Sequence record: KY608965.1
Length of the DNA stretch: 64,000 bases
Strand: one strand, 5' to 3'
Source of the DNA: Escherichia phage phiEC1
In this document: positions 1 to 64,000 of the stretch, one piece after another
Position numbering within the stretch: position 1 is the first letter of the stretch
How the letters are laid out: each line of letters begins with the position of its first letter
The notes under the pieces: model-generated
Told to the model about the DNA's origin: nothing
The model's input: the letters and a program-made list of their open reading frames with translations, nothing else
Database searches by the model: none
Position numbers and translations under genes: made by a program

Positions 1-1863
1 TTTAAACGTGTGTTTGGTAATACTGAAGAAGAACGCCGTCGTATTGAACCAGGGTACACCAGTATGTCTACTGATGGTGTTGAGTTATCTATTTCATCTA
101 GTAATTTTAAATTTCTAGAATCAGATATTGTTGATGACCCAAAAACACAAGTCAAGTACGGTTTAATCGGTGCTGTTAAATATGAGTATCCTCGTGAATG
201 GCTGGCTGATAAACATTATCATATGATGGCATTTATTTCAACTGAAGACTCTCAATGGGAATCGTTCACTCCTCAACCTATGGAATACTACGCTGAGCCA
301 TTCTTTAGTTATTCTAGAAAGTCTGGTACTCGTTGTTGGATTAATAACTCAGACAAGGCCGTTGTAATTTATTCTGATTTACTTTACACTAAGGTTATTG
401 AGAATCATCCACTTAGTTCTTCAGACCGTGAAGTTCATGAATATTGGAAGGACGGTGACTGTACAATAGTGATGCCTAACGTAGATTTCACCGGATTTAA
501 AAAATATGCATCCGGCATGATTTTCTATAAATCATCAGGTGAGATTATTTCTTATTATGATTTTAGTTATCGTGTTAGAGATAATGTTTCTATAATTTGG
601 AAGCCTACTAATATATTCTTAACAGCATCATTACAAAACCAAGAAAAAGATACCACATGGACTCCTGTAGAAGAGAACGGTATTGCAGACCCAGATTTAC
701 GACCATTGCTCACTACAATGATGCCGGAGTCTTATCTTTTAGATAATACAAACTTCGAAGCATTCTGCGAGGCTTATATTCAGTATCTTTCTGACGGCTA
801 TGGGACCCATTATAACAATCTTTTAAATCTTATTAAAAATCAATATCCACGCGAAGAACATGCGTGGGAATACTTATGGTCTGAGATTTATAAAAGAAAC
901 ATTTACTTAAACGCCGAAAAACGCGATTTAGTGTCTCGTTTCTTTGAATCAAGAAGTTATGACTTCTATTCAACTAAAGGAACTGAAGCATCATATAAAT
1001 TCTTGTTTAAAGTGCTTTATAACGAAGATGTTGAAATTGAAATTGAATCTAGTTCCGGGACCGAATATGATATCATCATTGAATCTGATTCGTTGACAGA
1101 AGATTTGGTCGGACAAACCATATACACCGCGACAGGACGTTGTAATGTGACGTATATCGAGAGAAGTTACTCTAAAGGTAAATTACAATGGACCGTAACA
1201 ATTCACAACCTCTTAGGTCGTTTAATCCAAGGACAGGAAGTTAAAGCTGAAAGACTCCCTGGTTTTGAAGGTGAAATTGTTCGTGGTATTAAAGGTAAAG
1301 AGCTTTCTCAGAACAACATCGATTACATAAATCGTGGTAGAGCATACTACGTAATGAAGATTAAATCTAAACTTCCATCGTCTCGTTGGAAATCAGACGT
1401 ATTACGTTTTGTTCATCCAGTTGGATTTGGATTTATCGCAATTACACTTCTCACAATGTTTATTAACACTGGATTAACACTTAAACATGTTGAAACCATT
1501 ATTAATAAATACAAAAACTATAAGTGGGATTCTGGATTACCGACTAAATACGCAGACCGAGTGGCTAAATTAGACCCACAAGGAAATGTTGAGTTTGACC
1601 CTATTACAGGTAAAGCTATATATGAAATAGGCCCTATGGCTGGTCAAGATTATCCATTGCCTGAAGATTATAACGCTGAAAACAATAACTCTATATTTCA
1701 AGGTCAGCTTCCATCAGAACGACGTAAACTGATGAGCCCGTTATTTGATGCGTCCGGAACAACATTCTCTAGATTTAGAGATTTGGTTGAACAACGGTTA
1801 ATCGATAATGTAGGAAATCCAAGAGACCCCGTGAATCCACCACAGGTTAAATTAGATGAATGA
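1..1863 (+). CDS. 7: Baseplate wedge protein gp7, C-terminal part (gene starts upstream of the window)
   Basis: Frame of track ORF 10..1863 stays open back to nt 1; 8-nt overlap with gp8 start as in T4; assignment by synteny. Confidence 0.8.
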   Translation, partial: FKRVFGNTEEERRRIEPGYTSMSTDGVELSISSSNFKFLESDIVDDPKTQVKYGLIGAVKYEYPREWLADKHYHMMAFISTEDSQWESFTPQPMEYYAEPFFSYSRKSGTRCWINNSDKAVVIYSDLLYTKVIENHPLSSSDREVHEYWKDGDCTIVMPNVDFTGFKKYASGMIFYKSSGEIISYYDFSYRVRDNVSIIWKPTNIFLTASLQNQEKDTTWTPVEENGIADPDLRPLLTTMMPESYLLDNTNFEAFCEAYIQYLSDGYGTHYNNLLNLIKNQYPREEHAWEYLWSEIYKRNIYLNAEKRDLVSRFFESRSYDFYSTKGTEASYKFLFKVLYNEDVEIEIESSSGTEYDIIIESDSLTEDLVGQTIYTATGRCNVTYIERSYSKGKLQWTVTIHNLLGRLIQGQEVKAERLPGFEGEIVRGIKGKELSQNNIDYINRGRAYYVMKIKSKLPSSRWKSDVLRFVHPVGFGFIAITLLTMFINTGLTLKHVETIINKYKNYKWDSGLPTKYADRVAKLDPQGNVEFDPITGKAIYEIGPMAGQDYPLPEDYNAENNNSIFQGQLPSERRKLMSPLFDASGTTFSRFRDLVEQRLIDNVGNPRDPVNPPQVKLDE

Positions 1864-2860
1864 TTCAAGTGTTATCTATCGTGCAATAGTTACATCAAAA
1901 TTTAGAACAGAGAAAATGCTGAATTTTTATAATTCGGTTGGGGATGGAGATGATAAGAACTCCATTTATATTACGTTTGGACGTTCAGAGCCTTGGGCGT
2001 CAAATGAAAATGAGGTGGGCTTCGCCCCACCTTATCCTACAGATTCTGTTCTTGGTGTTACTGATATGTGGACCCATATGATGGGCACCGTTAAAGTTTT
2101 ACCTTCAATGTTAGATTCTGTTATTCCTAGGCGTGATTGGGGAGATGTGCGATATCCAGACCCTTACACGTTTAGAATTAACGATATAGTCGCATGTAAT
2201 ACTGCTCCGTACAACGCGACAGAAGTTGGAGCCGGTTGGTTAATTTACCGTTGTTTAGACGTCCCTGACGTAGGGCTCTGTTCAATAGAATCTTTAGATA
2301 ATAAAGATGAATGTCTTAAATTAGGTGGTAAATGGACCCCGTCTGTTCGTTCTATGTCTCCTCCTGAAGGCAGAGGCGATGCTAATGGGGTTATCGAAAC
2401 CGGTGATGGATATATTTGGGAATACCTTTATGAGATTCCTGCCGATGTGTCAATTAACCGTTGCACTAATGAGTATCTTGTAGTTCCATGGCCGGAAGAA
2501 ATTAAAGAAGACCCTACGCGTTGGGGATACGAAAATAACTTAACTTGGCAACAAGATGACTATGGCTTGATTTACCGTGTTAAAGCCAATACGATGCGGT
2601 TTAAAGCATATTTTGATTCTGTTTATTTCCCTGAGGCAGCTTTGCCTGGTAACAAGGGTTTTAGACAGATATCAATTATCACAAACCCATTAGAAGCTAA
2701 GAAAAATCCAAATGACCCTAATGTTAAAGCAGAAAAGGATTATTACGACCCTAGAGACCTGCAACGTCATTCTGGTGAAATGATTTATATGGAAAACCGA
2801 CCACCTGTTATTATGGCAATGGACCAAACAGAAGAAATTAACATTTTGTTTATGTTTTAA
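1856..2860 (+). CDS. 8: Baseplate wedge protein gp8
   Basis: 334 aa, same length as T4 gp8; sequence matches recalled T4 gp8 (MNDSSVIYRAIVTSKFRTEKMLNFYNS...); synteny. Confidence 0.93.
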   Translation: MNDSSVIYRAIVTSKFRTEKMLNFYNSVGDGDDKNSIYITFGRSEPWASNENEVGFAPPYPTDSVLGVTDMWTHMMGTVKVLPSMLDSVIPRRDWGDVRYPDPYTFRINDIVACNTAPYNATEVGAGWLIYRCLDVPDVGLCSIESLDNKDECLKLGGKWTPSVRSMSPPEGRGDANGVIETGDGYIWEYLYEIPADVSINRCTNEYLVVPWPEEIKEDPTRWGYENNLTWQQDDYGLIYRVKANTMRFKAYFDSVYFPEAALPGNKGFRQISIITNPLEAKKNPNDPNVKAEKDYYDPRDLQRHSGEMIYMENRPPVIMAMDQTEEINILFMF

Positions 2861-2863
2861 TTA

Positions 2864-2888
2864 GGGAGCCTTCGGGCTCCCATTTTTG
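2864..2888 (+). terminator. Rho-independent terminator after gene 8
   Basis: GGGAGCC-TTCG-GGCTCCC hairpin followed by ATTTTTG. Confidence 0.8.
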
Positions 2889-2892
2889 TATC

Positions 2893-2900
2893 TATAAATA
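2893..2900 (+). promoter_or_regulatory. Late promoter (TATAAATA) for gene 9
   Basis: Exact TATAAATA 32 nt upstream of the gp9 ATG. Confidence 0.75.
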
Positions 2901-2932
2901 GAATATAATATCGGACAACAAAAGGCAGAATT

Positions 2933-3805
2933 ATGGCATTTTTTAAGCAAACTCCTAAACAATTAATCGATACCGGCGAAATTGGTAATGCCTCAACAGG
3001 TGATATCTTATTCGACGGTGGTAATAAAATAAATGACGATATCAACGCTATTTACAATGCATTTGGCGATCAACGTAAAATGGCCGTAGCAGATGGAACC
3101 GGACCTACAGGTCAAACTATTCATGCCACAGGTTATTATCAAAAAGGAAAGGCAGCTGATTATCAAACTCCTATTAAACCAGGCACTATGCATGATATTG
3201 ATGCTTCTGATGGTGGTGTGATTGTTATTATTGACCGTCCTGAATTAGGTGACTCTGTAGAATTCATAAACTCTAATGGGTCTATTTCTGTTAACAATCC
3301 TTTAAGTATCCAAGTAACCGATGGTTCGATTAAAGGTGTTCTTAATAATCTTGTTATTTCCACACCTTATACCCATGTTGTTCTTCGTTGTGTTGAAATT
3401 AATGGGCCGACTTCAGTATGGAATTATTCTACTGATAGCATGTTTGGACAGAAAGAATCTCCTGTTGATGGGACTTGGAGTCTTACAGGAAACACAGTTT
3501 CTATTCCTCTGTTTTATCGCACGGATTATAACATGGCTAAATTGCTTGTTACATGTCAATCCGCTGATGGTAGAAAAATAAAAACATGCGAAATAAATAT
3601 TCTAATAGATACAATTAACTCAGAAGTTCTTTCTACCGAATTTGCAGTAATGCGAGTTGGTAATGTAGATGAAACCGACGAGATTGCTAATATTAGCTTT
3701 AGTATTATTAACAACTTTGCTACTATGACGATTACATCCGATATTATTGGATTACGTTCAGCAGTTAAAATTATCTCAACTCAGAAAATTGGGGTCGCTC
3801 AATAA
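2933..3805 (+). CDS. 9: Baseplate wedge / long-tail-fibre attachment protein gp9
   Basis: 290 aa; matches recalled T4 gp9 (…LIDTGEIGNASTGDILFDGGNKIN…); late promoter and terminator just upstream. Confidence 0.93.
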   Translation: MAFFKQTPKQLIDTGEIGNASTGDILFDGGNKINDDINAIYNAFGDQRKMAVADGTGPTGQTIHATGYYQKGKAADYQTPIKPGTMHDIDASDGGVIVIIDRPELGDSVEFINSNGSISVNNPLSIQVTDGSIKGVLNNLVISTPYTHVVLRCVEINGPTSVWNYSTDSMFGQKESPVDGTWSLTGNTVSIPLFYRTDYNMAKLLVTCQSADGRKIKTCEINILIDTINSEVLSTEFAVMRVGNVDETDEIANISFSIINNFATMTITSDIIGLRSAVKIISTQKIGVAQ

Positions 3806-5610
3806 TGAAACAAAATATTAAAATTGGTAACGTCGTTGATGACGGACAAGGCGATTACCTTCGTCGAGGTGGTGAAAAGATAAATGAGAACTTTGACGAA
3901 ATCTATTATGAATTAGGTGATGGTGAAGTTCCTTATGCCGCTGGTGCATGGAAGACTTATGATGCGGCTGATGGTCTTAATCTTAAGGCTGCTTGGGGTA
4001 AATCTTATGCAATTAATACTACTTCTGGGCGAGTTTCGGTAAATCTTCCTAAAGGGACAATTGCAGACTATAATAAAGTTATTCGTGCTCGTGACGTATT
4101 TGCAACTTGGAACATTAACCCTGTTACTTTAATTCCGGCAAACGGAGACACGATTAAAGGTTCTTCATCTCCAGTAGAAATTAACGTTCAGTTCTCTGAT
4201 TTAGAATTAGTTTATTGTGCTCCTGGACGTTGGGAATACATCAAGAACAAACAAATTGATAAAATAGTTAGCTCTGACATTAGTAACGTTGCTCGTAGAG
4301 AATATCTGGTTGAAACCCAAGGTCAGACCGATTTCATGGATGTTTTTAACGGGACCTCTTATAACGTTAACAACATTCGCGTAAAACATCGTGGCAACGA
4401 ATTGTATTATGGTGATGTATTCAGTGATAATAGTGATTTTGGTTCCCCAGGCGCTAATCCTGGTGAACTGGTTGCACTTGATGGATTTAATATTAGATTA
4501 CGCCAACCATGTAATGTTGGGGACACTGTACAAATTGAGACATTCCTAGATGGTGTTTCTCAGTGGCGTAGTTCATATACTCGTCGCCAAGTTCGCATTT
4601 TAGATAGTAAATTGACTGCTAAAAAGTCTATTGATGGAAGTATTTACGTCACTGATTTGAGTACGTTCCGATCTATTCCATTTACAGCATTTGGTATTAA
4701 TCCTACAGAACCACCTAACCCGAATTCGTTAGAAGTTCGCTTCAATGGTATTCTCCAAGAATTAGCTGGTACTGTTGGAACTCCTATTTTCCGTTGTGAA
4801 GGTGTGGATGCTGATTCTGAAGAGTCATGCGCTAATCTCGGTGGGACATGGACTCAATCATATACAGATTATGCGATTGAATATACTGATAATATCCCTA
4901 GCGCAATTCTGTTTGACCGTCAATTTGAAGACCAGGACATTATTACCATCACATGGTTTAATAACGATTTAGGAACTCTTCTTGAAATGGAAGAAATCCT
5001 TGATGTCGCTGATGAGAAATATGTTTCTCAAGGGTCTAACATTGAAATTACCGGTGACGTTGCATTAACCGATTTCGATAAAATTGGATGGCCTAATGTA
5101 GAACCTGTTCCTAAGTACGAACGTGAATTCTCGACTATCTCAGCAATATTTGATACAATTTATCCTGTCGGGACTATTTACGAAAATGCGGTTAACCCTA
5201 ATAATCCGGCCACTTATTTAGGTTTTGGTTCGTGGAAAATTTGGGGACAAGGCAAAGTATTAGCAGGTTGGAATGATGACGCGTCGGATCCTAATTTTGC
5301 ATTAAATAATAATGACCTTGACATCAACGGTAACCCTACTCATACCGCAGGTGGTACTGTTGGTGTAACAACTATCACATTAGAAAATGCCGATTTACCA
5401 GCTACACAAACAGATGAAAAGGTTCTTATTTCTGATGATAATGGTACGGTAATTATAGGCGGTTGCCAATATGACCCAGATGCAGAAGGTCCTATTTACA
5501 CTAAATATCGTGAAGACCATGCAAAGACTAACGGATCTCATGTTCCAGCGCGTTCTATAACTAATATTCAGCCATCTATAACTGTATACCGTTGGGTAAG
5601 GATTGCATAA
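3805..5610 (+). CDS. 10: Baseplate wedge protein gp10
   Basis: 601 aa (T4 gp10 is 602 aa); TAATG overlap with gp9 stop; synteny. Confidence 0.9.
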
Positions 5611-6269
5611 TGACTGTACTTAATACAAAGGCGGGAGTTATTTCCCGTCATGCTGATTTTTTGAATTACAGAAAAAATCCAGCTCAAATTGATGTTTTAA
5701 ACAACCAAGCTGTAGGTTCCGTGACTATTTCTCAGTTAGCTCGTGGTTTTTATGATGCTAACGTAGAATCTGCAATAAATGATGTCCATAATATGGCACG
5801 AGCTGATATTGGTACTGTTGTAACAAACACTTCAGGCATATCGCCTGAAGGTACAGCACAAGTTGATTATTGGACTTTTTCTGGTGATGTTCTCGACGAT
5901 ACTTTGGCCCCTGGAACGCCGGTCGTTATTAACGTATTTGGACTTGCTGTTAAAGCAACAATTGGTATGACTGATAACGAATTAACTGCACAAGTTCGTA
6001 TAGCTTTACAAGAAGCCATTGCTAATCAAATCGCTATTTCTTCTTATAAAGACCATCCATCCGAAGGTAATAAACTTCAGGTGACATATTTAGATAACCA
6101 ACGTCATGTGTTGCCAACATATGCTTCGTTTGGTGTAACAATTTCGCAAGAAATTTTGTCTGAAGCAAAATCCGGATACGGAACATGGAATTTATTGGGT
6201 GCCCAAACGGTTACTCTTGATAACCATGATACTCCTACCGTTTTCTACCACTTTGTGAGAGCCTCATGA
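5610..6269 (+). CDS. 11: Baseplate wedge protein gp11 (short-tail-fibre attachment)
   Basis: ATG at 5610 overlaps gp10 stop (TAATG); 219 aa as in T4 gp11; track ORF from 5592 starts at a non-ATG codon. Confidence 0.88.
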
Positions 6270-7849
6270 GTAATAACAATACATACCAACACGTTTCAAA
6301 CGAATCCATTTACGTTGAATTCGACCCTACGGGGACGAATTTTCCAGATACAGTCACTAATGTCCAAGCCGCATTAGCTGCTATTTCTCCTTCAGGTGTT
6401 AATGGTGTACCGGAAGCAACAACTACTACACCAGGAATTATTCAAATAGCTACTCCACAAGAAGTTATTGATGGATTAGATAATAATAAAGCTGTTACTC
6501 CAGCATCACTGAATGCTCGTCTACAATATCCTAATGCAACCGAAACTCAATATGGCTTAACTCGTTATGCTACTGAAGATGAAGCAGTAACCGGAACTAT
6601 TGACGATGCATCAATTACTCCGCTTAAATTGAATCAAAAAATAGACAATGTATTTCAGACAAAAGTGTCAACAGAAGCAACAAATGGTGTAATTAAAATT
6701 TCAACTTCTGCTGCCGCATTAGCTGGTTCTGATGATACAACGGCAATGACTCCGTTAAAAACGCAACAATTAGCAATTAAACTTATTTCACAAATTGCTC
6801 CAAATAATAGTGACGCCACCGAATCTATTACAGGTGTTGTTCGTTTGGCTACAGTTGCTCAAGCACAACAAGGCACCCTGCGTGAAGGCTATGCAATTTC
6901 GCCTTATACCTTTATGAATTCAGTAGCATCAGAAACTAATAAAGGCGTCGTTAAACTAGGGACACAGACTGAAGTAAATAGTAACAACTCTTCAGTTGTA
7001 GTGACCGGCGCAACATTAAACGGGCGTGGGGCTACAACTTCTTTACGTGGAGTTGTTCGTTTAACTACACAAGCGGGTAGCCAATCAGGTGGTGATGGTT
7101 CTTCTGCTCTTGCTTGGAATGCTGATGTTATCCACCAACGAGGCGGACAAACTATTAATGGCACACTTCGCATTAATAATACGTTGACGGTTGGTTCTGG
7201 CGGCGCTAATATAACTGGTAATGTCAATATGACAGGTGGTTATATTCAAGGCAATCGTATTGTGACTCAAAATGAATTAGACCGAATTCTTCCAGTTGGC
7301 GCTATTACAATGTGGGCTGCAGATAGTTTACCGAGTTCCGACTGGCGCTTCTGTCACGGTGGGACTGTTTCTGCTTCAGAATGTCCAGTATATGCTTCCA
7401 GAATTGGGACACGATATGGTGGTAGTTCTTCTAACCCAGGCTTGCCTGATATGCGTGGATTATTTGTTCGTGGCTCAGGTCGTGGCTCTCACTTAACAAA
7501 TCCAAATGTTAATGGTAATGACCAGTTTGGTAAGCCTAGATTAGGTGTAGGTTGTACTGGTGGATATGTTGGTGAAGTACAGAAACAACAGATGTCTTAT
7601 CATAAACACGCTGGCGGATTTGGTGAGCATGATGATTCTGGAGCATTCGGTAATACCCGTAGATCAAATTTTGTTGGTACACGTAAAGGACTTGACTGGG
7701 ATAACCGTTCATACTTCACCAATGACGGATATGAAATTGACCCGGCATCACAACGAAATTCCAAATATACATTAAATCGTCCTGAATTAATTGGAAATGA
7801 AACACGCCCATGGAACATTTCTTTAAACTATATCATTAAGGTAAAATAA
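6266..7849 (+). CDS. 12: Short tail fibre protein gp12
   Basis: 527 aa as in T4 gp12; ATGA overlap with gp11; repeat-rich fibre sequence. Confidence 0.92.
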
Positions 7850-9297
7850 TGGCTGATATATCTCTGGTAGATTTACCATATGTTGACGGCCCGCCAGACG
7901 CGGGTCAGAGTCGTATTGAATGGATTAAAAACGATGAAGAAATAACAGGTGCCGACACAAAATACGGTTCTGAAGGTGTAATGAACCGTCCTATTGTTGA
8001 AGTTCAACGTAACGTAGAAGCGTTAGATGTTAATATTAAAACTATAGCATCTTCTTTGAATACGGCCAATGAAGATATCAAAGTTATTCAAGGTATTTTA
8101 GATGTTTCTGGGGATGTTGATGCTCTTGCACAGATAGGCCAGAACACCCAAGATATCGATGTCATTAAAGTCACAGTTCAAACTCATGCCAGTGAATTGA
8201 ATGATTTGAATGAACATATTGATGCGAATACTGATGATATTGGTGTTTATAATCAGGAAACAGATTCAGTTTATAGAACGGTTCGTAATGACCTGCTTTG
8301 GATTAAAAATGAATTAGGACAATATACTGGTCAAGATATTAATGGGGTTCCTACTCCAGGAAATGATAGCACTGGTATGAAACGCCGTATTATGACTAAT
8401 AGCTCCGTAATTGTTGACCACGGCGTTCGATTAACTGATTTAGAAACTAAATTTGCTGATTCTGACGTCGGCTCTTTAACTATTGAAGTCGAACGCTTAC
8501 GCGAAGAAATGGGACCTCGTACTTCTTTCACTACTCCAGTGTTTAGTCGTCTTTCCGGTATTGATTTAACCTTGTCGCGTCAAAATGCTGACTTGGACGG
8601 CATTAAACAGTCTATTGGATATCCTAATACGACTTCTATTATTACTACCACTAATGCAAATAGTTCAGCAATAAATGACATTAATCTTGAGCTCAATCAA
8701 TCAGGTGGTATTAAACCTCGTTTGACTACAGTAGAAACTGCCATTGGCGCTGATGATTTGCCTACTACAATCCAAGGTCGTATTAAACTCAATACTGATG
8801 CTATCGGAGCATTGAACACTGTTGTCGGCTCTGATTCTTCGTCAGGATTGCGTTTTAATGTGTCATGGTTAAATAACGTAGTTGGTGTTGACGCTTCAGG
8901 TGGGAAACCGGAACCAGCCGGCTCTTTGCTTTATCGTACTCGAGAGCTTGAAGGAACTATCAGTGGGATGAGTAATGACATTCAGAACATTCAAACTGAT
9001 GTTGGGACTACTACCACAGGAATTAAGGGTTCTGTAAACACATTAAATACTCTTATAAATGGCACCAACCCAAATGGTTCGACTGTTGAAGAACGCGGTA
9101 TATTGCCTACAGTTAAAAGTCATGATACGACAATTAATAGTTTAACTTCTAGAATTGCTACTCTTGAAACTGATTTGGCCGCTGCAGAAGCTGAAATCCA
9201 AACTCTTAAGGAAGCTGGATATATTGAAGATGCTCCTTCAGACGGTAAATTCTATGTTCGCAAAGATGGTGCATGGGTTGAACTTCCTACAGCTTAA
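7849..9297 (+). CDS. wac: Fibritin (whisker antigen control, neck whiskers)
   Basis: 482 aa; C-terminal foldon-like motif GYIEDAPSDGKFYVRKDGAWVEL; coiled-coil heptad repeats; synteny. Confidence 0.92.
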   Translation: MADISLVDLPYVDGPPDAGQSRIEWIKNDEEITGADTKYGSEGVMNRPIVEVQRNVEALDVNIKTIASSLNTANEDIKVIQGILDVSGDVDALAQIGQNTQDIDVIKVTVQTHASELNDLNEHIDANTDDIGVYNQETDSVYRTVRNDLLWIKNELGQYTGQDINGVPTPGNDSTGMKRRIMTNSSVIVDHGVRLTDLETKFADSDVGSLTIEVERLREEMGPRTSFTTPVFSRLSGIDLTLSRQNADLDGIKQSIGYPNTTSIITTTNANSSAINDINLELNQSGGIKPRLTTVETAIGADDLPTTIQGRIKLNTDAIGALNTVVGSDSSSGLRFNVSWLNNVVGVDASGGKPEPAGSLLYRTRELEGTISGMSNDIQNIQTDVGTTTTGIKGSVNTLNTLINGTNPNGSTVEERGILPTVKSHDTTINSLTSRIATLETDLAAAEAEIQTLKEAGYIEDAPSDGKFYVRKDGAWVELPTA

Positions 9298-9303
9298 TGA
9301 AAA

Positions 9304-9317
9304 GGGCCTTCGGGCCC
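9304..9317. other. Intercistronic GC hairpin with UUCG tetraloop (wac/13)
   Basis: GGGCC-TTCG-GGCCC; no U-tract on + strand, TTTTCA on - strand. Confidence 0.6.
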
Positions 9318-9329
9318 TAAAGGATTTAT

Positions 9330-10256
9330 ATGTCAGGTTATAATGCACAAAACCCTAAAGAATTAAAGGACGTAATATTACGTCGTTTAGGCGCTCCTAT
9401 TGTAAATGTTGAATTAACTACAGACCAAATTTATGATTGTATTTCACGAGCGTTAGAACTTTATGGCGAATACCATTTTGACGGGTTGAATAAAGGTTTC
9501 CATGTATTTTTTGTTGATGACGAAGAAAAATACCGTCACGGCGTATTTGATATGCGTGGTTCTAACGTATTTGCTGTAACAAGAATTATAAGAACAAATG
9601 TTGGCTCTATTACTTCAATGGATGGTAATGCAACTTATCCATGGTTCACTGATTTCCTTTTAGGAATGGCAGGTGTTTCAGGTGGTATGGGTAGTAATTG
9701 TGGTAAATTCTACGGCCCTAACGCTTTTGGCGCTGATCTCGGGTATTATTCTCAATTAGTATCTTATATGGGTATGCTTCAAGATATGATTGCTCCTCTT
9801 CCAGATTTTTGGTTTAACTCTGCAAACGAGCAATTAAAAGTAATGGGTAACTTTAGACAAAAAGACGTCATTATCGTTGAATCGTATGTTCGCTCTTATA
9901 TCGAGACCCATAAGATGGTAGGAAATACAGTAGGGTATGGTCAGGTCGGTCCTCGTGATTCATGGTCTATTTCTGAACGTTATGACAACCCAGACCATAA
10001 TTTGGTCGGACGACGAGTCGGTGAAGATCCTGCAACCAAACAAGGCGCATATAACAACCGTTGGGTTAAAGATTATGCGACTGCATTAGCTAAAGAGCTT
10101 AATGGACAAATTCTTGCTAAACATCAAGGTATGATGTTACCTGGTGGTGTCACTGTTGACGGTGTTCGATTAATTGAAGAGGCTCGTTTAGAAAAAGAAG
10201 CTTTACGAGAAGAGTTATATTTACTGGACCCTCCTGCAGGTATTTTGGTAGGTTAA
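9330..10256 (+). CDS. 13: Neck protein gp13
   Basis: 308 aa (T4 gp13 is 309 aa); synteny between wac and 14. Confidence 0.9.
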
Positions 10257-10257
10257 T

Positions 10258-10893
10258 ATGGCGACATACTACAGATTGTATATTACAACATTTGAAACAT
10301 CCACTGGTATAAAGATTTATGGTGGTAAACACAAATCAGTTTACGAAGACCCTTCAAAAGACCCTTATACTGGGTCTGGTACCTTTATACGAAGGGCCAA
10401 AAGAAAATACGGTCCGTCTTGTATAAAAGAAATTATATGGTCTAAGCCATTTGAATCTAAAGCTCTAATGGATGAAGCTGAAGAGTTACTGGTAGATGAA
10501 TTATCCATTTTAGAAAATTGCGCAAATCTTGTTAAAGGTGGTGCAGGCGGAAGGTCGTATATTAACCCAGAAGATAATCCATCTATAGGACAAAAACGTT
10601 CAGCCCAATCTAAAAAGAAAATGTCTGACGCCGCAAAATCAAGAAAATGGACTGAAGAAGGGTTAAGAAAACGTAAAGAATCTACAGCAAGAATGTGGAA
10701 AGATTTCAAACATAGACATCCTGATTTTTCTGGTTCAAAAAATCCAGCAGCTCGAAAAGTTAGTGTAAATGGTAAAATATTTAACACCTGCAAAGAATGT
10801 GGTGAAGAATTTAATATCACATCAAGCGCGGTTATAGGCCGATGCAAAAACAACAAACCTAAATGGGCAGGATGGAATTATGTCGACGTATAA
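10258..10893 (+). CDS. GIY-YIG homing endonuclease (seg-like), inserted between genes 13 and 14
   Basis: N-terminal GIY-YIG-type motifs (YYRLYITT…[10 protein letters not shown]…YTGSG), NLVKGGAGG motif, Lys/Arg-rich C-terminal DNA-binding tail ending …[21 protein letters not shown]…WAGWNY, paralogous to the ORF at 62702..63385. Confidence 0.8.
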
Positions 10894-11644
10894 TTCAAAT
10901 TTATTTGCAAAGTTAGAAACCCGAGAAGGCTATTCTAAAACTAATGAAACCGAGATTTTAAACAAATACGTGAACTTCAACAAATACGAAAATAGTCAAA
11001 CCCTAGCTGATGTGTTAGTAGCAGAAAGCATACAGATGCGCGGTATTGAGTGTTTTTATGTTCCACGTGAATATGTTGCCGTGGACCTTATCTTTGGTGA
11101 GGACCTTAAAAATAAATTTACTAAAGCATGGAAATTTGCTGCATATCTGAACTCTTTTGAAGGTTATGAAGGAGCGAAATCGTTCTTCAGCAACTTCGGA
11201 ATGCAAGTTCAAGACGAAGTTACATTATCTATTAACCCAGGTCTTTTCAAACACCAGGTCAACAATCAGGAGCCCAAGGAAGGTGATTTAATATACTTCC
11301 CAATGGACAACAGTTTGTTTGAGATTAACTGGGTTGAACCATATGACCCATTCTATCAAGTAGGTAAAAATGCGATTCGTAAAATTACTGCAGGCAAGTT
11401 TATTTACTCTGGCGAAGAAATCAATCCGGTGCTTCAGAAAAACGAAGGTATCAATATACCTGAATTTAGTGACTTGGAACTTAACCCTGTTAGAAATCTT
11501 GACGGTATCCATGACATTAATATCGATGAATATTCTGAAGTTGAGCAAATCAATTCAGAGGCAAGTGAATACGTTGAGCCGTATGTAGTAGTTAACAACC
11601 GTGGTAGACAAAATTCACCATTTGACGATGGGTTTATGAATTAA
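10880..11644 (+). CDS. 14: Neck protein gp14
   Basis: 254 aa (T4 gp14 is 256 aa); sequence matches recalled T4 gp14 (…NLFAKLE…NFNKYENSQ…). Confidence 0.9.
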
Positions 11645-11696
11645 TAAATAGATAAGATAAAGCAAACACCGGTCGAAAGGCCGGTTAGGAGAAATG

Positions 11697-12518
11697 ATGT
11701 TTGGTTATTTTTACAACTCGTCGTTCAGGCGATATATCACAATGATGGGCGATTTGTTTTCAAATATCCAAGTTAACCGTCAATTGTCTACAGGCAATAA
11801 ATTAATTAGAGTTCCTATTACGTATGCATCTAAAGAGCACTTTATGATGAAACTTAATAAATGGACCTCTATAAACTCACAAGAAGATGTGGCTAAAGTC
11901 GAAACTATTCTACCACGTATAAATCTCCAAATGGTAGATTTCGTTTATAACCCAACGTTTAAAACGAATATATTGAATAACTCTCTTTTGAGTAAATCGA
12001 CTAAGGATATTGTAGACCAATACAACCCATCACCAATTAAAATGATTTTTGAACTGAGCATCTTTACTCGTTATGAAGATGATATGTTCCAAATCGTTGA
12101 GCAAATTATTCCATATTTTCAGCCGCATTTTAATACGACTATGATTGAGCAATATGGGCAGGATATTCCATTTGAAAGGGATATTAAAGTCGTATGGATG
12201 GCAGCAGCAATGGATGAACAAATAGACGGTGATAATTTATCCCGTCGACGTTTAGAGTGGTCATTAACATTTGAAGTAAATGGATGGATGTATCCTCCGG
12301 TAGGCGCAGCTGAAGGCCTTATTAAAACGACTTATCTTGATTTTCATGCTAATGAACGAGACCTTCAAACAGCCGCCAGCGTTTTTGAATCAGTTGATAC
12401 AGAAATTAAACCGAGAGACGTTGAAGCACAAGATTGGAATGGTGAAGTTGAACAAACTTATACTCATGATATTCCAATCCCGACTCCACCAACCCCTCCT
12501 GGTCCTAGAAAACAATAA
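11697..12518 (+). CDS. 15: Tail sheath stabiliser / tail completion protein gp15
   Basis: Starts MFGYFYNSSFRRY as in T4 gp15; AGGAG Shine-Dalgarno 5 nt upstream of the second ATG; 273 aa. Confidence 0.92.
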   Translation: MFGYFYNSSFRRYITMMGDLFSNIQVNRQLSTGNKLIRVPITYASKEHFMMKLNKWTSINSQEDVAKVETILPRINLQMVDFVYNPTFKTNILNNSLLSKSTKDIVDQYNPSPIKMIFELSIFTRYEDDMFQIVEQIIPYFQPHFNTTMIEQYGQDIPFERDIKVVWMAAAMDEQIDGDNLSRRRLEWSLTFEVNGWMYPPVGAAEGLIKTTYLDFHANERDLQTAASVFESVDTEIKPRDVEAQDWNGEVEQTYTHDIPIPTPPTPPGPRKQ

Positions 12519-14844
<2,326 letters not shown>

Positions 14845-14871
14845 AAATAAAGCAAATTAAGAGGAATTAAA

Positions 14872-16854
14872 ATGTCACTTCTCTCTCCGGGCGTTGAGCT
14901 CAAAGAAACTACCGTACAGAGTACTGTAGTTAATAACTCCACTGGTACTGCTGCCTTGGCTGGAAAATTCCAATGGGGACCTGCATTCCAGATTAAACAA
15001 ATCACTGATGAAGTTGCATTGGTTGATATGTTTGGTACTCCTAATACGGATACAGCAGATTATTTCATGTCTGCTATGAACTTCCTTCAATATGGTAATG
15101 ACCTTCGTGTTGTACGCGCAGTTGACCGTGATACTGCTAAGAACTCATCTCCTGTAGCAGGCAATATTGAATTCACAATCTCTGCTGCTGGTAGTAACTA
15201 TGCAGTTGGTGATAAAATTATCGTTAAGTATTTGACCGAAACTGTTGAAGCAGATGGTTATGTCACTTCAGTTGATGTCGATGGTAAAATTCTTAACATT
15301 TATATCCCAACCGGTAAAATTATTGCTCGTGCAAAAGAAATTAATGAATATCCGGCATTGGGTTCTAACTGGACCGCCGAAGTTGCCAGTTCTTCTTCTG
15401 GACTCTCTGGCGTTATTACAATTGGTTCTATCGTAACCGATTCGGGTATTCTGTTAACTGAAGTTGAAACTTCTGAAGAAGCTATTACTTCTCTAACTTT
15501 CCAAGAATCTATTAAAAAATATGGTGTCCCAGGCGTAGTTGCTCTTTATCCTGGTGAACTTGGCGACCAGCTCGAAATTGAAATCGTATCTAAAGCAGAC
15601 TACGACAAAGGTGCTTCAGCCCAGTTAAAAATTTATCCTGATGGTGGTACTCGCGCATCTACTGCTAAAGCAATCTTTGGGTATGGCCCACAAACTGATG
15701 ACCAATATGCAATTATCGTTCGTCGTAACGATGCTGTAGTCCAGAGTGTAGTTCTTTCTACTAAACGCGGTGAACGCGATATTTATGGTAGTAATATCTT
15801 TATTGATGATTTCTTTGCTAAAGGCGCAAGCAATTATATTTTCGCTACAGCACAAGGTTGGCCAAAAGGTTTCTCTGGCGTAATCAAACTTGGCGGTGGC
15901 TTATCATCTAATGAAACGGTTGACGCTGGCGATTTAATGGAAGCTTGGGATTTGTTTGCTGACCGCGAATCTGTTAATGCGCAGTTGTTTATTGCAGGTT
16001 CTTGTGCAGGTGAATCTTTAGAAGTTGCTTCTACAGTTCAGAAACATGTTGTAGCAATTGGTGATTCTCGCCAAGATTGCTTGGTTCTTTGCTCACCGCC
16101 ACGTGCAACTATAGTCGGTATTCCTGTTAATCGTGCAGTTGATAATCTGGTTGATTGGCGTACTGCGTCAGGAACTTACACTGATAATAACTTTAATGTA
16201 AGTTCTACTTATGCCGCTATTGACGGTAACTATAAATATCAATATGATAAATATAATGATGTGAATCGTTGGGTTCCATTAGCTGCTGATATTGCTGGTC
16301 TTTGTGCTCGCACAGACAATATTTCTCAGCCTTGGATGTCTCCTGCCGGTTATAACCGTGGACAAATTCTTAACGTTATTAAGCTTGCGATTGAAACTCG
16401 CCAAGCACAACGTGATCGTTTGTATCAGGAAGCTATTAACCCTGTTACTGGTACCGGTGGTGATGGGTATGTTCTGTACGGTGATAAAACTGCCACTTCC
16501 GTTCCTTCACCATTTGACCGTATTAACGTTCGTCGTTTGTTCAATATGGTTAAAACGAACATTGGTTCAGCATCTAAATATCGCCTGTTTGAATTGAACA
16601 ACGCATTTACCCGTTCTTCTTTCCGTACAGAGACTTCTCAATATCTACAGGGTATTAAAGCTCTCGGTGGTGTATATAACTTTAAAGTTGTTTGTGATAC
16701 TACCAATAATACCCCAGCAGTTATCGACCGTAATGAATTTGTAGCTACTTTCTACTTACAACCTGCCCGCTCGATAAATTATATTACGTTGAACTTTGTA
16801 GCAACAGCAACTGGTGCCGATTTCGACGAACTGATTGGTGCTGTAGGTGGTTAA
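14872..16854 (+). CDS. 18: Tail sheath protein gp18
   Basis: 660 aa (T4 gp18 is 659 aa); late promoter TATAAATA overlapping the gp17 stop. Confidence 0.95.
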   Translation: MSLLSPGVELKETTVQSTVVNNSTGTAALAGKFQWGPAFQIKQITDEVALVDMFGTPNTDTADYFMSAMNFLQYGNDLRVVRAVDRDTAKNSSPVAGNIEFTISAAGSNYAVGDKIIVKYLTETVEADGYVTSVDVDGKILNIYIPTGKIIARAKEINEYPALGSNWTAEVASSSSGLSGVITIGSIVTDSGILLTEVETSEEAITSLTFQESIKKYGVPGVVALYPGELGDQLEIEIVSKADYDKGASAQLKIYPDGGTRASTAKAIFGYGPQTDDQYAIIVRRNDAVVQSVVLSTKRGERDIYGSNIFIDDFFAKGASNYIFATAQGWPKGFSGVIKLGGGLSSNETVDAGDLMEAWDLFADRESVNAQLFIAGSCAGESLEVASTVQKHVVAIGDSRQDCLVLCSPPRATIVGIPVNRAVDNLVDWRTASGTYTDNNFNVSSTYAAIDGNYKYQYDKYNDVNRWVPLAADIAGLCARTDNISQPWMSPAGYNRGQILNVIKLAIETRQAQRDRLYQEAINPVTGTGGDGYVLYGDKTATSVPSPFDRINVRRLFNMVKTNIGSASKYRLFELNNAFTRSSFRTETSQYLQGIKALGGVYNFKVVCDTTNNTPAVIDRNEFVATFYLQPARSINYITLNFVATATGADFDELIGAVGG

Positions 16855-16886
16855 TAAGACGCCTGATGGGCTATTTCGGTAGCCCA

Positions 16887-16894
16887 TATAAATA
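16887..16894 (+). promoter_or_regulatory. Late promoter (TATAAATA) for gene 19
   Basis: Exact TATAAATA between hairpin 16868..16885 and the gp19 start. Confidence 0.75.
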
Positions 16895-16966
16895 TACTAT
16901 ATCGTTTAAAAATTAATTCTATGGGCGTCTGGTTAATCCTAAGCCCATATTACTACAGAGGCTAAT

Positions 16967-17458
16967 ATGTTTGTAGATGACGTAACTCGCGCCTTCGAAT
17001 CTGGTGATTTCGCTCGCCCTAACCTGTTCGAAGTAGAAATCTCTTATCTTGGGCAAAACTTTAGCTTCCAGTGTCGTGCTACGGCTCTTCCTGCTGCAAT
17101 CGTTGAAAAGGTTCCTGTTTCTTATATGAACCGTAAAATTAACGTGGCCGGTGATCGTACATTCGATGATTGGACTATTACAGTAATGAACGATGATGCT
17201 CATAGCATTCGTCAGAAATTTGTTGATTGGCAAGGTATTGCAGCAGGACAAGGTAATGAAATTACCGGTGGTAAACCTGCTGAATATAAAAAGACTGCTA
17301 TCGTTCGTCAATTTGCTCGTGATGCTAAAACGGTCACTAAAGAAGTTGAAATTGTCGGCTTGTGGCCTACTAACGTTGGTGAAGTATCTCTTGATTGGGA
17401 TTCGAATAACGAGATTGAAACGTTCGAAGTAACTCTTGCTCTTGATTGGTGGGAATAA
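16967..17458 (+). CDS. 19: Tail tube protein gp19
   Basis: 163 aa as in T4 gp19; late promoter 16887..16894. Confidence 0.95.
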   Translation: MFVDDVTRAFESGDFARPNLFEVEISYLGQNFSFQCRATALPAAIVEKVPVSYMNRKINVAGDRTFDDWTITVMNDDAHSIRQKFVDWQGIAAGQGNEITGGKPAEYKKTAIVRQFARDAKTVTKEVEIVGLWPTNVGEVSLDWDSNNEIETFEVTLALDWWE

Positions 17459-17506
17459 TCCGGTTGGGGAGAAATCCCCAGCTTCCCGTGATGACGGAGA
17501 AGTCCA

Positions 17507-17514
17507 TATAAATA
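17507..17514 (+). promoter_or_regulatory. Late promoter (TATAAATA) for gene 20
   Basis: Exact TATAAATA 28 nt upstream of the gp20 ATG; GAAA-tetraloop hairpin at 17465..17480. Confidence 0.75.
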
Positions 17515-17542
17515 TAACTATAATTCCCATTTGGAGAATACA

Positions 17543-19114
17543 ATGAAATTTAATATCTTAAGTTTGTTTGCTCCATGGGCAAAAATGGACGAACGTGATT
17601 ACAAAGACCAAGAAAAAGAAAATTTAGAATCTATCACCACACCAAAATTAGACGATGGCGCTAAAGAATACGAAGTATCTGAAAATGAAGCACAGCAAAC
17701 ATATAATGCTATGTTTCAGAGAATGTTCGGTAGTCAAGAACCAGGGCTCAAATCAACCCGTGAATTAATCGATACGTATCGAAATTTGATGACGAACTAT
17801 GAAGTGGATAACGCGGTCTCTGAAATAGTTTCTGATGCTATCGTATATGAAGATGATACAGAAGTCGTTTCTATAAATTTAGACAACACAAAATTTAGTC
17901 CAAATATAAAATCAATGATGTTGGATGAATTTAACGAAGTGTTGAATCATTTATCTTTCCAACGTAAAGGTTCAGACCATTTTAGGCGTTGGTATGTAGA
18001 TTCTCGAATTTTCTTCCATAAAATTATTGACCCTAAACGCCCTAAAGAAGGTATTAAAGAGCTTCGTCGTTTAGACCCACGCCAAGTTCAATATGTCCGT
18101 GAAGTTATTACAACCACTGAAGCCGGTGTTAAAATAGTCAAGGGTTATAAAGAATATTTCATTTATGACACATCACACGAATCTTATGCTTGTGATGGTC
18201 GCATATATGAAGCTGGCACAAAAATAAAAATCCCTAAAGCCGCGATTGTTTATGCCCATTCTGGTTTAGTTGATTGTTGTGGTAAAAATATCATCGGTTA
18301 TTTGCATCGGGCTATTAAGCCGGCGAACCAATTAAAACTTCTTGAAGATGCCGTCGTAATTTATCGTATTACTCGTGCTCCCGATCGTCGTGTATGGTAC
18401 GTTGATACAGGTAATATGCCTTCAAGAAAAGCAGCAGAACATATGCAACATGTTATGAATACGATGAAAAACCGTATTGCATATGATGCTACTACAGGCA
18501 AGATTAAAAACCAGCAGCATATTATGTCGATGACCGAAGATTATTGGTTACAACGACGTGATGGTAAAGCAGTAACAGAAGTTGACACATTACCAGGTGC
18601 AGATAATACTGGAAATATGGAAGATGTACGTTGGTTCCGTAATGCGCTTTATATGGCTTTACGTATTCCTATTACCCGTATTCCAAGTGACCAAGGTGGT
18701 ATACAGTTTGATGCTGGTACTTCTATTACACGAGATGAATTATCATTTGGTAAATTTATTCGTGAGCTGCAACATAAATTTGAAGAGATATTCCTAGACC
18801 CGCTTAAAACTAATTTAATTCTTAAAGGAATTATTACAGAAGATGAGTGGAATGATGAAATAAATAATATTAAGATAAAATTTCATCGGGATAGTTATTT
18901 CTCGGAATTAAAGGATGCTGAGATTCTGGAGCGTCGAATTAATATGCTTCAGATGGCCGAACCATTTATTGGTAAATATATTTCTCACAGAACAGCTATG
19001 AAAGATATTCTTCAGATGTCTGACGAGGAAATTGAACAAGAGGCTAAGCAAATTGAAGAAGAGTCGAAAGAGGCTCGTTTCCAAGACCCCGACCAAGAAC
19101 AAGAGGATTTTTAA
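17543..19114 (+). CDS. 20: Portal vertex protein gp20
   Basis: Starts [18 protein letters not shown] as in T4 gp20; 523 aa; late promoter 17507..17514. Confidence 0.95.
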
Positions 19115-19350
19115 TGGACGATTTAATTCAAGCTATTAAATCAAACGACCTCGTTGCTACTCGAAAGTTTTTTGAAAGTGCAATGGCAGAAAAAGCGGTT
19201 CGTTTGATTGAAGCGCGTAAAGCAGAAATCGCTTCTCAATTTTTGATTGAAGGCGAAGAACCTGAAGAAGAAAAGAAAGCTAAAGCTTCGGAAGACGACG
19301 CTGATGAAGGCGATGACGACGAAGACGAAGATGATGAGGACGATGAATAA
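19114..19350 (+). CDS. 67: Prohead core protein gp67
   Basis: 78 aa with acidic C-terminal tail; synteny between 20 and 68. Confidence 0.85.
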
Positions 19351-19775
19351 TGTATCTTATCCCTGAATCTTATGAATTGGTACTCGAAAATGTCGAAGCA
19401 CTTATTCCTGAAGCACAGGGCCGAATCGATGCATTGTCTTCTGCTCTCGATATTGACGATATAAATACTATTATCGAGAACATGCTTGAAACTGAAACGG
19501 ATTTAGCTGTTGCAATGGCTTCCATTATTAATGAAGAACAGTTAAATGAGTTTATCGTTAAACATGTTTCTTCTCGTGGTGAAGTCACCCGCACTAAAGA
19601 CCGTAAAACTCGTGAACGTAACGCGTTCCAAACCACTGGTCTTTCTAAAGCAAAACGTAGACAAATCGCTCGTAAGGTCGTTAAAGCTAAAAAAGCTAAC
19701 CCTTCAGGCCAAGTTAAAGGCTTGCGTAAGCGTAAAAAGGCTCTTAAACGTCGTAAAGCATTAGGATTAAGCTAA
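19350..19775 (+). CDS. 68: Prohead core protein gp68
   Basis: 141 aa as in T4 gp68; synteny. Confidence 0.85.
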
Positions 19776-20422
19776 TGAATAAACCCGAGTTACTTATTGA
19801 AACTTGGGGTCAACCCGGTGAGATTATTGATGGCGTTCCAATGTTGGAATCTCATGATGGAAAAGATTCTGGCTTAAAACCAGGGCTTTATATAGAAGGT
19901 ATTTTTCTTCAGGCAGAGGTTGTTAACCGAAATAAACGTTTATATCCTAAACGCGTTTTGGAAAAAGCAGTAAGTGACTATATTAAAGAACAAGTCGCAA
20001 CCAAACAAGCCCTTGGAGAATTAAACCATCCACCTCGTGCAAATGTTGACCCTATGCAAGCCGCTATCATTATTGAAGATATGTGGTGGAAAGGAAACGA
20101 TGTATATGGACGTGCTAGAATTATTGAAGGCGACCATGGTCCCGGCGATAAATTAGCTGCTAATATACGAGCTGGTTGGATTCCGGGTGTTTCCTCTCGT
20201 GGTCTTGGTTCTTTAACCGACACCAATAAAGGGTACCGTATCGTGAACGAAGGATTTAAATTAACCGTCGGCGTAGATGCCGTATGGGGACCTTCTGCTC
20301 CAGATGCTTGGGTTACTCCTAAACAAATATCAGAATCAGAATCAGAAAATTCGGTGGAAATCACCAAAAACAGTGCTGACGAAGCATTTAAAGCTCTCGC
20401 AGAGAGTTTAAAAGCATTATAA
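19775..20422 (+). CDS. 21: Prohead core scaffold protease gp21
   Basis: 215 aa (T4 gp21 is 212 aa); synteny upstream of 22 and 23. Confidence 0.9.
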   Translation: MNKPELLIETWGQPGEIIDGVPMLESHDGKDSGLKPGLYIEGIFLQAEVVNRNKRLYPKRVLEKAVSDYIKEQVATKQALGELNHPPRANVDPMQAAIIIEDMWWKGNDVYGRARIIEGDHGPGDKLAANIRAGWIPGVSSRGLGSLTDTNKGYRIVNEGFKLTVGVDAVWGPSAPDAWVTPKQISESESENSVEITKNSADEAFKALAESLKAL

Positions 20423-20425
20423 ATA
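20418..20425 (+). promoter_or_regulatory. Late promoter (TATAAATA) for gene 22, overlapping gp21 stop codon
   Basis: Exact TATAAATA 30 nt upstream of the gp22 ATG. Confidence 0.7.
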
Positions 20426-20455
20426 ATAATGTAATCTAAACCACAGGACACTAAA

Positions 20456-21268
20456 ATGATCAAAGAACAACTTTTGAAAGAAGCTCAGAACATCGAGACT
20501 TCAGTTGCTCTTAATAGTGTTTTCGAATCAGTAGAACTGTCTCCGGACGTTAAAGCTAATTTCAGCACTGTATTCGAAGCCACCGTTAAGCAGGAAGCAG
20601 TCAAACTGGCTGAATCTCATATCAAAGCCATCGCCGAAAAGGCTGAAGAAGAAGTTGAAAAGGCTAAAGAAGATGCTGAAGAGAAAGCTGATAAAAAATT
20701 GGCTGAACAAGCTTCTAAATTCCTGGACCATCTTGCAAAAGAATGGCTCGCAGAAAACCAAATCGCAGTTGATAAAGGCATTAAAGCTGATTTGTTCGAA
20801 TCCATGCTTGGTGGTCTGAAAGAACTGTTTGTTGAACATAACGTTGTTGTTCCAGAAGAATCTGTAGATGTTGTAGCAGAAATGGAAGAAGAGCTGGCCG
20901 AACATAAAGAAGAAACCGCTCGTTTGTTCGAAGAAGTTACCAAACGTGATGCATATATCAATTACGTTCAGCGTGAAACCGCTATTAATGAAAGCGTAAA
21001 AGACCTGACTGAATCTCAGAAAGAAAAAGTTATTGGCCTGGTTGAAGGTATGGATTATTCTGACGCATTTGGTACTAAGTTAACTGCTATTGTAGAAATG
21101 GTTAAAGGTTCTACTAAAGAAGAAGCCGATATTACCGAAAGTATAAATACAGTTGACAATGACGCTGCCGGTCTTAATTTTGTTGCCGAAGCAGTTGACA
21201 CTACCACAACTCAGGTAGAACAGAATTCTAATGTAAGTTTATATGCGAAAGTCGCATCTCGTTTCTAA
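20456..21268 (+). CDS. 22: Prohead core scaffold protein gp22
   Basis: 270 aa, Glu/Lys-rich helical scaffold; late promoter 20418..20425. Confidence 0.9.
   Translation: MIKEQLLKEAQNIETSVALNSVFESVELSPDVKANFSTVFEATVKQEAVKLAESHIKAIAEKAEEEVEKAKEDAEEKADKKLAEQASKFLDHLAKEWLAENQIAVDKGIKADLFESMLGGLKELFVEHNVVVPEESVDVVAEMEEELAEHKEETARLFEEVTKRDAYINYVQRETAINESVKDLTESQKEKVIGLVEGMDYSDAFGTKLTAIVEMVKGSTKEEADITESINTVDNDAAGLNFVAEAVDTTTTQVEQNSNVSLYAKVASRF
21142..21149 (+). promoter_or_regulatory. Late promoter (TATAAATA) for gene 23, inside the 3' end of gene 22
   Basis: Exact TATAAATA about 137 nt upstream of the gp23 ATG. Confidence 0.6.
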
Positions 21269-21285
21269 TTTAAAGGTTAACACAA

Positions 21286-22854
21286 ATGACTACTATCAAA
21301 ACTAAAGCTCAGCTCGTAGACAAATGGAAAGAACTGCTGGAAGGTGAAGGCCTGCCGGAAATCGCTAATAGCAAGCAGGCTATTATCGCTAAAATCTTCG
21401 AAAACCAGGAAAAAGATTTCGAAGTATCCCCTGAATATAAAGACGAGAAAATCGCTCAGGCATTTGGTTCTTTCTTGACCGAAGCTGAAATTGGTGGTGA
21501 CCACGGTTATAATGCTCAGAATATTGCAGCAGGTCAAACCTCTGGTGCAGTAACCCAAATTGGGCCGGCAGTTATGGGTATGGTTCGTCGTGCTATTCCT
21601 AATCTGATCGCTTTTGATATTTGTGGTGTTCAGCCTATGAACAGCCCGACCGGTCAGGTATTTGCTCTCCGTGCAGTATATGGTAAAGACCCTATCGCTG
21701 CTGGCGCTAAAGAAGCTTTCCATCCGATGTATGCCCCAGACGCGATGTTCTCTGGTCAGGGTGCTGCTAAGAAATTCCCAGCTCTGGCTGCTGACACTAC
21801 TACTGTTGTAGGTGATATCTATACTCACTTCTTCCAAGAAACTGGTACTGTATATCTGCAAGCTTCTGCTATCGTAACACTTGATTCTGGTGCAACTGAT
21901 GCAGCTAAATTAGATGCAGAAGTTAAGAAACAAATGGAAGCTGGTGCACTGGTAGAAATCGCTGAAGGTATGGCTACTTCTATCGCTGAACTCCAGGAAG
22001 GTTTCAACGGTTCTACCGATAACCCATGGAATGAAATGGGCTTCCGTATCGATAAACAAGTTATCGAAGCTAAATCTCGCCAGCTGAAAGCTGCTTACTC
22101 TATCGAATTAGCACAAGACCTCCGTGCAGTACACGGTATGGATGCTGATGCTGAACTGAGCGGTATTCTGGCTACAGAAATTATGCTAGAAATCAACCGT
22201 GAAGTTGTTGATTGGATTAACTACTCTGCACAGGTTGGTAAATCTGGTATGACCCTGACTCCGGGTTCTAAAGCTGGCGTATTTGACTTCCAGGACCCGA
22301 TTGATATCCGTGGTGCTCGTTGGGCCGGTGAAAGCTTTAAATCTCTGTTGTTCCAGATTGATAAAGAAGCAGTTGAAATTGCTCGTCAAACCGGCCGTGG
22401 TGAAGGTAACTTCATTATCGCTTCCCGTAACGTAGTTAACGTACTGGCTTCAGTTGATACTGGTATTTCTTACGCTGCACAGGGCCTGGCTTCTGGTTTT
22501 AATACCGACACTACTAAATCTGTGTTTGCCGGTGTACTTGGTGGTAAATACCGCGTATACATCGACCAGTATGCTAAACAGGATTACTTCACCGTTGGTT
22601 ACAAAGGCGCTAACGAAATGGATGCAGGTATTTACTATGCTCCTTACGTTGCACTTACCCCACTGCGTGGTTCCGATCCTAAGAACTTCCAGCCGGTAAT
22701 GGGCTTTAAAACTCGTTACGGTATCGGTGTTAACCCGTTTGCTGAAAGTTCCCTGCAGGCTCCAGGTGCTCGCATCCAGTCCGGTATGCCGTCTATCCTG
22801 AACAGCCTTGGTAAGAACGCTTACTTCCGCCGTGTATATGTAAAAGGCATCTAA
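21286..22854 (+). CDS. 23: Major capsid protein gp23
   Basis: 522 aa (T4 gp23 is 521 aa); high codon bias; strong terminator downstream. Confidence 0.97.
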   Translation: MTTIKTKAQLVDKWKELLEGEGLPEIANSKQAIIAKIFENQEKDFEVSPEYKDEKIAQAFGSFLTEAEIGGDHGYNAQNIAAGQTSGAVTQIGPAVMGMVRRAIPNLIAFDICGVQPMNSPTGQVFALRAVYGKDPIAAGAKEAFHPMYAPDAMFSGQGAAKKFPALAADTTTVVGDIYTHFFQETGTVYLQASAIVTLDSGATDAAKLDAEVKKQMEAGALVEIAEGMATSIAELQEGFNGSTDNPWNEMGFRIDKQVIEAKSRQLKAAYSIELAQDLRAVHGMDADAELSGILATEIMLEINREVVDWINYSAQVGKSGMTLTPGSKAGVFDFQDPIDIRGARWAGESFKSLLFQIDKEAVEIARQTGRGEGNFIIASRNVVNVLASVDTGISYAAQGLASGFNTDTTKSVFAGVLGGKYRVYIDQYAKQDYFTVGYKGANEMDAGIYYAPYVALTPLRGSDPKNFQPVMGFKTRYGIGVNPFAESSLQAPGARIQSGMPSILNSLGKNAYFRRVYVKGI

Positions 22855-22878
22855 TCTTAATTGATTAAATCTTATTTT

Positions 22879-22904
22879 GGGAGACTTCGGTCTCCCATTT
22901 TTGG
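22879..22904 (+). terminator. Rho-independent terminator after gene 23
   Basis: GGGAGAC-TTCG-GTCTCCC followed by ATTTTTGG. Confidence 0.85.
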
Positions 22905-22906
22905 TT

Positions 22907-23176
22907 TTATTTCTGTGCAATTTCGATGTAAGTTTTCAAAATATTTTGCCAATTAGGCATACCTTCTTGGACATATGCCGGAGAACCGTCTTTGTTTTTG
23001 AATGATGCAAGTTTATCAGTGGCCCAATAACCTTTAGCTCGAGCTTCAGAATCAACTTTCATCCATACTTTGTTGAAGGCATTACCATTAACTTTTGCAC
23101 CATATTTTTCTACTAACTTAACTGCTTCAGCTTCCAGAACTTTTAAAGTATCTCGTAAGAAACGTGCTTTAGTCAT
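22907..23176 (-). CDS. Hypothetical early protein (orphan) encoded antisense within the capsid gene block
   Basis: 89-aa ORF with ATG, GAGGAG Shine-Dalgarno and its own early-type promoter (GTTTAC-N18-TACTAT) at 23207..23236. Confidence 0.6.
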   Translation of the reverse strand: MTKARFLRDTLKVLEAEAVKLVEKYGAKVNGNAFNKVWMKVDSEARAKGYWATDKLASFKNKDGSPAYVQEGMPNWQNILKTYIEIAQK

Positions 23177-23206
23177 TTTGTTTACTCCTCTGTAGTTGAT
23201 AAGTCT

Positions 23207-23236
23207 ATAGTATCACATACCAAATACGTTGTAAAC
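23207..23236 (-). promoter_or_regulatory. Early promoter for orphan ORF 22907..23176
   Basis: On - strand GTTTAC-N18-(TGTGA)TACTAT; back-to-back with late promoter of gene 24. Confidence 0.6.
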
Positions 23237-23242
23237 AATCTT

Positions 23243-23250
23243 TATAAATA
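23243..23250 (+). promoter_or_regulatory. Late promoter (TATAAATA) for gene 24
   Basis: Exact TATAAATA 26 nt upstream of the gp24 ATG. Confidence 0.75.
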
Positions 23251-23276
23251 ATCTATATCACATAAGGAAAAATGCA

Positions 23277-24560
23277 ATGAGTAAAATCCAAAAATTATTG
23301 CGTGAATCTACAACGTCTACTAGCAACTCAATCGGTCGCCCAAATCTCGTTGCTTTGACTCGCGCTACGACTAAATTAATATATTCTGACATTGTGGCAA
23401 CACAAAGAACTAATCAACCTGTTGCTGCTTTTTATGGTATTAAATATCTTAACCCAGACAACGAATTAACATTTAAAACTGGTGCTACTTATGCAGGCGA
23501 AGCTGGATATGTAGACCGAGAAAAAATTACTGAGCTCACAGAAGAATCAAAAGTCACACTAAATAAAGGTGATTTTTTCAAATATAATAATATCGTCTAT
23601 AAAGTGTTAGAAGATACGCCGTTTGCAGATATTCAGGAAAGTGATCTAGAATTAGCTCTTCAGATTGCGGTCGTTCATTTAAAGGTACGGCTATTTTCAG
23701 ATGCAGCGGTAACAAGCAAATTTGAAAGCTCTGGTAGCGAAATTTCTGATGCAAGATTCCAGATTAATAAATGGCAAACTTCAGTCAAATCTCGTAAACT
23801 TAAAACCGGCCTCACGGTTGAATTAGCGCAAGATTTAGAAGCGAATGGATTTGATGCCCCTAACTTCTTAGAAGATTTGCTTGCTACTGAAATGGCTGAT
23901 GAAATTAATAAAGATATTCTTCAGTCTTTAATTACTGTATCTAAACGTTATAAAGTTACTGGAATTACTGACACCGGATTTATTGACTTGAGTTATGCAT
24001 CTGCTCCGGAAGCAGGTCGTTCGTTATATCGAATGGTGTGTGAAATGGTTTCGCATATCCAAAAAGAGTCAACTTATACTGCAACGTTTTGCGTAGCTTC
24101 AGCTCGTGCAGCTGCTATTCTTGCTGCTTCTGGTTGGTTAAAACATAAGCCGGAAGATGATAAGTATCTTTCACAAAATGCTTATGGATTCTTGGCAAAT
24201 GGATTACCTCTTTACTGCGATACCAACAGTCCGTTAGATTATGTTATTGTGGGTGTTGTAGAAAATATCGGCGAAAAAGAGATTGTAGGGTCCATCTTTT
24301 ATGCTCCATACACTGAAGGAATGGATTTAGACGACCCGGAACATGTCGGTGCATTTAAAGTTGTAGTTGATCCGGAAAGCTTACAACCGTCTATAGGTTT
24401 ATTGGTTAGATATGCTTTATCAGCAAATCCTTACACAGTAGCAAAAGATGAAAAAGAAGCGAGAGTAATTGATGGCGGGGACATGGATAAAATGGCAGGA
24501 CGTTCAGACTTGTCTGTTTTACTCGGTGTTAAATTGCCTAAAATTATTATAGATGAATAA
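23277..24560 (+). CDS. 24: Capsid vertex protein gp24
   Basis: 427 aa as in T4 gp24; late promoter 23243..23250. Confidence 0.95.
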   Translation: MSKIQKLLRESTTSTSNSIGRPNLVALTRATTKLIYSDIVATQRTNQPVAAFYGIKYLNPDNELTFKTGATYAGEAGYVDREKITELTEESKVTLNKGDFFKYNNIVYKVLEDTPFADIQESDLELALQIAVVHLKVRLFSDAAVTSKFESSGSEISDARFQINKWQTSVKSRKLKTGLTVELAQDLEANGFDAPNFLEDLLATEMADEINKDILQSLITVSKRYKVTGITDTGFIDLSYASAPEAGRSLYRMVCEMVSHIQKESTYTATFCVASARAAAILAASGWLKHKPEDDKYLSQNAYGFLANGLPLYCDTNSPLDYVIVGVVENIGEKEIVGSIFYAPYTEGMDLDDPEHVGAFKVVVDPESLQPSIGLLVRYALSANPYTVAKDEKEARVIDGGDMDKMAGRSDLSVLLGVKLPKIIIDE

Positions 24561-24563
24561 ACG

Positions 24564-24590
24564 AAAAAGGGACCGTAAGGTCCCTTTTTT
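24564..24590. terminator. Bidirectional terminator between gene 24 (+) and rnlB (-)
   Basis: AAAAA-GGGACC-GTAA-GGTCCC-TTTTTT. Confidence 0.85.
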
Positions 24591-24591
24591 G

Positions 24592-25590
24592 TTATGATAC
24601 TAATTCAATCCATGCAGGACGCAGAACATCTTGCACCATTCTAATTAATTCTTTCTTAACAAGACTCGGGTCATTGGATGATGTTAATACAATACCTTCA
24701 CGAGAAGTTTCTTCTAGAATATCTTTAACAGTCAATCCAGTCACTTTACCGAAATCTTTTGGCGTTACAGTCCCAATCTTAGAAATCACATTGTTAACAC
24801 GATTTAGTGTAACATAACAAGCTAGAACATCAAGCAAGTTTTTGTCAATTTCAGTTAATTGAACCTTAGTTTTAATAGGCTTATCAGACTTTTTCTTTTC
24901 ACTGAATTTAGAGTTCTTGCACTTAATCGCTACACGAGTACCGTTTGGCAGCCATTTAGGGAAACAAGGCTTCAGAACATAACCTTCTGCAGTATTATCA
25001 CCAATAACATTAGCATCAAATACACAATTATTTGCTTCGACAAGGTCTTCCGATGCCGTAGCGTTATAAGCGGCTAAGACGGAATCAAGGTCATTTGGAA
25101 TCATGATAAGAGAATCAAATGTTCCACGTCCAAGCATTGGTGCCATTTTAAAGCCGAATTCATTACAGAAATCTTGCATTTCGTAATCGGTCAAATACGT
25201 ATTATCACCACTTTCTGTATTGATAATGATATCGAACACATAAAAATCTTTTTCACCGTAGTCAACACCTTTCTGGATTCCACCACCAGCGAATTCACCG
25301 AATACTTGATATGATACGGCTCGAGCTGTGTACATGACTTCTTGAACGGCTTTAATAGCCTTATCATACTTCTTGAGTACGATTTCATAACCATAAAAAT
25401 CTTCTGCTGGAAGAATAGGGCCTGTGCGCTTGGCGCATGTGACGTTGTCACGTTCAATTATTAACGAGAAGTTGGTCCCGTGGATTTTCTCACGTGCTAC
25501 CCAAACACCAGTAGTCAAACCATTAGTGTAGAGTTTTTCAATAAACTTAGAGTTGTAGTGGTTTTCAAGACTGCTGTATTTCTTAAACAT
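24592..25590 (-). CDS. rnlB: RNA ligase 2 (RnlB)
   Basis: 332 aa; matches recalled T4 Rnl2 ([21 protein letters not shown]…); nucleotidyltransferase lysine motif KIHGTN. Confidence 0.93.
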
Positions 25591-25681
25591 AAATCACCAT
25601 TATAAATAATAATATCAAAATAATTAGCAGAGACTCTATCTCCGACCCGATGTTTAATTTGAATGGATAGAACCTAGATTC

Positions 25682-25709
25682 ATTATACCATCAAAAAATG
25701 TAAAGCATA
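25682..25709 (-). promoter_or_regulatory. Middle (MotA-dependent) promoter upstream of rnlB
   Basis: On - strand TATGCTTTA (MotA box) then 13 nt then TATAAT. Confidence 0.6.
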
Positions 25710-25961
25710 TTAGAACTTGATTTCTATCCAATGTCCATCACGTTGGTCGTGATTAATTTTGTACTGAAAGCCGTTATCACGAAGCCATTGACCGATTTGC
25801 TCGGTGATAGTTAAATCATTCTTTGACGGATAGTACGTGAATTGTGTCTGGCCTTTGTCAGCGGCTTTCTCTGCCATCACAGAGAAGTTAGTAATAAAAT
25901 CACTCAACAAATTGGCCTTAGTGGCCAGAGCCCTTTCTCTTAATTCCTGTGCAAAACTCAT
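25710..25961 (-). CDS. Hypothetical protein (position of T4 24.2)
   Basis: 83-aa ORF with ATG; synteny between rnlB and hoc. Confidence 0.55.
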   Translation of the reverse strand: MSFAQELRERALATKANLLSDFITNFSVMAEKAADKGQTQFTYYPSKNDLTITEQIGQWLRDNGFQYKINHDQRDGHWIEIKF

Positions 25962-26152
25962 TTCTTCACCTTTTTGTTAATCAAACGTTTACGGTATACA
26001 ACTTTTTCTTTTGCTTTAAACTTTGACCGAGCTGTCTCGGCTTTAGTCCATAGTAATCCAACTTCTTTAGGTTGTAAACCAATTTTTTGAGCAATTTCTA
26101 CGAATGAAAATCCCGCCTCATGTAATGTATAAACTTCAACTTCAGCTCTCAT
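25958..26152 (-). CDS. Hypothetical small basic protein (position of T4 24.3)
   Basis: 64-aa ORF, ATGA-type overlap with downstream ORF; Lys-rich C-terminus. Confidence 0.5.
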   Translation of the reverse strand: MRAEVEVYTLHEAGFSFVEIAQKIGLQPKEVGLLWTKAETARSKFKAKEKVVYRKRLINKKVKK

Positions 26153-26220
26153 AATCGATCCCGTATTATTTGGTTTGTGCCATTATATACATCAATCTCA
26201 AGTTGTGTTTTGTATGCTTT

Positions 26221-26247
26221 AAAAACGAAGAAAGGGGCCGAAGCCCC
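26221..26247 (-). terminator. Rho-independent terminator after hoc
   Basis: On - strand GGGGC-TTCG-GCCCC followed by TTTCTTCGTTTTT. Confidence 0.75.
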
Positions 26248-26253
26248 TTACGA

Positions 26254-27384
26254 TTATGGATATGTATAGATGATACCAGTTTCTAAAGCAGTTTTATTGA
26301 TGACGTATCCATTACGTGATTCTTGAACATCAACTTCCGGATAGTCTTTCATCATCTTCTGAAGCGTATAACGATGCAGGTAGTATTTACTATCTAGATC
26401 GTCAATTTTCCAATCTTTACCTTCTTCAGTCATTTTTTGGATTTCATCCATAACCCACCAACCGCACCAGATGTAAGCTGAAGTACGATGTGGAAGAGGA
26501 TGAACATAAGGTAATTCACCTTCTGGTTCCGGAGCAACTTTATCAGTCACTTGAACTTGACCTTCTGCTGTAATAGTTTTGCTATCATAGTCATCTGCAG
26601 TAACGATGGCAGTCACTTCAATAGTTTGACTTCCAACAGATGAAGTATCAACGGTATATACATTAGTTGACCCTTCTACAGGAGAAGAATCTTTCTTCCA
26701 TGAATATTCAATTTGCGCTTCTTCTGGGGCATCAGTGACATTAACAGTAAATGTAGCTGAAGCATCTTGCTGAACGTTAATAGAAGGAGGAGTCAATGTA
26801 ACCTGTGGATTCATTGTCTTCTTATTAACCGTTAATGATACTTCATTCGAAGTAACTTCCTTTGCATCATAATCTGTCGCAGTTACTTGAGCTACACATT
26901 TAATTCTTTTTACTCCACTTGTAGTTGGAGTATAGCTAAATGTAGAGTTAGTTTCTCCACCAACCTGTGAATCATCTACATACCACTGATACGTAGCAGA
27001 CGCTCCAGCCGGTTGAGAAGCTAAGGCAGCAGTAAATTGAACTGGGGTTCCAATTACTCCAGCTGAAGGACTATTGGGAGTTACTGCCAACGTAGTTGTC
27101 TGAGTTTTATTTTTAACCGTGATAGTCGTAGTAATTTCTGCCGTTTCAGCGTCAGTATCAGGAATAGTATTTGTTGCAACAACTTTAATTGTTTTTGTTC
27201 CGGCAGGTCCTTTTAACACATAATCAAAAGTTTCTGCCGATCCTACTTGAGGAGCATCATCCACAGTCCAAGCATATGTAATAGTTCCACCTTCAGTTTC
27301 ACCACTGGGAGTGGCAGTAAACTGCTTAGTCTCATCTATAACTCCAGTAGGTGTTTTAGGAGTTATATCAACTGTAAAAGCCAT
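26254..27384 (-). CDS. hoc: Highly immunogenic outer capsid protein Hoc (Ig-like domains)
   Basis: 376 aa as in T4 Hoc; matches recalled T4 Hoc including C-terminal capsid-binding region (…ELPYVHPLPHR…WCGWWVMDEIQ…). Confidence 0.93.
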   Translation of the reverse strand: MAFTVDITPKTPTGVIDETKQFTATPSGETEGGTITYAWTVDDAPQVGSAETFDYVLKGPAGTKTIKVVATNTIPDTDAETAEITTTITVKNKTQTTTLAVTPNSPSAGVIGTPVQFTAALASQPAGASATYQWYVDDSQVGGETNSTFSYTPTTSGVKRIKCVAQVTATDYDAKEVTSNEVSLTVNKKTMNPQVTLTPPSINVQQDASATFTVNVTDAPEEAQIEYSWKKDSSPVEGSTNVYTVDTSSVGSQTIEVTAIVTADDYDSKTITAEGQVQVTDKVAPEPEGELPYVHPLPHRTSAYIWCGWWVMDEIQKMTEEGKDWKIDDLDSKYYLHRYTLQKMMKDYPEVDVQESRNGYVINKTALETGIIYTYP

Positions 27385-27393
27385 AAGTTATCC

Positions 27394-28062
27394 TTATTTT
27401 AATGTTACGAAAGAAGAATTACGAGTTTCACGAATTAGGACTGATCCATCGCGATTAATATAATAAATTAAGCTAAATAATGTTTGGTGAGCAGAAGCAT
27501 GCACAAAACTAGTTGGGCGGGATTTCCAATCAGGTGTTTCGGCTATCCATTGATAAATCCACCAAGGAACAGTAACATACCCTGGGCCTTTGCCTAATTT
27601 AATAAGTGTAGGACTAAAATTTTCAGGCAGAACAAATTTTACTTCTTTATTTACCTCTGACTCAGGCTCTTTTTCAGATTCAACAACCTGAGTAATTGCT
27701 TCTTCGAATATATCATGGTCGAATTCTTTTTCTTGTTCGACAACTTCTAATACTTCAACTTGTTCTGTTGGAGAATCAAACAACAGAATAGCTTCTTCTT
27801 TAACCTCTTCGTTGGTGAAATTAACACCGTCCACATCATCTGCGGCAGTAATTAAATCGGTGATAGATAATCCATCAGTTTCAGGTAACGGTTCATCAGC
27901 CAGTGCGTTAAGAGCTTCTTCAATATCAATAACAATATTATCGAATGATTTTGTTTTCTTAACACTAATGCCAAATTGTTCCGCATATTCAAACAGTTTA
28001 GCTTTGGCTTCCTTTTTATCGGAAAGAGCACGTAACTCTTCAATATAGTCTTTATCGATCAT
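27394..28062 (-). CDS. inh: Inhibitor of prohead protease (Inh)
   Basis: 222 aa acidic protein at the T4 inh position between hoc and uvsW. Confidence 0.7.
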   Translation of the reverse strand: MIDKDYIEELRALSDKKEAKAKLFEYAEQFGISVKKTKSFDNIVIDIEEALNALADEPLPETDGLSITDLITAADDVDGVNFTNEEVKEEAILLFDSPTEQVEVLEVVEQEKEFDHDIFEEAITQVVESEKEPESEVNKEVKFVLPENFSPTLIKLGKGPGYVTVPWWIYQWIAETPDWKSRPTSFVHASAHQTLFSLIYYINRDGSVLIRETRNSSFVTLK

Positions 28063-28075
28063 AGTATTTCCTCAT

Positions 28076-28083
28076 TATAAATA
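28076..28083 (+). promoter_or_regulatory. Late promoter (TATAAATA) for uvsW
   Basis: Exact TATAAATA 29 nt upstream of the uvsW ATG. Confidence 0.7.
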
Positions 28084-28112
28084 TAACTATATTTATTACA
28101 TGGTAATTTGAC

Positions 28113-29627
28113 ATGACTGACATTAAAGTACATTTTCATGATTTTAGTCACGTTCGCATTGAATGCGACGAAAGTACGTTTTACGAACTTCGTGACTTTT
28201 TTAGCTTTGAAGCTGACGGGTATAAATTTAACCCAAAATATCGCTATGGGCAATGGGATGGTAGAATTAGACTTTTAGATTACAATCGTTTGTTACCATA
28301 TGGACTTGTAGGTCAAATAAAAAAGTTCTGTAACAATATGAGTTATTCTGTATGGATTGACCCTAAAATCTTTGAGACTGAAGACCTTACCAGGGAAGAT
28401 TTTGACGCATGGCTTTCTAAACAAGAAATTTATTCGGGCAACACCAAAATCGAACCACATTGGTATCAAAAAGATGCAGTATATGAAGGACTAGTTAATC
28501 GTCGTCGAATTTTAAACCTTCCGACATCAGCAGGTAAATCACTAATCCAAGCACTTTTAGCTCGGTATTATCTAGAGAACTATGAAGGTAAAATTCTCAT
28601 TATCGTCCCTACAACAGCATTGACAACCCAGATGGCTAATGATTTTGTTGATTATAGCTTGTTTAGTCATTCGATGATTAAGAAAATTGGCGGTGGTGCT
28701 GATAAAGCGGACAAATCTAAAAACGACGCTCCAATTATTGTTGGCACATGGCAAACGGTAGTTAAGCAGCCTAAAGAATGGTTCTCTCAGTTCGGTATGA
28801 TGATGAATGATGAATGCCACTTAGCAACAGGCAAAAGTATTTCTTCAATCATCTCAGGATTAAATAATTGCATGTTTAAATTCGGTTTATCTGGCTCATT
28901 AAGAGACGGAAAAGCCAATGTAATGCAGTACGTAGGTATGTTCGGCGAAATCTTCCGTCCTGTTAGCACGTCTAAATTAATGGAAGACGGACAGGTAACT
29001 GAGCTTAAGATTAATAGTATTTTCCTTCGTTATCCGGACGAATTCACGGTTAAATTAAAAGGTAAAACATACCAAGAAGAAGTTAAAATTATTACCGGAC
29101 TAAAACGTCGTACAAAGTGGATTGCTCAACTTTCGGTCAAATTGGCTAAGAAAGACGAGAACGCCTTTGTAATGTTTAAACACGTTACACACGGTAAAGA
29201 AATATTTGAAGCTATTAAAGAGCTTGGATACGAAAAAGTTTATTACGTATCGGGTGAAGTTGATACTGAAACACGTAACGCGCTTAAAGTCATGGCAGAA
29301 AATGGTAAAGGCATTATTATTGTCGCATCATATGGAGTATTCTCTACTGGTATTTCAGTCAAGAATCTTCATCATGTTATTTTTGCCCATGGTGTTAAAT
29401 CAAAAATTATCGTACTTCAAACCGTAGGTCGTGTGCTTCGTAAGCACGGTTCTAAAGCTGTTGCTACAGTTTGGGATCTCATCGATGACGCAGGTGTAAA
29501 ACCTAAATCATTAAATACTAAAAAGAAGTATACTCATCTTAATTACTTGTTAAAACACGGTATTGATCGTATCCAGCGTTACGCTGATGAGAAATTTAAC
29601 TATGTAATGAAAACAATTAATTTATAA
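28113..29627 (+). CDS. uvsW: UvsW DNA/RNA helicase (SF2)
   Basis: 504 aa; Walker A PTSAGKS, DECH box; matches recalled T4 UvsW. Confidence 0.95.
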   Translation: MTDIKVHFHDFSHVRIECDESTFYELRDFFSFEADGYKFNPKYRYGQWDGRIRLLDYNRLLPYGLVGQIKKFCNNMSYSVWIDPKIFETEDLTREDFDAWLSKQEIYSGNTKIEPHWYQKDAVYEGLVNRRRILNLPTSAGKSLIQALLARYYLENYEGKILIIVPTTALTTQMANDFVDYSLFSHSMIKKIGGGADKADKSKNDAPIIVGTWQTVVKQPKEWFSQFGMMMNDECHLATGKSISSIISGLNNCMFKFGLSGSLRDGKANVMQYVGMFGEIFRPVSTSKLMEDGQVTELKINSIFLRYPDEFTVKLKGKTYQEEVKIITGLKRRTKWIAQLSVKLAKKDENAFVMFKHVTHGKEIFEAIKELGYEKVYYVSGEVDTETRNALKVMAENGKGIIIVASYGVFSTGISVKNLHHVIFAHGVKSKIIVLQTVGRVLRKHGSKAVATVWDLIDDAGVKPKSLNTKKKYTHLNYLLKHGIDRIQRYADEKFNYVMKTINL

Positions 29628-29652
29628 GGGCTTCGGCCCTTAGGAGATAAAA

Positions 29653-29886
29653 ATGGTACTTGAATTTAAACAATTTTTATACGAAGCATCTATTGACGAA
29701 TTCATGGGTAAAATTGCTAGTTGTCATACCTTAGAAGGGCTTGAAGAATTGGAAGCTTATTATAAGAAACGTATAAAAGAAACGGAATTAAAAGATACAG
29801 ATGATATTTCTGTCAGGGATGCCTTAGCAGGTAAGCGTGCCGAACTTGAAGGCGACGATGATGAGGATGAGGAAGAAGACTTCTAA
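29653..29886 (+). CDS. uvsW.1: UvsW.1 helicase accessory protein
   Basis: 77 aa with acidic tail, directly downstream of uvsW as in T4. Confidence 0.85.
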   Translation: MVLEFKQFLYEASIDEFMGKIASCHTLEGLEELEAYYKKRIKETELKDTDDISVRDALAGKRAELEGDDDEDEEEDF

Positions 29887-29888
29887 TT

Positions 29889-29918
29889 AAAAAAAGGCCC
29901 GACCTTTTTGGAAGGGCC
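29889..29918 (-). terminator. Terminator-like hairpin between uvsW.1 and the uvsY operon
   Basis: GGCCC…GGGCC stem; on - strand followed by TTTTTTT. Confidence 0.55.
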
Positions 29919-29944
29919 AAAAACCATAGGCAAAAAAGGTAACA

Positions 29945-30112
29945 CTATAGTAAAAGTTGGGTTTCGTTCAATTGCTCTTCTGAACTTTCTGAAACCGGCA
30001 ATTGTTGTACATAATTATAACAAGGACCAGGATGTGCTGGACCTTTGTCTGTTTCAACAACCAATGCAGAATCGATTGGAGTTTTACAGACAACACAAAT
30101 CTTATCTGACAT
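29945..30112 (-). CDS. Small Cys-rich hypothetical protein (55 aa), not in the supplied ORF track
   Basis: ATG at 30112 preceded by TAGGAGG Shine-Dalgarno; translation MSDKICVVCKTPIDSALVVETDKGPAHPGPCYNYV…; position of T4 uvsY.-1. Confidence 0.55.
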   Translation of the reverse strand: MSDKICVVCKTPIDSALVVETDKGPAHPGPCYNYVQQLPVSESSEEQLNETQLLL

Positions 30113-30144
30113 GATTGCCTCCTAAGTTGAAATTACATATCTAT

Positions 30145-30369
30145 TTATACCATTCGCATGCACATATCGATACCCATATCTTTTGTATAAAAATACTCGT
30201 CGATGTACCCAGCAAACTTCCCTTTAATATAAAGGACGTCTTCGCCACAAGGATGGTCTGCCAGGATACGAATATCCTGACGACGTAGATGATACTTTTC
30301 CATTAAGAATTTAATTTCAGTTTCAAATTCTTCATCATTATTAAAGGCATCTTCAATTGAATAACGCAT
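30145..30369 (-). CDS. Hypothetical protein (position of T4 uvsY.-2)
   Basis: 74-aa ORF; start overlaps uvsY stop (TAATG). Confidence 0.6.
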   Translation of the reverse strand: MRYSIEDAFNNDEEFETEIKFLMEKYHLRRQDIRILADHPCGEDVLYIKGKFAGYIDEYFYTKDMGIDMCMRMV

Positions 30370-30782
30370 TATTGCCCCGCTTCAAATTCTCGCATATCTT
30401 GGATATGTTTAAGTGCAAAACTACGAGACTTAACTGCGTCAAGTGCACCACTACAGAACTCAAGTAAAATTCCCCAGTATTGTAAAGTAGTCTCTATTTT
30501 AAGCACATCTTTATCTGCGGCCAGGACAGTTTTCATTTCAGATTTCTCATATCGGTCCATACTGAATTCATCACCATCACCTCGTCCCGAGTAGTAGTCT
30601 AATCTTGCTTTTAGAGCAGTTTTCTTCTGAGTCTCTATACGCAACATTTCTTTACGAATAAATGAGTGCTTACGTAGCCATTTGCTGTATAACTTAACAT
30701 TATTCGCCGTCTCATATTGCAACTTTGTCGTATCAATAGCTAAGTCTGCGTCTAACTCTTCCTGTAAATCTTCCAGCTTCAT
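30369..30782 (-). CDS. uvsY: UvsY recombination mediator
   Basis: 137 aa from internal ATG (MKLEDLQEEL…) matching T4 UvsY; MotA-type middle promoter upstream. Confidence 0.92.
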   Translation of the reverse strand: MKLEDLQEELDADLAIDTTKLQYETANNVKLYSKWLRKHSFIRKEMLRIETQKKTALKARLDYYSGRGDGDEFSMDRYEKSEMKTVLAADKDVLKIETTLQYWGILLEFCSGALDAVKSRSFALKHIQDMREFEAGQ

Positions 30783-30837
30783 AATGTTCTCTCTTTTAAC
30801 TAATAATCTCCCGGCTGTATCGGAAGGACCTAAAACC

Positions 30838-30864
30838 ATTATACATAGGTTGCCTTGAAGCATT
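30838..30864 (-). promoter_or_regulatory. Middle (MotA-dependent) promoter for uvsY
   Basis: On - strand AATGCTTCA (MotA box) then 12 nt then TATAAT, 55 nt upstream of the uvsY ATG. Confidence 0.7.
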
Positions 30865-31261
30865 ACACTCTATTGCTTGATGCTAACTGAAGTTTGATTT
30901 GTTCGATATCATCAGGGTTATCTACGACCGAAAATCTAATCTCTACTATAACTGTATAGTCATCATATACTGGCATTACACTTACAGAAAGTTTGTCGAT
31001 GCGCGGCTCATAGTTACGGACGGCTGCCTGGATATTACGCTCAATCGTATCAGCTGTAAGTGGTGTCATGTTCTCGAAAAGTTCATCAACCAAATCGCAT
31101 CCAAATTCAGGGTCGAAGGGGCGTGAGCCTTTTCTAGTTGTCACTATACCAAGAAGACTATTTTTAATAGAACGAAGTCCTACAGAACGAGCAACGTCCT
31201 TGTTCCAATCCATACGCATTTCTGGGTCGATATCTGAATAAAGTTTATTGATATTAGACAT
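30863..31261 (-). CDS. 25: Baseplate wedge protein gp25
   Basis: 132 aa as in T4 gp25; synteny. Confidence 0.92.
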   Translation of the reverse strand: MSNINKLYSDIDPEMRMDWNKDVARSVGLRSIKNSLLGIVTTRKGSRPFDPEFGCDLVDELFENMTPLTADTIERNIQAAVRNYEPRIDKLSVSVMPVYDDYTVIVEIRFSVVDNPDDIEQIKLQLASSNRV

Positions 31262-31887
31262 TATAGTAACTCAAAGAATTCTTTGAGGCCTCGTATTGTG
31301 TGAACGTGTGACGCCCCACATTTGGGACATTTAATAGGCGTTGCCAGATAAATTGATGGCGATACCAAAAGATTTTTAATATTGATCATGTCATCTTCTG
31401 TTATAAGGCCGTAAAGGTCGTTTATTTCGGCTTCAGTTAAATCTTCAACAGGGATGGACTCTCCATTGACAAAAACGGCCTCAATACATGAAGCAATCAT
31501 TAATGCGATATTTTTATCGTCAAATAATTTAGGTTGGCGGAACTTAATTTTAATACCACTAAACGAATACCAGGGATCGGCCTGTTCATCCAATTGAGTA
31601 TGCAATAAATTCATATAGACTTGAAATGAATGCCCACAGGAACAATTCCAGGTGTGTTCTTGATTCACTTCACCTAACGAATGTGCCCACAGATTTACCA
31701 ACAATAGCTCGGCTTCTTGTTTAGTCAAGTTTTTAGCATTAGAGCAATTAGTGATAATATTGTTCACTGCTGATTCAATAGTACCGGTAGCCCGCGCACC
31801 TATGAGTCCTAAATATTCTTTTAAAGTAAAGGCTCTACAATTCACTTCTTTATCGCCTAAACGTACGGTAAACGTATATTTGTACAT
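31261..31887 (-). CDS. 26: Baseplate hub protein gp26
   Basis: 208 aa as in T4 gp26; late promoter on - strand at 31906..31913. Confidence 0.9.
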   Translation of the reverse strand: MYKYTFTVRLGDKEVNCRAFTLKEYLGLIGARATGTIESAVNNIITNCSNAKNLTKQEAELLLVNLWAHSLGEVNQEHTWNCSCGHSFQVYMNLLHTQLDEQADPWYSFSGIKIKFRQPKLFDDKNIALMIASCIEAVFVNGESIPVEDLTEAEINDLYGLITEDDMINIKNLLVSPSIYLATPIKCPKCGASHVHTIRGLKEFFELL

Positions 31888-31905
31888 GTTAACTCCTTTA
31901 TTGTT

Positions 31906-31917
31906 TATTTATAAATA
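31906..31917. promoter_or_regulatory. Overlapping divergent late promoters for gene 26 (-) and gene 51 (+)
   Basis: TATTTATAAATA reads TATAAATA on both strands (31906..31913 on -, 31910..31917 on +). Confidence 0.7.
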
Positions 31918-31934
31918 ATAGAAAAGGAGTAATT

Positions 31935-32687
31935 ATGGCTAATATAATTCGTTGTAAATTACCGGATGGTGTTCATCGTTTCAAGCCGTTCACCGTGGCG
32001 GATTATAGAGACTTTTTACTAGTTAGAAATGACATCGAACATCGTTCACCACAAGAACAAAAAGAAATAATTGCCGATCTGATTGATGATTATTTTAATG
32101 AATACCCTAAAACATGGCAACCATTTATATTCTTGCAAGTTTTTGCAGGCTCTATAGGCAAAACAAAAGTTCCCGTTATTTTCACTTGCCCTAAATGCTC
32201 TAAAGAAAAAACTGCACCATTTGAGATATATCAAAAAGAACTAGTCGAACCTGAACTTGATGTTGCTGGTATAAAAATACGTTTTTCTTTCCCTGAAAAG
32301 TTTTATGACAACAAAGCATTAATGATAAGTGAAAACATAAAAGAAGTATATTATAACGATGAATGGTACCCATGGAATGATTTGACTGAAGAGAACCAAA
32401 TCCAAGTAATAGAAGCAATAGACATTGACTCACTCGAGAAGGTTATTGCTTCTATGAACCCTATTAATTTGACCCTTAGATTAGGTTGTTGTGAACGTCA
32501 TGTTAAAACATATACTGATATCTTAGAGGTTTTTAAATTGTTAGTTAACCCTGATGAGATTTTTACATTCTATCAGATAAACCATTCACTAGTAAAGAGT
32601 CAATACACATTGGATTCTATTATGCAAATGATTCCTGTTGAACGTGGTATTGCTTTAACATTAGTAGAAAAGGACCATAAAAAATGA
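31935..32687 (+). CDS. 51: Baseplate hub assembly catalyst gp51
   Basis: 250 aa (T4 gp51 is 249 aa); late promoter 31910..31917; AAGGAG Shine-Dalgarno. Confidence 0.9.
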
Positions 32688-33859
32688 CAGTATTCCAACG
32701 TCCAGGATATCCTAACTTAAGCGTTAAATTATATCAAGATTATTCGGCTTGGCAAGAAAATAGATACGTTGAACTCGCAGCAACAATAACAACTTTAACC
32801 ATGCGAGATTCGCTATATGGAAGAAATGAAGGGATTCTTCAATTTTATGACACTAAAAACATCCACACTAAAATGGATGGTAGACAGATAGTCCAAATCT
32901 CTGTTTCAAATTCAAACACACCTCTCCAAGTTAGAACTCGAATTTACGGATGTAGACATTATTCTGTGTCTGTGGACTCAAAAGGTGACAATATTATTGC
33001 AATTGAGCTTGGAACAATACATTCTATAGAGAACCTTAAATTTGGGCGGCCATTCTTCCCAGACGCAGGAGAATCTATACGTGAAATGTTAGGTGTCATA
33101 TATAAAGACCGTACATTAATTACTCCGCCAATAAACACTATTAATGCTTATGTTCCTGATATTCCTTGGACAAGCACATTTGATGATTATTTGGCATATG
33201 TCAGAGAATTAGGACTTGCTACAGCGAGTGATAAGTTCGTATTCGTATGGCAAGATATTTTAGGCGTAAACATGATTGACTACGATACTCTTATTGGTCA
33301 GGAAGGCATTAAGATGATTGTAGGCGAGCCAAATACCGTAGGTCAGTATATTCAAGAGCTTGAGTATCCATTAGTATGGGATTTCACCTGGATGACTAAA
33401 GCCAACCAATTTACAAGAGACCCTATTAAAAACGCCACAATATTCGCCCATTCATTTTTAGATACATCTATTCCGGTTATTGTTACTGGCGATGGTGATA
33501 ATGCTATTCTTGTGTCAAGATCCGGCGGATATTCCGAAATGACCTATCGTAATGGATTTGAAGAAGCAAGTCGTCTTCAGACAATGGCTCAATACGACGG
33601 TTATGCTAAATGCACTACTACAGGTAATTTTAACATAACGCCTGCTACTAAAATTATATTTGTTGACCAAAAGAACCAATTCAAATCCGAATTTTACGTG
33701 GATGAAGTTATTCATGAGTTATCAAATAACAACTCACAAACTCATCTGTACATGTTTACCAACTCAATGGTGTTAGAACCTGTTAACCCAGTTAAGGTTA
33801 AAAATGAACTTAAATCTGATTCTACCTCTAAAGAAAATAATTCTACCACAGTCCAATAA
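32684..33859 (+). CDS. 27: Baseplate hub protein gp27
   Basis: 391 aa as in T4 gp27. Confidence 0.93.
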
Positions 33860-34337
33860 AAAGGTAATGATTCCCAAATTAGGGCTCAAACATTATAATC
33901 TTTTAAAGGACGTTAAAGGTCCTGATGAAAACATGAAAATCTTAGCTGATTCTATTTGTAAAAATATGAGTCCTGCTGATTTTGATTTTGCATGTCTACA
34001 TATATTGGAATTTAATAACAAACTTAAGTCTGAAGTTGAAAAAGACGGATTCACATATAAACTAGATGACGTCTATGTATGCCAACGAACAGAATTCCAA
34101 TTCCAAGGCAATACTTTTTATTTTAGACCTCCAGGCAAATTTGAACAATTCGCTACAATCAGTGAAATGCTATCAAATTGCTTAATAAAAGTTAATGACG
34201 AAGAGAAAGAAATTTCTTTCCTTGAGATGCCTGCTTTTGTAATCAAATGGGCAGAAGACCTTTCGACAACTATTGCTATTCCAGGCCCTAATGGTCCTAT
34301 TAAGGGTATAGCAGAAATTATTGGATTGCTTGAATGA
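33804..34337 (+). CDS. 28: Baseplate hub distal subunit gp28
   Basis: 177 aa as in T4 gp28; 56-nt overlap with gp27. Confidence 0.88.
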
Positions 34338-36106
34338 AACCTGAAGAAATGAAATCCATGCGTAGAAATAAGGTCATTGCCGATAATAAACCACAAAAAG
34401 TAGCTGCAACAGCAGCTACCGATTCATTAGAAGCATTGAATGATATTTCATCAAAACTAGACGATGTCCAAGCCGCGTCTGAACTCACATCGCAAAGTGT
34501 AGAAGATAAAGGCAATGGAATTATTGAATCAATTGGAGACTTAAAGAATTCGACAGATAATACTGCTGAAGGCACAGAGCTTATCGCAGAAGTTATTGAA
34601 AAACAAACTGAAGTCACTAAAAGTATAAATGAAGTTTCTAGTGCAATAAGCTCTAAGTTAGACCGATTAGCTACATTATTAGAGCAAAAATTACAAACAT
34701 CTACCGCTATTCAAAATACAGGAGGCACCTCTCTTGAAGTAATTGAGAACGCGATACCTGTTAAAGTGGTTGAGAACGAAACTTCTGATGAGTTGTTTAA
34801 AGCATTACCTACACCTGAAAAGATTGATAATAAGCCAGACGAAGATTTCTTCCCAGCCCCGGTTCAAGAAAGTGCTAATTCTACTTCCGATTCTAAAGGT
34901 GGAATTAGCTTTAAATTGAGTGATAAAATTGCAATGCTCACCAAAACAGTTCAAGCCGGGTTTAATAAATCAATATCAATTTCAGACAGAATTGCTGGAA
35001 TGCTTTTCAAATACACTATAACGGCTGCTATTGAAGCAGCAAAAATGGCCGCACTTATTCTTGGTATTGTTATCGGTATTGATTTATTGATAGTCCATTT
35101 CAAATATTGGACAGACAAGTTCACTTCTGCCTGGGATTTATTTGATGAAAACTTTACTAAATTCTCTGACGAAGCTAAAGAGTGGGGTAAATTCTTAAGT
35201 GATATATTCACTTCTATTGACTCGATAAAACAATTGTGGGAAGCTGGAGACTGGGGTGGTTTAACCGTTGCTATTGTCAAAGGTGTAGGAACAGCATTAA
35301 TGAACTTAGGTGAACTAATTCAATTAGGAATGGCTAAACTCTCCGCGTCTATATTGCGTGCTATAGGTTTTGGTGATACCGCGGACGAAATAGAAGGACG
35401 TGCTTTAGAAGGATTCCAAGAAACTACTGGGAACAAATTAAAGAAAGAAGACCAAGAGAAAGTCGCTAAATATCAAATGAAGCGTGACGATGGGGAATTA
35501 GGAACCGTTTCTAAAGGTCTTGATATGCTACAACGCGGCAAAACATTCGTTACTAACTGGGTTCGTGGTAACGACAATAAAGAAGAGTTTAGTACAAGTG
35601 ATGAGCGCGCTGCGGAATCAGCAAAATTAAAAGAGTTACCTGAAGAGGAACGTAAAGAGGCGTATATAAAAGCGAATGAAACTCGTGCTGCACTGGTTAG
35701 ATTTGAGGATTATATCGATAAAATCGATATGACTAATCCGGAAAATGCTAAAAACGTCGAGAAGTCTTATGCTGATTTAAGTAAACTTATTAAAGACCCT
35801 GAACTTAATAAAACTCCTGTTGTTAAAAAGGAAATAGATGCTAGATTTGAAAAGCTAAATAATAAAATGGCTGAAGCCAAAAAGGCTCAGACAACAGTTA
35901 AGCCTGAATCTTCGACTAAATCTCCGGAAGCAAAACAAGTTCAGTCAATAGAGAAAGGACGTGCTTCTGAATCTAAACAACAGCAACCGGTAGCGGCGAT
36001 TAGTAACACAAATAATGTCGTCAAAAAGAATACCGTAGTCCAGAATATGACCCCTGTAACAAGTACAACGGCTCCTGGAATTTTCCATGCCACCGGTGTT
36101 AATTAA
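34334..36106 (+). CDS. 29: Tail tape measure / baseplate hub protein gp29
   Basis: 590 aa as in T4 gp29; synteny. Confidence 0.92.
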   Translation: MKPEEMKSMRRNKVIADNKPQKVAATAATDSLEALNDISSKLDDVQAASELTSQSVEDKGNGIIESIGDLKNSTDNTAEGTELIAEVIEKQTEVTKSINEVSSAISSKLDRLATLLEQKLQTSTAIQNTGGTSLEVIENAIPVKVVENETSDELFKALPTPEKIDNKPDEDFFPAPVQESANSTSDSKGGISFKLSDKIAMLTKTVQAGFNKSISISDRIAGMLFKYTITAAIEAAKMAALILGIVIGIDLLIVHFKYWTDKFTSAWDLFDENFTKFSDEAKEWGKFLSDIFTSIDSIKQLWEAGDWGGLTVAIVKGVGTALMNLGELIQLGMAKLSASILRAIGFGDTADEIEGRALEGFQETTGNKLKKEDQEKVAKYQMKRDDGELGTVSKGLDMLQRGKTFVTNWVRGNDNKEEFSTSDERAAESAKLKELPEEERKEAYIKANETRAALVRFEDYIDKIDMTNPENAKNVEKSYADLSKLIKDPELNKTPVVKKEIDARFEKLNNKMAEAKKAQTTVKPESSTKSPEAKQVQSIEKGRASESKQQQPVAAISNTNNVVKKNTVVQNMTPVTSTTAPGIFHATGVN

Positions 36107-36114
36107 GGATTATT

Positions 36115-37224
36115 ATGATTAGTGTAAAAGAAATAGTAGTAGATGCAAAGGATTTAAATAAAGCAATCCCAGTCTCAGAAAGTGCTGGGCAAAGCACTAA
36201 AACCGAAACAACTACTAAAACTTATGTTGCTCAATTTCCTACAGGAAGAGCAGCCGGAAATGACTCCACAGGAGACTTCCAGGTAACAGACCTTTATAAG
36301 AATGGATTATTATTTACCGCGTACAATATGTCTGCACGTGATTCAGGATCCCTCAGGAATTTACGTCCGGCGTATGCCGGGACTTCATCTAATGGTATCA
36401 TATCAGATTTAACTGATAATGTGAAAGATGCGGTGACTAAATTCTCAAATGGATTGCTTCCTGCCGGAGCTAATAAGTCTACTATAAATAAAACTCCTGT
36501 TGCTAATATACTTTTGCCACGTTCCAAATCTGACGTTGATACAACTTCACATCGTTTTAATGATATCGGTGATAGCCTTATTACTAAAGGTGGAGGTACT
36601 GCTACAGGTGTTTTAAGTAACATTGCTTCTACTGCAGTTTTTGGTGCATTAGATTCTATTACTCAAGGGCTTATGGCTGATAATAACGAGCAGATTTATA
36701 CGACTTCTCGTAGTATGTATGGCGGTGCTGAGAACCGTACTAAAGTCTTTACATGGGATTTAACTCCACGTTCGACTGAAGACCTTATGGCTATTATAAA
36801 CATTTACCAGTATTTTAACTATTTCTCATATGGTGAGACCGGTAAATCACAGTACGCCCAAGAGATTAAAAGTTATTTAGACGAATGGTACCGTTCAACG
36901 TTTATTGAGCCTATGACGCCAGATGATGCAGTAAAAAATAAGACATTGTTTGAAAAGATTACTGCGTCATTAACAAACGTATTAGTTGTAAGCAACCCTA
37001 CAATTTGGATGGTTAAAAACTTTGGTTATACATCTAAATTTGACGGGTTAACTGATGTATTTGGCCCGTGTCAAATACAAAGCGTACGTTTTGATAAAAC
37101 TCCAAATGGACAATTTAATGGTCTCGCTGTTGCTCCTAACTTACCGTCAACATTTACGTTAGAGATAACAATGCGAGAAATTATTACATTAAACCGTTCT
37201 TCACTTTATGCGGGGACTTTCTAA
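36115..37224 (+). CDS. 48: Baseplate tail-tube cap gp48
   Basis: 369 aa (T4 gp48 is 364 aa); synteny. Confidence 0.9.
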   Translation: MISVKEIVVDAKDLNKAIPVSESAGQSTKTETTTKTYVAQFPTGRAAGNDSTGDFQVTDLYKNGLLFTAYNMSARDSGSLRNLRPAYAGTSSNGIISDLTDNVKDAVTKFSNGLLPAGANKSTINKTPVANILLPRSKSDVDTTSHRFNDIGDSLITKGGGTATGVLSNIASTAVFGALDSITQGLMADNNEQIYTTSRSMYGGAENRTKVFTWDLTPRSTEDLMAIINIYQYFNYFSYGETGKSQYAQEIKSYLDEWYRSTFIEPMTPDDAVKNKTLFEKITASLTNVLVVSNPTIWMVKNFGYTSKFDGLTDVFGPCQIQSVRFDKTPNGQFNGLAVAPNLPSTFTLEITMREIITLNRSSLYAGTF

Positions 37225-38186
37225 TGTACTCTTTAGAAGAATTTAATAACCAAGCTATAAATGCAGATTTCCAACGAAACAATATGTTTAGTTGTGTATT
37301 TGCTACTACGCCATCGACCAAATCATCTTCACTAATTTCGTCAATTGGTAGTTTTGCTTATAATAACTTAGGGTTGGATTCTGATTGGTTAGGATTGTCT
37401 CAAGGTGATATCAATCAGGGCGTAACAACCCTGATTACAGCAGGAACACAGAAATTAATTCGAAAATCAGGTATAAGTAAATACCTGATTGGAGCAATGA
37501 GTCAACGTACGGTACAAAGCTTGTTAGGTGAGTTCACGGTAGGATCTTATCTGATAGACTTCTTCAATATGGCATATAATAATACAGGTTTAATGATTTA
37601 TTCTGTAAAAATGCCTGAGAACCGATTATCTTATGAAACGGATTTCAACTATAACTCCCCGAACATCCGAATTACCGGCAGAGAAATGGACCCATTAGTA
37701 ATAAGCTTTAGAATGGATTCCGAAGCATCTAACTTTAGAGCAATGCAAGACTGGGTAAACTCGGTCCAAGACCCTGTAACAGGTCTTCGCGCTTTACCAC
37801 AAGACGTCGAAGCAGATATTCAGGTTAATTTACATGCACGAAATGGTTTACCACATACCGCTGTCATGTTCACTGGATGTATTCCTGTTAGTGTCTCTTC
37901 TCCTGAGTTAACGTATGATGGTGATAATCAGATAACAGTTTTTGATGTAACATTTGCTTATCGCGTTATGCAATCAGGTGCTGTAAATAGACAGGCTGCT
38001 TTAGAATGGTTGGAATCAGGACTTATTAGTAGTGTTTCAGGAATGTTTGGAAATAATCAGAATGATTCTGGTCTAGGAAGTGCAGTATCAAGACTTTCTA
38101 GATTAGGTGGGACCGCTGGAGGTGTGTCTAATATAAACACATTGACAGGTGTGGTGAATTCTGCGTCAAGAGTTTTAGGACTATAA
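37224..38186 (+). CDS. 54: Baseplate tail-tube initiator gp54
   Basis: 320 aa as in T4 gp54; synteny. Confidence 0.92.
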   Translation: MYSLEEFNNQAINADFQRNNMFSCVFATTPSTKSSSLISSIGSFAYNNLGLDSDWLGLSQGDINQGVTTLITAGTQKLIRKSGISKYLIGAMSQRTVQSLLGEFTVGSYLIDFFNMAYNNTGLMIYSVKMPENRLSYETDFNYNSPNIRITGREMDPLVISFRMDSEASNFRAMQDWVNSVQDPVTGLRALPQDVEADIQVNLHARNGLPHTAVMFTGCIPVSVSSPELTYDGDNQITVFDVTFAYRVMQSGAVNRQAALEWLESGLISSVSGMFGNNQNDSGLGSAVSRLSRLGGTAGGVSNINTLTGVVNSASRVLGL

Positions 38187-38213
38187 GAAAAAGGGAGACA
38201 ACGTCTCCCTTTA
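38186..38213. terminator. Terminator hairpin after gene 54
   Basis: AGAAAAA-GGGAGAC-AAC-GTCTCCC-TTT. Confidence 0.7.
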
Positions 38214-38218
38214 GGGGT

Positions 38219-38512
38219 TTATTTACGGAATGAAAGGAATGCTGGTGCTCGGAATGGAGTATCATCTTTAGAGTATTTAACTAATACGACCATTGGTACC
38301 TCTGTTTCTAAATGACCTGTCACTACACCGACAAAAATTTGATCAGTGTGCTCAGGGTCACGAAAGTTTTTAAGAGGTTCCATAGCAATATGGAATGCAC
38401 CTGGGAATACTCGATTCAATTCGTCAATCACAGCTTCGTTAAAAACATCATCTGCCGGGATAACATCTTCAACTACTAGTTCTTGACCATTAAAGCGAAG
38501 CATAGATTTCAT
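38219..38512 (-). CDS. Hypothetical early protein (alt.-1 position)
   Basis: 97 aa from ATG at 38512 with GAGGA Shine-Dalgarno, directly downstream of early promoter 38542..38571; longer track ORF would overlap the promoter. Confidence 0.6.
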   Translation of the reverse strand: MKSMLRFNGQELVVEDVIPADDVFNEAVIDELNRVFPGAFHIAMEPLKNFRDPEHTDQIFVGVVTGHLETEVPMVVLVKYSKDDTPFRAPAFLSFRK

Positions 38513-38541
38513 AACGTTTTCCTCATGTTGTTGATGGGATG

Positions 38542-38571
38542 ATAGTATCACACATCCATGTGTTTGTAAAC
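38542..38571 (-). promoter_or_regulatory. Early promoter overlapping the alt stop codon
   Basis: On - strand GTTTAC-N18-(GGATGTGTGA)TACTAT. Confidence 0.65.
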
Positions 38572-40658
38572 TATCCTTGGACAAATTTAAACGGAACTGA
38601 TTCTAAATCCATTAAAGATGCTAACAATTTCAAACCTTTAGGTGCACTAGTTTTTTCTACAAATGAGGAGAACGATACCGGCTCATCTGATTCGATTTCA
38701 CCCGTCATAGCAACCACCTCGCCTGTTTCCATGAGAACATCGCCATCATAAATGACGGCTTCATCCAACTGGTCTGAGGACATGACTTCAGCTTGAATAA
38801 ATTTAAGGTTGGATTCTAAACCTGCACCAGTATCAGATGACGCATCTGTAATTTTATTTATCTGCAAGAGAATGCCTCTAGGCAAAATAATTTCTTGCTC
38901 ATTAGGGTGATTACTCAACTGTCCTGGATAAATCACGTTAACTTTATGGGCGCCATCAATAGCCCATCCAACGTTAACACGGATTTGTTCTGGTGCATGC
39001 ATAGCTGTTCTTACTTGACTAGGAGAAATAGTAACACCTTCGTCATTATTGTCAATGTTAAGCTCTTTGCGAACTTCTTCAGGAGCAAGTCCAAGGGCAA
39101 CGTTCTCTTTAAACCCGCCAAAAATAATAGGAGCTAGTGAAGTGGAAACATAGTTTCTGAAGTAGAATACCTTATTTTTAACCATTGCTTCATAAATAGG
39201 CATTCTGATAGACTGGGCTCTATACAACGTTAGTCCTTCAGGTAAACGGTCTCCATTTAAAAACGCCGAATCAAGACCATCAATAGCGCGTTTAACTTCA
39301 TCTTCATCTGCAACATCGTAAAAATCTGGTTTATAACGACCTAACAACATATTATTGATATCGGTATACGCAGAAGAGGCATATTCACGAATAGCTCGTT
39401 TTTCAGCAACAGAGTATTGTTTAGGGTCCCGATTCATTGTTATATTAAAGGTGCCTCTAGCCGATTCTCGTGCATAAGTATACATCACATTAGACAAGAA
39501 CGCTGATTTACGTTGTTTCCAAGTTCTTTCAGATACTTCAGCTAAAACATCGTCAGGCAGTTGGAAATTATCACGTCTAAAATCTTCAAACCATTCGTCT
39601 CTAATAGAGTCTGCAATTTCGTTTGCAGCTTCAACAAAAGCGGCTAATGCTTTAACAGATGTTGTTTTTTCAGTTTTAATTTTCTTAGCAAACTTTTCTA
39701 AAGTTGGCTTAATAACACTGCCATAAGAAACTTCATCAGCAAATCTAAAGGATTCATCAATACGATTATAAATCTTATTTTCGATATCAGCAACTAAAGT
39801 GCCTTTTGCTGTGGACGATGCTTGGGCTAGTACGATTTCATATGCTTCAGGAAGTAATTCAGCTGTAGCTGGGCCACTAACTTCTTTAGCAGAATTTTCG
39901 TATTTCTGGAATAGCTCACCTTCTTGGCGGTCAGCTTCTAAAGATTGACTTGCTGCAATAGCGCGACGAGAAATTTTAGTACGAGCAATAACAGGCTTAT
40001 CTTTACGTTTTTCTTCTACAGCAGCAATAGAACCAGCGATAGCCGTTTCTTTGGTGACCTTTTCGCCAGTCTTTTTACTCACATAAACTTCACCAACATC
40101 AGAATCTACTTTCGTGTACAACTCTGTGTTAATGTTAGGGATGCCTTTAATATCTTCAATGTTGGCATTTTTACGAACCATCATCACATAGGTGTGTTTA
40201 CCTGTGAATTGATACATTGCAGACAATACTTTAAAACGACCACCAGTTTTAGTAGAAACTAAACGAGCAAGAAGAGTTTGAAGTTGTTGTCCACGTCCTT
40301 TCAATTTCTTAGTAGGGAATCGGAACAAAACTGCATCCATACGAAGAGCTTTAACCTGTTCATACACTGTATTGAAAATGGTGTTGATTGCATCAATAGG
40401 AGCAGGACCAAGACCATTTTTCAATTCGGCGAGATTACCCTTTTCAGAAAGACTCATAATAACGACATGAGCGTATTTGTCACCAAGTTTAACTTGTTTT
40501 ACAGCATCTCCTTCGGAAAGGTAAGAGAATAAACGAACTACGATGTTTGTATCGATATCACCAATTTTCCAGACTTGTGGAACTTTAGCTTTAGGGTTCA
40601 AATTGACGACAGGAAGACTGCCTTCAGATTCAAACACTTCATTTAATTGTTCAGACAT
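38571..40658 (-). CDS. alt: Alt ADP-ribosyltransferase (packaged, modifies host RNA polymerase)
   Basis: 695 aa; ART-type R / S-T-S / E motifs (LTLYRAQ…VSTSL…EQEIILPRG); C-terminus …PFKFVQG; synteny next to gene 54. Confidence 0.9.
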   Translation of the reverse strand: MSEQLNEVFESEGSLPVVNLNPKAKVPQVWKIGDIDTNIVVRLFSYLSEGDAVKQVKLGDKYAHVVIMSLSEKGNLAELKNGLGPAPIDAINTIFNTVYEQVKALRMDAVLFRFPTKKLKGRGQQLQTLLARLVSTKTGGRFKVLSAMYQFTGKHTYVMMVRKNANIEDIKGIPNINTELYTKVDSDVGEVYVSKKTGEKVTKETAIAGSIAAVEEKRKDKPVIARTKISRRAIAASQSLEADRQEGELFQKYENSAKEVSGPATAELLPEAYEIVLAQASSTAKGTLVADIENKIYNRIDESFRFADEVSYGSVIKPTLEKFAKKIKTEKTTSVKALAAFVEAANEIADSIRDEWFEDFRRDNFQLPDDVLAEVSERTWKQRKSAFLSNVMYTYARESARGTFNITMNRDPKQYSVAEKRAIREYASSAYTDINNMLLGRYKPDFYDVADEDEVKRAIDGLDSAFLNGDRLPEGLTLYRAQSIRMPIYEAMVKNKVFYFRNYVSTSLAPIIFGGFKENVALGLAPEEVRKELNIDNNDEGVTISPSQVRTAMHAPEQIRVNVGWAIDGAHKVNVIYPGQLSNHPNEQEIILPRGILLQINKITDASSDTGAGLESNLKFIQAEVMSSDQLDEAVIYDGDVLMETGEVVAMTGEIESDEPVSFSSFVEKTSAPKGLKLLASLMDLESVPFKFVQG

Positions 40659-40690
40659 AGTGTTTTCCTTTTAGTAATAATTTATATTTA

Positions 40691-40716
40691 TGCCAAAAAG
40701 AGCCCGAAGGCTCTTA
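40691..40716 (-). terminator. Rho-independent terminator upstream of alt
   Basis: On - strand AGAGCC-TTCG-GGCTCT followed by TTTTTGG. Confidence 0.7.
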
Positions 40717-40902
40717 ATCCACAATCGGAAGCAAAGTACGATAAACTTCAAAATTAGGGCCTTTTTCGTACTTATCAAAATTGTCCATAAAAATATTATA
40801 AGAATCGTTATTAGGAAAATCTAATATAATCTGAGAGCAAGAGGTGGAAACATCTCCACCATCCTTCTTAGCTACAATAACTGTTTCTAAATAAGCTTTC
40901 AT
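40714..40902 (-). CDS. Hypothetical protein translationally coupled to DNA ligase
   Basis: ATG at 40902 overlaps ligase stop (TAATG); 62 aa; followed by terminator hairpin. Confidence 0.5.
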   Translation of the reverse strand: MKAYLETVIVAKKDGGDVSTSCSQIILDFPNNDSYNIFMDNFDKYEKGPNFEVYRTLLPIVD

Positions 40903-42395
40903 TATAAACCTGTCTGGGACCACGGTCCGAATACGTCTTCAAATGAATCCGCTTCTGTTTTATCAAAACGGAACCCTTTAATAATTGGAAGGAAAATACC
41001 TACAGTACCTTCACGGCCTTTAGAATGAACCCAACCATTACATTCGCAATCAGCAATACGTCCAATCAATTTACCTTCACGAGCTTCAGCCATTAATCGT
41101 TCACGGTCTAAATCATGACGCTCATCTAAAGGAATAAGAACCTTTACACCATCAACTGTTTTATGAGTTGTATCTTTAAACCCTGAACCACAATCGGTTG
41201 TAATACGACGACAACGTGATACGAGTTCGACACCACCTAATTTGTTAGGGTCTTTAGAGTGTTCGTAGTATCCTACAACTTCTAAAGCGATATCAATAAC
41301 TTCTTTAAATTTAATTAGGTTCTTAGAGCGTTTGTTTTCCCAATATGAATCACGGTTTTTAAGGATAATACCTTCAAGACCTTGGTCAACATATTTTTTA
41401 TAAACCACTTTAGCTTCGTCAAGATTACGAACTAACTGATTTTCAATTGGCTCAATTCGCTTAAAGCCTTCAGCCATATTTTCAAGAGCAGCAAAACGAA
41501 CATCGTATTTCTGACCTTTAATTTTGCCATCAGAATAGACTTCATCTAAAGGAACATAGTCCCAGGCTTGAAGAACCATACCTTCCGCTTCTTTAGGAGA
41601 AATAGTCCCTTGAAGAGATTTATTTGCTAAACCGTTTGAAGTGCTACGGTCTGCAACTTGTACTTCTTCAGATTCTTCATTATCACCAAATAAGAACGAC
41701 AGGTCATTTCCTGAGCTCACAGCCTTTTTAATATCAAATGAATGATAAACCAATTCACCGTCGATTAAAACCCCATTAGGGTGTTTTTCACGGGCTTCTT
41801 TAGTCATTTCCATTAGTTCATCTGCTAATAGGGTAAGACCATGGTATTCATTACCAGCACGAGAAAAGAATTGAACACCGTCATCACGAACTTCAGCGAA
41901 ACAACGAGCACCATCTGCTTTTAATTGAGCAAATGCAGGCCATTTAATATTTTTAGTAATCAATTTCTCGTCATATGCAGATGCTAACATCTGCGGTTGC
42001 AATTGAATAAGTCCAGGCCATACCTTATTCGCGATAGACACTGAAGCACCTACTTCAAGGTCTCGCATCATTACACGACGTAGTACTTCTACATCATCAG
42101 GTTTACCGTCAGCGATATAACCCATGAGCTCTTTAATTGCTGCATTACCAGTGAGCTTACGAGTGGCTAATGTGAACTCAATAAAATCCAACATGTCATC
42201 TAATTCAAGAAGGCCATACGCTTGAGACCTTTCACCTGGTCCTGGCCATTTCTTAATATAATACTGAATGCCACGTGCATACGTTAAACGATATACACGT
42301 TCAAGTAATTTGTTGTCCTTATTTTTCTTAAGGATTTCCTGTTTTGTTTTAGTAGAACCGATCGCAGCTATTTGGTTTAAAATATCTAAAATCAT
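40902..42395 (-). CDS. 30: ATP-dependent DNA ligase gp30
   Basis: 497 aa; adenylation motif KADGARC; matches recalled T4 ligase. Confidence 0.95.
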   Translation of the reverse strand: MILDILNQIAAIGSTKTKQEILKKNKDNKLLERVYRLTYARGIQYYIKKWPGPGERSQAYGLLELDDMLDFIEFTLATRKLTGNAAIKELMGYIADGKPDDVEVLRRVMMRDLEVGASVSIANKVWPGLIQLQPQMLASAYDEKLITKNIKWPAFAQLKADGARCFAEVRDDGVQFFSRAGNEYHGLTLLADELMEMTKEAREKHPNGVLIDGELVYHSFDIKKAVSSGNDLSFLFGDNEESEEVQVADRSTSNGLANKSLQGTISPKEAEGMVLQAWDYVPLDEVYSDGKIKGQKYDVRFAALENMAEGFKRIEPIENQLVRNLDEAKVVYKKYVDQGLEGIILKNRDSYWENKRSKNLIKFKEVIDIALEVVGYYEHSKDPNKLGGVELVSRCRRITTDCGSGFKDTTHKTVDGVKVLIPLDERHDLDRERLMAEAREGKLIGRIADCECNGWVHSKGREGTVGIFLPIIKGFRFDKTEADSFEDVFGPWSQTGL

Positions 42396-42661
42396 TTGAT
42401 ATCCTCGATTTTGGTTACGGTTCTATTATAAGCCACTTCATCTAGAAGCGATTTCAGCGTTTTCTGATAAGTGGTAATCCATTTACCGAGTCCTTCAACA
42501 TAATATTCTGAAATGTAGATGAACCCTTGTTCAACACACTCTTTAAATATTTCTGCGTCTTTTACTGAACGAAACACCGGCCAGTCTCGAAAGAACATGT
42601 TAACATGACCGTAGTCACGTGTGGTGTTTTTGCCATCTGTAATATCATGAACTACAAACAT
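42392..42661 (-). CDS. Hypothetical protein (30.x accessory cluster)
   Basis: 89-aa ORF with ATG; 4-nt overlap with ligase start. Confidence 0.55.
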   Translation of the reverse strand: MFVVHDITDGKNTTRDYGHVNMFFRDWPVFRSVKDAEIFKECVEQGFIYISEYYVEGLGKWITTYQKTLKSLLDEVAYNRTVTKIEDIK

Positions 42662-42670
42662 AATTAGCCC

Positions 42671-43486
42671 TTAACAATTTATAGACCAAGTCCATTTGGA
42701 CGAATCTAAAGGAAAGTTTTGAATCGTCCACCATGGCTGCATATCGGTTGGTCCTGGAGTTCGCCAAGTATACGGATTCGACGGAGCGCCAATTTGATTA
42801 GGCCATGCACCTGGGCTTGTTGCACCTGATTCTTTAAGCAAATCCGCCAATCGTTTTAAAAGGTCTTCACGATCTGAATCTGAATTATGCTCAGGTGGAA
42901 TCAAACGAGATTCAATATCATCCCACGTGTGTACACGTTGTGCAGTGCGAGGAATATCATCACGTTCACCACGAGCCAACCAATAAATCGGTACATTAAG
43001 AATTTCTGCCGCATGGTCACAATGATGAGCTAAATCGTCAACGTAACAAATTACGTTATATTTTGTTTTAGCTAGTTCGAATAATTGTTCCTTTGAAGAA
43101 TCATGACCACACATCATTACTTCAGAGAAAGCGCCTGGGAACAAAGCATTCAAATTAAATTGTCTATTCAATCGAGCATCAATTGAATCACCTAGCGCCG
43201 TCACGGCTACAAAATTATAGTCTTCTTTTAGTTTATTGATAACTCGAAGAGCATCAGAATAAGGCGCTAAGTAACGAATAAAATCAGAGCTATTATATTT
43301 TTCTATTAATTGTTTACCAAGGTTATCGTCGGTATTGAACAGTTTACCAGGAGAAATAAATTTTTCGTCCTGAATCATTTTTAAAATATGTTCTAATGGA
43401 AGATTATATTTTTGGGCAAAATAAGGAAGTCCAGATTGCCAACTTAAACATACACCATCAATATCAGTCAAAATAGTAGGCTTCAT
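42671..43486 (-). CDS. HAD-superfamily hydrolase-like protein with Trp/Pro-rich C-terminal extension
   Basis: N-terminal HAD motif I ILTDIDGV, later hhhDD motif ICYVDDLAHH; ATGA overlap with upstream ORF. Confidence 0.6.
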   Translation of the reverse strand: MKPTILTDIDGVCLSWQSGLPYFAQKYNLPLEHILKMIQDEKFISPGKLFNTDDNLGKQLIEKYNSSDFIRYLAPYSDALRVINKLKEDYNFVAVTALGDSIDARLNRQFNLNALFPGAFSEVMMCGHDSSKEQLFELAKTKYNVICYVDDLAHHCDHAAEILNVPIYWLARGERDDIPRTAQRVHTWDDIESRLIPPEHNSDSDREDLLKRLADLLKESGATSPGAWPNQIGAPSNPYTWRTPGPTDMQPWWTIQNFPLDSSKWTWSINC

Positions 43487-43941
43487 AAAGAGTCTCTTAA
43501 TAGGTTTAACACATCAACAAATTCAGTTTCGGTTAGTATTGTATCATCTTTTGTTAGGTGGCTAGCCATGCTGTGCTTCAAAATTTTTCCTTTAGAGGCT
43601 TGTAAGGCATCACGAAATCCCTTATTTTGGATCGCTGCTTCAAAATATGCATTTGTGTATAATTCTTTCCACGCTTCAGAGTATCTTGAAAATGGAACTC
43701 CCAACCAGAAGAGGGTCCCACGGTCCTGAGCTCTTGCATAAGACCTTCCAGCTTGTTGGGCGGCAAGCCCGGATAGTCCAAATATACGTCTTTGTTGTTC
43801 AACATTTTTCACCTTACATCCTTGGAGAAACCCTTCAAGACCTCCGAATTGAATACCGTCCATAACAAAAGGCCATTGAGCAAAGTTACTTAATGCACAT
43901 GACGGCCACTTAAAATTACTTCTTATTTCTAATTCAGACAT
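43483..43941 (-). CDS. NADAR/YbiA-like (DUF1768) domain protein, putative ADP-ribose processing enzyme
   Basis: Motif …LSNFAQWPFVMDGIQFGGLEGFLQGCKV… resembles the YbiA/NADAR core (SNFA-WP…DG…E…Q-K); start taken at first ATG, a GTG at 43950 is also possible. Confidence 0.5.
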   Translation of the reverse strand: MSELEIRSNFKWPSCALSNFAQWPFVMDGIQFGGLEGFLQGCKVKNVEQQRRIFGLSGLAAQQAGRSYARAQDRGTLFWLGVPFSRYSEAWKELYTNAYFEAAIQNKGFRDALQASKGKILKHSMASHLTKDDTILTETEFVDVLNLLRDSL

Positions 43942-44149
43942 CTTTAACACTTATAATTTCAACATCAGCCCAATGACCATAACCAGGTATACGATCTTCG
44001 ATAGATAAATTTCCGTCATTTTTAGGTAGTTTAATCGATGTGATATACGGTTCTAAATGGTCTTCTGTATGCGGAGAAACATCTGTCACACGATAAGTAA
44101 CTTCAACCATTTCCGTACCAAACAATTTCTGGATTAGTTTATTCAACAT
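43934..44149 (-). CDS. Hypothetical protein
   Basis: 71-aa ORF with ATG, overlapping neighbours in an operon-like array. Confidence 0.5.
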   Translation of the reverse strand: MLNKLIQKLFGTEMVEVTYRVTDVSPHTEDHLEPYITSIKLPKNDGNLSIEDRIPGYGHWADVEIISVKDV

Positions 44150-44336
44150 GTTTCAACCCTTTAATAGGAGATAACTCTTTACCCATACGTATGTCAGAAG
44201 TCCAATCAACCCATTGAACAGCATACGCTTCATTGATAATTCCAGCGGCGGTTTTAAATTCAGGGAGAACTTTAAAAATCACCCCAGGAATTCCAACACC
44301 TTTTAATTGGACTGTTTGTGCTATTAAAAATTTCAT
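44139..44336 (-). CDS. Hypothetical protein
   Basis: 65-aa ORF with ATG; candidate early promoter 44361..44391 upstream. Confidence 0.5.
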   Translation of the reverse strand: MKFLIAQTVQLKGVGIPGVIFKVLPEFKTAAGIINEAYAVQWVDWTSDIRMGKELSPIKGLKHVE

Positions 44337-44360
44337 ATTTTTCCACTTAGTAAAGAAATC

Positions 44361-44391
44361 ATTATACTCTAATCCGTCCTTGGATGTAAAC
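44361..44391 (-). promoter_or_regulatory. Candidate early promoter
   Basis: On - strand GTTTAC-N19-TATAAT; long spacer lowers confidence. Confidence 0.4.
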
Positions 44392-45005
44392 TACTTAACG
44401 AAATTAATTTCTACCGGATGAACAACAGGTTGAGCAGTGATATATTGAGTAATTGCTTTCATGACTAGAGCTTCAGAACCAGGATTTTTCTCAACGAATT
44501 CACGTGCTTGGTTATGAGCTTCAAGTTCACTTAGTAAACCACTTCGTTGGCATCCACGGTCTTGAGTACCCTGTTCAGATAAAAAGACGACGATGTATTT
44601 TTCATCGTCATAAGATTTAGACGGTTGAGCAAATGTTCCTTTACTTCCGAAAGGAGAGTTATGACGCCACATCACGCCGTGAGGAGTTTCAACCTTCGTA
44701 TATTCGTGCGGGCCATTTTTCTTAATTTCTTGATGTGGAACTTCATGGACCTTAGGGTTAGGACATTCAATAAAATGCTCGTCTAAATCGGTCGAGAATA
44801 TTAAAGTAAAACAATTACTGAATTTACCAACACCTGCCTGATAAATTTTACCTTCAGAAGTTCTAATTTCACAAACTGAGCCGGCATCAGTAACTTCTAA
44901 AACTTCAAAAGGCTCGATAAGGTCATATGAGAACATGTTTTTAAGGCGTGGAGTAATATCCCCATTTTTAAAATTCATTTTATAAAAAGTATTAACTTTA
45001 AACAT
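44391..45005 (-). CDS. Hypothetical protein
   Basis: 204-aa ORF with ATG; His-rich central region; GC hairpin upstream. Confidence 0.6.
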   Translation of the reverse strand: MFKVNTFYKMNFKNGDITPRLKNMFSYDLIEPFEVLEVTDAGSVCEIRTSEGKIYQAGVGKFSNCFTLIFSTDLDEHFIECPNPKVHEVPHQEIKKNGPHEYTKVETPHGVMWRHNSPFGSKGTFAQPSKSYDDEKYIVVFLSEQGTQDRGCQRSGLLSELEAHNQAREFVEKNPGSEALVMKAITQYITAQPVVHPVEINFVK

Positions 45006-45040
45006 AATTTCCTCAGTGGGAGCCGAAGCTCCCAGTTAAA

Positions 45041-45406
45041 TTAGATATCGAATTCATTAAGAACTACATCAAAGATTGCTTCCAGGTGTTCAGGTTTAGC
45101 TCGGTTGCTCAGGATGTGACGAATCCAAGTTTTAACCAGAAGCTTACGATTAACACCGTTCCAGCAAGGATGAGTACCTAAATCACGCTGACGGAAATCG
45201 TCATCTAATGCAATTTTGAAGTTGGAACCTTCCATCGTGATTGAAACCGTGATGCCATTTTCAAATCGCATATAAACGTAATTAGGAGTCATGCACTGTT
45301 CGATTTCACATACTGAACCATTTTTATGTTTCCATAAGCAAATAACTTCAGAAGAACCAGCGATACCGTTAGAAACATATTTACGTTCGAAGTTGATGTA
45401 GTTCAT
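45041..45406 (-). CDS. Hypothetical early protein
   Basis: 121 aa from ATG at 45406 (track ORF begins at an upstream TTG that overlaps the promoter); promoter 45448..45476. Confidence 0.6.
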   Translation of the reverse strand: MNYINFERKYVSNGIAGSSEVICLWKHKNGSVCEIEQCMTPNYVYMRFENGITVSITMEGSNFKIALDDDFRQRDLGTHPCWNGVNRKLLVKTWIRHILSNRAKPEHLEAIFDVVLNEFDI

Positions 45407-45434
45407 TTTATTCTCCAGATGTTTAAGTTGTTTG

Positions 45435-45469
45435 TTGGTACAGGTATATAATAACATAACCTGTACCAA
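45435..45469. repeat. 11-bp perfect inverted repeat bracketing the -10 of an early promoter
   Basis: TTGGTACAGGT (45435..45445) and ACCTGTACCAA (45459..45469) separated by 13 nt containing the -10. Confidence 0.85.
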
Positions 45470-45476
45470 AGTAAAC
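45448..45476 (-). promoter_or_regulatory. Early promoter for ORF 45041..45406
   Basis: On - strand GTTTAC-N17-(TGT)TATTAT; -10 bracketed by an 11-bp perfect inverted repeat. Confidence 0.65.
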
Positions 45477-45480
45477 TGTT

Positions 45481-45849
45481 TTATGCAACTTTAATCCAAT
45501 TGTCTAAATTTAAAACACCTTTGGCTTTCATTTTTTCGATCAGGTTATCTGCTGTAATGCGTCCATTTTGATACCATGTAACATCTTCAGAGTAACCAGT
45601 TTCTTCGTCAACATATGTTTCTGAACGAATTTTACCTGTAATAATAGTTTTTAATTCGTATGTGTCACCTGTGAAAAAGTTTGCTAACACAATTTTCCAA
45701 GAGAAATCATCAGAAGGACCTTCAGGGGTCATACAACCTACGAACTCAAATTGCTCTTTGTATAACATCCACTGGAATTCTTTAATTTCGATAGCTTTAT
45801 AACCGTCGTGGTCTTTACATTTGATGTATGAGTTCAGATTGATTTTCAT
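45481..45849 (-). CDS. Hypothetical early protein
   Basis: 122-aa ORF with ATG; early promoter 45891..45919. Confidence 0.6.
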   Translation of the reverse strand: MKINLNSYIKCKDHDGYKAIEIKEFQWMLYKEQFEFVGCMTPEGPSDDFSWKIVLANFFTGDTYELKTIITGKIRSETYVDEETGYSEDVTWYQNGRITADNLIEKMKAKGVLNLDNWIKVA

Positions 45850-45890
45850 TTTATTCTCCGGTTGTTTTATTGATTAGGTGGTACAAGTCT

Positions 45891-45919
45891 ATAGTAACAC
45901 ATCCTACAGGAGAGTAAAC
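45891..45919 (-). promoter_or_regulatory. Early promoter for ORF 45481..45849
   Basis: On - strand GTTTAC-N17-(GGATGTGT)TACTAT. Confidence 0.65.
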
Positions 45920-45949
45920 ATCTTTTTTAAACTTTTTCTGCCCTAAACG

Positions 45950-45974
45950 CACAAAAGGGAGACCGAAGTCTCCC
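45950..45974 (-). terminator. Rho-independent terminator after small basic ORF
   Basis: On - strand GGGAGAC-TTCG-GTCTCCC followed by TTTTGTG. Confidence 0.8.
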
Positions 45975-45979
45975 TAAAA

Positions 45980-46159
45980 TTATGCAACAACCTTTCCAAA
46001 ACGAGAAGCATCATCTCGAAGAACTGCACGTGCTCTGCGCATGATCTTCTCAACTGTTTGATTAATACGAGAGTTCGACCCACGCTTGTATCCAGCGCGT
46101 TTAGAGGTACCATCAACTTTCTTTTCAACTGCTTTCTTTGCTTTAGCTTGTTTTGCCAT
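45980..46159 (-). CDS. Small basic hypothetical protein (59 aa), not in the supplied ORF track
   Basis: ATG at 46159; translation MAKQAKAKKAVEKKVDGTSKRAGYKRGSNSRINQTVEKIMRRARAVLRDDASRFGKVVA; followed immediately by a canonical terminator. Confidence 0.5.
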   Translation of the reverse strand: MAKQAKAKKAVEKKVDGTSKRAGYKRGSNSRINQTVEKIMRRARAVLRDDASRFGKVVA

Positions 46160-46322
46160 TATAAATTCTCTTTAAATGAAAATGCAGGACTTATTGACAT
46201 TGCCTGCGCAAGCCCTCAAGGGGAACATAGGTTTTGGGTATTTAACGACAGGATAACCATAAACCCGTCATCATACCTACCATGACTTACACAGCTAACC
46301 TTTTGCTGACGCATGATAGCAA

Positions 46323-46571
46323 TTATTTCAAAGTAATAACAAAATGACGAACTGCTTTGCGTGCTGCAGAAGCCAGAGGCTTAGCATATTTCAATTCATC
46401 TTTAGCTTCCAGTTCAGAAGCCAAAGTAGCCTGAGCAGGATTCAGATGTTTGAAATATCGCAGGATTTCCAGTGCTTCGGCTTCAACATCAATTGAAGCG
46501 CCGTAGTTTTCGTGACCGTTATTCCATGCGTTGCGTTGCAGTTCAAGAGCGTGTTGTAATTGTTTAATCAT
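46323..46571 (-). CDS. rIII: rIII lysis-inhibition accessory protein
   Basis: 82 aa, adjacent to gene 31 as in T4; matches recalled T4 rIII; late promoter upstream. Confidence 0.8.
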   Translation of the reverse strand: MIKQLQHALELQRNAWNNGHENYGASIDVEAEALEILRYFKHLNPAQATLASELEAKDELKYAKPLASAARKAVRHFVITLK

Positions 46572-46687
46572 TTTAAATTCTCAATTCGAGATAATATTTA
46601 GTAGCCACGTTCGTCTGAATTTCACCTTCTTTCGACAAGTCTCTCAGTTGTAGGCTACCGCTTAGAAGAGTGTTCTCTTCATATAGT

Positions 46688-46695
46688 TATTTATA
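46688..46695 (-). promoter_or_regulatory. Late promoter (TATAAATA) for rIII
   Basis: Reverse complement of TATTTATA immediately downstream of the gp31 stop. Confidence 0.6.
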
Positions 46696-47028
46696 TCACT
46701 TATAAAGACACGGAATAGCTTTATAGTGGCATGTTACGAATTTCTGTTTAATTTCTTTAGGTTGTTTAAGTCCCAAAGCCACAAATGGATGTGGAACATT
46801 TCGAATTTGTCCAACTGGTAGTGGAGTCAAATCACCAACTTCAACAAAACCTTCAGGAACATCAGGACCTACAGAATGAACTACACATAGTTCAGGAACT
46901 TCACCTTGAACACGTTTACCAATCACAAGTCCTGATTCGGTAACTTCTTCATCACCTGCTTGAGCGGGTTCAGAAACCAGAATGACATATTCACCAACAG
47001 CACGAATTGGGAGTTGTACTTCAGACAT
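46696..47028 (-). CDS. 31: Co-chaperonin gp31 (GroES analogue)
   Basis: 110 aa; matches recalled T4 gp31 (MSEVQ…[23 protein letters not shown]…); MotA-type middle promoter upstream. Confidence 0.95.
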
Positions 47029-47058
47029 CTTATTTCCTTGTTGTTTGACGATAGATTA

Positions 47059-47085
47059 ATAATACCATACTATTCGTAAAGCATA
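47059..47085 (-). promoter_or_regulatory. Middle (MotA-dependent) promoter for gene 31
   Basis: On - strand ATATGCTTTA (MotA box) then 12 nt then TATTAT. Confidence 0.7.
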
Positions 47086-47382
47086 TTACATAAGAAGCAA
47101 ACGTTCGACCGGAGTACCATCAACCGAAATTACTTTATCAAGGCGGAAAGAACGCCACTGACCTAACTTGGTATCGAATGCTCGAACTGATTCACGAGGT
47201 TCATAACGAACTTCTGTTGCTGGATTGTTATTGACATATTTGACTTCAAGTTCATCGCGCGAAGCAAACATAGTGCGTACATCACCGTTAGCCTTTTCAA
47301 ATACAACACAATGAACGCCTACAGACAGAATAGTTTTAATACGTTCACGAAGAACCATAGTTTCTTGTTCAGTTAAAATCAT
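47086..47382 (-). CDS. Hypothetical protein between cd and 31
   Basis: 98 aa from ATG at 47382 with GGTGA Shine-Dalgarno; track ORF starts at GTG 47394. Confidence 0.55.
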   Translation of the reverse strand: MILTEQETMVLRERIKTILSVGVHCVVFEKANGDVRTMFASRDELEVKYVNNNPATEVRYEPRESVRAFDTKLGQWRSFRLDKVISVDGTPVERLLLM

Positions 47383-47383
47383 A

Positions 47384-47965
47384 TTATTCACCACAAAAGT
47401 TTCGGATTTGTTCCCAATTCAGAGAACGAAGATTATTACGAGAGTACTGAATTACTTCAATACCAGCTTGTTTTAGAATATCTGCCCAATTTTCAGGAGA
47501 TCGGTCGTATAATTCTGCGTATACAACCTTTTTAATACCTGACTGCGTAATAGCTTTAGTGCAATCAGGACACGGAGAAAGCGTAGTATATAACGTAGCA
47601 CCTTCAATAGAATTACCTTTACGAGCGGCAAACAAAATTGCATTCAATTCTGCATGGATTTCATTATTAGCAGACCATGCACTATGAGCAGCTCGATGTT
47701 CTTTGGCTAAAACAAAATTATCTACCCGTCCAAATGCTGTAGTGCCTTCTTTATGTCCAGCAACGATGACTGGGATTGGTTTATTCTTCAACCAACCATT
47801 TTCAGATGCATGTTCGCAACAGTTAACGCCACCTGCAGGTGAACCGTTATATCCAGTAGAGATAATGCGTCCATCTTTTTCAATGACGGCACCAACTTTC
47901 CATGAACAACATTTTGATTCTTGAGAAATCAGATATGCAATCTGAAGGTATGTGCTAGCTTTCAT
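47384..47965 (-). CDS. cd: dCMP deaminase
   Basis: 193 aa; zinc-binding deaminase motifs HAELNAI and PCPDC; matches recalled T4 Cd. Confidence 0.95.
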   Translation of the reverse strand: MKASTYLQIAYLISQESKCCSWKVGAVIEKDGRIISTGYNGSPAGGVNCCEHASENGWLKNKPIPVIVAGHKEGTTAFGRVDNFVLAKEHRAAHSAWSANNEIHAELNAILFAARKGNSIEGATLYTTLSPCPDCTKAITQSGIKKVVYAELYDRSPENWADILKQAGIEVIQYSRNNLRSLNWEQIRNFCGE

Positions 47966-48957
47966 TATTGAACCTTATTAATATAAGTTAACAGCTCTTT
48001 AGTTTGTTCCCAACTGATGCACGCATCGGTAACGGAAACGCCATAGGACATATTATCAGAAATTTTTTGATTTCCTTCATGTAGGAACGATTCTATCATA
48101 ATTCCTTTGACCAAATCATTAGCTGCTAAATTTTTACCAATACCAATTTGATTGCTATAATGCCCATCAGCGTTTGCATGGCTACAGTCAACCATTACAT
48201 AATGATTCAGACCTACTGCCCTTGCTTTGTTAGAAGCTTCTTGAATATCAGAAGAATGATAGTTCGGGCCGTTGGTCCCGCCACGCAATACGATATGCGT
48301 ATTCTGATTACCTTCAGCTTCAACAATGCCTACAGTACCATCGACGTCCATACCCATATACCGATGAGGCCAGGCGGCACTATACATCGCGTCTGTAGCT
48401 ACTTTAATAGAACCATTGGTTGCGTTCTTGAAGCCTACGCACATCGGTAGACCTGAAGCAATTTCACGATGTGTCTGACTTTCAGTCGTACGGGCGCCAA
48501 TAGCAACCCATGAGAAAATACCAGAAAGATACTTAATCGTGAATGGGTCTAATACTTCAGTTGCTAATGGAAGTCCCATACGTAGAAGTTTACGACACAA
48601 TGTTCGTGCAACTATAAGACCGTGGTTCATATCAAAACTTCCGTCAAGATATGGATCATTTACAAGACCTTTCCAACCTACGGTAGTTCGAGGCTTTTCA
48701 AAATAAACGCGCATCACTAACAGAACATTAGGAAGACGAGTTTGAAGTTCAGCCAGACGTTTGCCGTATTCAACAGCAGCAATAGGGTCATGAATTGAAC
48801 AAGGACCTACAACAATAAGTTTGCGTGGGTCTTCACCGTTCATAATCGAATTAACTTGTTCGCGATGAGAAGCCACTTGTGATGCGTAAGCTTCCGACAA
48901 AGGAATAATCTCAGCCAGTTCTTTTGGAGAAATAAGTTTTCCGACGACAGGTAACAT
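47965..48957 (-). CDS. 3-deoxy-D-arabino-heptulosonate-7-phosphate (DAHP) synthase, class I (AroG/AroF/AroH-like)
   Basis: 330 aa; blocks GPCSIHDP, MRVYFEKPRTTVGWKGL, IGARTTESQTHRE, VGFKNATNGS, IVLRGG…PNY, SHAN, ESFLHEGNQ, ITDACI matching recalled E. coli AroG; stop overlaps cd start (TAATG). Confidence 0.93.
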   Translation of the reverse strand: MLPVVGKLISPKELAEIIPLSEAYASQVASHREQVNSIMNGEDPRKLIVVGPCSIHDPIAAVEYGKRLAELQTRLPNVLLVMRVYFEKPRTTVGWKGLVNDPYLDGSFDMNHGLIVARTLCRKLLRMGLPLATEVLDPFTIKYLSGIFSWVAIGARTTESQTHREIASGLPMCVGFKNATNGSIKVATDAMYSAAWPHRYMGMDVDGTVGIVEAEGNQNTHIVLRGGTNGPNYHSSDIQEASNKARAVGLNHYVMVDCSHANADGHYSNQIGIGKNLAANDLVKGIMIESFLHEGNQKISDNMSYGVSVTDACISWEQTKELLTYINKVQ

Positions 48958-49077
48958 AACAATCCTTAGGAGATATAAACAGATTCTGATTCAACAATAC
49001 CTTTAACCGGATTAGACAGGCTAAGTTGGTAGTGCTCAGATTTATGACCATTCTCGATAGTAATGAGATAGCTCTCA

Positions 49078-49314
49078 TTATAGTGTTCCATATACTCGAG
49101 TTGCTTCAACAAGACCATCACTGCCTAATTTAAGGCTAGTAATCTGGTCACCATCTTTAGGATTAACGATTATGAGAAAAGAACGTGGAGATTCTTGAAT
49201 AACTCGTAATGTTGCATCCTGGAAACGTTCAGACACTTTATTGATGAGTGCTTGAGCAAATTCTTTTACTTTAATCTGAAATTCGTGTACTGTAATTGGG
49301 GTTTCACTTAGCAT
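49078..49314 (-). CDS. Hypothetical early protein
   Basis: 78-aa ORF with ATG; early promoter 49344..49373. Confidence 0.55.
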   Translation of the reverse strand: MLSETPITVHEFQIKVKEFAQALINKVSERFQDATLRVIQESPRSFLIIVNPKDGDQITSLKLGSDGLVEATRVYGTL

Positions 49315-49343
49315 TTCGATTTCCTCATTGTGTTGGTAGAGTT

Positions 49344-49373
49344 ATAGTATCACAACTCCACCATGTTGTAAAC
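49344..49373 (-). promoter_or_regulatory. Early promoter upstream of ORF 49078..49314 (and probably the DAHP synthase-cd operon)
   Basis: On - strand GTTTAC-N18-(GTTGTGA)TACTAT. Confidence 0.65.
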
Positions 49374-49375
49374 CA

Positions 49376-49651
49376 TTAAATTGCTTTGCATTCAATTTTT
49401 TGTGTACCGAAATTGATATCACATTGGATAACTAAATCGCCGTCAAGATCAAATACCACTATGACGTGTGCAGACCCAGGGAGAAGAGTAATAGCAATAG
49501 AATCTACTTGGTCTGGGAGTAAAGCATTGAGTACATGAGTTAGTTGAGCATGAACTCTGAGTTCGGCTGCATTATCAAGCACTTCAAACATATTATTAGC
49601 AATAATCTGACTGAAGACTACCTTTACAATTTCAGAATAAGTTGGGAACAT
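49376..49651 (-). CDS. Hypothetical protein
   Basis: 91-aa ORF with ATG. Confidence 0.5.
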   Translation of the reverse strand: MFPTYSEIVKVVFSQIIANNMFEVLDNAAELRVHAQLTHVLNALLPDQVDSIAITLLPGSAHVIVVFDLDGDLVIQCDINFGTQKIECKAI

Positions 49652-49658
49652 AATTACC

Positions 49659-49883
49659 TCAGTGCACAGTATTTACTTTAACTCGAACAACAAATCGCTC
49701 GGTTGGTTCACCTACAGGAACAAACTCTACATGATATTCGCCTTTGTATCGAGTATTCAGGTCATTACGAATTCCTGCGAGTTTGTTGATTAATGTAGGA
49801 CTCATATTAAGTCCCACTAGTTTACGAAGCATTTTGTATGCTTCATCTTCGATTTCATGATGTTTATCGTACATAGTTTTCAT
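49659..49883 (-). CDS. Hypothetical protein
   Basis: 74-aa ORF with ATG. Confidence 0.5.
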   Translation of the reverse strand: MKTMYDKHHEIEDEAYKMLRKLVGLNMSPTLINKLAGIRNDLNTRYKGEYHVEFVPVGEPTERFVVRVKVNTVH

Positions 49884-50054
49884 TTAACCATTCAATTGCC
49901 TGGTCGACGTTATCAAATATGCCACCGTCCAAACGTTCTTCATGCTCATAGTTCAGCACATCAATACCGAACTGTCCATTTACTAAAGGCCAGGCAACAA
50001 ACAAATATTCTTTATGCCGTTCAATGGCCTCAATCACTTCATATAATCGTTTCA

Positions 50055-50055
<1 letters not shown>
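49864..50055 (-). CDS. Hypothetical protein
   Basis: 63-aa ORF with ATG; overlaps neighbours. Confidence 0.45.
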
Positions 50056-51141
<1,086 letters not shown>

Positions 51142-51142
<1 letters not shown>

Positions 51143-51441
51143 TATTTTATTCCTAAGAAAATTTCAAGAATACGAATGTTATGCTCGCGCCGGTCTTTAT
51201 TAATTTCAGCAACGTTTTTATTAATTGACGTACTTCTAACGTTTGAAGAAATAAATTTAATCATATGACTTTTGAGTTGTTGCAAATCCAACCCTTTTTC
51301 TTTAGCAGCTTTACGAAGAGCTTTACCTGCTTCATCTAGTGCCTTTGCTGCATCTTTGTCATAATTGCCAAGTGACATTCCACGGCAGATATCAATATAC
51401 TCATCAGACCGTTTGATGTAATTCTCTAGTAATGTTTTCAT
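51142..51441 (-). CDS. Hypothetical early protein
   Basis: 99-aa ORF with ATG; early promoter 51470..51499. Confidence 0.55.
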
Positions 51442-51469
51442 TTAGATTTCCTCAATTATCCATAGGAGC

Positions 51470-51499
51470 ATTATACTCTGCTCCTGAGAGTTTGTAAAC
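51470..51499 (-). promoter_or_regulatory. Early promoter for ORF 51142..51441
   Basis: On - strand GTTTAC-N18-TATAAT; -10 bracketed by a 7-bp inverted repeat. Confidence 0.55.
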
Positions 51500-51723
51500 T
51501 ATTTTACTAAAGATTCAATATACTCGTGAAGAGCTTTAGTCGCTACTGCCCACTTATTCTGATATTCATTTTTCAGATTAGCACGAGACTGAACTAACAA
51601 GCGGTCATTAGTCGGAGGCAAAGATTCTAATCGTTGAATCTGGCGCCCATAAATCATAGCCGCCATTTCAGATTCATAGATAAGCCCTTTAATGTATTCA
51701 TGCTGTTCTTTAGTCATTGGCAT
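51499..51723 (-). CDS. Hypothetical protein
   Basis: 74-aa ORF with ATG. Confidence 0.5.
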   Translation of the reverse strand: MPMTKEQHEYIKGLIYESEMAAMIYGRQIQRLESLPPTNDRLLVQSRANLKNEYQNKWAVATKALHEYIESLVK

Positions 51724-52004
51724 TTTTCCTCTTTTAAACCACTACGATAATAACATATCATAGTTTTCTGGTCATGTACATATCTTTTTACATCGTTTAA
51801 CCAGATACGAAATTCTTGAGAGTCTTCAAATGGCATTCCAACCCATGGATTACCATCAATAACCTTTACTTGCCATTTCTGGTTATATTCAACAATAGAT
51901 TCAGGCCATGGCGGATGTAAAGTTTCTTTAGGGCTTAAGGGCACATCCTGGGCACATCCAGCCAAAATGCCAATAGATAATACAACTGCGGTTAATTTAA
52001 TCAT
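51714..52004 (-). CDS. pseT.2: Outer-membrane spanin (o-spanin lipoprotein), PseT.2-like
   Basis: Signal peptide with lipobox LAGC (MIKLTAVVLSIGILAGCAQ); 96 aa; immediately downstream of the i-spanin. Confidence 0.7.
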   Translation of the reverse strand: MIKLTAVVLSIGILAGCAQDVPLSPKETLHPPWPESIVEYNQKWQVKVIDGNPWVGMPFEDSQEFRIWLNDVKRYVHDQKTMICYYRSGLKEEKCQ

Positions 52005-52357
52005 TCTGAGAGCTTCCTGAGGTCTTCTGCAAAGGAATCGAAGGACCTGTTGATTTGTTTTTCGACCAATCCTGGCTTACTTGCCACCACGTTCTTCTTC
52101 TTCGAATCCTGACGGAGCTTTTCATTTTCAGCCTTAAGTTGGTCAACTAAAACACGGTTCTTATAAGTCATTTCTTCGATTGACTGATATTGAACTTTGA
52201 AGTCGTCTAATACTTTAGCATTGTTTTTAGCAGCCTCTTTAACAGAAGCTAATTCAGTATTCAACGAATCAACTTTGTTGTTTAAGACAACTATTGTTAC
52301 AGTAGAAACTAGAGCAAAAGCTGCTACTATAACATAAATCGGATTTACTTTAAGCAT
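52001..52357 (-). CDS. pseT.3: Inner-membrane spanin (i-spanin), PseT.3-like
   Basis: N-terminal transmembrane helix (IYVIVAAFALVSTVTIVVL) followed by coiled-coil periplasmic domain; 118 aa. Confidence 0.7.
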   Translation of the reverse strand: MLKVNPIYVIVAAFALVSTVTIVVLNNKVDSLNTELASVKEAAKNNAKVLDDFKVQYQSIEEMTYKNRVLVDQLKAENEKLRQDSKKKNVVASKPGLVEKQINRSFDSFAEDLRKLSE

Positions 52358-52845
52358 GTTTGAATAATCTCAATGATTTCGTCTCGGGATAATCCATTGA
52401 TAAGAACTGTTTTAGGCCCATCAGTTTGGATTTTGTAGGTCTCAAACATTACACACAACTCTTCTGCTGTATGATATGGACTTGAGATTCCGAGGCGGTT
52501 GAATTTGTCGGTAAGAGGGTCGCAAATGATGTAGAATTTTATACCTGCGATATGTACATTTGGTTGACTAATATTAATGAACACATTAGCGTCATATTTA
52601 GTTAAATTGTTTTGAAGAAATTCTACCATAGCATTAACTGCTTCCGGCATTGCTTCACGTTTCTCTTCAGCGTATCGGGTGGAATATTCCTTTTGCTTTA
52701 ACTTCTTTTTAGCATTTTTCGCTAGAGTAGTACGAAGGTCTGTAAGATAACCAACTGCACGGCCTTTCTTAAAGACCCGGATTCCATCTGTAGAATCACC
52801 AAATGCTGCCACAACCATATCGTTAGTAATCAATTGCATATTCAT
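52345..52845 (-). CDS. alc: Alc, inhibitor of host transcription
   Basis: 167 aa from ATG at 52845 with GAGGAG Shine-Dalgarno downstream of early promoter; matches recalled T4 Alc. Confidence 0.8.
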   Translation of the reverse strand: MNMQLITNDMVVAAFGDSTDGIRVFKKGRAVGYLTDLRTTLAKNAKKKLKQKEYSTRYAEEKREAMPEAVNAMVEFLQNNLTKYDANVFINISQPNVHIAGIKFYIICDPLTDKFNRLGISSPYHTAEELCVMFETYKIQTDGPKTVLINGLSRDEIIEIIQTCLK

Positions 52846-52874
52846 AATTTTCTCCTCGTGTTGTTGATAAACCC

Positions 52875-52904
52875 ATAGTATCACCATCCTTGGTGTTTGT
52901 AAAC
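52875..52904 (-). promoter_or_regulatory. Early promoter for alc
   Basis: On - strand GTTTAC-N18-(GGATGGTGA)TACTAT. Confidence 0.65.
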
Positions 52905-52906
52905 CG

Positions 52907-54040
<1,134 letters not shown>

Positions 54041-54057
54041 TCAGTTAGTTTTTTTAA

Positions 54058-54087
54058 ATTGTACCACAATCCTTGTGGTATGTAAAC
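54058..54087 (-). promoter_or_regulatory. Early promoter for rnlA, overlapping denA stop
   Basis: On - strand GTTTAC-N18-TACAAT. Confidence 0.6.
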
Positions 54088-54497
54088 TACTTTTTCTTAT
54101 GTTGGATATTCCAAGGCGGGTTGAACTTTTTGATAAAAAGTGGTTCTTCAAGGTCCATTGTTGCGATGGTCATTGAACCAAGTTCGTTAGTGACTGAAAG
54201 GTCAAAACATTGGCGGGCCCAGAATTCAACCTTTTTGCCTTGCATTAAGGCATCCAAAATCATAAGTGATTTTCTTGAATCTGAAGTCTGGTCTTTTCGA
54301 TTTATGGCTGTTCGATAATAGTTAATGCGTTTCTTTAAATTCTTGGTTTTACCAATATACACAAGTTCGTCATCTATAGCAATAGCATATATGACGTTTT
54401 TCTTATTAGGGACATCAACGGTTTTAATTGTTGCATCTTCTAATAGCTCCAATTCTATATATTTAATAAAGGAATATTCGGCGGCAATATCTTTCAT
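54087..54497 (-). CDS. denA: Endonuclease II (DenA)
   Basis: 136 aa as in T4; GIY-YIG-like motif VIYAIAIDDELVYIGKTKNL. Confidence 0.9.
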   Translation of the reverse strand: MKDIAAEYSFIKYIELELLEDATIKTVDVPNKKNVIYAIAIDDELVYIGKTKNLKKRINYYRTAINRKDQTSDSRKSLMILDALMQGKKVEFWARQCFDLSVTNELGSMTIATMDLEEPLFIKKFNPPWNIQHKKK

Positions 54498-54505
54498 AAT
54501 AAAGT

Positions 54506-54519
54506 GGGACCGAAGTCCC
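54506..54519 (-). other. Intercistronic hairpin between nrdB and denA
   Basis: On - strand GGGAC-TTCG-GTCCC, short U-tract only. Confidence 0.5.
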
Positions 54520-54523
54520 GTCC

Positions 54524-55702
54524 TTAGAAATATTTTTTGTATGAATTGATTACATTTTGGTCTACATCATTATCAATTTGTGCGACAAGATAAGAACTGA
54601 TTTCAACTTCCTGAGGAGCTGCTTGAACTAAATCAGAGTTCAGATATTCACGAATCCAAGGATACGGATGCTTGGTCGGAGCATCAGTGATTGGGCATGG
54701 CAAACCGCACTGTTTCATACGAGACACAGTCAAGTAATCAACAAAAGCACACATACTCTGCGTATTGATACCTGGACATGTACCATCTTTAAAGAGGTGT
54801 GCAGCCCATTCCTTCTCTTGACTATTTACTTCCATAAAGATATCTACTGCTTCTTGCTCACACTCTTTAGCAATTTGAACCCATTCATCCCCATCAACAC
54901 CAAGTTGGAGCTGTCGAATAATGTACTGAGTGCCTTTAAGGTGGAGTTGTTCGTCACGAGCGATGAACTTCATAATCTTTGCATTACCTTCCATAATTTC
55001 CATGTTCTTATGGAAGTTGAAAGTACATGCAAAAGATACATAAAAACGAATAGCTTCTAAGGCGTTAATAACGTGTAAGCAGAGATAAAGAGACTTCATT
55101 AATGCACGTTTACATTCTTCCACATGCATAAGACTATTTGAATATGCATCCAAATCATATTCATTTTCGGAAAAACATTTAAAAATTTCTTTAGCATTTT
55201 CCCATTCACGTGTTTTAACTAGAACATCATCATAATATTTGCCGATTGATTCCGCACGTTTCATAATTGCTTCATCTAATACAATCTCATCAAATACCTT
55301 CGATGGATCAGTATAAAGATTTCGCATGATATGAGTATATGAACGAGAGTGAATGGTTTCACTGAATGTCCATGTAGCAACCCATGTATCTAATGAAGGG
55401 TCGGAAAGCAATGCCATAAGTACCGCAGATGGTGCCCTGCCTTGGATAGAATCCAATAATGATTGATACTTAAGGTTGTTCGTAAAGATGTTCTGTTGGA
55501 ACTGTGGAAGCTTATTGAACTGCGCAGAGTCCAACATCAAGTTTACCTCTTCAGGGCGCCAAAAAAACGACAATTGCTTTTCAATAAGCTCTTCAAAAAC
55601 TTTATGGCGTTGAATATCGTAACGCGCAAGGCCAAGACCAGAACCAAAGAACATTGGTTCATTCAAAACATCAACTTTTTGGGTATTAAAAACTGTACTC
55701 AT
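54524..55702 (-). CDS. nrdB: Ribonucleotide reductase small subunit (NrdB), uninterrupted
   Basis: 392-aa continuous ORF; di-iron R2 family; synteny. Confidence 0.93.
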   Translation of the reverse strand: MSTVFNTQKVDVLNEPMFFGSGLGLARYDIQRHKVFEELIEKQLSFFWRPEEVNLMLDSAQFNKLPQFQQNIFTNNLKYQSLLDSIQGRAPSAVLMALLSDPSLDTWVATWTFSETIHSRSYTHIMRNLYTDPSKVFDEIVLDEAIMKRAESIGKYYDDVLVKTREWENAKEIFKCFSENEYDLDAYSNSLMHVEECKRALMKSLYLCLHVINALEAIRFYVSFACTFNFHKNMEIMEGNAKIMKFIARDEQLHLKGTQYIIRQLQLGVDGDEWVQIAKECEQEAVDIFMEVNSQEKEWAAHLFKDGTCPGINTQSMCAFVDYLTVSRMKQCGLPCPITDAPTKHPYPWIREYLNSDLVQAAPQEVEISSYLVAQIDNDVDQNVINSYKKYF

Positions 55703-55718
55703 TATATTCTCTCAATAG

Positions 55719-55736
55719 TGACTCATCCATGAGTCA
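55719..55736. repeat. 18-bp perfect palindrome in the nrdA-nrdB intergenic leader
   Basis: TGACTCAT-CC-ATGAGTCA, 16 nt upstream of the nrdB ATG. Confidence 0.8.
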
Positions 55737-55752
55737 ATTATAAACAAAATTC

Positions 55753-58008
55753 TTAAAGCTTACAAGCGGAGCAATCTTCAGCTTTAGGCGTTTCTAACTC
55801 ATAGTCATCTGTACCAGAACCATCTCGAGTGTTATGATAGTAAAGGTTCTTACCACCAAAGTACCAGAAGTAAAGCAAGTCATCAAGCATTACAGACATT
55901 GGCACTTTGCCTTTCTCAAAGACTGAAGGGTCGTAGTATGTATTAGCAGAAGCAGATTGGCACACCCATTTTAACATGATAACAACTTGTGTCAGATAAG
56001 GCTTATTACCTTTCTTAGCGAGTTTCCACGCATAGTCATAAAGACCCATGTTGTGTTCAATATTAGGAACTACTTGACGGAAATTACCTTCTTTAGATTC
56101 TTTAATACTTACTGGGCCACGAGGTGGTTCAATACCATTTGTGCTATTTGAGACCTGGCTGCTTGATTCGCATGGCATGAGAGCACTGAGTGTACTGTTA
56201 CGAATCCCGTGTTCTTTAAGTTCGGCTCGTAGTTCTTCCCAATCACATACATAGTTTGGGGCTGCGATTTGGTCAATCTTTTTATTGTACCAGTCGATAG
56301 GTAATTCGCCTCGAGACCATTTAGTGTCTGAATAATACTCGCAACGTCCTTTTTCTTTGGCAAGTTTGATTGACGCTTTGATAAGGCCATATTGTAATCT
56401 CTCAAACAATTCATGAGTCAAATCGTTAGCATCTTCGTATGAAGCAAAGTTAGAAGCCAACCAGGCTGCATAGTTAGTAACACCAACACCTAGGTTTCGA
56501 CGCTTTTTAGCTTTTAAAGCTTCTGGAACCGGATAGTCTTGATAGTCTAACAAGTTATCAAGTGCACGTACTTGCACTTCAGCAAGTTCATTAATTTTAT
56601 CTTGGTCTTGCCAATCAAATTTATCAAGAACAAAAGCAGAAAGAGTGCAAAGTCCAATTTCAGCATCAGGACTATTAACATCATTAGTTGGAATAGCTAT
56701 TTCACAACATAGATTGCTCTGACGAATAGGAGCTTTTTCACGAATAAACGGGGTGTAGTTATTCGTGTTATCAACAAACTGTGGATAAATTCGAGCAGTG
56801 CCAGAACGTTCAGTCATGAACAATTCAAAGAGTTCTAGTGCTTTGATTCTTTTCTTTCTGATTGTTGGGTCTTTTTCAGCTTTCTCATAAAGCTCACGGA
56901 ATTTATCTTGATCTTCAAAGAACGAGTAGTATAGTTCGCCTGACATTTCGTGAGGGCTAAATAAAGTAATATAATCATTTTTACCAAGGCGTTCCATCAT
57001 AAGGTCATTAATCTGAATTCCGTAGTCCATATGTCTAATACGGTTTTCATCCACGCCTTTGTTATTTTTCAGAACCAACAGGTTCTCTACTTCTAAGTGC
57101 CACATCGGATAATACGCTGTAGCAGCACCACCACGAATACCACCTTGAGAACAAGATTTTACTGCAGTTTGGAAATGTTTCCAGAATGGAATAACACCAG
57201 TATGTCGAACTTCACCCATACCAATCTTAGAACCTTCTGCACGAAGCATACCAACGTTGATACCGATACCAGCTCGTTTAGAAATATATTCAATAATTGA
57301 TGCTGAAGTTTTGTTAATAGATTTTAACGAATCACCGGCTTCAATAACTACACAACTAGAGAACTGGCGGGTTGGAGTACGAGCACCTGCCATAATTGGG
57401 GTTGGCAATGAAACTTGATGAGTAGAAACGGCATCATAAAAACGAATAATATGTTTCAAACGGTCATGAGTTTCGTCTTGATGTAAGGCCATGCCAATAG
57501 CCATGATAGCAAACTGTGGAGTTTCATAAATCTTCCCAGTTGTTTTATCTTTAACTAGATATTTTTCTTTAAGCTGCATAGCACCAGCATAAGTCAGGTC
57601 AAAGTCTCGTTCATGTTTAATCTGTGAATCGAGATAAATGATTTCTTCTGCTGAATATTGAGACAACAGCTCAGGGTCATATTTGCCTTCATTAACACAA
57701 TAAGAAATATGGTCGATAAAAGCAGGTGGTTCAAACTGCCCATACACATCTTTACGAAGTGCAAACATTAATCCTTTAGCGGCAACATATTGATAGTCAG
57801 GTTCTTCGACAGAAATCAAGTTAGCTGCAACTTTAATACAAATCTTCTGGATATCTTTGGTGCTCATCCCATCAACCAGATGAGTCTTAATTTCTTCATA
57901 CAATTCGTATGGGTCGATTTGTGTTCCTTCACACTGCCAAGTTAAGACTTGAATAATTTTCTGTGCATCAAAATTTTGGGATACACCACTGCTCTTAGTT
58001 ACTTGCAT
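55753..58008 (-). CDS. nrdA: Ribonucleotide reductase large subunit (NrdA)
   Basis: 751 aa; active-site region NLCCEI; ATP-cone N-terminus; synteny. Confidence 0.95.
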   Translation of the reverse strand: MQVTKSSGVSQNFDAQKIIQVLTWQCEGTQIDPYELYEEIKTHLVDGMSTKDIQKICIKVAANLISVEEPDYQYVAAKGLMFALRKDVYGQFEPPAFIDHISYCVNEGKYDPELLSQYSAEEIIYLDSQIKHERDFDLTYAGAMQLKEKYLVKDKTTGKIYETPQFAIMAIGMALHQDETHDRLKHIIRFYDAVSTHQVSLPTPIMAGARTPTRQFSSCVVIEAGDSLKSINKTSASIIEYISKRAGIGINVGMLRAEGSKIGMGEVRHTGVIPFWKHFQTAVKSCSQGGIRGGAATAYYPMWHLEVENLLVLKNNKGVDENRIRHMDYGIQINDLMMERLGKNDYITLFSPHEMSGELYYSFFEDQDKFRELYEKAEKDPTIRKKRIKALELFELFMTERSGTARIYPQFVDNTNNYTPFIREKAPIRQSNLCCEIAIPTNDVNSPDAEIGLCTLSAFVLDKFDWQDQDKINELAEVQVRALDNLLDYQDYPVPEALKAKKRRNLGVGVTNYAAWLASNFASYEDANDLTHELFERLQYGLIKASIKLAKEKGRCEYYSDTKWSRGELPIDWYNKKIDQIAAPNYVCDWEELRAELKEHGIRNSTLSALMPCESSSQVSNSTNGIEPPRGPVSIKESKEGNFRQVVPNIEHNMGLYDYAWKLAKKGNKPYLTQVVIMLKWVCQSASANTYYDPSVFEKGKVPMSVMLDDLLYFWYFGGKNLYYHNTRDGSGTDDYELETPKAEDCSACKL

Positions 58009-58071
58009 ATATTCCTCAGTATAGGTTGATAGACATTACTCCAAACGGGATAGTATTTATCCCGTTAATTT

Positions 58072-58097
58072 ATTATACACTTTTAAACTGAAGCGTT
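58072..58097 (-). promoter_or_regulatory. Candidate middle promoter for nrdA
   Basis: On - strand AACGCTTCA (MotA-box variant) then 11 nt then TATAAT; leader hairpin CGGGATA…TATCCCG at 58046..58064. Confidence 0.5.
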
Positions 58098-58350
58098 AAT
58101 TATCCTCAGCAATAATTTCTTCATATTCTTTAGGAGTCAAGACTGTAATATCGAAATAAACCAGAGGCTCTTTTTCCATACCGAATCCACCACAGAATTC
58201 ACGATATTCATAAATTCGTTCATGTGAATGGCAAATGAATCGTTCACCTTTAACTGTGATTTCACTATTCGGTGAAGGGATATCCAGTTCACTTGGATTT
58301 TTCATTTCAAAAATTGTGGTGCCATATGAATTAATAAAACGTAAAATCAT
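58096..58350 (-). CDS. Hypothetical protein downstream of td
   Basis: ATG at 58350 just after td stop; longer track ORF would overlap td by 62 nt. Confidence 0.45.
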   Translation of the reverse strand: MILRFINSYGTTIFEMKNPSELDIPSPNSEITVKGERFICHSHERIYEYREFCGGFGMEKEPLVYFDITVLTPKEYEEIIAEDN

Positions 58351-58351
58351 T

Positions 58352-59212
58352 TTATACCGCCATTTTAGCTTTGATAGCTGGATGTGATTCGTAATTTTTA
58401 AGAATGAAATCACTCGGATTCATATGCTCTGTTACCCAATGAAGCTGTAATGTCGTGCTCCAATCAGAGAATCCTTCAGGCCAATCAATTTTAAGTTCAC
58501 ACAGTTCTTTAGGCTCACGACGAAGAACTTCTTTGCATTGTTCTACATGATTGCTGTAGATATGCGTGTTGCCGCCTGAGAACACTAAATCACCTGGGAT
58601 AAGATTACACATCTTCGCTACGATATGAGTCAAGGCAGCGTATGAGGCAATATTAAACGGTAGTCCTAAGAATACATCTACTGAACGTTGATACCATTGC
58701 AGGTCAAGATGACCATTACGTACGTTGAACTGATAAAACATATGACATGGAGGAAGAGCCATTTGGTCGATTTCAGCCGGGTTCCATGCAGAAACAATTT
58801 GACGTCTGTCATTAGGAAGAGCTTTAATACGATCGATAGTTTTAACCAATTGGTCCACACCACCGAAATCACGCCATTGTTTACCATATATAGGACCAAG
58901 TTCACCACTATGATAACCAAGGTCTTTTGCCTGATTTTCGTAATTATCGTCCCAAATAGTTTTACCTTCAATAAGGCTACCATGAGTACGAAGACGTAAA
59001 TCATTAACGTTGGTAGAACCAGATATAAACCAAAGTAATTCAGCGATACAAGCTTTCCATGCCAGTTTCTTAGTTGTTACTGCAGGAAATCCTTTAGTCA
59101 GGTCCCAACGCAATTTAGTCCCGAAAAGAGCAATAGTGCCTGTACCTGTACGGTCGTCTGTTTCATAGCCATTTTCTAGGATATCATTAATCAGGTATTG
59201 GTATTGTTTCAT
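58352..59212 (-). CDS. td: Thymidylate synthase, uninterrupted
   Basis: 286 aa as in T4 Td; active-site PCH motif (…ALPPCHMFYQFNV…); ATGA overlap with frd. Confidence 0.95.
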   Translation of the reverse strand: MKQYQYLINDILENGYETDDRTGTGTIALFGTKLRWDLTKGFPAVTTKKLAWKACIAELLWFISGSTNVNDLRLRTHGSLIEGKTIWDDNYENQAKDLGYHSGELGPIYGKQWRDFGGVDQLVKTIDRIKALPNDRRQIVSAWNPAEIDQMALPPCHMFYQFNVRNGHLDLQWYQRSVDVFLGLPFNIASYAALTHIVAKMCNLIPGDLVFSGGNTHIYSNHVEQCKEVLRREPKELCELKIDWPEGFSDWSTTLQLHWVTEHMNPSDFILKNYESHPAIKAKMAV

Positions 59213-59796
59213 TTATACACACTCTCAGTAATTTCGGTGAGTTCATCGATTCTGTAGTAATGAGATTCTACCATAGAACGTTGAAGCATAATATCTTGGA
59301 CGAAATCTTTATCAAGTTGAACATCGGAATTAACACGACATTTCTTAATGATTTTAGTCATCACGATTTCATCGGCATAAGGCAGTGCTTGTTTTAATAA
59401 AGCAGGACCGCCAATAACCGAGACATCAACATGTTCAGTAGAAAGTTTAAACGGTACGTCAGTTGCAGGGCTAAACAGGTTAATTTCGCCACCGGTTACC
59501 AAGGTAATAAATTCAGATTGGGTGATATAGAACCGTGCAAGTTCGTCGCTTTTAGTCCTAGGCAGTTTTCTAGACATATCGGTGACAACTACATGAGTAC
59601 GATCTGGGAGTAGACGAGGTAATGATGCAAAAGTCTTAGCACCCATAACCATTACAGTGTTTTTAGTGCGAGCAACAAAGTTACTCATATCTTGTTTGAT
59701 ATGCTTCCATGGAAGTCCATCACCTAATCCAAAAGCATATTCCAGTTTATCATCAACTGTTTTAGATGGTGCGCATGCGAATACTAATTTAAGCAT
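59209..59796 (-). CDS. frd: Dihydrofolate reductase
   Basis: 195 aa (T4 Frd is 193 aa); synteny upstream of td. Confidence 0.92.
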   Translation of the reverse strand: MLKLVFACAPSKTVDDKLEYAFGLGDGLPWKHIKQDMSNFVARTKNTVMVMGAKTFASLPRLLPDRTHVVVTDMSRKLPRTKSDELARFYITQSEFITLVTGGEINLFSPATDVPFKLSTEHVDVSVIGGPALLKQALPYADEIVMTKIIKKCRVNSDVQLDKDFVQDIMLQRSMVESHYYRIDELTEITESVYK

Positions 59797-59798
59797 TT

Positions 59799-60047
59799 TT
59801 ATTTCCTCAGATTTTTCTTAACAACTTTCCAATCAGCTTTAAACGATTCAACATCAGAGTGGCAAATCCAGAATCCTGCGCTTTCGCCGTCTTCATAAAG
59901 TGGACATCCATCACATTCTTCATTCCAGCCCATTTCACGTAAAGCTGCTTCAGCTTGTTCAAGGAGTTCAGCATCTTTATCAAGGATGTTGAAGTACCAT
60001 TTGCCTTTAACTTCAGAATCGTTAATGCTTTGGCGTTGTAATTTCAT
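59799..60047 (-). CDS. Hypothetical early protein (frd.1 position)
   Basis: 82-aa ORF with ATG; early promoter 60084..60113. Confidence 0.55.
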   Translation of the reverse strand: MKLQRQSINDSEVKGKWYFNILDKDAELLEQAEAALREMGWNEECDGCPLYEDGESAGFWICHSDVESFKADWKVVKKNLRK

Positions 60048-60075
60048 TTTATTCTCCGTTGCTTCATTTGTTTTG

Positions 60076-60106
60076 ACAGGGTAATAGTATCACACCATTA
60101 CCCTGT
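60076..60106. repeat. 10-bp perfect inverted repeat bracketing the -10 of an early promoter
   Basis: ACAGGGTAAT (60076..60085) and ATTACCCTGT (60097..60106) separated by 11 nt containing the -10. Confidence 0.85.
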
Positions 60107-60113
60107 TGTATAC
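60084..60113 (-). promoter_or_regulatory. Early promoter for ORF 59799..60047
   Basis: On - strand GTATAC-N18-(GGTGTGA)TACTAT; -10 bracketed by a 10-bp perfect inverted repeat. Confidence 0.6.
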
Positions 60114-60475
60114 TATTTTATTCCAAAAATTTCTTTAATTTCTGCAATCACATCTCGAGCATTTTCCGTAGTCACTTCAAAGATGAGTGATTGTTTAGAA
60201 ATAGACTCTGGAGATACCTCGATGAAGTGTTTAAACTCATCATCATAAAGCTCAAAATATGAACCTGGCTTACCATCAAAACCGAATTCAGTACCGTCTC
60301 GCATAGTTACACGGGTTACACATTTATCATCATCATAATCTGTGTTCATGTCTTTTACAACAAAACTAGGACCATGAAGCTCAATCAAAGCCAGCATATC
60401 GGCGTTTTGTGGGCATTCATTGGCGAAGATAGCTTTACATTCTGGATTGATGATATAAGTTTTTCCAATTTTCAT
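60113..60475 (-). CDS. Hypothetical early protein, tandem paralogue A
   Basis: 120-aa ORF; clear similarity to the ORF at 60537..60923 (…YIINP…FANEC…HGPSFVV…VTM.DGTE…YFE.Y..EFK.F.EV…). Confidence 0.6.
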   Translation of the reverse strand: MKIGKTYIINPECKAIFANECPQNADMLALIELHGPSFVVKDMNTDYDDDKCVTRVTMRDGTEFGFDGKPGSYFELYDDEFKHFIEVSPESISKQSLIFEVTTENARDVIAEIKEIFGIK

Positions 60476-60507
60476 TTTGATTTCCTCTCATTTGTTTTGA
60501 TAGGATT

Positions 60508-60537
60508 ACTATAACATAGTCCTATCTTTTTGTATAC
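60508..60537 (-). promoter_or_regulatory. Early promoter for ORF 60113..60475
   Basis: On - strand GTATAC-N18-TATAGT; flanked by GATAGGA/TCCTATC inverted repeat. Confidence 0.55.
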
Positions 60538-60923
60538 TACTTTTTAAAAGTTTTTTGCAAAAGTTTGATGATTTCGTCGACGTTGGTTTCATCTACGATA
60601 CAATGGATTTTTGTTACACCTAAAGTTATACCTTCGTTAGTAGATTGAGGCTTTTCTAAAGTTACCTCAGTAAAGTATTTGAATTCTTCAGAGTAAATCT
60701 CAAAATACGTCTCAAGTGGGCCACCAGCCATGTATTCAGTGCCGTCTTCCATAGTTACACGTACCACACAGTCACCAGCACAATCATCACTTTCCATTTC
60801 ATCTACAACAAAACTAGGTCCGTGCTTCTCTATTAAATTTAGCATCATTACATTGCAACGGCACTCGTTAGCAAAGTCATCTTTAAATAAAGGGTTAATG
60901 ATATAAGATTTTCCGATTTCCAT
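60537..60923 (-). CDS. Hypothetical early protein, tandem paralogue B
   Basis: 128-aa ORF; paralogous to 60113..60475; early promoter 60953..60981. Confidence 0.6.
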   Translation of the reverse strand: MEIGKSYIINPLFKDDFANECRCNVMMLNLIEKHGPSFVVDEMESDDCAGDCVVRVTMEDGTEYMAGGPLETYFEIYSEEFKYFTEVTLEKPQSTNEGITLGVTKIHCIVDETNVDEIIKLLQKTFKK

Positions 60924-60952
60924 TTTGATTTCCTCATGTTGTTGATAGGTCT

Positions 60953-60981
60953 ATACTAACACATTCAGGGAAGAAGTAAAC
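60953..60981 (-). promoter_or_regulatory. Early promoter for ORF 60537..60923
   Basis: On - strand GTTTAC-N17-(GAATGTGT)TAGTAT. Confidence 0.6.
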
Positions 60982-61005
60982 AACTTTTTCAGCAATTTAC
61001 AGATA

Positions 61006-61030
61006 CTCAAAAGGGAGACCGAAGTCTCCC
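61006..61030 (-). terminator. Rho-independent terminator after gene 32
   Basis: On - strand GGGAGAC-TTCG-GTCTCCC followed by TTTTGAG. Confidence 0.85.
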
Positions 61031-61036
61031 GATTTA

Positions 61037-61939
61037 TTATAGACCAGCTAACAGGTCATCGAGGTCGCCATCATCAGAGGATGAGGTAGAGCTCATGAAG
61101 TCATCTTCAGTTTTTGCAGAACTAAAGGCTTCCATGTCTTTATCAAAATCGTCAAGGTCAGAAGCAACTTTATCTGCAACAGAAGCTGCTGCGGCTGCTG
61201 CACCACCAAGAGCGGCAGTACCAAGAACCTTAGCGAAAGATTCATTTAATTTTTCAAAGGACTTGAACTGGTCTTTAGCCGTCAAAGTAGTAAGGTCTAC
61301 CATCTGGTCATATAGTTCTTTCTGGAATGCTTCGTCATTAATACGAGGAATTTCAGATTGACCCAAGAATTTAGATTCGTCGTAGTTGCTAAAACCAGAA
61401 ACCTGCTTAGCTTTCAGAACGAAGTTGGCACCTTCAAACGGACAAGTAACATCAACCGGAGTTTCACCCATTTCGGTATCAACTGCAATCATTGCATTGA
61501 TTTTGTCCCAAATCTTTTTACCGAAACGATATTTAAATACTTTACCTTCGTTATCTGGAGCTTGAGGGTCTTTAACAACCAGAATATTAGCCCAATAAGA
61601 AGTTTTACGTTTCAGTTGAGAATATTCAGTTTTGTTGGTATTGTACAGGTCATTTTTACTAATGTACTGACATACAGGACAAGAGTCGTAATCACCATGT
61701 GTAGAAGAGCAATTTTCAATATACCATTTACCATTTTTCTTGAAACCGTGGTTAACAAGAATTGCAAATGGTAGTGCGTCATCAGTTTTTGCTGGCAGGA
61801 AACGAATTACCGCTTGACCATTACCTGATGCATCTAGCTTCAGCTTCCATTCGCCTTTATCTTCTGAAGAGAAACCTTTGTTACCGTTCAGTTTAGCCAT
61901 TTGAGCAGCGAGGTCAGCAGTAGATTTACGTTTAAACAT
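61037..61939 (-). CDS. 32: Single-stranded DNA-binding protein gp32
   Basis: 300 aa; zinc site (…[15 protein letters not shown]…), acidic C-terminus; matches recalled T4 gp32. Confidence 0.97.
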
Positions 61940-62026
61940 TATATTTACCTTTATTTAGATTATTTAATTTATTTACAGTTGGTTGCTACGACACTTATAC
62001 CTCGTAGCTGGTATGATTTATTTATA
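61940..62026 (-). promoter_or_regulatory. Gene 32 late promoter plus leader with autoregulatory translational operator
   Basis: TATAAATA on - strand at 62019..62026; 5' hairpin GCTACGA…TCGTAGC (61985..62008); then AU-rich leader with repeated UAAAUAAA-type elements before the ATG. Confidence 0.7.
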
Positions 62027-62055
62027 AAGTAATTTTAACACACAAGAAATAAAGC

Positions 62056-62709
62056 TTAATACTTACATGATTTGATTGTTTCTATGAACAATTTCTTAGC
62101 AGCATTTCCATCGATTTGAAGTATTTTTCGATATGCCTTTAATTTGGTAGAATAATTTTGCCAGACTAAATTGTCAGTAAGTTCGTCATGCTTATCTATA
62201 ATATTCAAGAATGAATCCAACAACAAGAAGGTTTCAAATGAAATTATATTGCTTTGTAGCAATTTGAATATGTAGCTCGACTGAACGTTGTTATTATAAT
62301 CAAATATCTCTTGAAGCGCACTAACTTCAACTTTCTTACTGAAATAGTAGATGTTACGTACGTCTTCGGCAAATGTCTCTTTAGCTTGTTTGAGACGTCC
62401 AATATATTCCCTATAGAAAACTAATGCATCAGCGTCTGATATCTCACCAATCCATGCGTCTTGGTTAGCAACTAAGTTGCTTATGAATATCAAGGTGAGT
62501 TCCTTCAATTTATATTTCTCTGCTAGTTTTTCAAAGAAATATTTATCTCGGCGTTTTTGATACGCATTATCCGAAACACGCATGCACCAGTTATATTTGA
62601 TTACGTCATACCGACCACCAAAATGGTTTTTGCACATCAAGTATAGTTTATATACCGATTTTCCATTAATATAACGTTCTCCATCAGGAGGCATGCGTAT
62701 TTTAATCAT
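62056..62709 (-). CDS. 59: Helicase loader gp59
   Basis: 217 aa as in T4 gp59; matches recalled T4 sequence (…YKLYLM…YDVIKYNWCMRVSD…). Confidence 0.95.
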   Translation of the reverse strand: MIKIRMPPDGERYINGKSVYKLYLMCKNHFGGRYDVIKYNWCMRVSDNAYQKRRDKYFFEKLAEKYKLKELTLIFISNLVANQDAWIGEISDADALVFYREYIGRLKQAKETFAEDVRNIYYFSKKVEVSALQEIFDYNNNVQSSYIFKLLQSNIISFETFLLLDSFLNIIDKHDELTDNLVWQNYSTKLKAYRKILQIDGNAAKKLFIETIKSCKY

Positions 62710-63385
62710 ATTTCCATCCGGACCATTTTGAAGATTTAAGTCTATATGTAACTAAAGACGCAGAAATATTAAAAACATTTGAAACTTCTTTACACGAGGC
62801 GTATTTTATACCATCAATAATTATAGGTTTTTGTTTTTTAATAGTTCTTTCTTTAGAATGCGACTTTGAATTTGCTATTCTAAGAGCTTCTTTGGTTGAA
62901 TCAGGCATCGGCTTATTCGTTTTTCGCCCTTTTCGGACTTTACTCAAGGCCAATTTGTGAGCTTCAGATAGTTTCTTACCCTTATTAGGTGACGGTATTT
63001 TTCTTTCTAGTCTTGTTTTAGATACTTTAGCCTTAGTCTCTTCAGATCTAGGTTTACCTAATTTAGAAAGTGAAATAGACCTTTTAGCTTCATCACTTTG
63101 TTTTTTACCAGGACCACCTTTACCACCGGGAACTAAGTTATAAGTATCATCTCGCAAAACAAAATCTTCGTTAACCAATTCTGCTTCTTTTTTATAGGCG
63201 TCCTTGTCATTATCATATTCATAAAGAATTTCGGTATAAAAATTTTTTAGTCCATATTTAGCTTTGGCCGCTAATATAGCGCGGCCTGATCCAATATACC
63301 AATCTTTCTCTTTATGTTTTTTGTGTACGCCTATATAAATTTTACCATTTATTTTATTGGTAGTTTTATACACAACGTATTTCAT
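62702..63385 (-). CDS. GIY-YIG homing endonuclease (seg-like), inserted between genes 33 and 59
   Basis: N-terminal GIY-YIG motifs (YVVYKTTNKINGKIYIGVHKK…WYIGSG), NLVPGGKGGPG, Lys-rich C-terminal DNA-binding tail …SCKEVSNVFNISASLVTYRLK…WSGWKY. Confidence 0.85.
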   Translation of the reverse strand: MKYVVYKTTNKINGKIYIGVHKKHKEKDWYIGSGRAILAAKAKYGLKNFYTEILYEYDNDKDAYKKEAELVNEDFVLRDDTYNLVPGGKGGPGKKQSDEAKRSISLSKLGKPRSEETKAKVSKTRLERKIPSPNKGKKLSEAHKLALSKVRKGRKTNKPMPDSTKEALRIANSKSHSKERTIKKQKPIIIDGIKYASCKEVSNVFNISASLVTYRLKSSKWSGWKYD

Positions 63386-63720
63386 AATAAGAAATCTAAC
63401 GTATTAGTTTTTTCACCACGAGCAACTGATGGGCGAAGCATGTTTTCGTCAATTGCTTCGCTTGTAATTTTTTCAACAATTCCTGTAGGAATAAATTTAG
63501 CAAATTGTGTTTCTGGAATAGAATTTTCTTCTAAGAAAGCAGTTGTTGCTTCTAAATAAGACATACCAAATTGTTCAACCATAGATTCGATAATGAATCC
63601 GTTTTCTTGACGGTCAAGCAATTTAGCGATATCATCTTTATCGTGTTTTACTGCTAATTCTTGTTCAGATAAACCGGCCTCATCAACCGGTTTAATATCA
63701 CTTAGTGAAAACTGTGTCAT
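63382..63720 (-). CDS. 33: Late-transcription accessory protein gp33
   Basis: 112 aa as in T4 gp33; matches recalled sequence (MTQFSL…DKDDIAKLLDRQENGFIIE…). Confidence 0.93.
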   Translation of the reverse strand: MTQFSLSDIKPVDEAGLSEQELAVKHDKDDIAKLLDRQENGFIIESMVEQFGMSYLEATTAFLEENSIPETQFAKFIPTGIVEKITSEAIDENMLRPSVARGEKTNTLDFLL

Positions 63721-63967
63721 AAAGCTCGACTACCTCTTCGTTTTCAGCTTCAAATTGGTCACGAGCATCTTTATGATAAAGAGCTAACAAACGATTAAAC
63801 ATTTTTCCATCGACACCAAGCTCTTCTTTAGCACGAGTACGAATGTCTTTAATCAGTTCATTATAACCAGAAATTTTAAGTTTGTTATCGGAAGCTTCCT
63901 TGACTAGTTTAGCCAGTTCTTCACCATGCACATCTTGATTAAATTCAACTGCTTCTTTCTTAGTCAT
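63698..63967 (-). CDS. dsbA: Double-stranded DNA-binding protein DsbA
   Basis: 89 aa from ATG at 63967 with GAGGT Shine-Dalgarno; position next to gene 33. Confidence 0.8.
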   Translation of the reverse strand: MTKKEAVEFNQDVHGEELAKLVKEASDNKLKISGYNELIKDIRTRAKEELGVDGKMFNRLLALYHKDARDQFEAENEEVVELYDTVFTK

Positions 63968-64000
63968 GTTTACCTCAGAATTCATTAATTACACTTGTTA

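What the first reader, a model, noticed from the sequence alone, without database searches (positions are those of the whole stretch)
10258..10893. GIY-YIG homing endonuclease wedged between neck genes 13 and 14
A 211-aa seg-like GIY-YIG ORF starts 2 nt after the gene 13 stop, and its last 14 nt overlap the gene 14 start. I recall no ORF at this junction in T4. It has no promoter of its own, so it would be expressed from late structural transcripts, unusual timing for a homing endonuclease. The T4 segD and segE positions (23/24 and inh/uvsW) are empty here.
Basis: partly seen in the sequence, partly recalled or inferred. Interest (0 to 1): 0.5.

Follow-up and report, generated by a model that had tools for sequence, protein, structure and literature searches.

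The report
Homing endonuclease gene between neck genes
A selfish mobile gene for a DNA-cutting enzyme (a Seg-type GIY-YIG homing endonuclease) sits exactly between the two neck genes of this RB69-like phage; it is real and looks functional, but it is an ordinary kind of element for T4-like phages and is already annotated in public genomes.

Summary
The ORF is real: 10258-10893 (+), 211 aa, one base after the gene 13 stop, with its last 14 nt overlapping the gene 14 start. It is a free-standing Seg-like GIY-YIG homing endonuclease gene.

- **Distribution:** Only 12 of about 200 matching phage records carry it. The others, and T4, lack exactly 622 bp.
- **Signs of recent spread:** Carriers share a recoded first 51 nt of gene 14. 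The insert is much less polymorphic than the adjacent gene 13.
- **Wider family:** Diverged orthologues (53-64% identity) sit at the same junction in at least seven other T4-like lineages. Unrelated Seg genes also occupy the junction in Krischvirus.
- **Translation signals:** The element uses gene 14's old ribosome site and start codon. It carries gene 14's replacement ones inside its own 3' end.

Verdict: new member of a known kind, low to moderate interest.

The parts
9330..10256 (+). Gene 13 (neck protein / head-tail adaptor). Its 3' end is the left flank of the insertion and is unchanged relative to endonuclease-less relatives.
   Evidence: 85% identity to T4 gp13; PHROG 211. No SNP specific to carriers occurs in gene 13.
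10247..10260 (+). Translation initiation region now used by the endonuclease: GGTAGG, then the TAA of gene 13, one T, then ATG. In endonuclease-less phages the same bases start gene 14.
   Evidence: The 60 nt before the ATG are the same in the window and in endonuclease-less F27, BEU50 and a20 (SHSML-52-1, Shf125875 and CAU_ECP01 differ by one base), and the last 19 nt are also identical in T4. Coordinates read.
10258..10893 (+). Free-standing Seg-like GIY-YIG homing endonuclease gene, 211 aa.
10258..10269 (+). First four codons (MATY, ATGGCGACATAC). They resemble the first four codons of gene 14 in endonuclease-less phages (ATGGCAACTTAT) and form an imperfect 12-nt direct repeat with 10880-10891 (9/12).
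   Evidence: The other carriers have A at position 6, giving 10/12 to the endonuclease-less gene 14. Relative P0007 begins with ATGGCTACTTAT, identical to the T4 gene 14 start.
10258..10551 (+). GIY-YIG catalytic domain (about aa 1-98), with Y8, Y21, E75 and N90.
10552..10731 (+). Linker with a NUMOD3-type motif and two helices (about aa 99-158).
   Evidence: Pfam NUMOD3 at 105-123, E 0.006, below the curated cut-off. Helices 116-127 and 133-149. TIGR01453 group I intron endonuclease over 95-208, E 3.8e-6, below cut-off.
10732..10881 (+). C-terminal helix-turn-helix DNA-binding domain of the I-TevI type (about aa 159-208).
10869..10882 (+). New translation initiation region of gene 14, lying inside the endonuclease coding sequence: AGGA, 7 nt, ATG. 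It is embedded in the codons for the conserved W-x-W-N-Y end of the DNA-binding domain.
   Evidence: The same arrangement occurs in MX01, SP18, G5211, phT4A, Kiwi and Logan contigs L024-L026.
10880..10930 (+). Recoded 5' tract of gene 14 that travels with the insert ([17 protein letters not shown] instead of MATYDKNLFAKLENRGG). It is the likely co-converted or cleavage-resistant copy of the target region.
   Evidence: All six carriers compared share it. It is about 29% diverged from the endonuclease-less alleles. From 10931 onward the carriers return to the local haplotypes.
10880..11644 (+). Gene 14 (neck protein / head closure), the right flank.
   Evidence: Pfam T4_neck-protein E 1e-127; 87% identity to T4 gp14.

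Best explanation
The ORF is a free-standing, Seg-type GIY-YIG homing endonuclease gene inserted as a 622-bp cassette at the gene 13/gene 14 junction of a Mosigvirus (RB69-like) phage.

**Shown**
- The protein has an N-terminal GIY-YIG nuclease domain, a NUMOD3-type linker and a C-terminal I-TevI-type helix-turn-helix domain.
- The gene is present in a small minority of very close relatives and absent, precisely, from the rest.
- The insert is much less polymorphic than the adjoining gene 13.
- It always comes with a recoded first 51 nt of gene 14.
- It starts at the ribosome-binding site and start codon that gene 14 uses in endonuclease-less phages.
- Its own 3' end supplies a new ribosome-binding site and start codon for gene 14.

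**Inferred**
- It is transcribed as part of the long late unit (genes 9 to 17) and translated by coupling to gene 13.
- In a cell co-infected with an endonuclease-less relative, the enzyme binds through its C-terminal domain and cuts that genome at or near the 13/14 junction. The most likely target is the conserved TAATATGGCnACTTATGA... start of gene 14.
- Recombinational repair then copies the cassette and the adjacent start of gene 14 from the carrier genome.
- Carrier genomes escape cutting because the insertion splits the site and the downstream half is recoded.
- Because gene 14's start signals lie inside the element, imprecise deletion would damage an essential neck gene. This favours retention.
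For: **Identity**
- PHROG 314 homing endonuclease at E 2.6e-37.
- T4 SegC at 33% identity over residues 4-197; T4 SegD at 32%.
- Of 109 relatives, 55 hit Pfam SegE_GIY-YIG and 33 hit GIY-YIG.
- hhalign of the family profile against I-TevI gives probability 96.6%, E 5e-10, across both domains. Y8, Y21, E75 and N90 align with I-TevI Y6, Y17, E75 and N90. The I-TevI sequence was verified against 1MK0/1LN0.
- AlphaFold2 mean pLDDT is 92.5.

**Insertion**
- 12 of 205 matching records carry it. The others span 1779 instead of 2401 bases.
- Endonuclease-less Mosigviruses and T4 have TAA-T-ATG joining genes 13 and 14.

**Mobility**
- The carrier-specific recoded tract runs 10880-10930, with no carrier-specific SNP in gene 13.
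- Among six carriers there are 10 segregating sites in 622 nt of the insert, against 50 in 927 nt of gene 13 and 23 in its last 300 nt. Fisher p = 1.3e-4.
- In gene 13, carriers are as far from each other as from non-carriers.
- 8 of the 10 insert polymorphisms are synonymous.

**Generality**
- Orthologues lie between 13 and 14 in MX01, SP18, G5211, phT4A, Kiwi and Logan contigs L024-L027.
- In each genus they are sporadic: 3 of 64 records in Krischvirus and 9 of 36 in Gaprivervirus.
- The start of gene 14 is also recoded in carriers of Krischvirus and Gaprivervirus.
- Endonuclease and flank histories disagree. For phT4A versus Kiwi, gp13 and gp14 are 99% identical but the endonuclease only 73.5%. 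For MX01 versus SP18 the figures are 88% and 58%.

**Expression**
- Consensus late promoters occur only at 2893 and 14837, matching T4's layout around genes 9 and 18.
- Promoter-less seg and mob genes and late translation of T4 endonucleases are documented in PMC2988022.
Against: - No enzymology exists. Cleavage, the cut site and preferential inheritance are inferred only.
- Pfam GIY-YIG models do not hit this protein directly. T4 SegC itself hits them only marginally.
- No residue aligns with the catalytic Arg27 of I-TevI. That segment is deleted in this family and also in T4 SegB, SegC and SegD, so the equivalent basic residue is unidentified.
- MX01 keeps the CTTTTCGCCAAACTAGAAAAT stretch seen in endonuclease-less Mosigviruses. 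The recoded LFAKLE codons are therefore not a universal requirement for immunity, and the true target may be only the junction itself.
- Gene 15 is also poorly polymorphic (1.2%). Low diversity alone is therefore not proof of recent spread.
- Between genera the endonuclease is about as diverged as gp13 and gp14, which also fits long vertical association.
- Late expression is deduced from consensus scans, not from transcript data.
Confidence: 0.82

Rival explanations
1. The ORF is a decaying or inactive relic of a homing endonuclease gene. It no longer cuts DNA and persists only because removing it would disturb gene 14 expression.
For: No direct Pfam GIY-YIG hit. No residue aligns with I-TevI Arg27. 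The motifs are non-canonical: RLY for GIY, IYGG for YIG, and C-A-N for Y-N. Position 25 is His where 10 of the 11 closest orthologues have Arg. Gene 14's start signals lie inside the ORF, which would preserve even a dead gene.
Against: The ORF is full length in all 12 records at 99-100% amino-acid identity, and in every diverged lineage examined. All residues invariant across 109 relatives are present: Y21, G23, Y37, G39, S40, G41, N90, G95, plus near-invariant D35, K50, G52, E75 and G94. The wider family consensus is G-K-H, which the window protein matches. The missing Arg27 segment is shared with the experimentally active T4 SegB and SegC (activity per PMC2988022 Table 1). 8 of 10 polymorphisms are synonymous. 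The low diversity of the insert against diverse flanks argues for recent spread.
Confidence: 0.1
2. The gene is an ancient, vertically inherited resident of the 13-14 interval of T4-like phages that has been lost repeatedly. Its patchy distribution reflects deletions rather than gains by homing.
For: Orthologues sit at exactly the same junction in at least eight lineages. Their divergence between genera (53-64%) is similar to that of gp13 and gp14 (50-76%).
Against: Within Mosigvirus the insert is 3-5 times less polymorphic than the adjoining gene 13, and carriers are not a clade there. Carriers hold a 51-nt gene 14 tract about 29% diverged from the local allele, which points to import from a foreign donor. 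Endonuclease and flank identities disagree in closely related pairs (phT4A/Kiwi, MX01/SP18). Clean loss would have to regenerate TAA-T-ATGGCAACTTAT precisely in about 190 records.
Confidence: 0.12
3. The nuclease has been co-opted mainly as a weapon or regulator. Either it excludes competing phages by cutting their neck-gene region without necessarily copying itself, or it acts like I-TevI as a DNA-binding repressor that tunes gene 14 or late-operon expression.
For: T4 homing endonucleases take part in the partial exclusion of T2 (PMC2993671). I-TevI doubles as an autorepressor (PMC2988022). The ORF sits between two translationally linked structural genes.
Against: Exclusion and homing come from the same cutting activity and are not alternatives. 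No operator-like repeat of the junction sequence was found, beyond the retained left half of the junction at the ORF's own start. No regulatory RNA structure is evident, since the folds are no more stable than shuffled controls. Nothing in the data requires a function beyond homing.
Confidence: 0.08

Closest known systems
T4 SegC (free-standing GIY-YIG homing endonuclease between genes 5.1 and 5.3)
   Same: It is the best T4 match: 33% identity over residues 4-197. It has the same three-part architecture and the same Seg motifs (D-x-Y-x-G-S-G, K-Y-G, A-E, N-x-x-x-G-G). It is also promoter-less, overlaps its neighbours and is embedded in a late structural gene cluster.
   Different: The site is different (5.1/5.3 versus 13/14), so the target is presumably different. 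Identity is only 33%, so this is not an orthologue. The 'segC' label on the SP18 and Phi1 genes is nominal. The window protein has a two-residue insertion between the first two strands, YGG instead of Y-V-G, and C-A-N instead of Y-N.
I-TevI (T4 td intron endonuclease; PDB 1LN0/1MK0 catalytic domain, 1I3J/1T2T DNA-binding domain)
   Same: The fold of both domains and the order of domains match. The catalytic Tyr, Tyr, Glu and Asn align. It is expressed late in infection.
   Different: I-TevI is intron-encoded, has its own late promoter and an RNA hairpin control. It has a zinc finger in the linker and the helix carrying Arg27 and His31. None of these is present here.
Orthologous, uncharacterised 13/14-junction endonuclease genes in other T4-like genera (MX01 ORF161, SP18 'segC' gp176, VR26, G5211_00151, phT4A, Klebsiella Kiwi_ER50 CDS0211)
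   Same: They share the junction, the orientation and the overlap of the 3' end with the gene 14 start. The proteins are 53-64% identical, with 56 invariant residues among 12 sequences.
   Different: The host-phage genera differ, as do the 5' junctions: some have their own short spacer and start at M-F-Y-R-L-Y, while the window, SP18 and P0007 types begin with gene 14-like MATY or MTTY codons.
Phi1 'segC' (phi1p149.1) and the KFS-EC 271-aa Seg-like gene, both at the Krischvirus 13/14 junction
   Same: Both are free-standing Seg-like GIY-YIG genes between genes 13 and 14. The Phi1 gene is mentioned as a Phi1-specific gene in PMC2839356.
   Different: They are only about 29-31% identical to the window family, so they are separate Seg lineages. 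Phi1's copy brings its own sigma-70-like promoter and hairpin upstream. The KFS-EC copy is inserted upstream of the RB49-type hairpin and leaves the gene 14 start unrecoded.
T4 SegG, SegA, SegE and Aeh1 MobE (host gene expression signals embedded in, or coupled to, the endonuclease gene)
   Same: The logic of integration is the same: signals needed by the downstream essential gene lie within the mobile gene, which favours its retention (PMC2988022). Here these are gene 14's ribosome-binding site and start codon.
   Different: In T4 the embedded signals are promoters. Here they are translational signals, and the endonuclease additionally takes over the displaced gene's original start site.

Membership tests
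GIY-YIG nuclease superfamily | Three-stranded antiparallel sheet flanked by helices (the GIY-YIG fold) | tested here: met
GIY-YIG nuclease superfamily | The two motif tyrosines ('GIY' and 'YIG') | tested here: met
   Y8 (in R-L-Y) aligns with I-TevI Y6, and Y21 (in I-Y-G-G) aligns with Y17. Y21 and G23 are invariant in 109 relatives. The motif letters themselves are non-canonical.
GIY-YIG nuclease superfamily | Catalytic arginine on the first helix (I-TevI R27) | tested here: inconclusive
   The I-TevI segment carrying R27 falls in a gap in both the hhalign and MAFFT alignments. The same holds for T4 SegB, SegC and SegD.
GIY-YIG nuclease superfamily | Metal-binding glutamate (I-TevI E75) and the structural or catalytic asparagine (N90) | tested here: met
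   E75 aligns with E75 and N90 with N90. N90 is invariant and E75 is at least 90% conserved in 109 relatives.
GIY-YIG nuclease superfamily | Curated sequence-model membership (Pfam PF01541 or PF19835 above the gathering score) | tested here: not met
   Neither model hits this protein at E<=1. However, 55 and 33 of 109 relatives hit PF19835 and PF01541 respectively. T4 SegC itself reaches only 26.4 and 18.8 bits. The models are weak for this clade, so this is not a functional test.
Seg-type free-standing homing endonucleases of T4-like phages (SegA-G) | Seg-specific N-terminal motifs (D-x-Y-x-G-S-G, K-Y-G, A-E, N-x-x-x-G-G) and a C-terminal NUMOD3 linker plus I-TevI-type helix-turn-helix | tested here: met
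Seg-type free-standing homing endonucleases of T4-like phages (SegA-G) | Free-standing between genes, not inside an intron or intein | tested here: met
   It lies between the gene 13 stop and the gene 14 start. Both flanking genes are intact and collinear with the endonuclease-less alleles.
Seg-type free-standing homing endonucleases of T4-like phages (SegA-G) | Sporadic presence among close relatives, with a precise empty site in the others | tested here: met
   12 of 205 matching records carry it, with a 622-bp difference. The empty-site sequence is TAA-T-ATG. The same sporadic pattern holds in Krischvirus and Gaprivervirus.
Seg-type free-standing homing endonucleases of T4-like phages (SegA-G) | Site-specific double-strand cleavage of the endonuclease-less allele, and preferential inheritance with co-conversion of flanking markers in mixed infection | not testable with these tools
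   Only indirect signs are available: a carrier-specific recoded 51-nt gene 14 tract, reduced divergence among carriers in the rest of gene 14 (1.23% versus 2.54% between carriers and non-carriers), and low polymorphism of the insert.
Orthologue of T4 segC (as annotated for the SP18 and Phi1 genes) | Same genomic site (5.1/5.3) and close sequence relationship to T4 SegC | tested here: not met
   The site is 13/14, not 5.1/5.3. Identity to T4 SegC is 33%, and SegD scores similarly at 32%.

The most novel reading that the evidence does not exclude
The gene belongs to a site-faithful endonuclease lineage that has tracked, and repeatedly re-invaded, the gene 13/gene 14 junction across many genera of T4-like phages. 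These include Mosigvirus, Dhakavirus, Gaprivervirus, Krischvirus, Slopekvirus, Klebsiella phages and two unnamed lineages. It does so by taking over gene 14's start site and carrying a replacement inside its own coding sequence. Together with two unrelated Seg lineages at the same junction in Krischvirus, this would make the neck-gene junction a natural hot spot. It would also give comparative evidence that free-standing endonuclease genes cross genus boundaries, which the 2010 T4 genome review said lacked convincing evidence (PMC2993671).
Probability: 0.4. Interest if true: 0.45.

Novelty: new member of a known kind. Interest (0 to 1): 0.28.

Why it matters
It adds an uncharacterised site, the 13/14 neck-gene junction, to the catalogue of homing endonuclease targets in T4-like phages.

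The carrier and non-carrier genomes are about 98% identical and infect laboratory E. coli, so the system is easy to test. The putative target is conserved from T4 to RB69-like phages, and the cassette's boundaries are defined to the base.

The way it is integrated is a compact example of how a selfish gene minimises harm and resists deletion. It reuses the displaced gene's ribosome site and start codon, and it encodes the replacement within its own last codons.

For phage therapy genomics it explains a recurrent indel and a local burst of substitutions at the start of gene 14. It also flags annotation errors, such as the SP18 gene 14 start and the 'segC' and 'intron endonuclease' labels.

It does not reveal a new mechanism.

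Tried and rejected
- **Direct Pfam and NCBIfam scans** gave only sub-threshold C-terminal hits. Single-sequence and 12-sequence profile searches of PDB sequences found only the DNA-binding domain.
- **A translational-control hairpin.** I looked for an RNA hairpin that hides the ribosome site, as in I-TevI, segB and mobE. Folds of the two start regions and of the endonuclease-less junction are no more stable than shuffled sequence (z +0.7 to +1.5), so the idea was dropped.
- **Promoter searches.** I searched for late (TATAAATA, 0-1 mismatch), sigma-70-like and MotA-box promoters near the ORF. None was convincing. The one-mismatch site at 10308 lies inside the ORF, and the MotA-like hit at 9773 has the wrong spacing.
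- **Base composition** does not mark the insert as foreign: GC 36.5% against 37.9% for the window.
- **A scan of IMG/VR** with the family alignment returned only three loci.
- **Literature searches** found no paper describing a 13/14-junction endonuclease beyond a one-line mention of phi1 segC.
- **An Acinetobacter hit** next to a 'head closure protein' turned out to lie at a different site, gene 4/gene 2.
- **The antisense 163-aa ORF** was rejected as a shadow ORF because it has no family match.

Full report
**Observation**

The ORF exists as described. It runs 10258-10893 on the + strand, encodes 211 aa and starts with ATG. Gene 13 (9330-10256) ends with TAA at 10254-10256. One T follows, then the ORF's ATG. 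Gene 14 starts at 10880, so the ORF's last 14 nt overlap it.

The neighbours are the neck genes. They are 85% and 87% identical to T4 gp13 and gp14, and gp14 matches Pfam T4_neck-protein at E 1e-127. T4 has nothing at this junction: gene 13 ends at 94521 and gene 14 starts at 94523.

**What the protein is**

Direct domain scans are weak. Pfam gives only sub-threshold I-TevI_DNA-bd (159-204) and NUMOD3 (105-123) hits, with no GIY-YIG hit. PHROG 314 'homing endonuclease' matches at E 2.6e-37.

tblastn finds T4 SegC at 33% identity over residues 4-197, and T4 SegD at 32%. An exhaustive HMMER search finds 1657 relatives. Of 109 of them, 55 match Pfam SegE_GIY-YIG and 33 match GIY-YIG.

A profile of these 109 aligns with full-length I-TevI at 96.6% probability, E 5e-10. 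I verified my I-TevI sequence against PDB 1MK0/1LN0.

In that alignment, and in a MAFFT alignment with T4 SegB, SegC and SegD, Y8, Y21, E75 and N90 correspond to I-TevI Y6, Y17, E75 and N90. I-TevI R27 has no partner, because the helix carrying it is absent from this family. It is equally absent from T4 SegB, SegC and SegD. SegB and SegC are listed as active enzymes in PMC2988022.

All residues invariant in the wider family are present.

**It is an insertion, and a sporadic one**

A 2.4-kb query across 13-ORF-14 matches 205 phage records. Twelve of them (11 phages, since F2 is listed twice) contain the ORF at 98-99% DNA identity. The others align in two pieces that span 1779 instead of 2401 bases, so they lack 622 bp.

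The window is thus a Mosigvirus-type (RB69-like) phage genome. The best match, F2, is 98.9% identical. Endonuclease-less Mosigviruses have TAA-T-ATG joining genes 13 and 14, exactly as in T4.

**Anatomy of the junctions**

In endonuclease-less phages gene 14 begins ATGGCAACTTATGATAAAAATCTTTTCGCC (MATYDKNLFA). In the window the same upstream bases (GGTAGGTTAAT) are followed by ATGGCGACATACTACAGATTG (MATYYRLY), which is the endonuclease.

The element therefore uses gene 14's original Shine-Dalgarno sequence and start codon, and apparently its first three or four codons. Relatives lacking this extension start at M-F-Y-R-L-Y. One relative, P0007, begins with ATGGCTACTTAT, identical to the gene 14 start of T4.

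At the other end, gene 14 restarts at ATGTCGACGTAT, inside the endonuclease's final codons (W-N-Y-V-D-V-stop). An AGGA lies 7 nt upstream, within the codons for the conserved end of the DNA-binding domain.

The same overlap is seen in MX01, G5211, phT4A, Kiwi, three Logan contigs and SP18. In SP18 the database start of gene 14 is placed too far downstream.

**Signs of mobility**

An alignment of six carriers and six non-carriers shows no carrier-specific difference in gene 13. By contrast, every carrier shares a diverged tract covering the first 51 nt of gene 14 (10880-10930). It is about 29% different from the non-carrier alleles and changes the protein from MATYDKNLFAKLENRGG to [17 protein letters not shown]. 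From 10931 onward the carriers rejoin the local haplotypes.

Among the six carriers the insert has 10 segregating sites in 622 nt, 8 of them synonymous. Gene 13 has 50 in 927 nt, and 23 in its last 300 nt (Fisher p = 1.3e-4).

In gene 13, carriers are as distant from each other (1.8-2.6%) as from non-carriers. One carrier, SQ17, has the highly diverged wac/gene 12 haplotype of the non-carriers Shf125875 and CAU_ECP01. This fits a young element spreading into older, diverse backgrounds with a short co-converted tract on the gene 14 side.

There is a caveat. Gene 15 is also poorly polymorphic (1.2%), so diversity alone is not proof.

**The wider family**

Proteins 53-64% identical occupy the same junction in:
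- Dhakavirus MX01
- Gaprivervirus SP18, VR26 and RZ
- Krischvirus G5211, G37-3 and Brandy
- Slopekvirus phT4A
- Klebsiella phages such as Kiwi_ER50
- three uncultured lineages

These are shown. In each genus only a minority of genomes carry it: 3 of 64 Krischvirus records and 9 of 36 Gaprivervirus records.

Compared with non-carriers of the same genus (RB49, VR20), carriers again have a recoded start of gene 14, and in these genera also a changed end of gene 13.

Endonuclease and flank histories disagree:
- phT4A and Kiwi have 99% identical gp13 and gp14 but 73.5% identical endonucleases.
- MX01 and SP18 have 88% identical gp13 but 58% identical endonucleases.

Krischvirus holds two further, unrelated Seg genes at this junction. 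Phi1 'segC' is about 30% identical and has its own promoter-like sequence and hairpin. A 271-aa gene in KFS-EC is inserted just upstream of the RB49-type hairpin. The junction is a recurrent landing site.

**Expression**

Exact late-promoter consensus sites on the + strand flank the region only at 2893 and 14837. T4 has the equivalent pair, before gene 9 and before gene 18. No sigma-70-like or MotA-type promoter is convincing near the ORF, and no stable RNA structure masks either start site.

The ORF is therefore most likely transcribed within the long late unit and translated by coupling to gene 13. This is an inference.

It is not unusual. [quoted passage not shown] T4 segC also lies among late baseplate genes.

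**Likely mechanism**

Shown: the domain architecture, the precise cassette, its sporadic distribution, the linked recoded gene 14 tract and the takeover of translation signals.

Inferred:
- The enzyme cuts endonuclease-less genomes at or near the conserved junction (TAATATGGCnACTTATGA...).
- Repair copies the cassette.
- Carriers are immune because the site is split and its downstream half recoded.
- The embedded gene 14 start signals disfavour deletion.

The exact target is uncertain. MX01 retains part of the non-carrier-like LFAKLE coding stretch, so the critical bases are probably those immediately around the gene 14 start.

**Known or new**

Identical or near-identical copies are already annotated in GenBank as 'homing endonuclease', 'GIY-YIG endonuclease', 'putative endonuclease' or, wrongly, 'intron-associated endonuclease'. 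The SP18 and Phi1 genes are labelled segC.

I found no paper that analyses this junction. The only mention is that segC is a Phi1-specific gene (PMC2839356; other searches).

It is a new, uncharacterised member of a well-known kind. The comparative pattern across genera bears on the 2010 statement that there was no convincing evidence for movement of such elements across genera (PMC2993671). However, the similar divergence of endonuclease and flanks between genera leaves ancient co-divergence open.

- The inh/uvsW gap is 50 nt and empty.
- The 23/24 gap has no seg gene but contains an 89-aa ORF of PHROG 6003 on the minus strand.
- The window holds a second Seg-like gene at 62702-63385 (-), between genes 59 and 33.

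Noticed in passing
window 62702-63385 (-): A second Seg-like GIY-YIG homing endonuclease gene (227 aa). It lies between gene 59 (helicase loader, 62056-62709) and gene 33 (63382-63720) and overlaps both. It is 37.5% identical to T4 SegD, matches PHROG 314 at E 1.9e-55 and Pfam I-TevI_DNA-bd at E 1e-11. This is not the T4 segG site (32/59).
   Followed up: partly
window 22907-23176 (-): An 89-aa ORF of unknown function (PHROG 6003, E 2e-45) sits in the 420-nt gap between genes 23 and 24, on the opposite strand. It occupies the place where T4 has segD, so that position is seg-less but not empty.
   Followed up: partly
window 9303-9318 (wac/gene 13 intergenic); T4 locus L003 about 15565-15580: A G+C-rich hairpin with a UUCG loop (AGGGCCTTCGGGCCCT) lies between wac and gene 13. 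T4 has a hairpin at the same place with a different stem and a GCAA loop (GGGGCCGCAAGGCCCC). It is not followed by a T run, so it looks more like an RNA-stabilising or processing element than a terminator.
   Followed up: no
L005 (Shigella phage SP18) 2129-2917: Gene 14 of SP18 is annotated as starting at 2231 (MHHENT...). The full-length reading frame starts at 2129 (MRNSYDASLFARLEDG...) and overlaps the endonuclease's end as in all other carriers. This is probably a mis-annotated start.
   Followed up: yes
L006, L008, L021, L023 (Krischvirus G5211, Phi1, RB49, KFS-EC), 13/14 junction: Three unrelated Seg-like genes occupy the same junction within one genus, each with a different pattern of flank changes. 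G5211 changes the end of gene 13 and the start of gene 14. Phi1 recodes almost every codon at the start of gene 14 synonymously and brings a TTGACT...TATGAT promoter-like site plus a hairpin. KFS-EC changes only the end of gene 13 and keeps the RB49-type hairpin and gene 14 start.
   Followed up: partly
L001 (Escherichia phage F2, MN864145 / NC_054913): F2 is filed by NCBI under Tequatrovirus ('Tequatrovirus efftwo'). Yet this region is 98.9% identical to the window and to phages filed under Mosigvirus, while T4 gp13 and gp14 are only 85-87% identical. The genus assignment looks inconsistent.
   Followed up: no
L011 (phage NicPhage) 4898-5846: Gene 15 is annotated as two overlapping CDS (4898-5560 and 5547-5846) instead of one. 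This suggests a frameshift or a sequencing error in that record.
   Followed up: no
protein P0001: A protein 100% identical to the window's endonuclease is deposited as a hypothetical protein of Shigella flexneri (ABH225_001158) on a 90-kb contig. That is presumably phage DNA within a bacterial assembly, and it may be the source of this window.
   Followed up: no

Follow-up and report, generated by a model that had tools for sequence, protein, structure and literature searches.

In phage T4, the slot between the capsid genes 23 and 24 holds segD, a homing endonuclease gene for which, according to a 2010 review, no specific promoter was identifiable and very low expression was assumed (PMC2988022). 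Time-resolved T4 omics data describe segD as "early RNA, middle protein," with SegD peptides measured by mass spectrometry from the first time points (PMC9697503 supplements), in a scheme in which the "early" class is generous and takes in 215 genes (PMC9697503). In RB69, Nolan et al. (2006) predicted an early promoter (Pe:109605, − strand, score 29.9) and a late promoter (Pl:109573) at the sites equivalent to those described below, and the equivalent of the gene 23 terminator is listed as a + strand-only terminator, "23-><-RB69ORF188c" (PMC1524935 supplement).

We analyzed the corresponding interval in a 64,000-nucleotide stretch of phage DNA (referred to from here on as the window). Judged by its sequence, the window is from a Mosigvirus (RB69-like) phage; the locus is 99.4-99.9% identical to that of many Mosigvirus (RB69-like, T4-type) phages, including FP43, mogra, PhAPEC2, and APCEc01. 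The best explanation for what lies between genes 23 and 24, to which we give a probability of roughly three in four, is a cassette with a small accessory gene of T4-type phages, composed of a strong sigma-70 early promoter and an 89-codon gene, which lie in the early-strand orientation in a swappable g23/g24 slot between these late genes. The features of the locus are as follows.

21286..22854, + strand: gene 23, major capsid protein, 522 aa (ORF list; annotation in the 99.4%-identical PhAPEC2 record)
22878..22897, both strands: gene 23 terminator hairpin, common to both converging genes (fold and terminator scan)
22907..23176, − strand: 89-aa ORF, 10.1 kDa, pI 9.6 (ATG at 23176..23174, stop codon TAA at 22909..22907)
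23190..23185, − strand: Shine-Dalgarno GAGGAG, 8 nt 5' of the ATG of the 89-aa ORF (read from sequence)
23217..23207, − strand: extended −10 element TGTGATACTAT, with TGA (TGn) at 23215..23213 and TACTAT at 23212..23207
23236..23231, − strand: −35 element GTTTAC(A), T4-type early (sequence, matrix, relatives)
23243..23250, + strand: gene 24 late promoter TATAAATA (read from sequence)
23277..24560, + strand: gene 24, capsid vertex protein, 427 aa (ORF list; PhAPEC2 annotation)
After gene 24, − strand: rnlB

The 89-aa protein and its family

The sequence-only reading had placed an 89-aa ORF with an ATG start codon and a GAGGAG Shine-Dalgarno sequence on the − strand between genes 23 and 24, and all of these coordinates match ours. 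Its description of the gene as an orphan is wrong, because the protein belongs to PHROG 6003 and is found in 239 phage records and in the same slot in three genera. A homology search with the peptide, which that reading had proposed as a check, gave a whole-length match to the PHROG 6003 profile (E 2.1e-45, with residues 1-89 aligned to positions 1-90 of 90), and the 89-aa ORF is, by sequence comparison, a member of the PHROG 6003/RB69ORF188c-189c family. The 239 phage records were detected by tblastn with the 89-aa protein and fall into 120 at 80% identity or more and 119 at less than 60%. More than 100 GenBank phage records list the ORF as a hypothetical protein, and PhAPEC2_170, which is 100% identical to it, is annotated as "similar to RB69ORF188c." Both the g23/g24 slot and the antisense orientation are kept in PhAPEC2 (Mosigvirus), VR20 (Gaprivervirus), and WG01 and 04086 (Dhakavirus), with the copies of VR20, WG01, and 04086 showing 30-38% amino acid identity to the window protein, and also in two metagenomic T4-type phages (61-70% identity). 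Further, the relatives carry GGAG or GAGGAG at the equivalent position before the ORF.

Pairs of ORFs with 62-70% amino acid identity gave pS values of 0.70-0.80 (which are saturated) against pN values of 0.21-0.24, and dN/dS in unsaturated pairs was 0.07-0.14. By its substitution pattern, the 89-aa ORF is under purifying selection, and we conclude that it is a real protein-coding gene. In a 20-sequence family alignment that includes the members with only 30-38% identity, residues M1, K3, F6, G31, N32, N35, and Q70 are invariant, and a G-N-x-x-N motif located between the first two helices is among them. The sequence-only reading had held that loss or disruption of the ORF in close relatives would speak against it; we found the ORF intact at 95% identity or more in about 117 of the 120 Mosigvirus-type records and broken in RB69 and mogra. 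The RB69 copy (6292..6532 of L006, − strand) is shifted in frame by +1 near codon 20, where substitutions also cluster, and by −1 near codon 70; the result is the two annotated fragments ORF188c and ORF189c, and the RB69 promoter is intact. In phage mogra, the copy is split. Because of the frameshifted RB69 copy and the split mogra copy, the ORF appears to be dispensable in at least some laboratory lineages.

Family members also occur beyond the T4-type phages, namely in Acinetobacter phage ABPH49 (Vequintavirinae; 3495..3761 of L010) and in two further records (4001..4264 of L012 and 4001..4255 of L013), where they are located in runs of small unnamed ORFs or after a GpJ-like tail gene of another phage type. 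The occurrence of the family outside T4-type phages points to horizontal spread and fits a mobile accessory gene. We note that one metagenomic family member, P0006 (90 aa; 3001..3273 of L007), has been named "NADPH-dependent curcumin reductase CurA" by one source, which is a clear mis-annotation.

The 89-aa protein, as computed from its sequence, is small, basic, and soluble. With 20 family members as input, AlphaFold2 gave a model with a pLDDT of 93.8 and a pTM of 0.80, which supersedes an earlier AlphaFold run with 5 close sequences (pLDDT 68). In the predicted fold, two long helices are followed by a beta hairpin and then by a helix at the C-terminus. A Foldseek search of the model against the PDB gave no match, and against BFVD it gave a member of the same family only; a PDB sequence-profile search returned nothing at E <0.3, and NCBIfam and PADLOC returned no match. 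In Pfam, no family scored over threshold (the sole hit, DUF4859, was seen in 3 of 20 members and reached 17.9 bits, where 22.6 is required), and neither a GIY-YIG nor an HNH nuclease domain was detected. A free-standing homing endonuclease (seg/mob) cassette was rejected because the protein has no nuclease domain and because LF82-1 encodes its SegD homologue separately, in a gene further downstream. Also rejected were the long repeat proteins retrieved by exhaustive HMMER searching, one cytochrome-b5-like (P0013) and one Ig-like (P0014), the scores of which are spurious sums over 5-6 repeats of ~30 residues. Residues 40-70 of the ORF show a short local likeness (WATDKLASFKNKDGSPAYVQEG) to the N-terminal strand region of the P0013 cytochrome-b5-like repeats; the match to P0013, a metagenomic protein, is a sum over five repeats and was judged spurious. 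A literature search on RB69ORF188c gave nothing usable.

Based on the early promoter class, the small size, the patchy and mobile distribution, the dispensability in RB69, and the lack of an enzyme-like fold, we consider that the 89-aa protein is most likely a host-directed early accessory protein that takes part in host takeover or counter-defence by binding a partner. It would thus be a non-essential factor acting through a host macromolecule; should a role in host takeover or counter-defence prove true for the 10-kDa protein, the known factors of this kind would gain a new small fold.

The promoter and the stem-loop at the two ends of the ORF

From the letters of the locus, an early-type promoter had been proposed that stands back to back with the late promoter of gene 24, and it lies precisely where it had been placed. 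GTTTAC-N18-TACTAT is the same site as TTTACA-N17-TACTAT with TG, and only 6 nt separate the early −35 hexamer from the gene 24 late promoter TATAAATA. Transcription would start near 23200 (− strand), and the leader of the ORF transcript would be 24 nt long. As a generic hexamer scan (13 sites compared with 17.6 expected) does not by itself set this promoter apart from chance, we built a position weight matrix (PWM) from 10 other early-type promoters of the window, all on the − strand, and left the candidate out. The ORF promoter scored 39.4 bits with this matrix and ranked first in the whole 64 kb on both strands; in the window, nothing else exceeded ~12 bits except the training sites and two further early-type sites. 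The window's other early-type promoters, given by the first base of the −35 element, are the following.

26079, 38571, 44391, 45476, 45919, 49373, − strand: other early-type promoters
51499, 52904, 54087, 60113, 60537, 60981, − strand: other early-type promoters, continued (12 in all)

The sites at 60113 and 60537 were found by means of the matrix, having been missed by the pattern search. The consensus of these promoters is GTTTACA...(A/T)TGTGATACTAT...ATCAAC, all on the − strand, and the ORF promoter has this extended consensus, including the downstream ATCAAC. Directly upstream of its −35 element (about −40 to −60), the − strand reads GATATAGATTATTTATAAAGATT, an A/T-rich, UP-like sequence; on this strand, the block of the gene 24 late promoter may double as the UP element of the early promoter. 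A MotA-dependent middle promoter was rejected: the MotA box consensus is (a/t)(a/t)(a/t)TGCTTtA, centred at −30 (PMC1524935), and in its place the promoter has TTGTTTACAACG, which lacks TGCTT.

In eight diverged versions of the slot, the −35 and −10 elements are always 18 nt apart, with the spacer almost wholly changed. The slot promoters scored 41.7 bits in 04086, 35.7 in RB69, 35.7 in WG01, 29.8 in the metagenomic relative L007, 27.3 in L009, 24.9 in T4, and 22.2 in VR20. Since the promoter was already predicted in RB69 in 2006 and the gene is already annotated, the feature as such is known; as it stands, it adds another conserved hypothetical gene to the early genes of T4-type phages.

At the other end of the ORF, the sequence after the hairpin at 22878..22897 is TTTTTGGTTTT on the + strand and AAAAUAAGAUUU on the − strand. 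On the + strand, where a UUCG loop is followed by UUUUUGGUUUU, gene 23 ends in an intrinsic terminator. The stem also folds in the − strand RNA (−13.5 kcal/mol), but no U-tract comes after it, and the scan lists the hairpin as a + strand terminator only. This bears out the proposal that the gene 23 terminator is not a canonical intrinsic terminator in the − orientation. The − strand U-tract is also missing in RB69, PhAPEC2, L007, WG01, and T4. In VR20, the ORF is immediately followed by a two-way terminator (GGGACC..GGGTCCC, then UUUUUAUUU). The − strand stem-loop may serve as a 3' stabilising hairpin of the ORF mRNA. No RNA family came near threshold in Rfam between 22700 and 23400.

We note that the gap between gene 24 and rnlB contains a strong two-way terminator (24564..24589) with an 11-pair stem and T-runs on both strands, whereas the one between gene 23 and the 89-aa ORF is one-way. 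Further, a putative 156-codon ORF with a TTG start codon (22450..22920, − strand) starts inside the 89-aa gene in another frame and lies antisense to the 3' end of gene 23. It is a mechanical reading frame; if it were translated, the read-through RNA would be shielded from Rho.

One slot, four states

Comparison of the g23/g24 slot across relatives revealed four states.

State 1, empty: ~83 bp with the gene 23 terminator and TATAAATA only; T2 (462..546 of L014), about 470 Tequatrovirus records, Jiaodavirus KLB2 (458..540 of L015)
State 2, early promoter and ORF: the window, other Mosigvirus, VR20, WG01, L007, L009
State 3, early promoter, ORF, and SegD homologue: LF82-1 (tandem at 2886..3930 of L011), 04086 (tandem at 2386..3430 of L004)
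State 4, early promoter and segD: T4, PST

A PWM scan of the empty slots of T2 and KLB2 detected no early promoter (−4.4 and −0.4 bits), and the gene 24 late promoter TATAAATA is kept in all relatives compared, those with an empty slot included. The four slot states thus indicate that the early promoter comes and goes with the cargo and does not belong to the capsid-gene backbone. Further, the lack of an early promoter in empty slots and the two-way terminator of VR20 indicate that the promoter serves the cargo gene. One early promoter would thus drive a varying cargo, which is the ORF, the ORF and segD, or segD alone, and is gone when the slot is empty; in this respect, the g23/g24 gap is a clean example of a "plug-in" slot in an otherwise rigid capsid operon.

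In state 3, the early promoter is followed first by the ORF and then by the SegD-like gene, whose product matches T4 SegD at 57% identity (E 3e-86) and whose ATG is 3 nt beyond the ORF stop codon. The SegD-like endonuclease gene of 04086 is unannotated. LF82-1 matches the window exactly over the promoter and leader as far as the ribosome-binding site, after which a Dhakavirus-type ORF follows, and this switch point looks like a recombination joint. We also note that VR20 (1..2394 of L002), WG01 (1..2399 of L003), and metagenomic L007 (337..2901) contain tandem gene 24 paralogues (vertex proteins I and II); gene 24 is single copy in the window, unlike in Gaprivervirus, Dhakavirus, and the metagenomic relative L007.

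The sequence-only reading had pointed out that the occupant differs from that of T4, and this is indeed so, with an 89-aa ORF that has no nuclease motif in place of a 223-aa endonuclease. Upstream of T4 segD, we find TATTTATA-AAGTT-ATTTAC-N18-TATTAT with TGA before the −10 element (L005, NC_000866 101000-113000; 6254..6283, − strand; 24.9 bits), which points to a promoter specific to T4 segD. Contrary to the 2010 review (PMC2988022), this predicted promoter would agree with the T4 omics data, in which segD RNA is early and SegD protein is detected. We propose that segD exploited the same promoter slot, standing directly behind the ORF in some Dhakavirus-type phages and replacing it in T4. As T4 segD likewise occupies this slot in antisense and follows a homologous promoter, the antisense layout is not special to the window phage.

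What the cassette may do and how it compares with known systems

The favored accessory cassette would comprise a UP-like A/T block, the −35 element GTTTACA, TGn, the −10 element TACTAT, a 24-nt leader, a good ribosome-binding site, and the 89-codon gene. Right after infection, host RNA polymerase would fire from about 23200 on the − strand, and a 10-kDa basic protein would be made; the early timing of ORF expression is what the promoter class and the T4 data for the homologous slot lead us to expect. Transcripts that pass the stem-loop (22897..22878) may run partway antisense into gene 23 until Rho or RNases stop them. It is likely that some transcripts read into the 3' end of gene 23, and most likely this is incidental; the antisense run would be a by-product of converging genes and not the purpose of the promoter.

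If, instead, the antisense RNA were the purpose, early transcripts from about 23200 (− strand) would base-pair with the mRNA of gene 23 or run into late polymerases, so that capsid protein synthesis would be delayed or tuned, and the ORF would be a passenger or have a second function. The absence of a U-tract from the − strand stem-loop of the window phage, RB69, PhAPEC2, L007, WG01, and T4 would allow for this, and in the window and most relatives no sequence feature halts − strand transcription at the ORF end, which makes an effect on gene 23 at the RNA level possible. The neighboring early-strand rnlB unit, by contrast, ends at a strong − strand terminator (24589..24564) before gene 24, and the next − strand terminator-like sites beyond the ORF (21794..21778 and 20368..20350) are weak or far away. 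Classical T4 work described early RNA complementary to late messages ("anti-late RNA"), which we count in favor of such a role; our literature search on T4 anti-late RNA gave nothing usable. However, the cargo-less slots of T2, most Tequatrovirus, and Jiaodavirus do without the promoter, and capsid expression in T4-type phages is thus apparently independent of it. The two-way terminator of VR20 sits directly behind the ORF, and conservation of promoter and read-through independently of the cargo was not seen, given the empty slots of T2 and KLB2 and the VR20 terminator. Further, early promoters are off minutes before late mRNA appears (PMC2988021), so that early antisense RNA and gene 23 mRNA should overlap little in time, and untranslated antisense RNA is a typical target of Rho (Rho polarity: PMC2988021). 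Selection on the ORF at the protein level, finally, is clear. A conserved antisense role at gene 23 is therefore not supported, as the comparative evidence goes against it, and we regard antisense timing as quite unlikely to be the purpose of the promoter. We are equally skeptical of a dual job, in which the protein would disable a host factor or defence while the early RNA would cover the 3' part of gene 23 in antisense and serve there for timing or clean-up. This would apply to phages that lack a two-way terminator, where, for example, double-stranded RNA could be offered to RNase III against premature capsid mRNA, an idea we hold to be similarly improbable; the antisense half would be its novel part.

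Two further explanations concern the gene itself. It could be a decaying relic, that is, the remnant of an old insertion without present function that persists because its deletion would put the gene 23 terminator or the gene 24 promoter at risk. The RB69 copy with its +1 and −1 frameshifts (annotated as ORF188c and ORF189c), the split mogra copy, and the many relatives that do without the cassette would agree with decay, but about 117 of 120 Mosigvirus-type records keep the ORF intact at 95% identity or more, pS greatly exceeds pN (dN/dS 0.07-0.15), seven residues are invariant even in members 30-38% identical, the family alignment gives a confidently predicted fold, and the two promoter hexamers have been retained on either side of a diverged spacer. 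We therefore consider a relic very unlikely. The location between genes 23 and 24, together with a very weak PHROG match to an "internal virion protein" family (E 0.09), could also be taken to mean that the protein, like its neighbors, acts in head assembly or is a virion component. Yet the ORF is on the opposite strand behind an early sigma-70 promoter, T2 and T4 build the same head without it, its relatives in other phages lie among small early-type ORFs and not among head genes, and, in PhAPEC2, the flanking head proteins are noted as "structural virion protein" and the ORF is not. No TATAAATA faces the ORF, and on this ground a late or structural gene was rejected; a place for the protein in the capsid module is thus extremely improbable.

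Overall, the early accessory cassette can be compared with four described systems. It shares with the T4 early ("uber") promoters (Hinton 2010, PMC2988021) a UP-like A/T block, the −35 element GTTTAC(A), TGn, and a TAnnnT-type −10 element; the window site, a predicted promoter, differs in that the sequence at its UP position is also the late promoter of the diverging gene 24. The likeness to T4 antisense transcription (Belin et al.) is that early-strand transcription runs opposite another gene through a converging layout, and the difference is that the window promoter is tied to a cargo gene. T4 segD, a GIY-YIG homing endonuclease gene, has the same slot, the same antisense orientation, and the same back-to-back arrangement, TATTTATA-N5/6-(A/G)TTTAC-N18-TAnTAT, but the cargo is unrelated (a 223-aa endonuclease compared with an 89-aa protein), and both occur in tandem in LF82-1 and 04086. 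The counterpart in RB69, RB69ORF188c/189c with Pe:109605 (PMC1524935), is the same gene in the same slot with the same promoter and a + strand-only terminator; RB69 and the window are identical from the late-promoter block through the −10 element, with three substitutions in the leader, and, whereas the RB69 frame is broken by two frameshifts, the window and most Mosigvirus records retain an intact gene of 89 aa.

Follow-up and report, generated by a model that had tools for sequence, protein, structure and literature searches.

The interval between the DNA ligase gene (gene 30) and rIII of Escherichia phage phiEC1 raises the question of whether its small genes form a fast-evolving accessory island or a locus that is already known. 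We examined it within a 64,000 nt stretch of record KY608965.1 (the window); all features described below lie on the minus strand. A first-pass annotation had listed eight consecutive ORFs at 42392-45849, encoding 89, 271, 152, 71, 65, 204, 121 and 122 aa. These are present as listed, the 152 and 121 aa sizes being those of the ATG-start versions, which match T4. The number of genes between gene 30 and rIII is nevertheless nine rather than eight, the one overlooked being 30.9 (45980..46159, 59 aa).

We find that the interval is a known cluster and not an unrecognized island. It is very probably the Mosigvirus (RB69-like T-even phage) counterpart of the T4 30.1-30.9 cluster, whose small, non-essential genes are read leftwards to DNA ligase; this confidence applies jointly to the whole explanation given here, which comprises cluster identity, promoters and transcription units, AdfN, two cassettes and recombination. 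Across the region, DNA identity to Escherichia phage LF82-x is 98%, and the taxonomy field of OL960576 reads Mosigvirus. Direct comparison with T4 revealed synteny and gene-by-gene orthology: position, strand, order and direction of transcription are all the same, and phiEC1 carries orthologues of 30.1, 30.2, 30.3, 30.4, 30.5, 30.7, 30.8 and 30.9 with 37-96% amino acid identity. Coupled stop/start junctions at 30/30.1, 30.2/30.3, 30.3/30.4 and 30.4/30.5 are likewise shared, as is a GGAG Shine-Dalgarno (SD) sequence on 30.7. The clusters differ in that T4 gene 30.6 (95 aa, phrog_2153) is replaced in phiEC1 by an unrelated 204 aa gene with its own early promoter, that the phiEC1 30.8 allele comes from another class (37% identity), that the gp30.2 tails are not the same and that the rIII-30.9 spacer is shorter in phiEC1. 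The order 30.1-30.9 is kept in each of the four T-even lineages sampled, namely the T4-like, RB69-like, SP18-like and JS98-like phages.

All eight listed ORFs match PHROG families (E-values 2e-28 to 6e-145), four match Pfam families that are named after gp30.x or are DUF3045, and dN/dS within the genus, where there are enough substitutions to estimate it, is 0.00-0.43; on these comparisons we regard all eight as real conserved genes. Seven have T4 orthologues, the 204 aa gene being the only exception, and a function is known for one of the seven. The outcome that the first-pass annotation had named as counting against it, T4 orthologues of known function for every ORF, was therefore found in part. 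Its overlapping stop/start junctions exist at four of eight positions (-4, -4, -8 and -11 nt), but the other four are spacers of 9, 54, 35 and 74 nt.

The gp30.1 orthologue (42392..42661, 89 aa, phrog_2054) belongs to DUF3045 (Pfam PF11243, E=1e-26) and is 58% identical in amino acid sequence to T4 gp30.1; its stop and the start of the ligase gene share 4 nt. The gp30.2 orthologue (42671..43486, 271 aa, 70% identity to T4 gp30.2) consists of a conserved HAD-like N-terminal core of ~195 aa and a genus-specific C-terminal tail of ~75 aa that cannot be aligned between genera. The HAD motifs DIDGV (D8, D10), T96 and K132 are invariant in six of six aligned sequences, and DD150-151 is present in all five that are long enough to reach the site. 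These four motifs, in the correct order, are shared with HAD phosphatases of the 5'(3')-deoxyribonucleotidase type, from which gp30.2 differs by its additional tail, and they make it most likely a HAD-type phosphatase. The match to Pfam HAD_2 reached 16 bits, below the cut-off of 23.8; the best PDB sequence match, the 5'(3')-deoxyribonucleotidase 2jao, was not significant (E=0.17), and a profile search returned only noise. The 204 and 122 aa proteins had been singled out as the largest uncharacterized members, but gp30.2 is larger and lacks a demonstrated function, and the 122 aa ORF belongs to Pfam PF06019 (Phage_30_8). The gp30.4 orthologue (43934..44149, 71 aa, phrog_2042) is 52% identical to T4 gp30.4 and 81-89% identical within the genus, and the gp30.5 orthologue (44139..44336, 65 aa) is 64% identical to its T4 counterpart. 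RB69 has no 30.5, the deletion spanning the 30.5 ATG to just short of the 30.4 start.

The gp30.7 orthologue (45041..45406, 121 aa; Pfam PF06919, E=1e-51) shows 93-98% amino acid identity in every T-even locus sampled outside the genus. Its SD carries a RegB-type GGAG (ctGGAGaataaaATG), as does that of 30.8; in T4, RegB cuts the early 30.7 transcript at the GGAG within its SD (PMC9409239). The polymorphic cassette gene 30.8 (45481..45849, 122 aa) is of an SP18/IME08-type allele class, and the allele classes of gp30.8 are deeply diverged and cross genus lines. Its predicted fold is confident, yet no relative was found in PDB or BFVD. The gp30.9 orthologue (pI 11.4, K+R 18/59; phrog_1427) is 96% identical to T4 gp30.9. 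Upstream of 30.9 lies a non-coding segment (46160..46278) with 90-96% identity in all T-even loci sampled, for which an Rfam search gave no match and compensatory change was seen in 0 of 25 predicted pairs; it may serve as regulatory DNA or as an anchor for recombination.

Several of these genes had been credited with their own early promoters, and three of T4 type were found, upstream of 30.8, 30.7 and 30.5. The window contains 10 copies of the early-promoter motif GTTTAC-N15-18-TANNAT where 1.25 would be expected (8-fold), and every copy is on the minus strand. After 30.9, an intrinsic terminator hairpin read from the sequence (45957..45974, GGGAGAC-UUCG-GUCUCCC and UUUUGUG; an annotated terminator in OL960576 and ATK48) combines with the 30.8 promoter (45891..45919, GTTTACT...TACTAT) into a complete element of the PeSL (promoter-early stem-loop) type discussed below. 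The SD ccGGAGaataaaATG follows, and the SD-ATG of 30.8 is kept in five of five aligned phages. The 30.7 promoter (45448..45476, GTTTAC-N-TATTAT) lies in an element (45437..45476) with an embedded PeSL-like stem-loop, GGTACAGGT...ACCTGTACC, that forms the downstream junction of the 30.8 cassette; the element is near-identical in phiEC1, RB69, T4, SP18 and L014, and the sequence immediately upstream diverges. The promoter serving 30.5 through gene 30 (44361..44390, TTTACA-N18-TATAAT) matches 11 of 12 consensus positions and is annotated as a promoter in OL960576. Its -35 hexamer is preceded by G44391, the last base of the TAG stop of the 204 aa gene, giving GTTTACA. This promoter belongs to the swapped cassette, and no homology was found at the same position in T4, RB69 or SP18.

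Judged from these motifs and T4 data, the three sigma-70 early promoters would define three transcription units: 30.8 alone; 30.7, a hairpin and the 204 aa gene; and the translationally coupled run 30.5-30.4-30.3-30.2-30.1-30. In T4, RNA of every 30.x gene is early, and protein was found for all but 30.9 (PMC9697503 supplement). Specifically, 30.4-30.8 yield early RNA and early protein, 30.1 and 30.2 early RNA and middle protein, 30.3 early RNA and late protein, and 30.9 early RNA (PMC9697503 supplement). The early expression of the T4 orthologues (PMC9697503 supplement; PMC9409239) bears out the earlier description of the interval as the T4-type 30.x early-gene region, and by extrapolation the phiEC1 genes are probably expressed early as well.

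The same annotation regarded the whole interval as a hypervariable accessory island whose fast-evolving genes serve host takeover and anti-defence, a reading that we consider unlikely, although it survives better than the other alternatives. AdfN is indeed an anti-defence protein, 30.8, 30.4 and 30.1 are just 37-58% identical to T4, and in gene content the genera differ at the 30.5, 30.6 and 30.6A slots, Karamvirus CkP1 strongly so; papers from the Krisch laboratory also describe hyperplastic regions of such small early genes. However, order and content are kept in the four lineages sampled, and comparison with RB69, within Mosigvirus, gives 95-100% identity across the region save at two spots. 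Genes 30.3, 30.7 and 30.9, at 94-96% identity to T4, are among the best-conserved in the window, and dN/dS is 0.02-0.2 for most members, which indicates strong purifying selection. PADLOC returned no match, and no link to defence or host takeover was found for members besides AdfN, which counters DarTG1 (PMC11825919). Hypervariability thus holds locally and fails overall: the cluster is a conserved scaffold in which true variability is confined to two cassettes, the 204 aa gene with its promoter and 30.8. The original observation is confirmed in part, and its interpretation partly supported.

The T4-likeness of 30.3, 30.7 and 30.9 might instead reflect strong purifying selection, or constraint from overlapping coding or regulatory sequence. 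Their dN/dS is 0.02-0.06, and conservation of the non-coding segment upstream of 30.9 persists in lineages where gp30.9 has diverged, so nucleotide-level constraint does exist at the locus. Within 30.3 there is also an alternative-frame ORF, 30.3' (43578..43805, 75 codons, 81% identity to T4 30.3'), which is entered as an early protein in a T4 proteomics table (PMC9697503 supplement). Its status as a gene is nonetheless doubtful: five Mosigvirus loci break it at codon 34 and SP18 and L012 at codon 13, its ATG is missing in many, and it is disrupted in most Mosigviruses. The high-identity block outruns 30.3' on both sides and enters 30.2. Furthermore, 30.3 is just 84-86% identical in SP18-like and JS98-like loci, and constraint alone is therefore insufficient to account for 95%. 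Synonymous divergence from T4 lies 2-4 times below the saturated background (pS 0.63-0.85 against 0.32 for 30.3, 0.19 for 30.9 and 0.48 for 30.7), although low dS is a noisy measure for genes as short as 30.9 (58 codons) and nucleotide-level constraint could explain part of the conservation. We consider constraint an improbable substitute for inter-genus recombination, to which these unusually low values point.

Several other observations favour inter-genus recombination. High-identity blocks relative to T4 run across gene borders, as between 30.3 and the 5' part of 30.2, and take in non-coding DNA at 94-98%, and the nearest relative outside the genus differs gene by gene. The 43717-43866 part of 30.3 is nearer to T4 (91-95%) than to RB69 (85-88%), and dS of 30.3 within Mosigvirus (0.19-0.38) nears its value against T4 (0.41). 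In laboratory co-infections of RB69 with T2/T4, small segments were transferred exactly at 30.3 (PMC11825919).

The 204 aa gene (44391..45005, phrog_17531) occupies the slot of T4/RB69 gene 30.6, and no similarity was found between its product and T4 gp30.6. The protein has two modules, an N-terminal beta-rich one (~1-80) and a C-terminal 30.6A-like one (~90-195) with the motif GTQDRGCQRSGL, joined by a linker. It had been called His-rich, but the enrichment is mild: eight of 204 residues (3.9%), six of them within residues 77-115, in the linker. The C-terminal part is 46% identical to CkP1_0226 and, over residues ~129-190, 66% identical to SP18 gp30.6A, a hypothetical protein that phage TuIa also encodes, including GTQDRGCQRSGL and NP.GEA. 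By contrast, gp30.6A is a 116 aa protein that lacks the N-terminal module, and its gene is located between 30.8 and 30.9 rather than between 30.7 and 30.5. The 204 aa protein is a near-orphan restricted to Mosigvirus and is under purifying selection. That it is a decaying or non-functional selfish or junk cassette is very improbable: its narrow distribution (two clusters at 90% identity and just 7 relatives in a set of 1.84e9 representatives), a dN/dS (0.14-0.43) above that of its neighbours, a truncated 115 aa variant in phage G2469 and an unusable AF2 model (pLDDT 50.6) are outweighed by retention of the full-length ORF at >94% identity in 113 phage records, a dN/dS clearly below 1, a proper SD (GAGG), a place in the 30.7 early transcription unit, a sharply conserved C-terminal motif common to homologues in other genera, and the production of T4 gp30.6, from the same slot, as an early protein (PMC9697503 supplement).

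In the mechanism that we favour, T-even phages co-infecting a cell would have swapped the two cassettes by homologous recombination. The first cassette is the 204 aa gene plus its own early promoter, in place of 30.6, and the second is the 30.8 ORF. Crossovers would fall in highly conserved flanks and in composite stem-loop/early-promoter/SD-ATG (PeSL-type) motifs, with which the cassette junctions coincide at base resolution. The upstream junction of the 204 aa cassette is a hairpin read from the sequence after 30.7 (45018..45033, GGGAGC-UUCG-GCUCCC), which has no T-run, is followed by the SD GAGG and ATGTTTA, and carries terminator annotation in OL960576 and ATK48. RB69, T4 and SP18 share the hairpin position, the SD and the first two codons at their 30.6 genes, with divergence from codon 3 onwards. 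As described for T4-like phages, PeSL elements and hyperplastic regions (Arbiol et al., 2010, PMC2839356; Comeau et al., 2014, PMC4122927) comprise a stem-loop, an A/T-rich stretch, a TTTACW-N16-18-TAYWAT promoter, an SD and an ATG, all present here, and adjoin sites where close relatives differ by a gene replacement or deletion, with breakpoints on the motifs, as in phiEC1. The phiEC1 junctions thus agree with the shuffling model published for T4-type phages (PMC4122927). Against that description, only one of four elements here, upstream of 30.8, has the canonical stem-loop-before-promoter order; the remaining three are incomplete, consisting of a promoter that contains a stem-loop, a lone stem-loop and a lone promoter, and in the element before 30.7 the -10 region lies within the stem-loop. 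Mini-circles are the mechanism of the published model, the likeness of phiEC1 being one of sequence, and no mention of the 30.x locus was found in the parts of Comeau et al. (2014; PMC4122927) consulted. Ordinary homologous recombination in flanking conserved genes fits the data equally well. The same recombination would have spread the near-identical 30.3, 30.7 and 30.9 segments across genera.

The earlier suggestion of a NADAR-like protein was correct: the 152 aa product (43483..43941; Pfam PF08010, E=4.5e-69) is gp30.3/AdfN. T4 gp30.3 (AdfN, anti-DarT factor NADAR; LeRoux laboratory, Nat Commun 2025) is an experimentally characterized NADAR-family DNA ADP-ribosylglycohydrolase that strips DarT1-installed ADP-ribose from phage DNA and so counters DarTG1 defence (PMC11825919). 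It is the sole cluster member with a demonstrated function, shown in T4. The phiEC1 allele aligns with T4 AdfN over all 152 residues at 95% identity, differing by seven substitutions, and retains both the catalytic E36 and K43 and an intact C-terminal helix, which is needed for full activity. RB69, the type species of Mosigvirus, carries a frameshifted, weakened 30.3 allele (PMC11825919); we verified the extra T in RB69, and it is absent from phiEC1. Because its 30.3 is full length with both catalytic residues, phiEC1, unlike RB69, is predicted to resist DarTG1.

Between gene 30, which encodes DNA ligase, and rIII, the eight consecutive minus-strand ORFs reported by the first-pass annotation (89, 271, 152, 71, 65, 204, 121 and 122 aa) are present at 42392-45849 exactly as claimed, and a ninth of 59 aa, which it had overlooked, lies at 45980-46159. 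The overlapping junctions attributed to these genes are found at four of the eight (-4, -4, -8 and -11 nt), and the other four are spaced by 9, 54, 35 and 74 nt. No tRNAs or tandem repeats were found within the interval, and its plus-strand ORFs are short, antisense to conserved genes and without independent support. The DNA of the region has 98% identity to Escherichia phage LF82-x and 96-97% to more than 100 other deposited phages, one of which (OL960576) carries a taxonomy line placing it in Mosigvirus, the genus of RB69.

The annotations of T4, RB69 and SA79RD were compared with the window ORFs, and a tblastn map was made of 21 loci. Position, strand and order between gene 30 and rIII match the T4 cluster, and by the T4 reference annotation the interval is syntenic with T4 30.1-30.8, followed by 30.9 and rIII. 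Orthology was tested by blastp, slot by slot. A T4 orthologue was found in the same slot, with E values from 1e-17 to 1e-135, for 30.1 (58% identity), 30.2 (70%), 30.3 (95%), 30.4 (52%), 30.5 (64%), 30.7 (94%), 30.8 (37%) and 30.9 (96%). No blastp match to T4 gp30.6 was obtained with the 204-aa ORF, which takes up the slot of 30.6. Pfam families were matched by 30.1 (DUF3045), 30.3 (Phage_30_3), 30.7 (Phage_T4_Gp30_7) and 30.8 (Phage_30_8), with HAD_2 matching 30.2 only below threshold. Every ORF falls in a PHROG family annotated as 'unknown function', NCBIfam returned only insignificant matches for the ORFs of the cluster (E of at least 0.03), and none of the nine proteins matched a PADLOC defence or candidate-system profile at E≤0.1. 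A literature search found no functional work on gp30.1, gp30.2, gp30.6, gp30.8 or gp30.9. The interval is thus the known T4 30.x early cluster, carried by a Mosigvirus, and not an unrecognised island. The earlier interpretation stands in so far as these are early accessory genes, one of them directed against host defence, but its description of them as hypervariable and unrecognised does not. The main value of this result is that the finding is cleared and can be filed under the T4 30.x early cluster.

Some of the genes were also said to have their own early promoters, and we located three of the T4 type, upstream of 30.8, 30.7 and 30.5. Against an expectation of 1.25, the window has 10 copies of the pattern GTTTAC-N15-18-TANNAT, all of them on the minus strand. 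Both 30.7 and 30.8 have the Shine-Dalgarno sequence GGAGaataaaATG; the early mRNA of T4 30.7 is known to be cut by RegB at the GGAG of its Shine-Dalgarno sequence (PMC9409239). A T4 time course of transcriptome and proteome assigns early RNA and early protein to 30.4-30.8, early RNA and middle protein to 30.1 and 30.2, early RNA and late protein to 30.3, and early RNA to 30.9 (PMC9697503 supplement). By orthology with T4, we infer that the phiEC1 30.x genes are probably expressed early. Elsewhere in the window, short inverted repeats lie inside the -35/-10 spacer of further T4-type early promoters (for example CACATGGATGTG, CACCAAGGATGGTG and CCACAAGGATTGTGG), all on the minus strand, at 23207-23236, 38542-38571, 49344-49373, 52875-52904 and 54058-54087. 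These resemble the promoter and stem-loop composites of the papers on promoter-early stem-loop (PeSL) elements.

The 152-aa ORF (43483-43941, minus strand) was correctly called NADAR-like. It is not an unknown gene but a characterised counter-defence enzyme, as T4 gp30.3, to which its product is 95.4% identical over 152 aa by blastp, was renamed AdfN in 2025 (PMC11825919). The phiEC1 protein scores 231 bits against PF08010 (cut-off 36), is full length, keeps the catalytic residues E36 and K43, and has an intact C-terminus ending in TILTETEFVDVLNLLRDSL, with the C-terminal helix that RB69 has lost. A PDB sequence search with gp30.3 gave no match at E≤1; the NADAR-fold assignment is taken from the published work (PMC11825919). 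Removal of ADP-ribose from DarT1-modified DNA, and resistance to DarTG1, were demonstrated with the T4 allele only (PMC11825919). The sensitivity of RB69, unique to that phage, comes from an inserted T at nt 411 that shortens its 30.3 allele by 15 residues, whereas full-length 30.3 was reported in all other panel phages and the Mosigviruses Bas46 and Bas47 were reported as DarTG1-resistant (PMC11825919). Alignment established that the extra T of RB69 is not in the window 30.3. Since its adfN is intact, phiEC1 should be resistant to DarTG1, in which it would differ from the type species of its genus, RB69.

Inside 30.3 lies 30.3′, an alternative-frame ORF that is annotated in T4, where a proteomics table lists its product as an 'early' protein (PMC9697503 supplement). 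It is open over 75 codons in the window (43578-43805, minus strand). Five other Mosigvirus loci, RB69 among them, have the frame broken at codon 34, SP18 and one further compared locus (L012) have it broken at codon 13, and many loci have no ATG for it. A conserved overlapping gene behind the low dS of 30.3 was therefore rejected, the ORF being broken in most Mosigviruses and SP18.

The product of 30.2 (42671-43486, minus strand) has a highly conserved N-terminal core of approximately 195 residues in which HAD motifs I (DxDx[TV]), II (S/T), III (K) and IV (DD) occur in order. All six aligned sequences keep D8-x-D10-G-V, T96 and K132 unchanged, and the five that reach motif IV all have D150-D151. 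The match to Pfam HAD_2 has an E value of 0.013 (16 bits, cut-off 23.8), and those to TIGR01428 (E=0.093) and PDB entry 2jao (E=0.17) are likewise sub-threshold, so that we grade gp30.2 as likely, on its motifs, to be a HAD-like phosphatase. An attempt to obtain the HAD subfamily by a PDB profile search gave noise (clathrin-assembly proteins, E about 0.4). The last 75 or so residues (42671 to about 42900) are rich in Pro, Trp, Gln and Asn, differ in every genus and are unalignable between genera. This tail looks like a swapped or rapidly evolving addition to a conserved enzyme.

Hypervariability, which had been ascribed to the whole island, is not what the comparison of 21 loci revealed. The order 30.1-30.9 is kept in the T4-like, RB69-like, SP18-like and JS98-like groups, and gp30.7 is 93-98% identical in all non-Mosigvirus T-even loci sampled. 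The DNA is 95-100% identical to RB69 throughout, except in part of 30.3 and 30.4 (83-88%), in the slot of 30.5 and the 204-aa gene, which is absent from RB69, and in 30.8 (62-73%); the difference at the cluster is much greater in the Karamvirus phage CkP1. Most genes have a dN/dS of 0.00-0.23 within Mosigvirus, and the 204-aa gene has one of 0.14-0.43; all genes of the cluster are therefore under purifying selection.

Variation at this locus takes the form of a mosaic. For most genes of the 64-kb window, pS relative to T4 is saturated (0.63-0.85), but it is much lower for 30.9 (0.19), 30.3 (0.32), gene 31 (0.39), rIII (0.42) and 30.7 (0.48). Sliding-window identity to T4 alternates between blocks of 86-98% and DNA that is at background level or non-homologous. 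The high-identity blocks cross gene borders, as in the 5′ part of 30.2 together with 30.3, or 30.7 together with its promoter, and they include non-coding DNA (30.9 and its spacer, 94-98% to T4). The nearest relative outside the genus is T4 for 30.3, 30.9 and gene 31, and a JS98-like UViG (98%) for 30.7. For 30.8 it is the SP18-type phages (87-89%), compared with 57% to RB69 and 37% to T4. The window type of 30.8 also occurs in IME08 (90%), whereas JS98, which we take to belong to the same genus as IME08, has a T4-type 30.8 (40%). For 30.3, dS within Mosigvirus (0.19-0.38) approaches that relative to T4 (0.41). In our reading of this mosaic, T-even phages that infect the same cell have repeatedly exchanged DNA by homologous recombination, with adfN, 30.7 and 30.9 lying on segments exchanged between Tequatrovirus and Mosigvirus far more recently than the genome background. 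The RB69 x T2/T4 laboratory crosses that located adfN moved exactly such small segments (PMC11825919).

At this locus RB69 departs from the rest of its genus. Its gene 30.6 (5894-6175 of the RB69 locus, L003) is 93% identical to that of T4, compared with only 58-73% for most neighbouring early genes. It is without 30.5 and the 204-aa gene, its adfN is frameshifted, and its 30.8 (6663-7034 of L003) is a private allele with 57% identity to other Mosigviruses and a dS of about 2. Outside the cluster, hoc (26254-27384) has an unusually low pS relative to T4 (0.31) against the saturated background, and may be another segment exchanged between genera. Low values were also obtained for gene 23 (21286-22854, 0.37) and gene 24 (23277-24560, 0.47), where the codon bias of high expression may be the explanation.

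Base-level alignments resolve the edges of two replaced cassettes. The Shine-Dalgarno and start region of 30.8 (45481-45849, minus strand), GGAGAATAAAATG, is common to all five phages aligned, and downstream an early promoter with an embedded stem-loop, GTTTACTTTGGTACAGG...ACCTGTACC, is kept nearly base for base in the same five; divergence is limited to the ORF between the Shine-Dalgarno-ATG and this 30.7 promoter and stem-loop. At the 204-aa gene (44391-45005, minus strand), the position of the hairpin after 30.7, the Shine-Dalgarno sequence and the first two codons (ATGTTTA) are common to the 30.6 genes of RB69, T4 and SP18. Divergence begins at codon 3 and homology returns exactly at the 30.5 ATG, and the swapped module is therefore about 44337-44998, comprising the 204-aa ORF and its own downstream early promoter. 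RB69, by contrast, has a deletion that removes 30.5, opening at the ATG of that gene and stopping just short of where 30.4 starts.

In the PeSL papers, swapped ORFs in T4-type hyperplastic regions are flanked by a stem-loop, a TTTACW-N17-TAYWAT promoter, a Shine-Dalgarno sequence and an ATG (PMC4122927; PMC2839356). The breakpoints of replacements and deletions between related phages fall at such motifs, as they do at both phiEC1 cassettes. Only the element upstream of 30.8 has the full layout, with its hairpin at 45974-45957 and its promoter at 45919-45891 followed by GGAG and ATG; the other three elements show it in part. By analogy, the 30.x cluster appears organised and diversified as already described for T4-type hyperplastic regions. 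The junction pattern would fit a PeSL-specific mechanism and ordinary recombination in conserved flanks alike, and does not distinguish between them.

Other features of the neighbourhood and the window deserve mention. Approximately 118 nt of non-coding DNA directly upstream of 30.9 (46160-46278, minus strand) are 90-96% identical in all T-even loci sampled, and this holds even where gp30.9 itself has only 70-74% identity, as in the SP18-like and JS98-like phages. A structured RNA in the rIII-30.9 spacer was rejected on three counts: no Rfam family, an MFE z of -0.58, and compensatory pairs in 0 of 25 cases. Just downstream of rIII, T4 (about 4660-4790 of the T4 locus, L001), RB69 (about 7465-7600 of L003), a JS98-like UViG and SP18 have in common another conserved non-coding block, roughly 130 nt long (AAATCGAGGAGCCGTCGAACTGTC...GACAGTTTTACGGTGTACCTC), in which long-range complementarity is obvious. 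No Rfam match fell within it when the T4 region was scanned. The block is absent from the window, where the spacer is short (46279-46322), and likewise from two other compared loci (L002 and L008), whose spacers match that of the window end to end. Just past dCMP deaminase, in the place of cd.1 in T4 and cd.2 in RB69, lies a 330-aa ORF (47965-48957, minus strand) whose annotation in close relatives is Tyr-sensitive DAHP synthase (phospho-2-dehydro-3-deoxyheptonate aldolase, aroF), an auxiliary metabolic gene that T4 and RB69 lack at that position. ORFs of 211 aa (10258-10893, plus strand) and 227 aa (62702-63385, minus strand) match the region of T4 segD, which encodes a GIY-YIG homing endonuclease, at 31-40% identity. 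Their locations, one between genes 13 and 14 and the other between genes 59 and 33, are not those of T4, and both are probably mobile seg-like endonucleases. The Alt-like ADP-ribosyltransferase (38571-40658, minus strand) is only 41-44% identical to T4 Alt, its gene being the most diverged large gene of the window among those compared.

The 204-aa protein is more than 94% identical in 113 phage records, essentially the Mosigviruses other than RB69. A word-indexed search of 5.8e9 proteins returned two clusters, an exhaustive HMMER scan of 1.84e9 representatives seven relatives, and a profile search for a deeper alignment only 4 proteins. The 'His-rich' label amounts to 8 His, with six clustered within residues 77-115. 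Two modules can be discerned. The C-terminal one (about 90-195, WRHNSPFG...GTQDRGCQRSGL...NPGSEA) has matches in free-standing proteins of 118-152 aa, SP18 'gp30.6A' (66%) and CkP1_0226 among them. The N-terminal one matches protein P0008 and, more weakly, the products of three tandem CkP1 genes at the same locus with the same overall architecture. That the N-terminal module is a paralogue of gp30.7 or gp30.8, as a shared 'GSVCEI' and similar N-termini might suggest, was dismissed on hhalign probabilities of 0.2-2.6%. A diverged gp30.6 fused to gp30.6A was also rejected: the protein has no blastp match to gp30.6 and belongs to phrog_17531, whereas gene 30.6 of T4, RB69 and SP18 belongs to phrog_2153, which is unrelated to the N-terminal module. 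The AF2 model, built from 8 sequences, was unusable (pLDDT 50.6), and searching PDB by profile brought up no meaningful match (3r3p, E=0.045). Our working guess, with low confidence, is that the 204-aa protein is made early and binds some component of the host or of a defence system.

The second cassette protein, gp30.8, scores 149 bits against PF06019 (Phage_30_8; cut-off 25) and is found in more than 1,000 phage genomes. A C-x-T-P-x-G-x-S-x-D-F motif is invariant across 31 diverse members of the family, and the predicted fold is confident and has no relative in PDB or BFVD. We consider it a tentative, rather doubtful proposition that the Mosigvirus-restricted 204-aa protein and the polymorphic gp30.8 are counter-defence proteins or defence triggers with folds unseen in solved structures. 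A proven anti-DarTG1 gene sits two to five genes from the cassette genes. With their junctions placed at the base level, the two cassettes (the 204-aa gene with its promoter, and 30.8) are rational targets for deletion or swap against panels of defence systems. If the proposition is true, the genus-crossing allele classes of 30.8 and the tandem paralogues of the 204-aa family at this locus in Karamvirus would be traces left by an arms race against the variable immunity of hosts. Given the recent exchange of adfN, 30.7 and 30.9 segments that we read from the mosaic, counter-defence alleles circulate as a common pool shared by T-even genera.

Follow-up and report, generated by a model that had tools for sequence, protein, structure and literature searches.

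Does an early gene pair in a T4-like phage, in which a NADAR-like gene overlaps the gene for a HAD-like hydrolase, encode a single functional unit? The initial annotation of the window (the whole 64,000-nucleotide stretch of Escherichia phage phiEC1 DNA that we analyzed, record KY608965.1) proposed that the pair, located near the ADP-ribosyltransferase gene alt, could be a module for processing ADP-ribose or NAD metabolites or for countering host defense. We therefore examined the identity of each gene, the surroundings of their homologues in other phages, and published transposon sequencing data for T4.

Organization of the locus

ORF listing and translation revealed two ORFs on the minus strand, at 42671..43486 (271 aa) and 43483..43941 (152 aa, counted from its ATG; an in-frame GTG is located at 43950, 9 nt upstream of this codon). 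At the minus-strand junction between them, which reads CTCTTTATGAAGCCT, the stop codon TGA of the 152-aa ORF shares bases with the ATG of the 271-aa ORF (ATGA, 4 nt), which confirms the overlapping arrangement described initially. The window belongs to a T4-like (Tequatrovirus) phage, and the 1.9 kb around the gene pair are 97.6% identical at the DNA level to the E. coli O157 typing phages 3, 6, and 13. By comparison with the annotated T4 record, the 271-aa ORF is T4 gene 30.2 and the 152-aa ORF is T4 gene 30.3. Homologues of the two proteins are found in 1438 and 1510 phage records, respectively, and this distribution, together with the DNA identity to the typing phages, indicates that the gene pair is not a chance occurrence.

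The early genes of the region are tightly packed on the minus strand, and rising coordinate is the reverse of the order of transcription (Table 1). The alt and ligase genes, reported initially as neighbors of the pair, do lie close to it, and both are downstream. Stop/start overlaps of 4–11 nt are found at four of the five junctions from the ligase gene to 30.5 (lig/30.1, 4 nt; 30.2/30.3, 4 nt; 30.3/30.4, 8 nt; 30.4/30.5, 11 nt), and the ATGA overlap of the pair is thus of a kind that is common in this gene string. The 59-aa and 82-aa ORFs listed near gene 31 are probably 30.9 and rIII.

Table 1. Features of the gene string around the 30.3/30.2 pair, in order of rising coordinate
Feature	Coordinates	Strand	Description
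alt	38571..40658	-	PF03496; downstream of the pair
alt.1	between alt and the DNA ligase gene	-	
ATP-dependent DNA ligase	40902..42395	-	PF01068; downstream of the pair
30.1	between the ligase gene and 30.2	-	DUF3045
Gene 30.2, residues 201-271 and stop	42671..42886	-	Extra helix (202-219), then Trp/Pro-rich tail predicted to be disordered
Gene 30.2, residues 1-200	42887..43486	-	HAD-superfamily core with helical C1 cap (cap ~residues 13-75); predicted Mg-dependent phosphomonoesterase
ATGA stop/start overlap, adfN/30.2	43483..43486	-	Read directly from the sequence; like overlaps at three other junctions
adfN (orthologue of T4 gene 30.3)	43483..43941	-	NADAR-superfamily DNA ADP-ribosylglycohydrolase (152 aa; phage gp30.3 subfamily); PF08010, function from T4 experiments
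H123 codon of AdfN	43573..43575	-	Invariant in the 68-sequence family alignment; marks phage gp30.3-type NADARs
K43 codon of AdfN	43813..43815	-	Catalytic lysine; invariant in the 68-sequence family alignment
E36 codon of AdfN	43834..43836	-	Catalytic glutamate; invariant in the 68-sequence family alignment
30.4, 30.5, 204-aa ORF, 30.7, 30.8, 59-aa ORF, 82-aa ORF, gene 31	above adfN, in this order	-	

The best sigma-70-like promoter match of the region (44361..44390, minus strand; TTTACA, an 18 nt spacer, and TATAAT, 11/12) sits in a 54-nt gap upstream of 30.5. It is a plausible early promoter of 30.5-30.4-adfN-30.2-30.1-ligase; promoter-like sites as a whole are no more numerous here than expected from shuffling, and the site is to be read as a consensus match only. 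Next to it, in place of T4 gene 30.6, is the 204-aa ORF (44391..45005, minus strand; PHROG 17531, listed as "unknown function"; no Pfam match), which was present in only one (L001, 97% identity) of 158 viral-contig loci and looks like a variable insert of the island.

The NADAR protein

T4 gene 30.3 was renamed adfN (anti-DarT factor NADAR) by Johannesman et al. (Nat Commun 2025; PMC11825919), whose work established that T4 AdfN is a guanine-ADP-ribose DNA glycohydrolase that defeats DarTG1. T4 needs adfN for resistance to DarTG1, and ectopic adfN is sufficient to rescue RB69; purified AdfN alone strips ADP-ribose from DarT1-modified DNA; and the T4 protein is impaired by the substitutions E36A and K43A and by C-terminal truncation, the C-terminal helix being the part that is missing from the inactive RB69 allele (PMC11825919). 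Guanine-specific de-ADP-ribosylation in vitro was also reported in an independent study (PMC11125620). The reversal of DarT guanine ADP-ribosylation to which the initial annotation referred is therefore correct, but it was published for T4 AdfN in 2023–2025 (PMC11825919, PMC11125620): the NADAR gene and its anti-DarT role are already known, having been discovered and characterized in those years as AdfN.

The 152-aa protein of the window is identical to T4 gp30.3 (NP_049816) at 145 of 152 positions (95%), and its gene occupies the same place between 30.4 and 30.2. It matches PF08010 (Phage_30_3) with 231 bits (cutoff 36; E 4.5e-69) over model positions 1–138 of 138. Its AlphaFold model (built with 68 homologues; pLDDT 93) has the NADAR alpha+beta fold, and a Foldseek search of the PDB with this model returned, at probability > 0.9, only E. 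coli YbiA (2b3w, TM 0.68), the Phytophthora NADAR with ADP-ribose (PnNADAR, 8bau), and the Geobacter DarT-associated NADAR (GlNADAR, 8bat), with no other significant match. The NADAR assignment made from the motif LSNFAQWPFVMDGIQFGGLEGFLQGCKV, which begins at residue 17 as reported, is thus upheld. The profile that had been suggested for checking it, PF08719 (NADAR), did not match the 152-aa protein at E <= 1, and PF08010 matches instead; one member of the family (P0066) carries both. We place the protein with the NADARs, PF08719 being unmatched, because of its fold and the literature.

The substitutions relative to T4 number seven (for example, K11R, E89P, M125I, and H128G). E36, K43, and H123 are shared with T4 AdfN, as is the predicted fold, and the C-terminal helix (residues 138–151) is present and intact in a protein of the full 152 aa that has no frameshift. 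H123 directly follows the last strand of the model (residues 120–122). A His at the last strand, replacing the Glu of YbiA or the Asp of DarG1, is a hallmark of the phage gp30.3 NADARs (PMC11125620, PMC11543638). The C-terminal half of the protein had been described initially as divergent, and this description holds as a trait of the gp30.3 subfamily (H123 in place of the YbiA Glu); it does not reflect loss of the fold.

The NADAR antitoxins of the DarG1 type that are associated with DarT1 (Geobacter lovleyi 8bat and E. coli C7) and YbiA (2b3w) have the NADAR fold in common with AdfN. Phage AdfN also keeps the Glu and Lys with which these proteins contact the distal ribose, and it shares their chemistry, hydrolysis of the guanine-N2-ADP-ribose bond (PMC11125620, PMC11543638). 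Apart from the residue at the last strand, AdfN differs from them in size (152 aa, as against 168–219 aa in the DarG1-type NADARs and YbiA). Unlike the DarG1-type proteins, phage AdfN has no adjoining toxin gene, and T4 AdfN leaves uninfected cells unprotected against DarT1. It also gives only weak rescue of T5 and Bas25, and it is fully effective only during infection by T-even phages, which led Johannesman et al. to propose that an additional T-even protein is involved (PMC11825919).

We conclude that 43483..43941 is a full-length allele of adfN that is presumably active. Its product would be a NADAR-fold N-glycosidase that removes the ADP-ribose that host DarT1 puts on N2 of guanines in phage DNA, and this removal would restore replication in hosts that carry DarTG1. 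The mechanism has been shown for the 95%-identical T4 protein, and we infer it for this allele because of the orthology and the conserved catalytic residues. PADLOC matched neither AdfN nor the 271-aa protein.

A second reading frame is embedded in adfN. A 75-codon ORF in another frame (43578..43805, minus strand) corresponds to T4 gene 30.3' and matches PF11097 (DUF2883; E 1.8e-41). In 11 homologous loci with 84–98% identical AdfN, this frame is open for 53–75 codons and has the same end position.

The HAD protein

The motifs on which the HAD assignment of the 271-aa protein (gp30.2) had been based were found where they had been reported: ILTDIDGV starts at residue 5 and ICYVDDLAHH at residue 146. 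The first contains motif I (D8-I-D10-G-V12), which sits directly after strand 1 and in which D8, D10, and G11 are invariant. T96 of motif II ends the strand formed by residues 91–96, K132 of motif III is invariant, and D150/D151 of motif IV end the strand formed by residues 145–150. Motifs I–IV are all invariant or nearly so across the family; in 76 remote relatives (20–30% identity), D8, D10, R108, and K132 are invariant, and conservation is 90% or higher at T96 and D151. With all of the catalytic motifs present and the Rossmannoid HAD core fold in the model, the HAD assignment of 42671..43486 is sound. Because the catalytic residues stay invariant in relatives of such low identity, gp30.2 is almost certainly an active HAD phosphatase.

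The profile search that had been suggested for this protein did not reach significance: the 271-aa protein falls below every Pfam threshold for HAD families and NT5C, with HAD_2 at 16 bits against a cutoff of 23.8. The family is PHROG 420, which is listed as "unknown function." Approximately 100 gp30.2 homologues have no precomputed Pfam domain, with the exception of a gp30.1 domain (DUF3045; PF11243) that is fused to the homologue P0102, and the longer members of the family (P0209, P0264, P0302, P0252, and others) have no informative extra Pfam domain. No mention of gp30.2 was found in the literature that we searched, and a broader search of the HAD, ligase, and T4-like phage literature also gave no relevant result. 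The gp30.2 family is a divergent HAD family without a curated model.

In the gp30.2 model, five helices (residues 16–72) are inserted right after motif I and before the next core helix, which is the position of a C1 cap. In the classification of HAD proteins, C1 caps go with small substrates, and members that act on macromolecules, such as Pnkp, lack a cap. The open active site of PNKP-type enzymes, with no C1 cap, was not seen in the gp30.2 model. The nearest curated family is NT5C (PF06941), which matches 12 of 61 members of the gp30.2 family and 32 of the 76 remote relatives (best E 4.2e-10); weak matches to HAD_PNKP were found for 3 of the 76. Whether queried with the protein alone or with the family profile, the PDB yielded only marginal sequence matches. 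The only HAD protein among these weak matches was 2jao, a 5'(3')-deoxyribonucleotidase, and in the alignment with 2jao the family-invariant W16 of gp30.2 is paired with the aromatic residue located six positions beyond motif I. The HAD enzymes include the intracellular 5'-nucleotidases, in which aromatic residues of the cap stack on the base (PMC3946280).

Both the helical C1 cap and the proximity to NT5C suggest that the substrate is a small molecule, with a nucleoside or deoxynucleoside monophosphate as the likeliest candidate, and the activity predicted as most likely for gp30.2 is that of a nucleotide phosphomonoesterase. As a phosphatase of the HAD superfamily with a helical C1 cap that closes, gp30.2 would act via an aspartyl-phosphate at D8 and use D10 as acid/base; the phosphate would be held by T96 and K132, and Mg2+ by D150/D151. 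It differs from the cdN/mdN enzymes of NT5C (2jao, 6g2n, and 3bwv) in having an additional helix and a tail that is predicted to be disordered, and its sequence similarity lies below every curated threshold.

T4 gp30.2 (NP_049815; PHROG 420) is the orthologue of the window protein and is encoded in the same place, between 30.3 and 30.1. The two proteins are 70% identical over the 262 residues aligned, and their N-terminal HAD domains are near-identical; from approximately residue 200, the window protein has another, shorter sequence that lacks the C-terminal EYLYNRPT...FQGAF of T4. The last ~70 residues of the window protein comprise one helix followed by a predicted disordered tail with many Trp, Pro, and Asn residues (pLDDT is below 50 for residues 227–271), and many gp30.2 homologues are only ~200–220 aa long and cover ~70% of the query. 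The HAD domain shows much stronger conservation than the tail, which cannot be aligned with that of T4. The tails of other homologues differ as well, some of them sharing a G-I-E-Y-L...Q-P-T motif, and some homologues have no tail.

The relationship between adfN and gene 30.2

The importance of the two genes for growth on DarTG1 hosts can be compared in T4 using the HIDEN-SEQ transposon sequencing tables (Data S6 of bioRxiv 10.1101/2025.11.20.689424). On DarTG1, insertions in 30.3 were eliminated (log2FC -7.25, adjusted p 0), whereas insertions in 30.2 (71 sites) were neutral (log2FC -0.12, p 0.61); exactly two T4 genes were significant, 30.3 and its upstream neighbor 30.4, and insertions in alt were neutral (log2FC -0.01) (bioRxiv 10.1101/2025.11.20.689424). 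Insertions in 30.2 were likewise neutral in either medium (LB or M9) and on RnlAB (bioRxiv 10.1101/2025.11.20.689424). These data come from T4 in combination with a single DarTG1 system and a single host, a setting in which a redundant or conditional contribution of 30.2 would escape detection.

We then considered the surroundings of the two genes in viral contigs. The ligase gene is located just downstream of gp30.2 in 71 of 78 gp30.2 loci, and these 71 divide almost evenly into loci with a NADAR gene within 6 kb (35) and loci with no NADAR gene (36). Conversely, a sensitive profile search found a gp30.2-type HAD gene within 6 kb in 23 of 80 gp30.3 loci and none in the other 57. Twenty of the 23 have the ligase arrangement, and the remaining three are about as many as random positioning in a 170-kb genome would produce. 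At least 10 complete genomes have 30.2 and 30.3 roughly 55–70 kb apart (for example, in a 175,774-bp contig that contains loci L053 and L106). Several distant genera keep the NADAR-HAD-ligase order (35 loci), and in the more distant phages that have this order, 0.7–1.2 kb of other genes lie between the NADAR and HAD genes. Across phages, the HAD gene tracks the DNA ligase gene, not the NADAR gene. Co-occurrence at the level of whole genomes is uninformative because 30.2 and 30.3 are both near-universal in T4-like phages, with the same genus profile.

We conclude that the pair very probably consists of two separate early genes that are adjacent by happenstance: adfN, and a gene for a HAD phosphatase (30.2) that travels with the ligase gene and is not required for anti-DarTG1 activity. 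The proposal of a combined NADAR-plus-phosphatase unit linked to alt is not supported, in view of the neutrality of 30.2 insertions on DarTG1, the association of the HAD gene with ligase, the generality of the overlaps, and the neutrality of alt insertions. As AdfN is already characterized and 30.2 is not needed for its job, the finding is largely ordinary: the window contributes one more full-length, presumably active adfN allele. What novelty is left lies in an uncharacterized, conserved HAD phosphatase that is found in ~1400 sequenced T4-like phages and travels with ligase.

It is highly improbable that the two genes form a functional module, with gp30.2 either supplying the T-even-specific help that AdfN lacks or acting on the released ADP-ribose (for instance, once Nudix cleavage has turned it into AMP and ribose-5-phosphate). 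The two genes are co-oriented with an ATGA overlap, and the NADAR-HAD-ligase order recurs in 35 loci from several genera, but such junctions are general in the gene string, the HAD gene is absent within 6 kb from most NADAR loci, and 36 HAD-plus-ligase loci have no NADAR gene. The inertness of T4 AdfN in uninfected cells and its weakness for T5 and Bas25 are what suggested an additional T-even protein, and some bacterial systems couple phosphatases, HAD 5'-nucleotidases among them, to ADP-ribosylglycohydrolases (PMC9503650); against this, purified AdfN alone clears ADP-ribose from DNA in vitro (PMC11825919), and 71 sites of insertion in T4 30.2 were tolerated under the selection that eliminated insertions in 30.3. 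The chemistry is also unfavorable. It is well established that free ADP-ribose has no phosphomonoester, and it would therefore offer a phosphatase none to act on. Transposon neutrality, neighborhood counts, and the generality of the overlaps make gp30.2 a poor candidate for the missing T-even factor, and we rejected it as an AdfN helper on the basis of the neighborhood counts and the T4 HIDEN-SEQ tables. A link with Alt was rejected as well: Alt is a protein ADP-ribosyltransferase encoded 3 kb away, insertions in its gene are neutral on DarTG1, and NADARs act on guanine-ADP-ribose. One locus has features that a module would predict. In a distant T4-like contig (L030:4736-6456; IMGVR_UViG_2786546475_000015), a remote HAD protein of the gp30.2 family (26% identity) is encoded 0.7 kb upstream of the NADAR gene with no ligase gene nearby; the gene order is opposite to that of T4, and a single case is compatible with chance.

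Three further readings concern gp30.2 itself. It is very unlikely that gp30.2 is a ligase-linked nucleotidase whose substrate is a nucleotide specific to defense or infection, either derived from the breakdown of ADP-ribose or NAD or a noncanonical dNMP; redundancy would then have hidden its contribution to DarT or NAD-based counter-defense from the single-gene T4 screen, and in the strongest version of this idea, gp30.2 would be part of the T-even factor needed by AdfN. We give equally little credence to a role as a DNA-end or nick phosphatase that, like the HAD domain of polynucleotide kinase/phosphatase, readies 3'-phosphate ends for the neighboring ligase. The ligase gene is immediately downstream in 71 of 78 loci, including those of distant T4-like genera, and a few remote relatives (3 of 76) weakly match HAD_PNKP, but synteny in vertically related phages is weak functional evidence, and in the same transposon screen 30.2 is dispensable and ligase is essential. 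T4-like phages already encode PseT/Pnkp. The helical C1 cap that is predicted to cover the active site would also disfavor DNA ends as a substrate if the link between cap and substrate in the HAD classification applies here, and among the relatives NT5C matches are ten times as frequent as PNKP matches; the cap and this excess led us to down-weight the end-phosphatase role. Finally, gp30.2 could be a catalytically dead HAD-fold factor that binds or regulates, possibly through its variable C-terminal tail. The neutrality of insertions under all four conditions (LB, M9, RnlAB hosts, and DarTG1 hosts) and the length, variability, and disorder of the tail are in keeping with such a role, but it is extremely unlikely given the conservation of D8, D10, R108, K132, T96, and D151 in the remote relatives and the complete absence of the tail from many homologues.

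A separate phosphatase gene, our preferred reading of 30.2, means that gp30.2 is not AdfN's partner, which leaves fewer candidates for the T-even factor on which AdfN depends. Gene 30.4 (43934..44149, minus strand) is the immediate upstream neighbor of adfN, with 8 nt shared at the start of adfN. It is the only gene besides adfN that was significantly depleted on DarTG1 (log2FC -1.79, adjusted p 0.014; bioRxiv 10.1101/2025.11.20.689424), for which the simplest reading is a polar effect on adfN. Among the loci that we retrieved, 30.4 was found only in close relatives of the T-even phages, and as a potential T-even-specific helper of AdfN it is nonetheless more promising than 30.2.

Follow-up and report, generated by a model that had tools for sequence, protein, structure and literature searches.

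A perfect inverted repeat around the −10 element of a predicted early promoter in the T4-type phage phiEC1 is probably the RNA stem-loop of a PeSL-type cassette

A perfect 11-bp inverted repeat encloses the −10 element of a predicted early promoter in Escherichia phage phiEC1 (sequence record KY608965.1), and we find that it is probably the stem-loop of a PeSL-type cassette, that is, an RNA hairpin on the minus-strand transcript which attenuates read-through transcription and/or protects the 3′ end of the gene 30.8 message. The architecture is of a type already described, the compact cassettes of terminator and promoter called PeSLs (promoter-early stem-loops), which separate neighbouring early genes in T4-like phages. 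The case is built on the anatomy of the site, its conservation and covariation between phages, the bias of its wobble pairs to the sense strand and its recurrence along the genome. From these we infer that the hairpin would terminate or stabilise RNA, with termination, pausing and a block to 3′ exonucleases all candidate modes. The feature is probably functional as well as conserved, and an RNA element rather than an operator. Positions throughout are those of the window, by which we mean the whole stretch of 64,000 nucleotides analysed.

The window belongs to an RB69-like (Mosigvirus) phage of the T4 type, and a 901-nt stretch of it (45000–45900) matches Escherichia phages CAU_ECP01 and LF82-4/-9 with 99.8% identity. 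The genes of this region lie on the minus strand and correspond to T4 cd, 31, rIII and 30.9 to 30.3. The inverted repeat is in the 74-nt gap between gene 30.8 and gene 30.7, which on the minus strand reads: stop codon, AT-rich stretch, GTTTAC, T, TTGGTACAGGT, TATGT, TATTAT, AT, ACCTGTACCAA, 18 nt, GGAG, 6 nt, ATG. The parts of the site and its neighbours, in the direction of transcription, are as follows.

45953–45975, minus strand: canonical intrinsic terminator AGGGAGAC-UUCG-GUCUCCCU with a U run, after gene 30.9
45891–45919, minus strand: predicted early promoter P30.8, GTTTAC-N17-TACTAT
45481–45849, minus strand: gene 30.8, 122 aa
45471–45476, minus strand: −35 element GTTTAC of the predicted early promoter of gene 30.7 (direct reading)
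45459–45469, minus strand: 5′ arm TTGGTACAGGT, within the promoter spacer (repeat search; spacer-shuffle test 0/500)
45446–45458, minus strand: loop TATGTTATTATAT, 13 nt, which includes TG (45456–45455) and the −10 element TATTAT (45453–45448)
45435–45445, minus strand: 3′ arm ACCTGTACCAA, spanning the discriminator and the first transcribed bases (repeat search, direct reading)
45404–45416, minus strand: Shine–Dalgarno (SD) sequence GGAG (45416–45413) and ATG (45406–45404) of gene 30.7
45041–45406, minus strand: gene 30.7, 121 aa, the gene served by the predicted promoter, 94% aa identity to T4 gp30.7
45018–45033, minus strand: hairpin GGGAGC-UUCG-GCUCCC without a U run, which follows gene 30.7 and closes the one-gene unit

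Direct reading showed the repeat to be exactly as the sequence-only reading of this DNA had described it: two arms of 11 nt each, 100% complementary and separated by 13 nt, at 45435–45469, with the −10 in the loop between them. The assignment of the predicted promoter as GTTTAC-N17-TATTAT also holds, the −35 and −10 being 17 nt apart. A TG two bases 5′ of TATTAT makes this an extended −10, and the 21 nt preceding the −35 are about 71% A+T. RNAfold adds a 4-bp inner extension to the stem, leaving a loop of 4 nt. The SD of gene 30.7 lies 18 nt 3′ of the hairpin, and both it and the AUG are unpaired in the predicted fold.

The stop codon of gene 30.8 is 11 nt 5′ of the hairpin, so that the 30.8 transcript would either end at the hairpin or read through it. 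P30.8 would be one source of such read-through RNA, which would hold the entire hairpin. In the mechanism that we propose, one compact intergenic module of ~45 bp would hold both an RNA hairpin and a strong early promoter of the sigma-70 type. The hairpin would form only in RNA begun upstream (at P30.8 and beyond) and reading past the 30.8 stop, and there it would attenuate transcription and/or become a 3′ terminus that protects the 30.8 message. The embedded promoter would restart transcription inside the 3′ arm, at about 45441 as predicted from the usual 7-nt distance after the −10; RNA from this promoter should therefore lack the 5′ arm, and the leader of gene 30.7 would be unstructured. 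Promoter and hairpin may overlap because the spacer is the only sequence-free place in the 74-nt gap for a complement to the constrained region after the −10.

The 64-kb window contains two perfect inverted repeats with arms of 11 bp or more and a loop of 3–20 nt; 40 dinucleotide shuffles average 0.43, and three of them reach two. The 11-bp repeat alone is thus not significant window-wide, and the case depends on conservation. Shuffles of the promoter spacer alone matched the sequence past the −10 over 11 bp in 0/500 trials. The sense-strand RNA folds into a stable stem-loop, as expected of a PeSL (−19.8 kcal/mol, z = −4.5), and the DNA folds of the two strands also beat shuffles (−10.2 and −11.2 kcal/mol, z about −3.5). 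The assertion that such symmetry is not expected by chance therefore failed for the repeat taken by itself across the window, and stood for the spacer shuffles and for conservation; on the spacer shuffles, the fold and the conservation with covariation described below, the inverted repeat exceeds chance.

The −35 has the same position in 32/32 distinct orthologous upstream regions, reading TTTTAC in the L005 group and L017. At the orthologous site T4 has GTTTAC, TG-n-TATTAT and the core GGTACAGG/CCTGTACC, and the same core is present in Dhakavirus and in other Tequatrovirus and Mosigvirus genomes. More distant phages with a gp30.7 homologue (44–56% aa identity) have GTTTAC and the −10 in the same place, with the −10 still enclosed by a hairpin and with quite different arm sequences:

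Klebsiella phage Marfa, 5′ arm/3′ arm: TTGGTGTAGGAGTA/TACTCTTACACCAA
L024, 5′ arm/3′ arm: GGTGAGGGTCT/AGACTCTCACC
EcS1-like phages, 5′ arm/3′ arm: GCTGATTGAGTGTG/CACTCAATCAGC
L037, 5′ arm/3′ arm: TTGGGTGGT../..ACCACCCAA

The pattern is thus conserved, with covariation, in the orthologous promoters of related phages, one of the points on which the sequence-only reading had staked its proposal. In a 12-sequence alignment 4/10 outer pairs change on both sides, and the covariation score is 0.385 compared with 0.184 in column shuffles (0/500) and at most 0.17 with slid partners. The test uses a single register, in which three shifted-register sequences were scored as broken; the EcS1-like and L037 hairpins, being in shifted registers, count against structure in this score though each is strong. 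The covariation comes from about five lineages, two of them in shifted register, so that some of the “homologous pairs” may be independent re-inventions.

Every non-Watson–Crick pair in the stems is a G·U on the sense strand (T4, L012, Marfa, L024, L036, EcS1 and L037), none is A·C, and L037 has three G·U wobbles consecutively. In 10/10 lineages the antisense fold is no more stable than the sense fold. Judged from the sequences, such a pattern of wobbles and strands is what an RNA element transcribed along with the genes should show, and it speaks against a protein operator as well as against a cruciform. The strand argument is carried by the orthologous-locus evidence only: across the early promoters of CAU_ECP01 the difference between sense and antisense stability is not significant (p = 0.18).

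These observations bear directly on a role at the level of DNA, in which a cruciform or single-stranded hairpin would alter promoter opening or shut-off, or would serve as a recombination or replication signal. Pairing is conserved rather than sequence, as a structure-specific function would need, the centre is AT-rich, and both DNA strands fold better than shuffles. How T4 early promoters are shut off has yet to be explained (PMC2988021; PMC3014915), and the PeSL authors, in their account of RB49 and phi1, speculated about a DNA-binding recombination protein (PMC2839356); a crossover inside the element is described below, though plain homology explains it. However, a G·U pair on the sense strand would be A·C on the other, as it would be three times in a row in L037, and a cruciform needs both strands. 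The 13-nt loop would also be unfavourable to extrusion. We therefore consider the DNA-level account quite unlikely, and the earlier suggestion of a cruciform that modulates promoter opening is disfavoured. A stronger version, in which the dyad is a structure-specific DNA switch whose extrusion, or binding by a phage protein, loops out the −10 and so aids T4-type early shut-off, is very improbable. If it were true, this arrangement, present at roughly one in three early promoters, would amount to a genome-wide shut-off signal rather than an RNA element. Given the unexplained shut-off, the cruciform or single-stranded hairpin would be the sole route to something new.

The other earlier suggestion, an operator to which a dimeric, sequence-specific promoter regulator binds, fared worse, and we regard it as exceedingly improbable. 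It draws on the perfect dyad symmetry centred on the −10 and on the identity of the core among Mosigvirus, Tequatrovirus and Dhakavirus. Against it, the Marfa-, EcS1- and L024-type arms are unrelated while pairing is retained, other promoters of the same genome have other arms, and a half-site is neither conserved in the orthologs nor repeated at other promoters. An arm-motif search found no second palindromic site in the window, and single-arm near-matches there are at chance level, which counts against a regulon. The half-sites, 24 bp centre to centre, would be unusually far apart for a helix-turn-helix dimer.

Recurrence was examined in the complete, near-identical genome of CAU_ECP01, using the pattern GTTTAC-N16-18-TAnnnT with an SD and start codon within 75 nt. 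Forty-one predicted early promoters fit, and 16/41 have complementarity between spacer and downstream sequence beyond 95% of spacer shuffles. The genome-wide count against shuffled controls proposed in the sequence-only reading is thus positive. At 15/41 the spacer can form a perfect stem of 7 bp or more with downstream sequence, a recurrence like that of PeSLs; 11 of these stems end just past the −10 and 4 extend to the SD. Leader regions with a fold z below −2 number 21/41. The window itself holds nine such promoters, all on the minus strand, two of which have significant stems, this one and that at 51499–51464.

Several individual sites were seen in the course of this survey. The promoter at 51464–51499 (minus strand) is GTTTAC-N18-TATAAT with a 7-bp repeat, AGGAGCA/TGCTCCT, round the −10 (spacer-shuffle p = 0.018). 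At 49339–49373 (minus strand; CAU_ECP01 11540, L044) an early-promoter spacer pairs with the region after the −10 (GGTGGAGTT/AACTCTACC, including G·U), and this hairpin is strongly strand-specific (sense −16.9 versus antisense −8.1 kcal/mol). A near-identical repeat, TAGGACTA-TGTTATAG-TAGTCCTA, surrounds a TATAGT −10 at eight CAU_ECP01 early promoters (L045, L046), at 70753, 71084, 77815, 79110, 89448, 127964, 148578 (here TACAGT) and 149090, with variants of a base or two (TAGGGCTA at 77815; TAGGATTA at 89448 and 149090); it is a cassette family repeated inside one genome. The motif AGACCTATCAAC, which spans the discriminator and the first transcribed bases, follows the −10 in many CAU_ECP01 early promoters (e.g. 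93599, 126446 and 151662), with or without a complementary 5′ arm, and the 3′ arm of the present repeat (window 45435–45447) is a variant of it.

The four stems reaching the SD in CAU_ECP01 are of 7–14 bp, three of them 13–14 bp. At these promoters (85346, 126446, 139371 and 126012; L045:35346–35405, L046:26446–26503, L046:39371–39428 and L046:26012–26073) a spacer of the form TTCTCC... is complementary over 7–14 bp to the SD region of the gene served, and the same is seen in L021, L022, L025, L026 and L039 at about 640–700. Read-through RNA from such promoters would hide the ribosome-binding site (RBS), and promoter-initiated RNA would not. This layout is familiar from late-promoter cases in T4, not from early promoters.

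At the site orthologous to the phiEC1 repeat, the Karam- and Gelderland-like phages have a 5′ arm at the same spacer position which pairs with the SD (CTCCGTTGTAT/ATACAACGGAG), and in L039 this SD-pairing stem carries compensatory changes (CTCCGAGGTTT/AAACCTCGGAG). These phages and the four CAU_ECP01 promoters would favour a translational insulator, analogous to internal-promoter hairpins that sequester the RBS, in which the hairpin would mainly keep read-through RNA from being translated well into the 30.7 product and so confine 30.7 expression to its own promoter. In the window, T4, Marfa and EcS1, however, the 3′ arm ends 5–18 nt short of the SD, and neither the SD nor the start codon of the phiEC1 gene is paired, the stem stopping 18 nt before the SD; as an account of the present hairpin, translational insulation is unlikely.

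In L034 and in the Klebsiella phages L023/L038 the 5′ arm has been lost and a remnant of the 3′ arm is kept, and a canonical terminator, a GC hairpin with a T-run, lies directly 5′ of the −35. One site therefore has three solutions that can stand in for one another: a hairpin enclosing the −10, a hairpin extending to the SD and a separate canonical terminator. All three would act only on RNA arriving from upstream. That three solutions occupy one spacer position speaks for insulation from read-through as the function under selection. For the attenuating or protective RNA hairpin that we prefer, replacement by canonical terminators (L034, L023/L038) is indirect evidence, from sequence comparison, that the stem-loop may terminate or attenuate transcription. 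Among the CAU_ECP01 promoters, an upstream canonical terminator accompanies 0/15 of those with a bracketing hairpin versus 4/26 of those without, which is the expected direction and not significant (Fisher p = 0.28). P30.8 has its canonical terminator upstream (45975–45953), set apart from the promoter, and no bracketing hairpin.

The hairpin at 45435–45469 is not itself a canonical intrinsic terminator, since neither its stem nor that of any ortholog is followed by a U-tract; A-rich tails (CAAACAACUU in phiEC1) stand in place of the U-run that should follow a GC-rich hairpin in a rho-independent terminator. A simple terminator consensus scan did not call it, and neither did ARNOLD in MK373778. 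The record of a 97.5% identical relative, GenBank OL960576, has a predicted terminator (WebGeSTer) and an overlapping T4-early-type promoter annotated at the site. A search of Rfam gave no family at its gathering score; only the generic hairpin mir-12 appeared, with 20 bits where its gathering score is 55. Literature searches for T4 5′- and 3′-end maps over 30.7/30.8 found none for this site. Another hairpin without a U-run lies 3′ of gene 30.7 (45033–45018), so such structures are normal hereabouts.

That tetraloop hairpin is directly 3′ of gene 30.7 and 3 nt 5′ of the next gene's SD, and it is an annotated terminator in two GenBank records. Elsewhere in the window are two further perfect inverted repeats, AAAAAGGGACC-GTAA-GGTCCCTTTTT at 24564–24589 and AAAGGGAGAC-AAC-GTCTCCCTTT at 38190–38212, both with A-runs 5′ and T-runs 3′ and resembling bidirectional intrinsic terminators.

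Gene 30.7 with its promoter cassette (45041–45476) is 87–95% identical at the nucleotide level across Mosigvirus, Tequatrovirus and Dhakavirus, while the flanks, 30.8 on one side and a 204-aa ORF (44391–45005), compared with the T4-type 30.6, on the other, are about 50% identical between phages. As compared here, gene and cassette are a conserved one-gene module in a mosaic region. L010 (600–700), set against window 45400–45530 and L005, is a natural recombinant: its upstream part through the −35 is of the window type, and from the hairpin loop onward it is of the L005 type (cassette 100%, gene 30.7 97.5%). The point of exchange is inside the shared core of the −35 and 5′ arm, GTTTACTTTGGTACAGGTT, as shuffling of PeSLs predicts. 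Variable flanks and a crossover inside the cassette are in keeping with PeSLs, which occur in plastic regions among small ORFs and at junctions of indels or exchanges.

Cassettes of this kind repeat and recombine, those of P30.8 and P30.7 having a post −10 motif in common, and the repeat could in principle be a by-product of cassette recombination or duplication, or a chance occurrence, with no function of its own; the lack of significance of an 11-bp repeat taken alone in 64 kb would agree with this. Such an origin leaves unexplained the compensatory changes and the sense-strand wobble bias across genera, the absence of the 5′ arm only where a canonical terminator is present, and the enrichment at 16/41 promoters over spacer shuffles, and we judge it very unlikely.

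If the repeat is the attenuating or protective hairpin of a PeSL-type cassette, then T4-type phages would pack a transcript end together with a strong restart promoter into about 45 bp, and each small early gene would become its own insulated, exchangeable unit. For annotation, inverted repeats over the −10 of T4-type early promoters would be better read as cassette stem-loops than as operators. A small new point is the comparison of one orthologous site across genera, with three solutions at the same spacer position.

Of known systems, palindromic operators of the lac and lambda type share with the present site a dyad symmetry over the core promoter; they differ in that here the arms vary among relatives, there is no regulon of sites and the wobbles are strand-specific. 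Hairpins that hide the RBS and contain an internal promoter are known from T4 e, soc, 49 and I-TevI. A further case, mobE of phage Aeh1, is cited in PMC3014915. The likeness is that the promoter is inside the hairpin, hence only read-through RNA folds; the differences are that here the SD is outside the stem and the promoter is early, whereas the classical T4 cases have late promoters. Canonical rho-independent terminators resemble the site in having a stable hairpin, here 11 nt after the stop codon, and such terminators replace the hairpin in two lineages, but the phiEC1 hairpin has no U-tract and a large nominal loop.

The comparison with PeSLs is the closest in kind. They were named by Arbiol et al. 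(2010; PMC2839356), who describe them in RB49 and phi1 as an intergenic AT-rich region with a strong sigma-70-like promoter and a stem-loop, and were extended to T4 and PST by Comeau et al. (2014; PMC4122927), who give the promoter as TTTACW-N17-TAYWAT. According to these two papers, the stem-loop is commonest between the −35 and −10 or overlapping the −10. The arms of phiEC1, TTGGTACAGGT and its complement, are neither of the G-run/C-run type of RB49 and phi1 nor of the short AGNA/TCNT type of PST and T4, and whereas the PST stem-loops lie just 5′ of the promoter according to the legend of figure 3 in Comeau et al., here the −10 is enclosed. Terminator activity is predicted here, and among PeSLs was measured on a single RB49 element, whose stem-loop, as reported in PMC2839356, lowered downstream lacZ about as much as rrnB T1. 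Read as TTTACT-N16-TATTAT, the phiEC1 promoter is one base short of the published N17 and otherwise appears to be of PeSL type. The layout is likewise that of a PeSL: an intergenic site in which a stop codon (45481) is followed by an AT-rich stretch, a sigma-70-like early promoter, and the GGAG (45416) and ATG (45406) of the next gene, with a stem-loop in the spacer overlapping the −10, small non-essential ORFs around it and a recombination junction within it.
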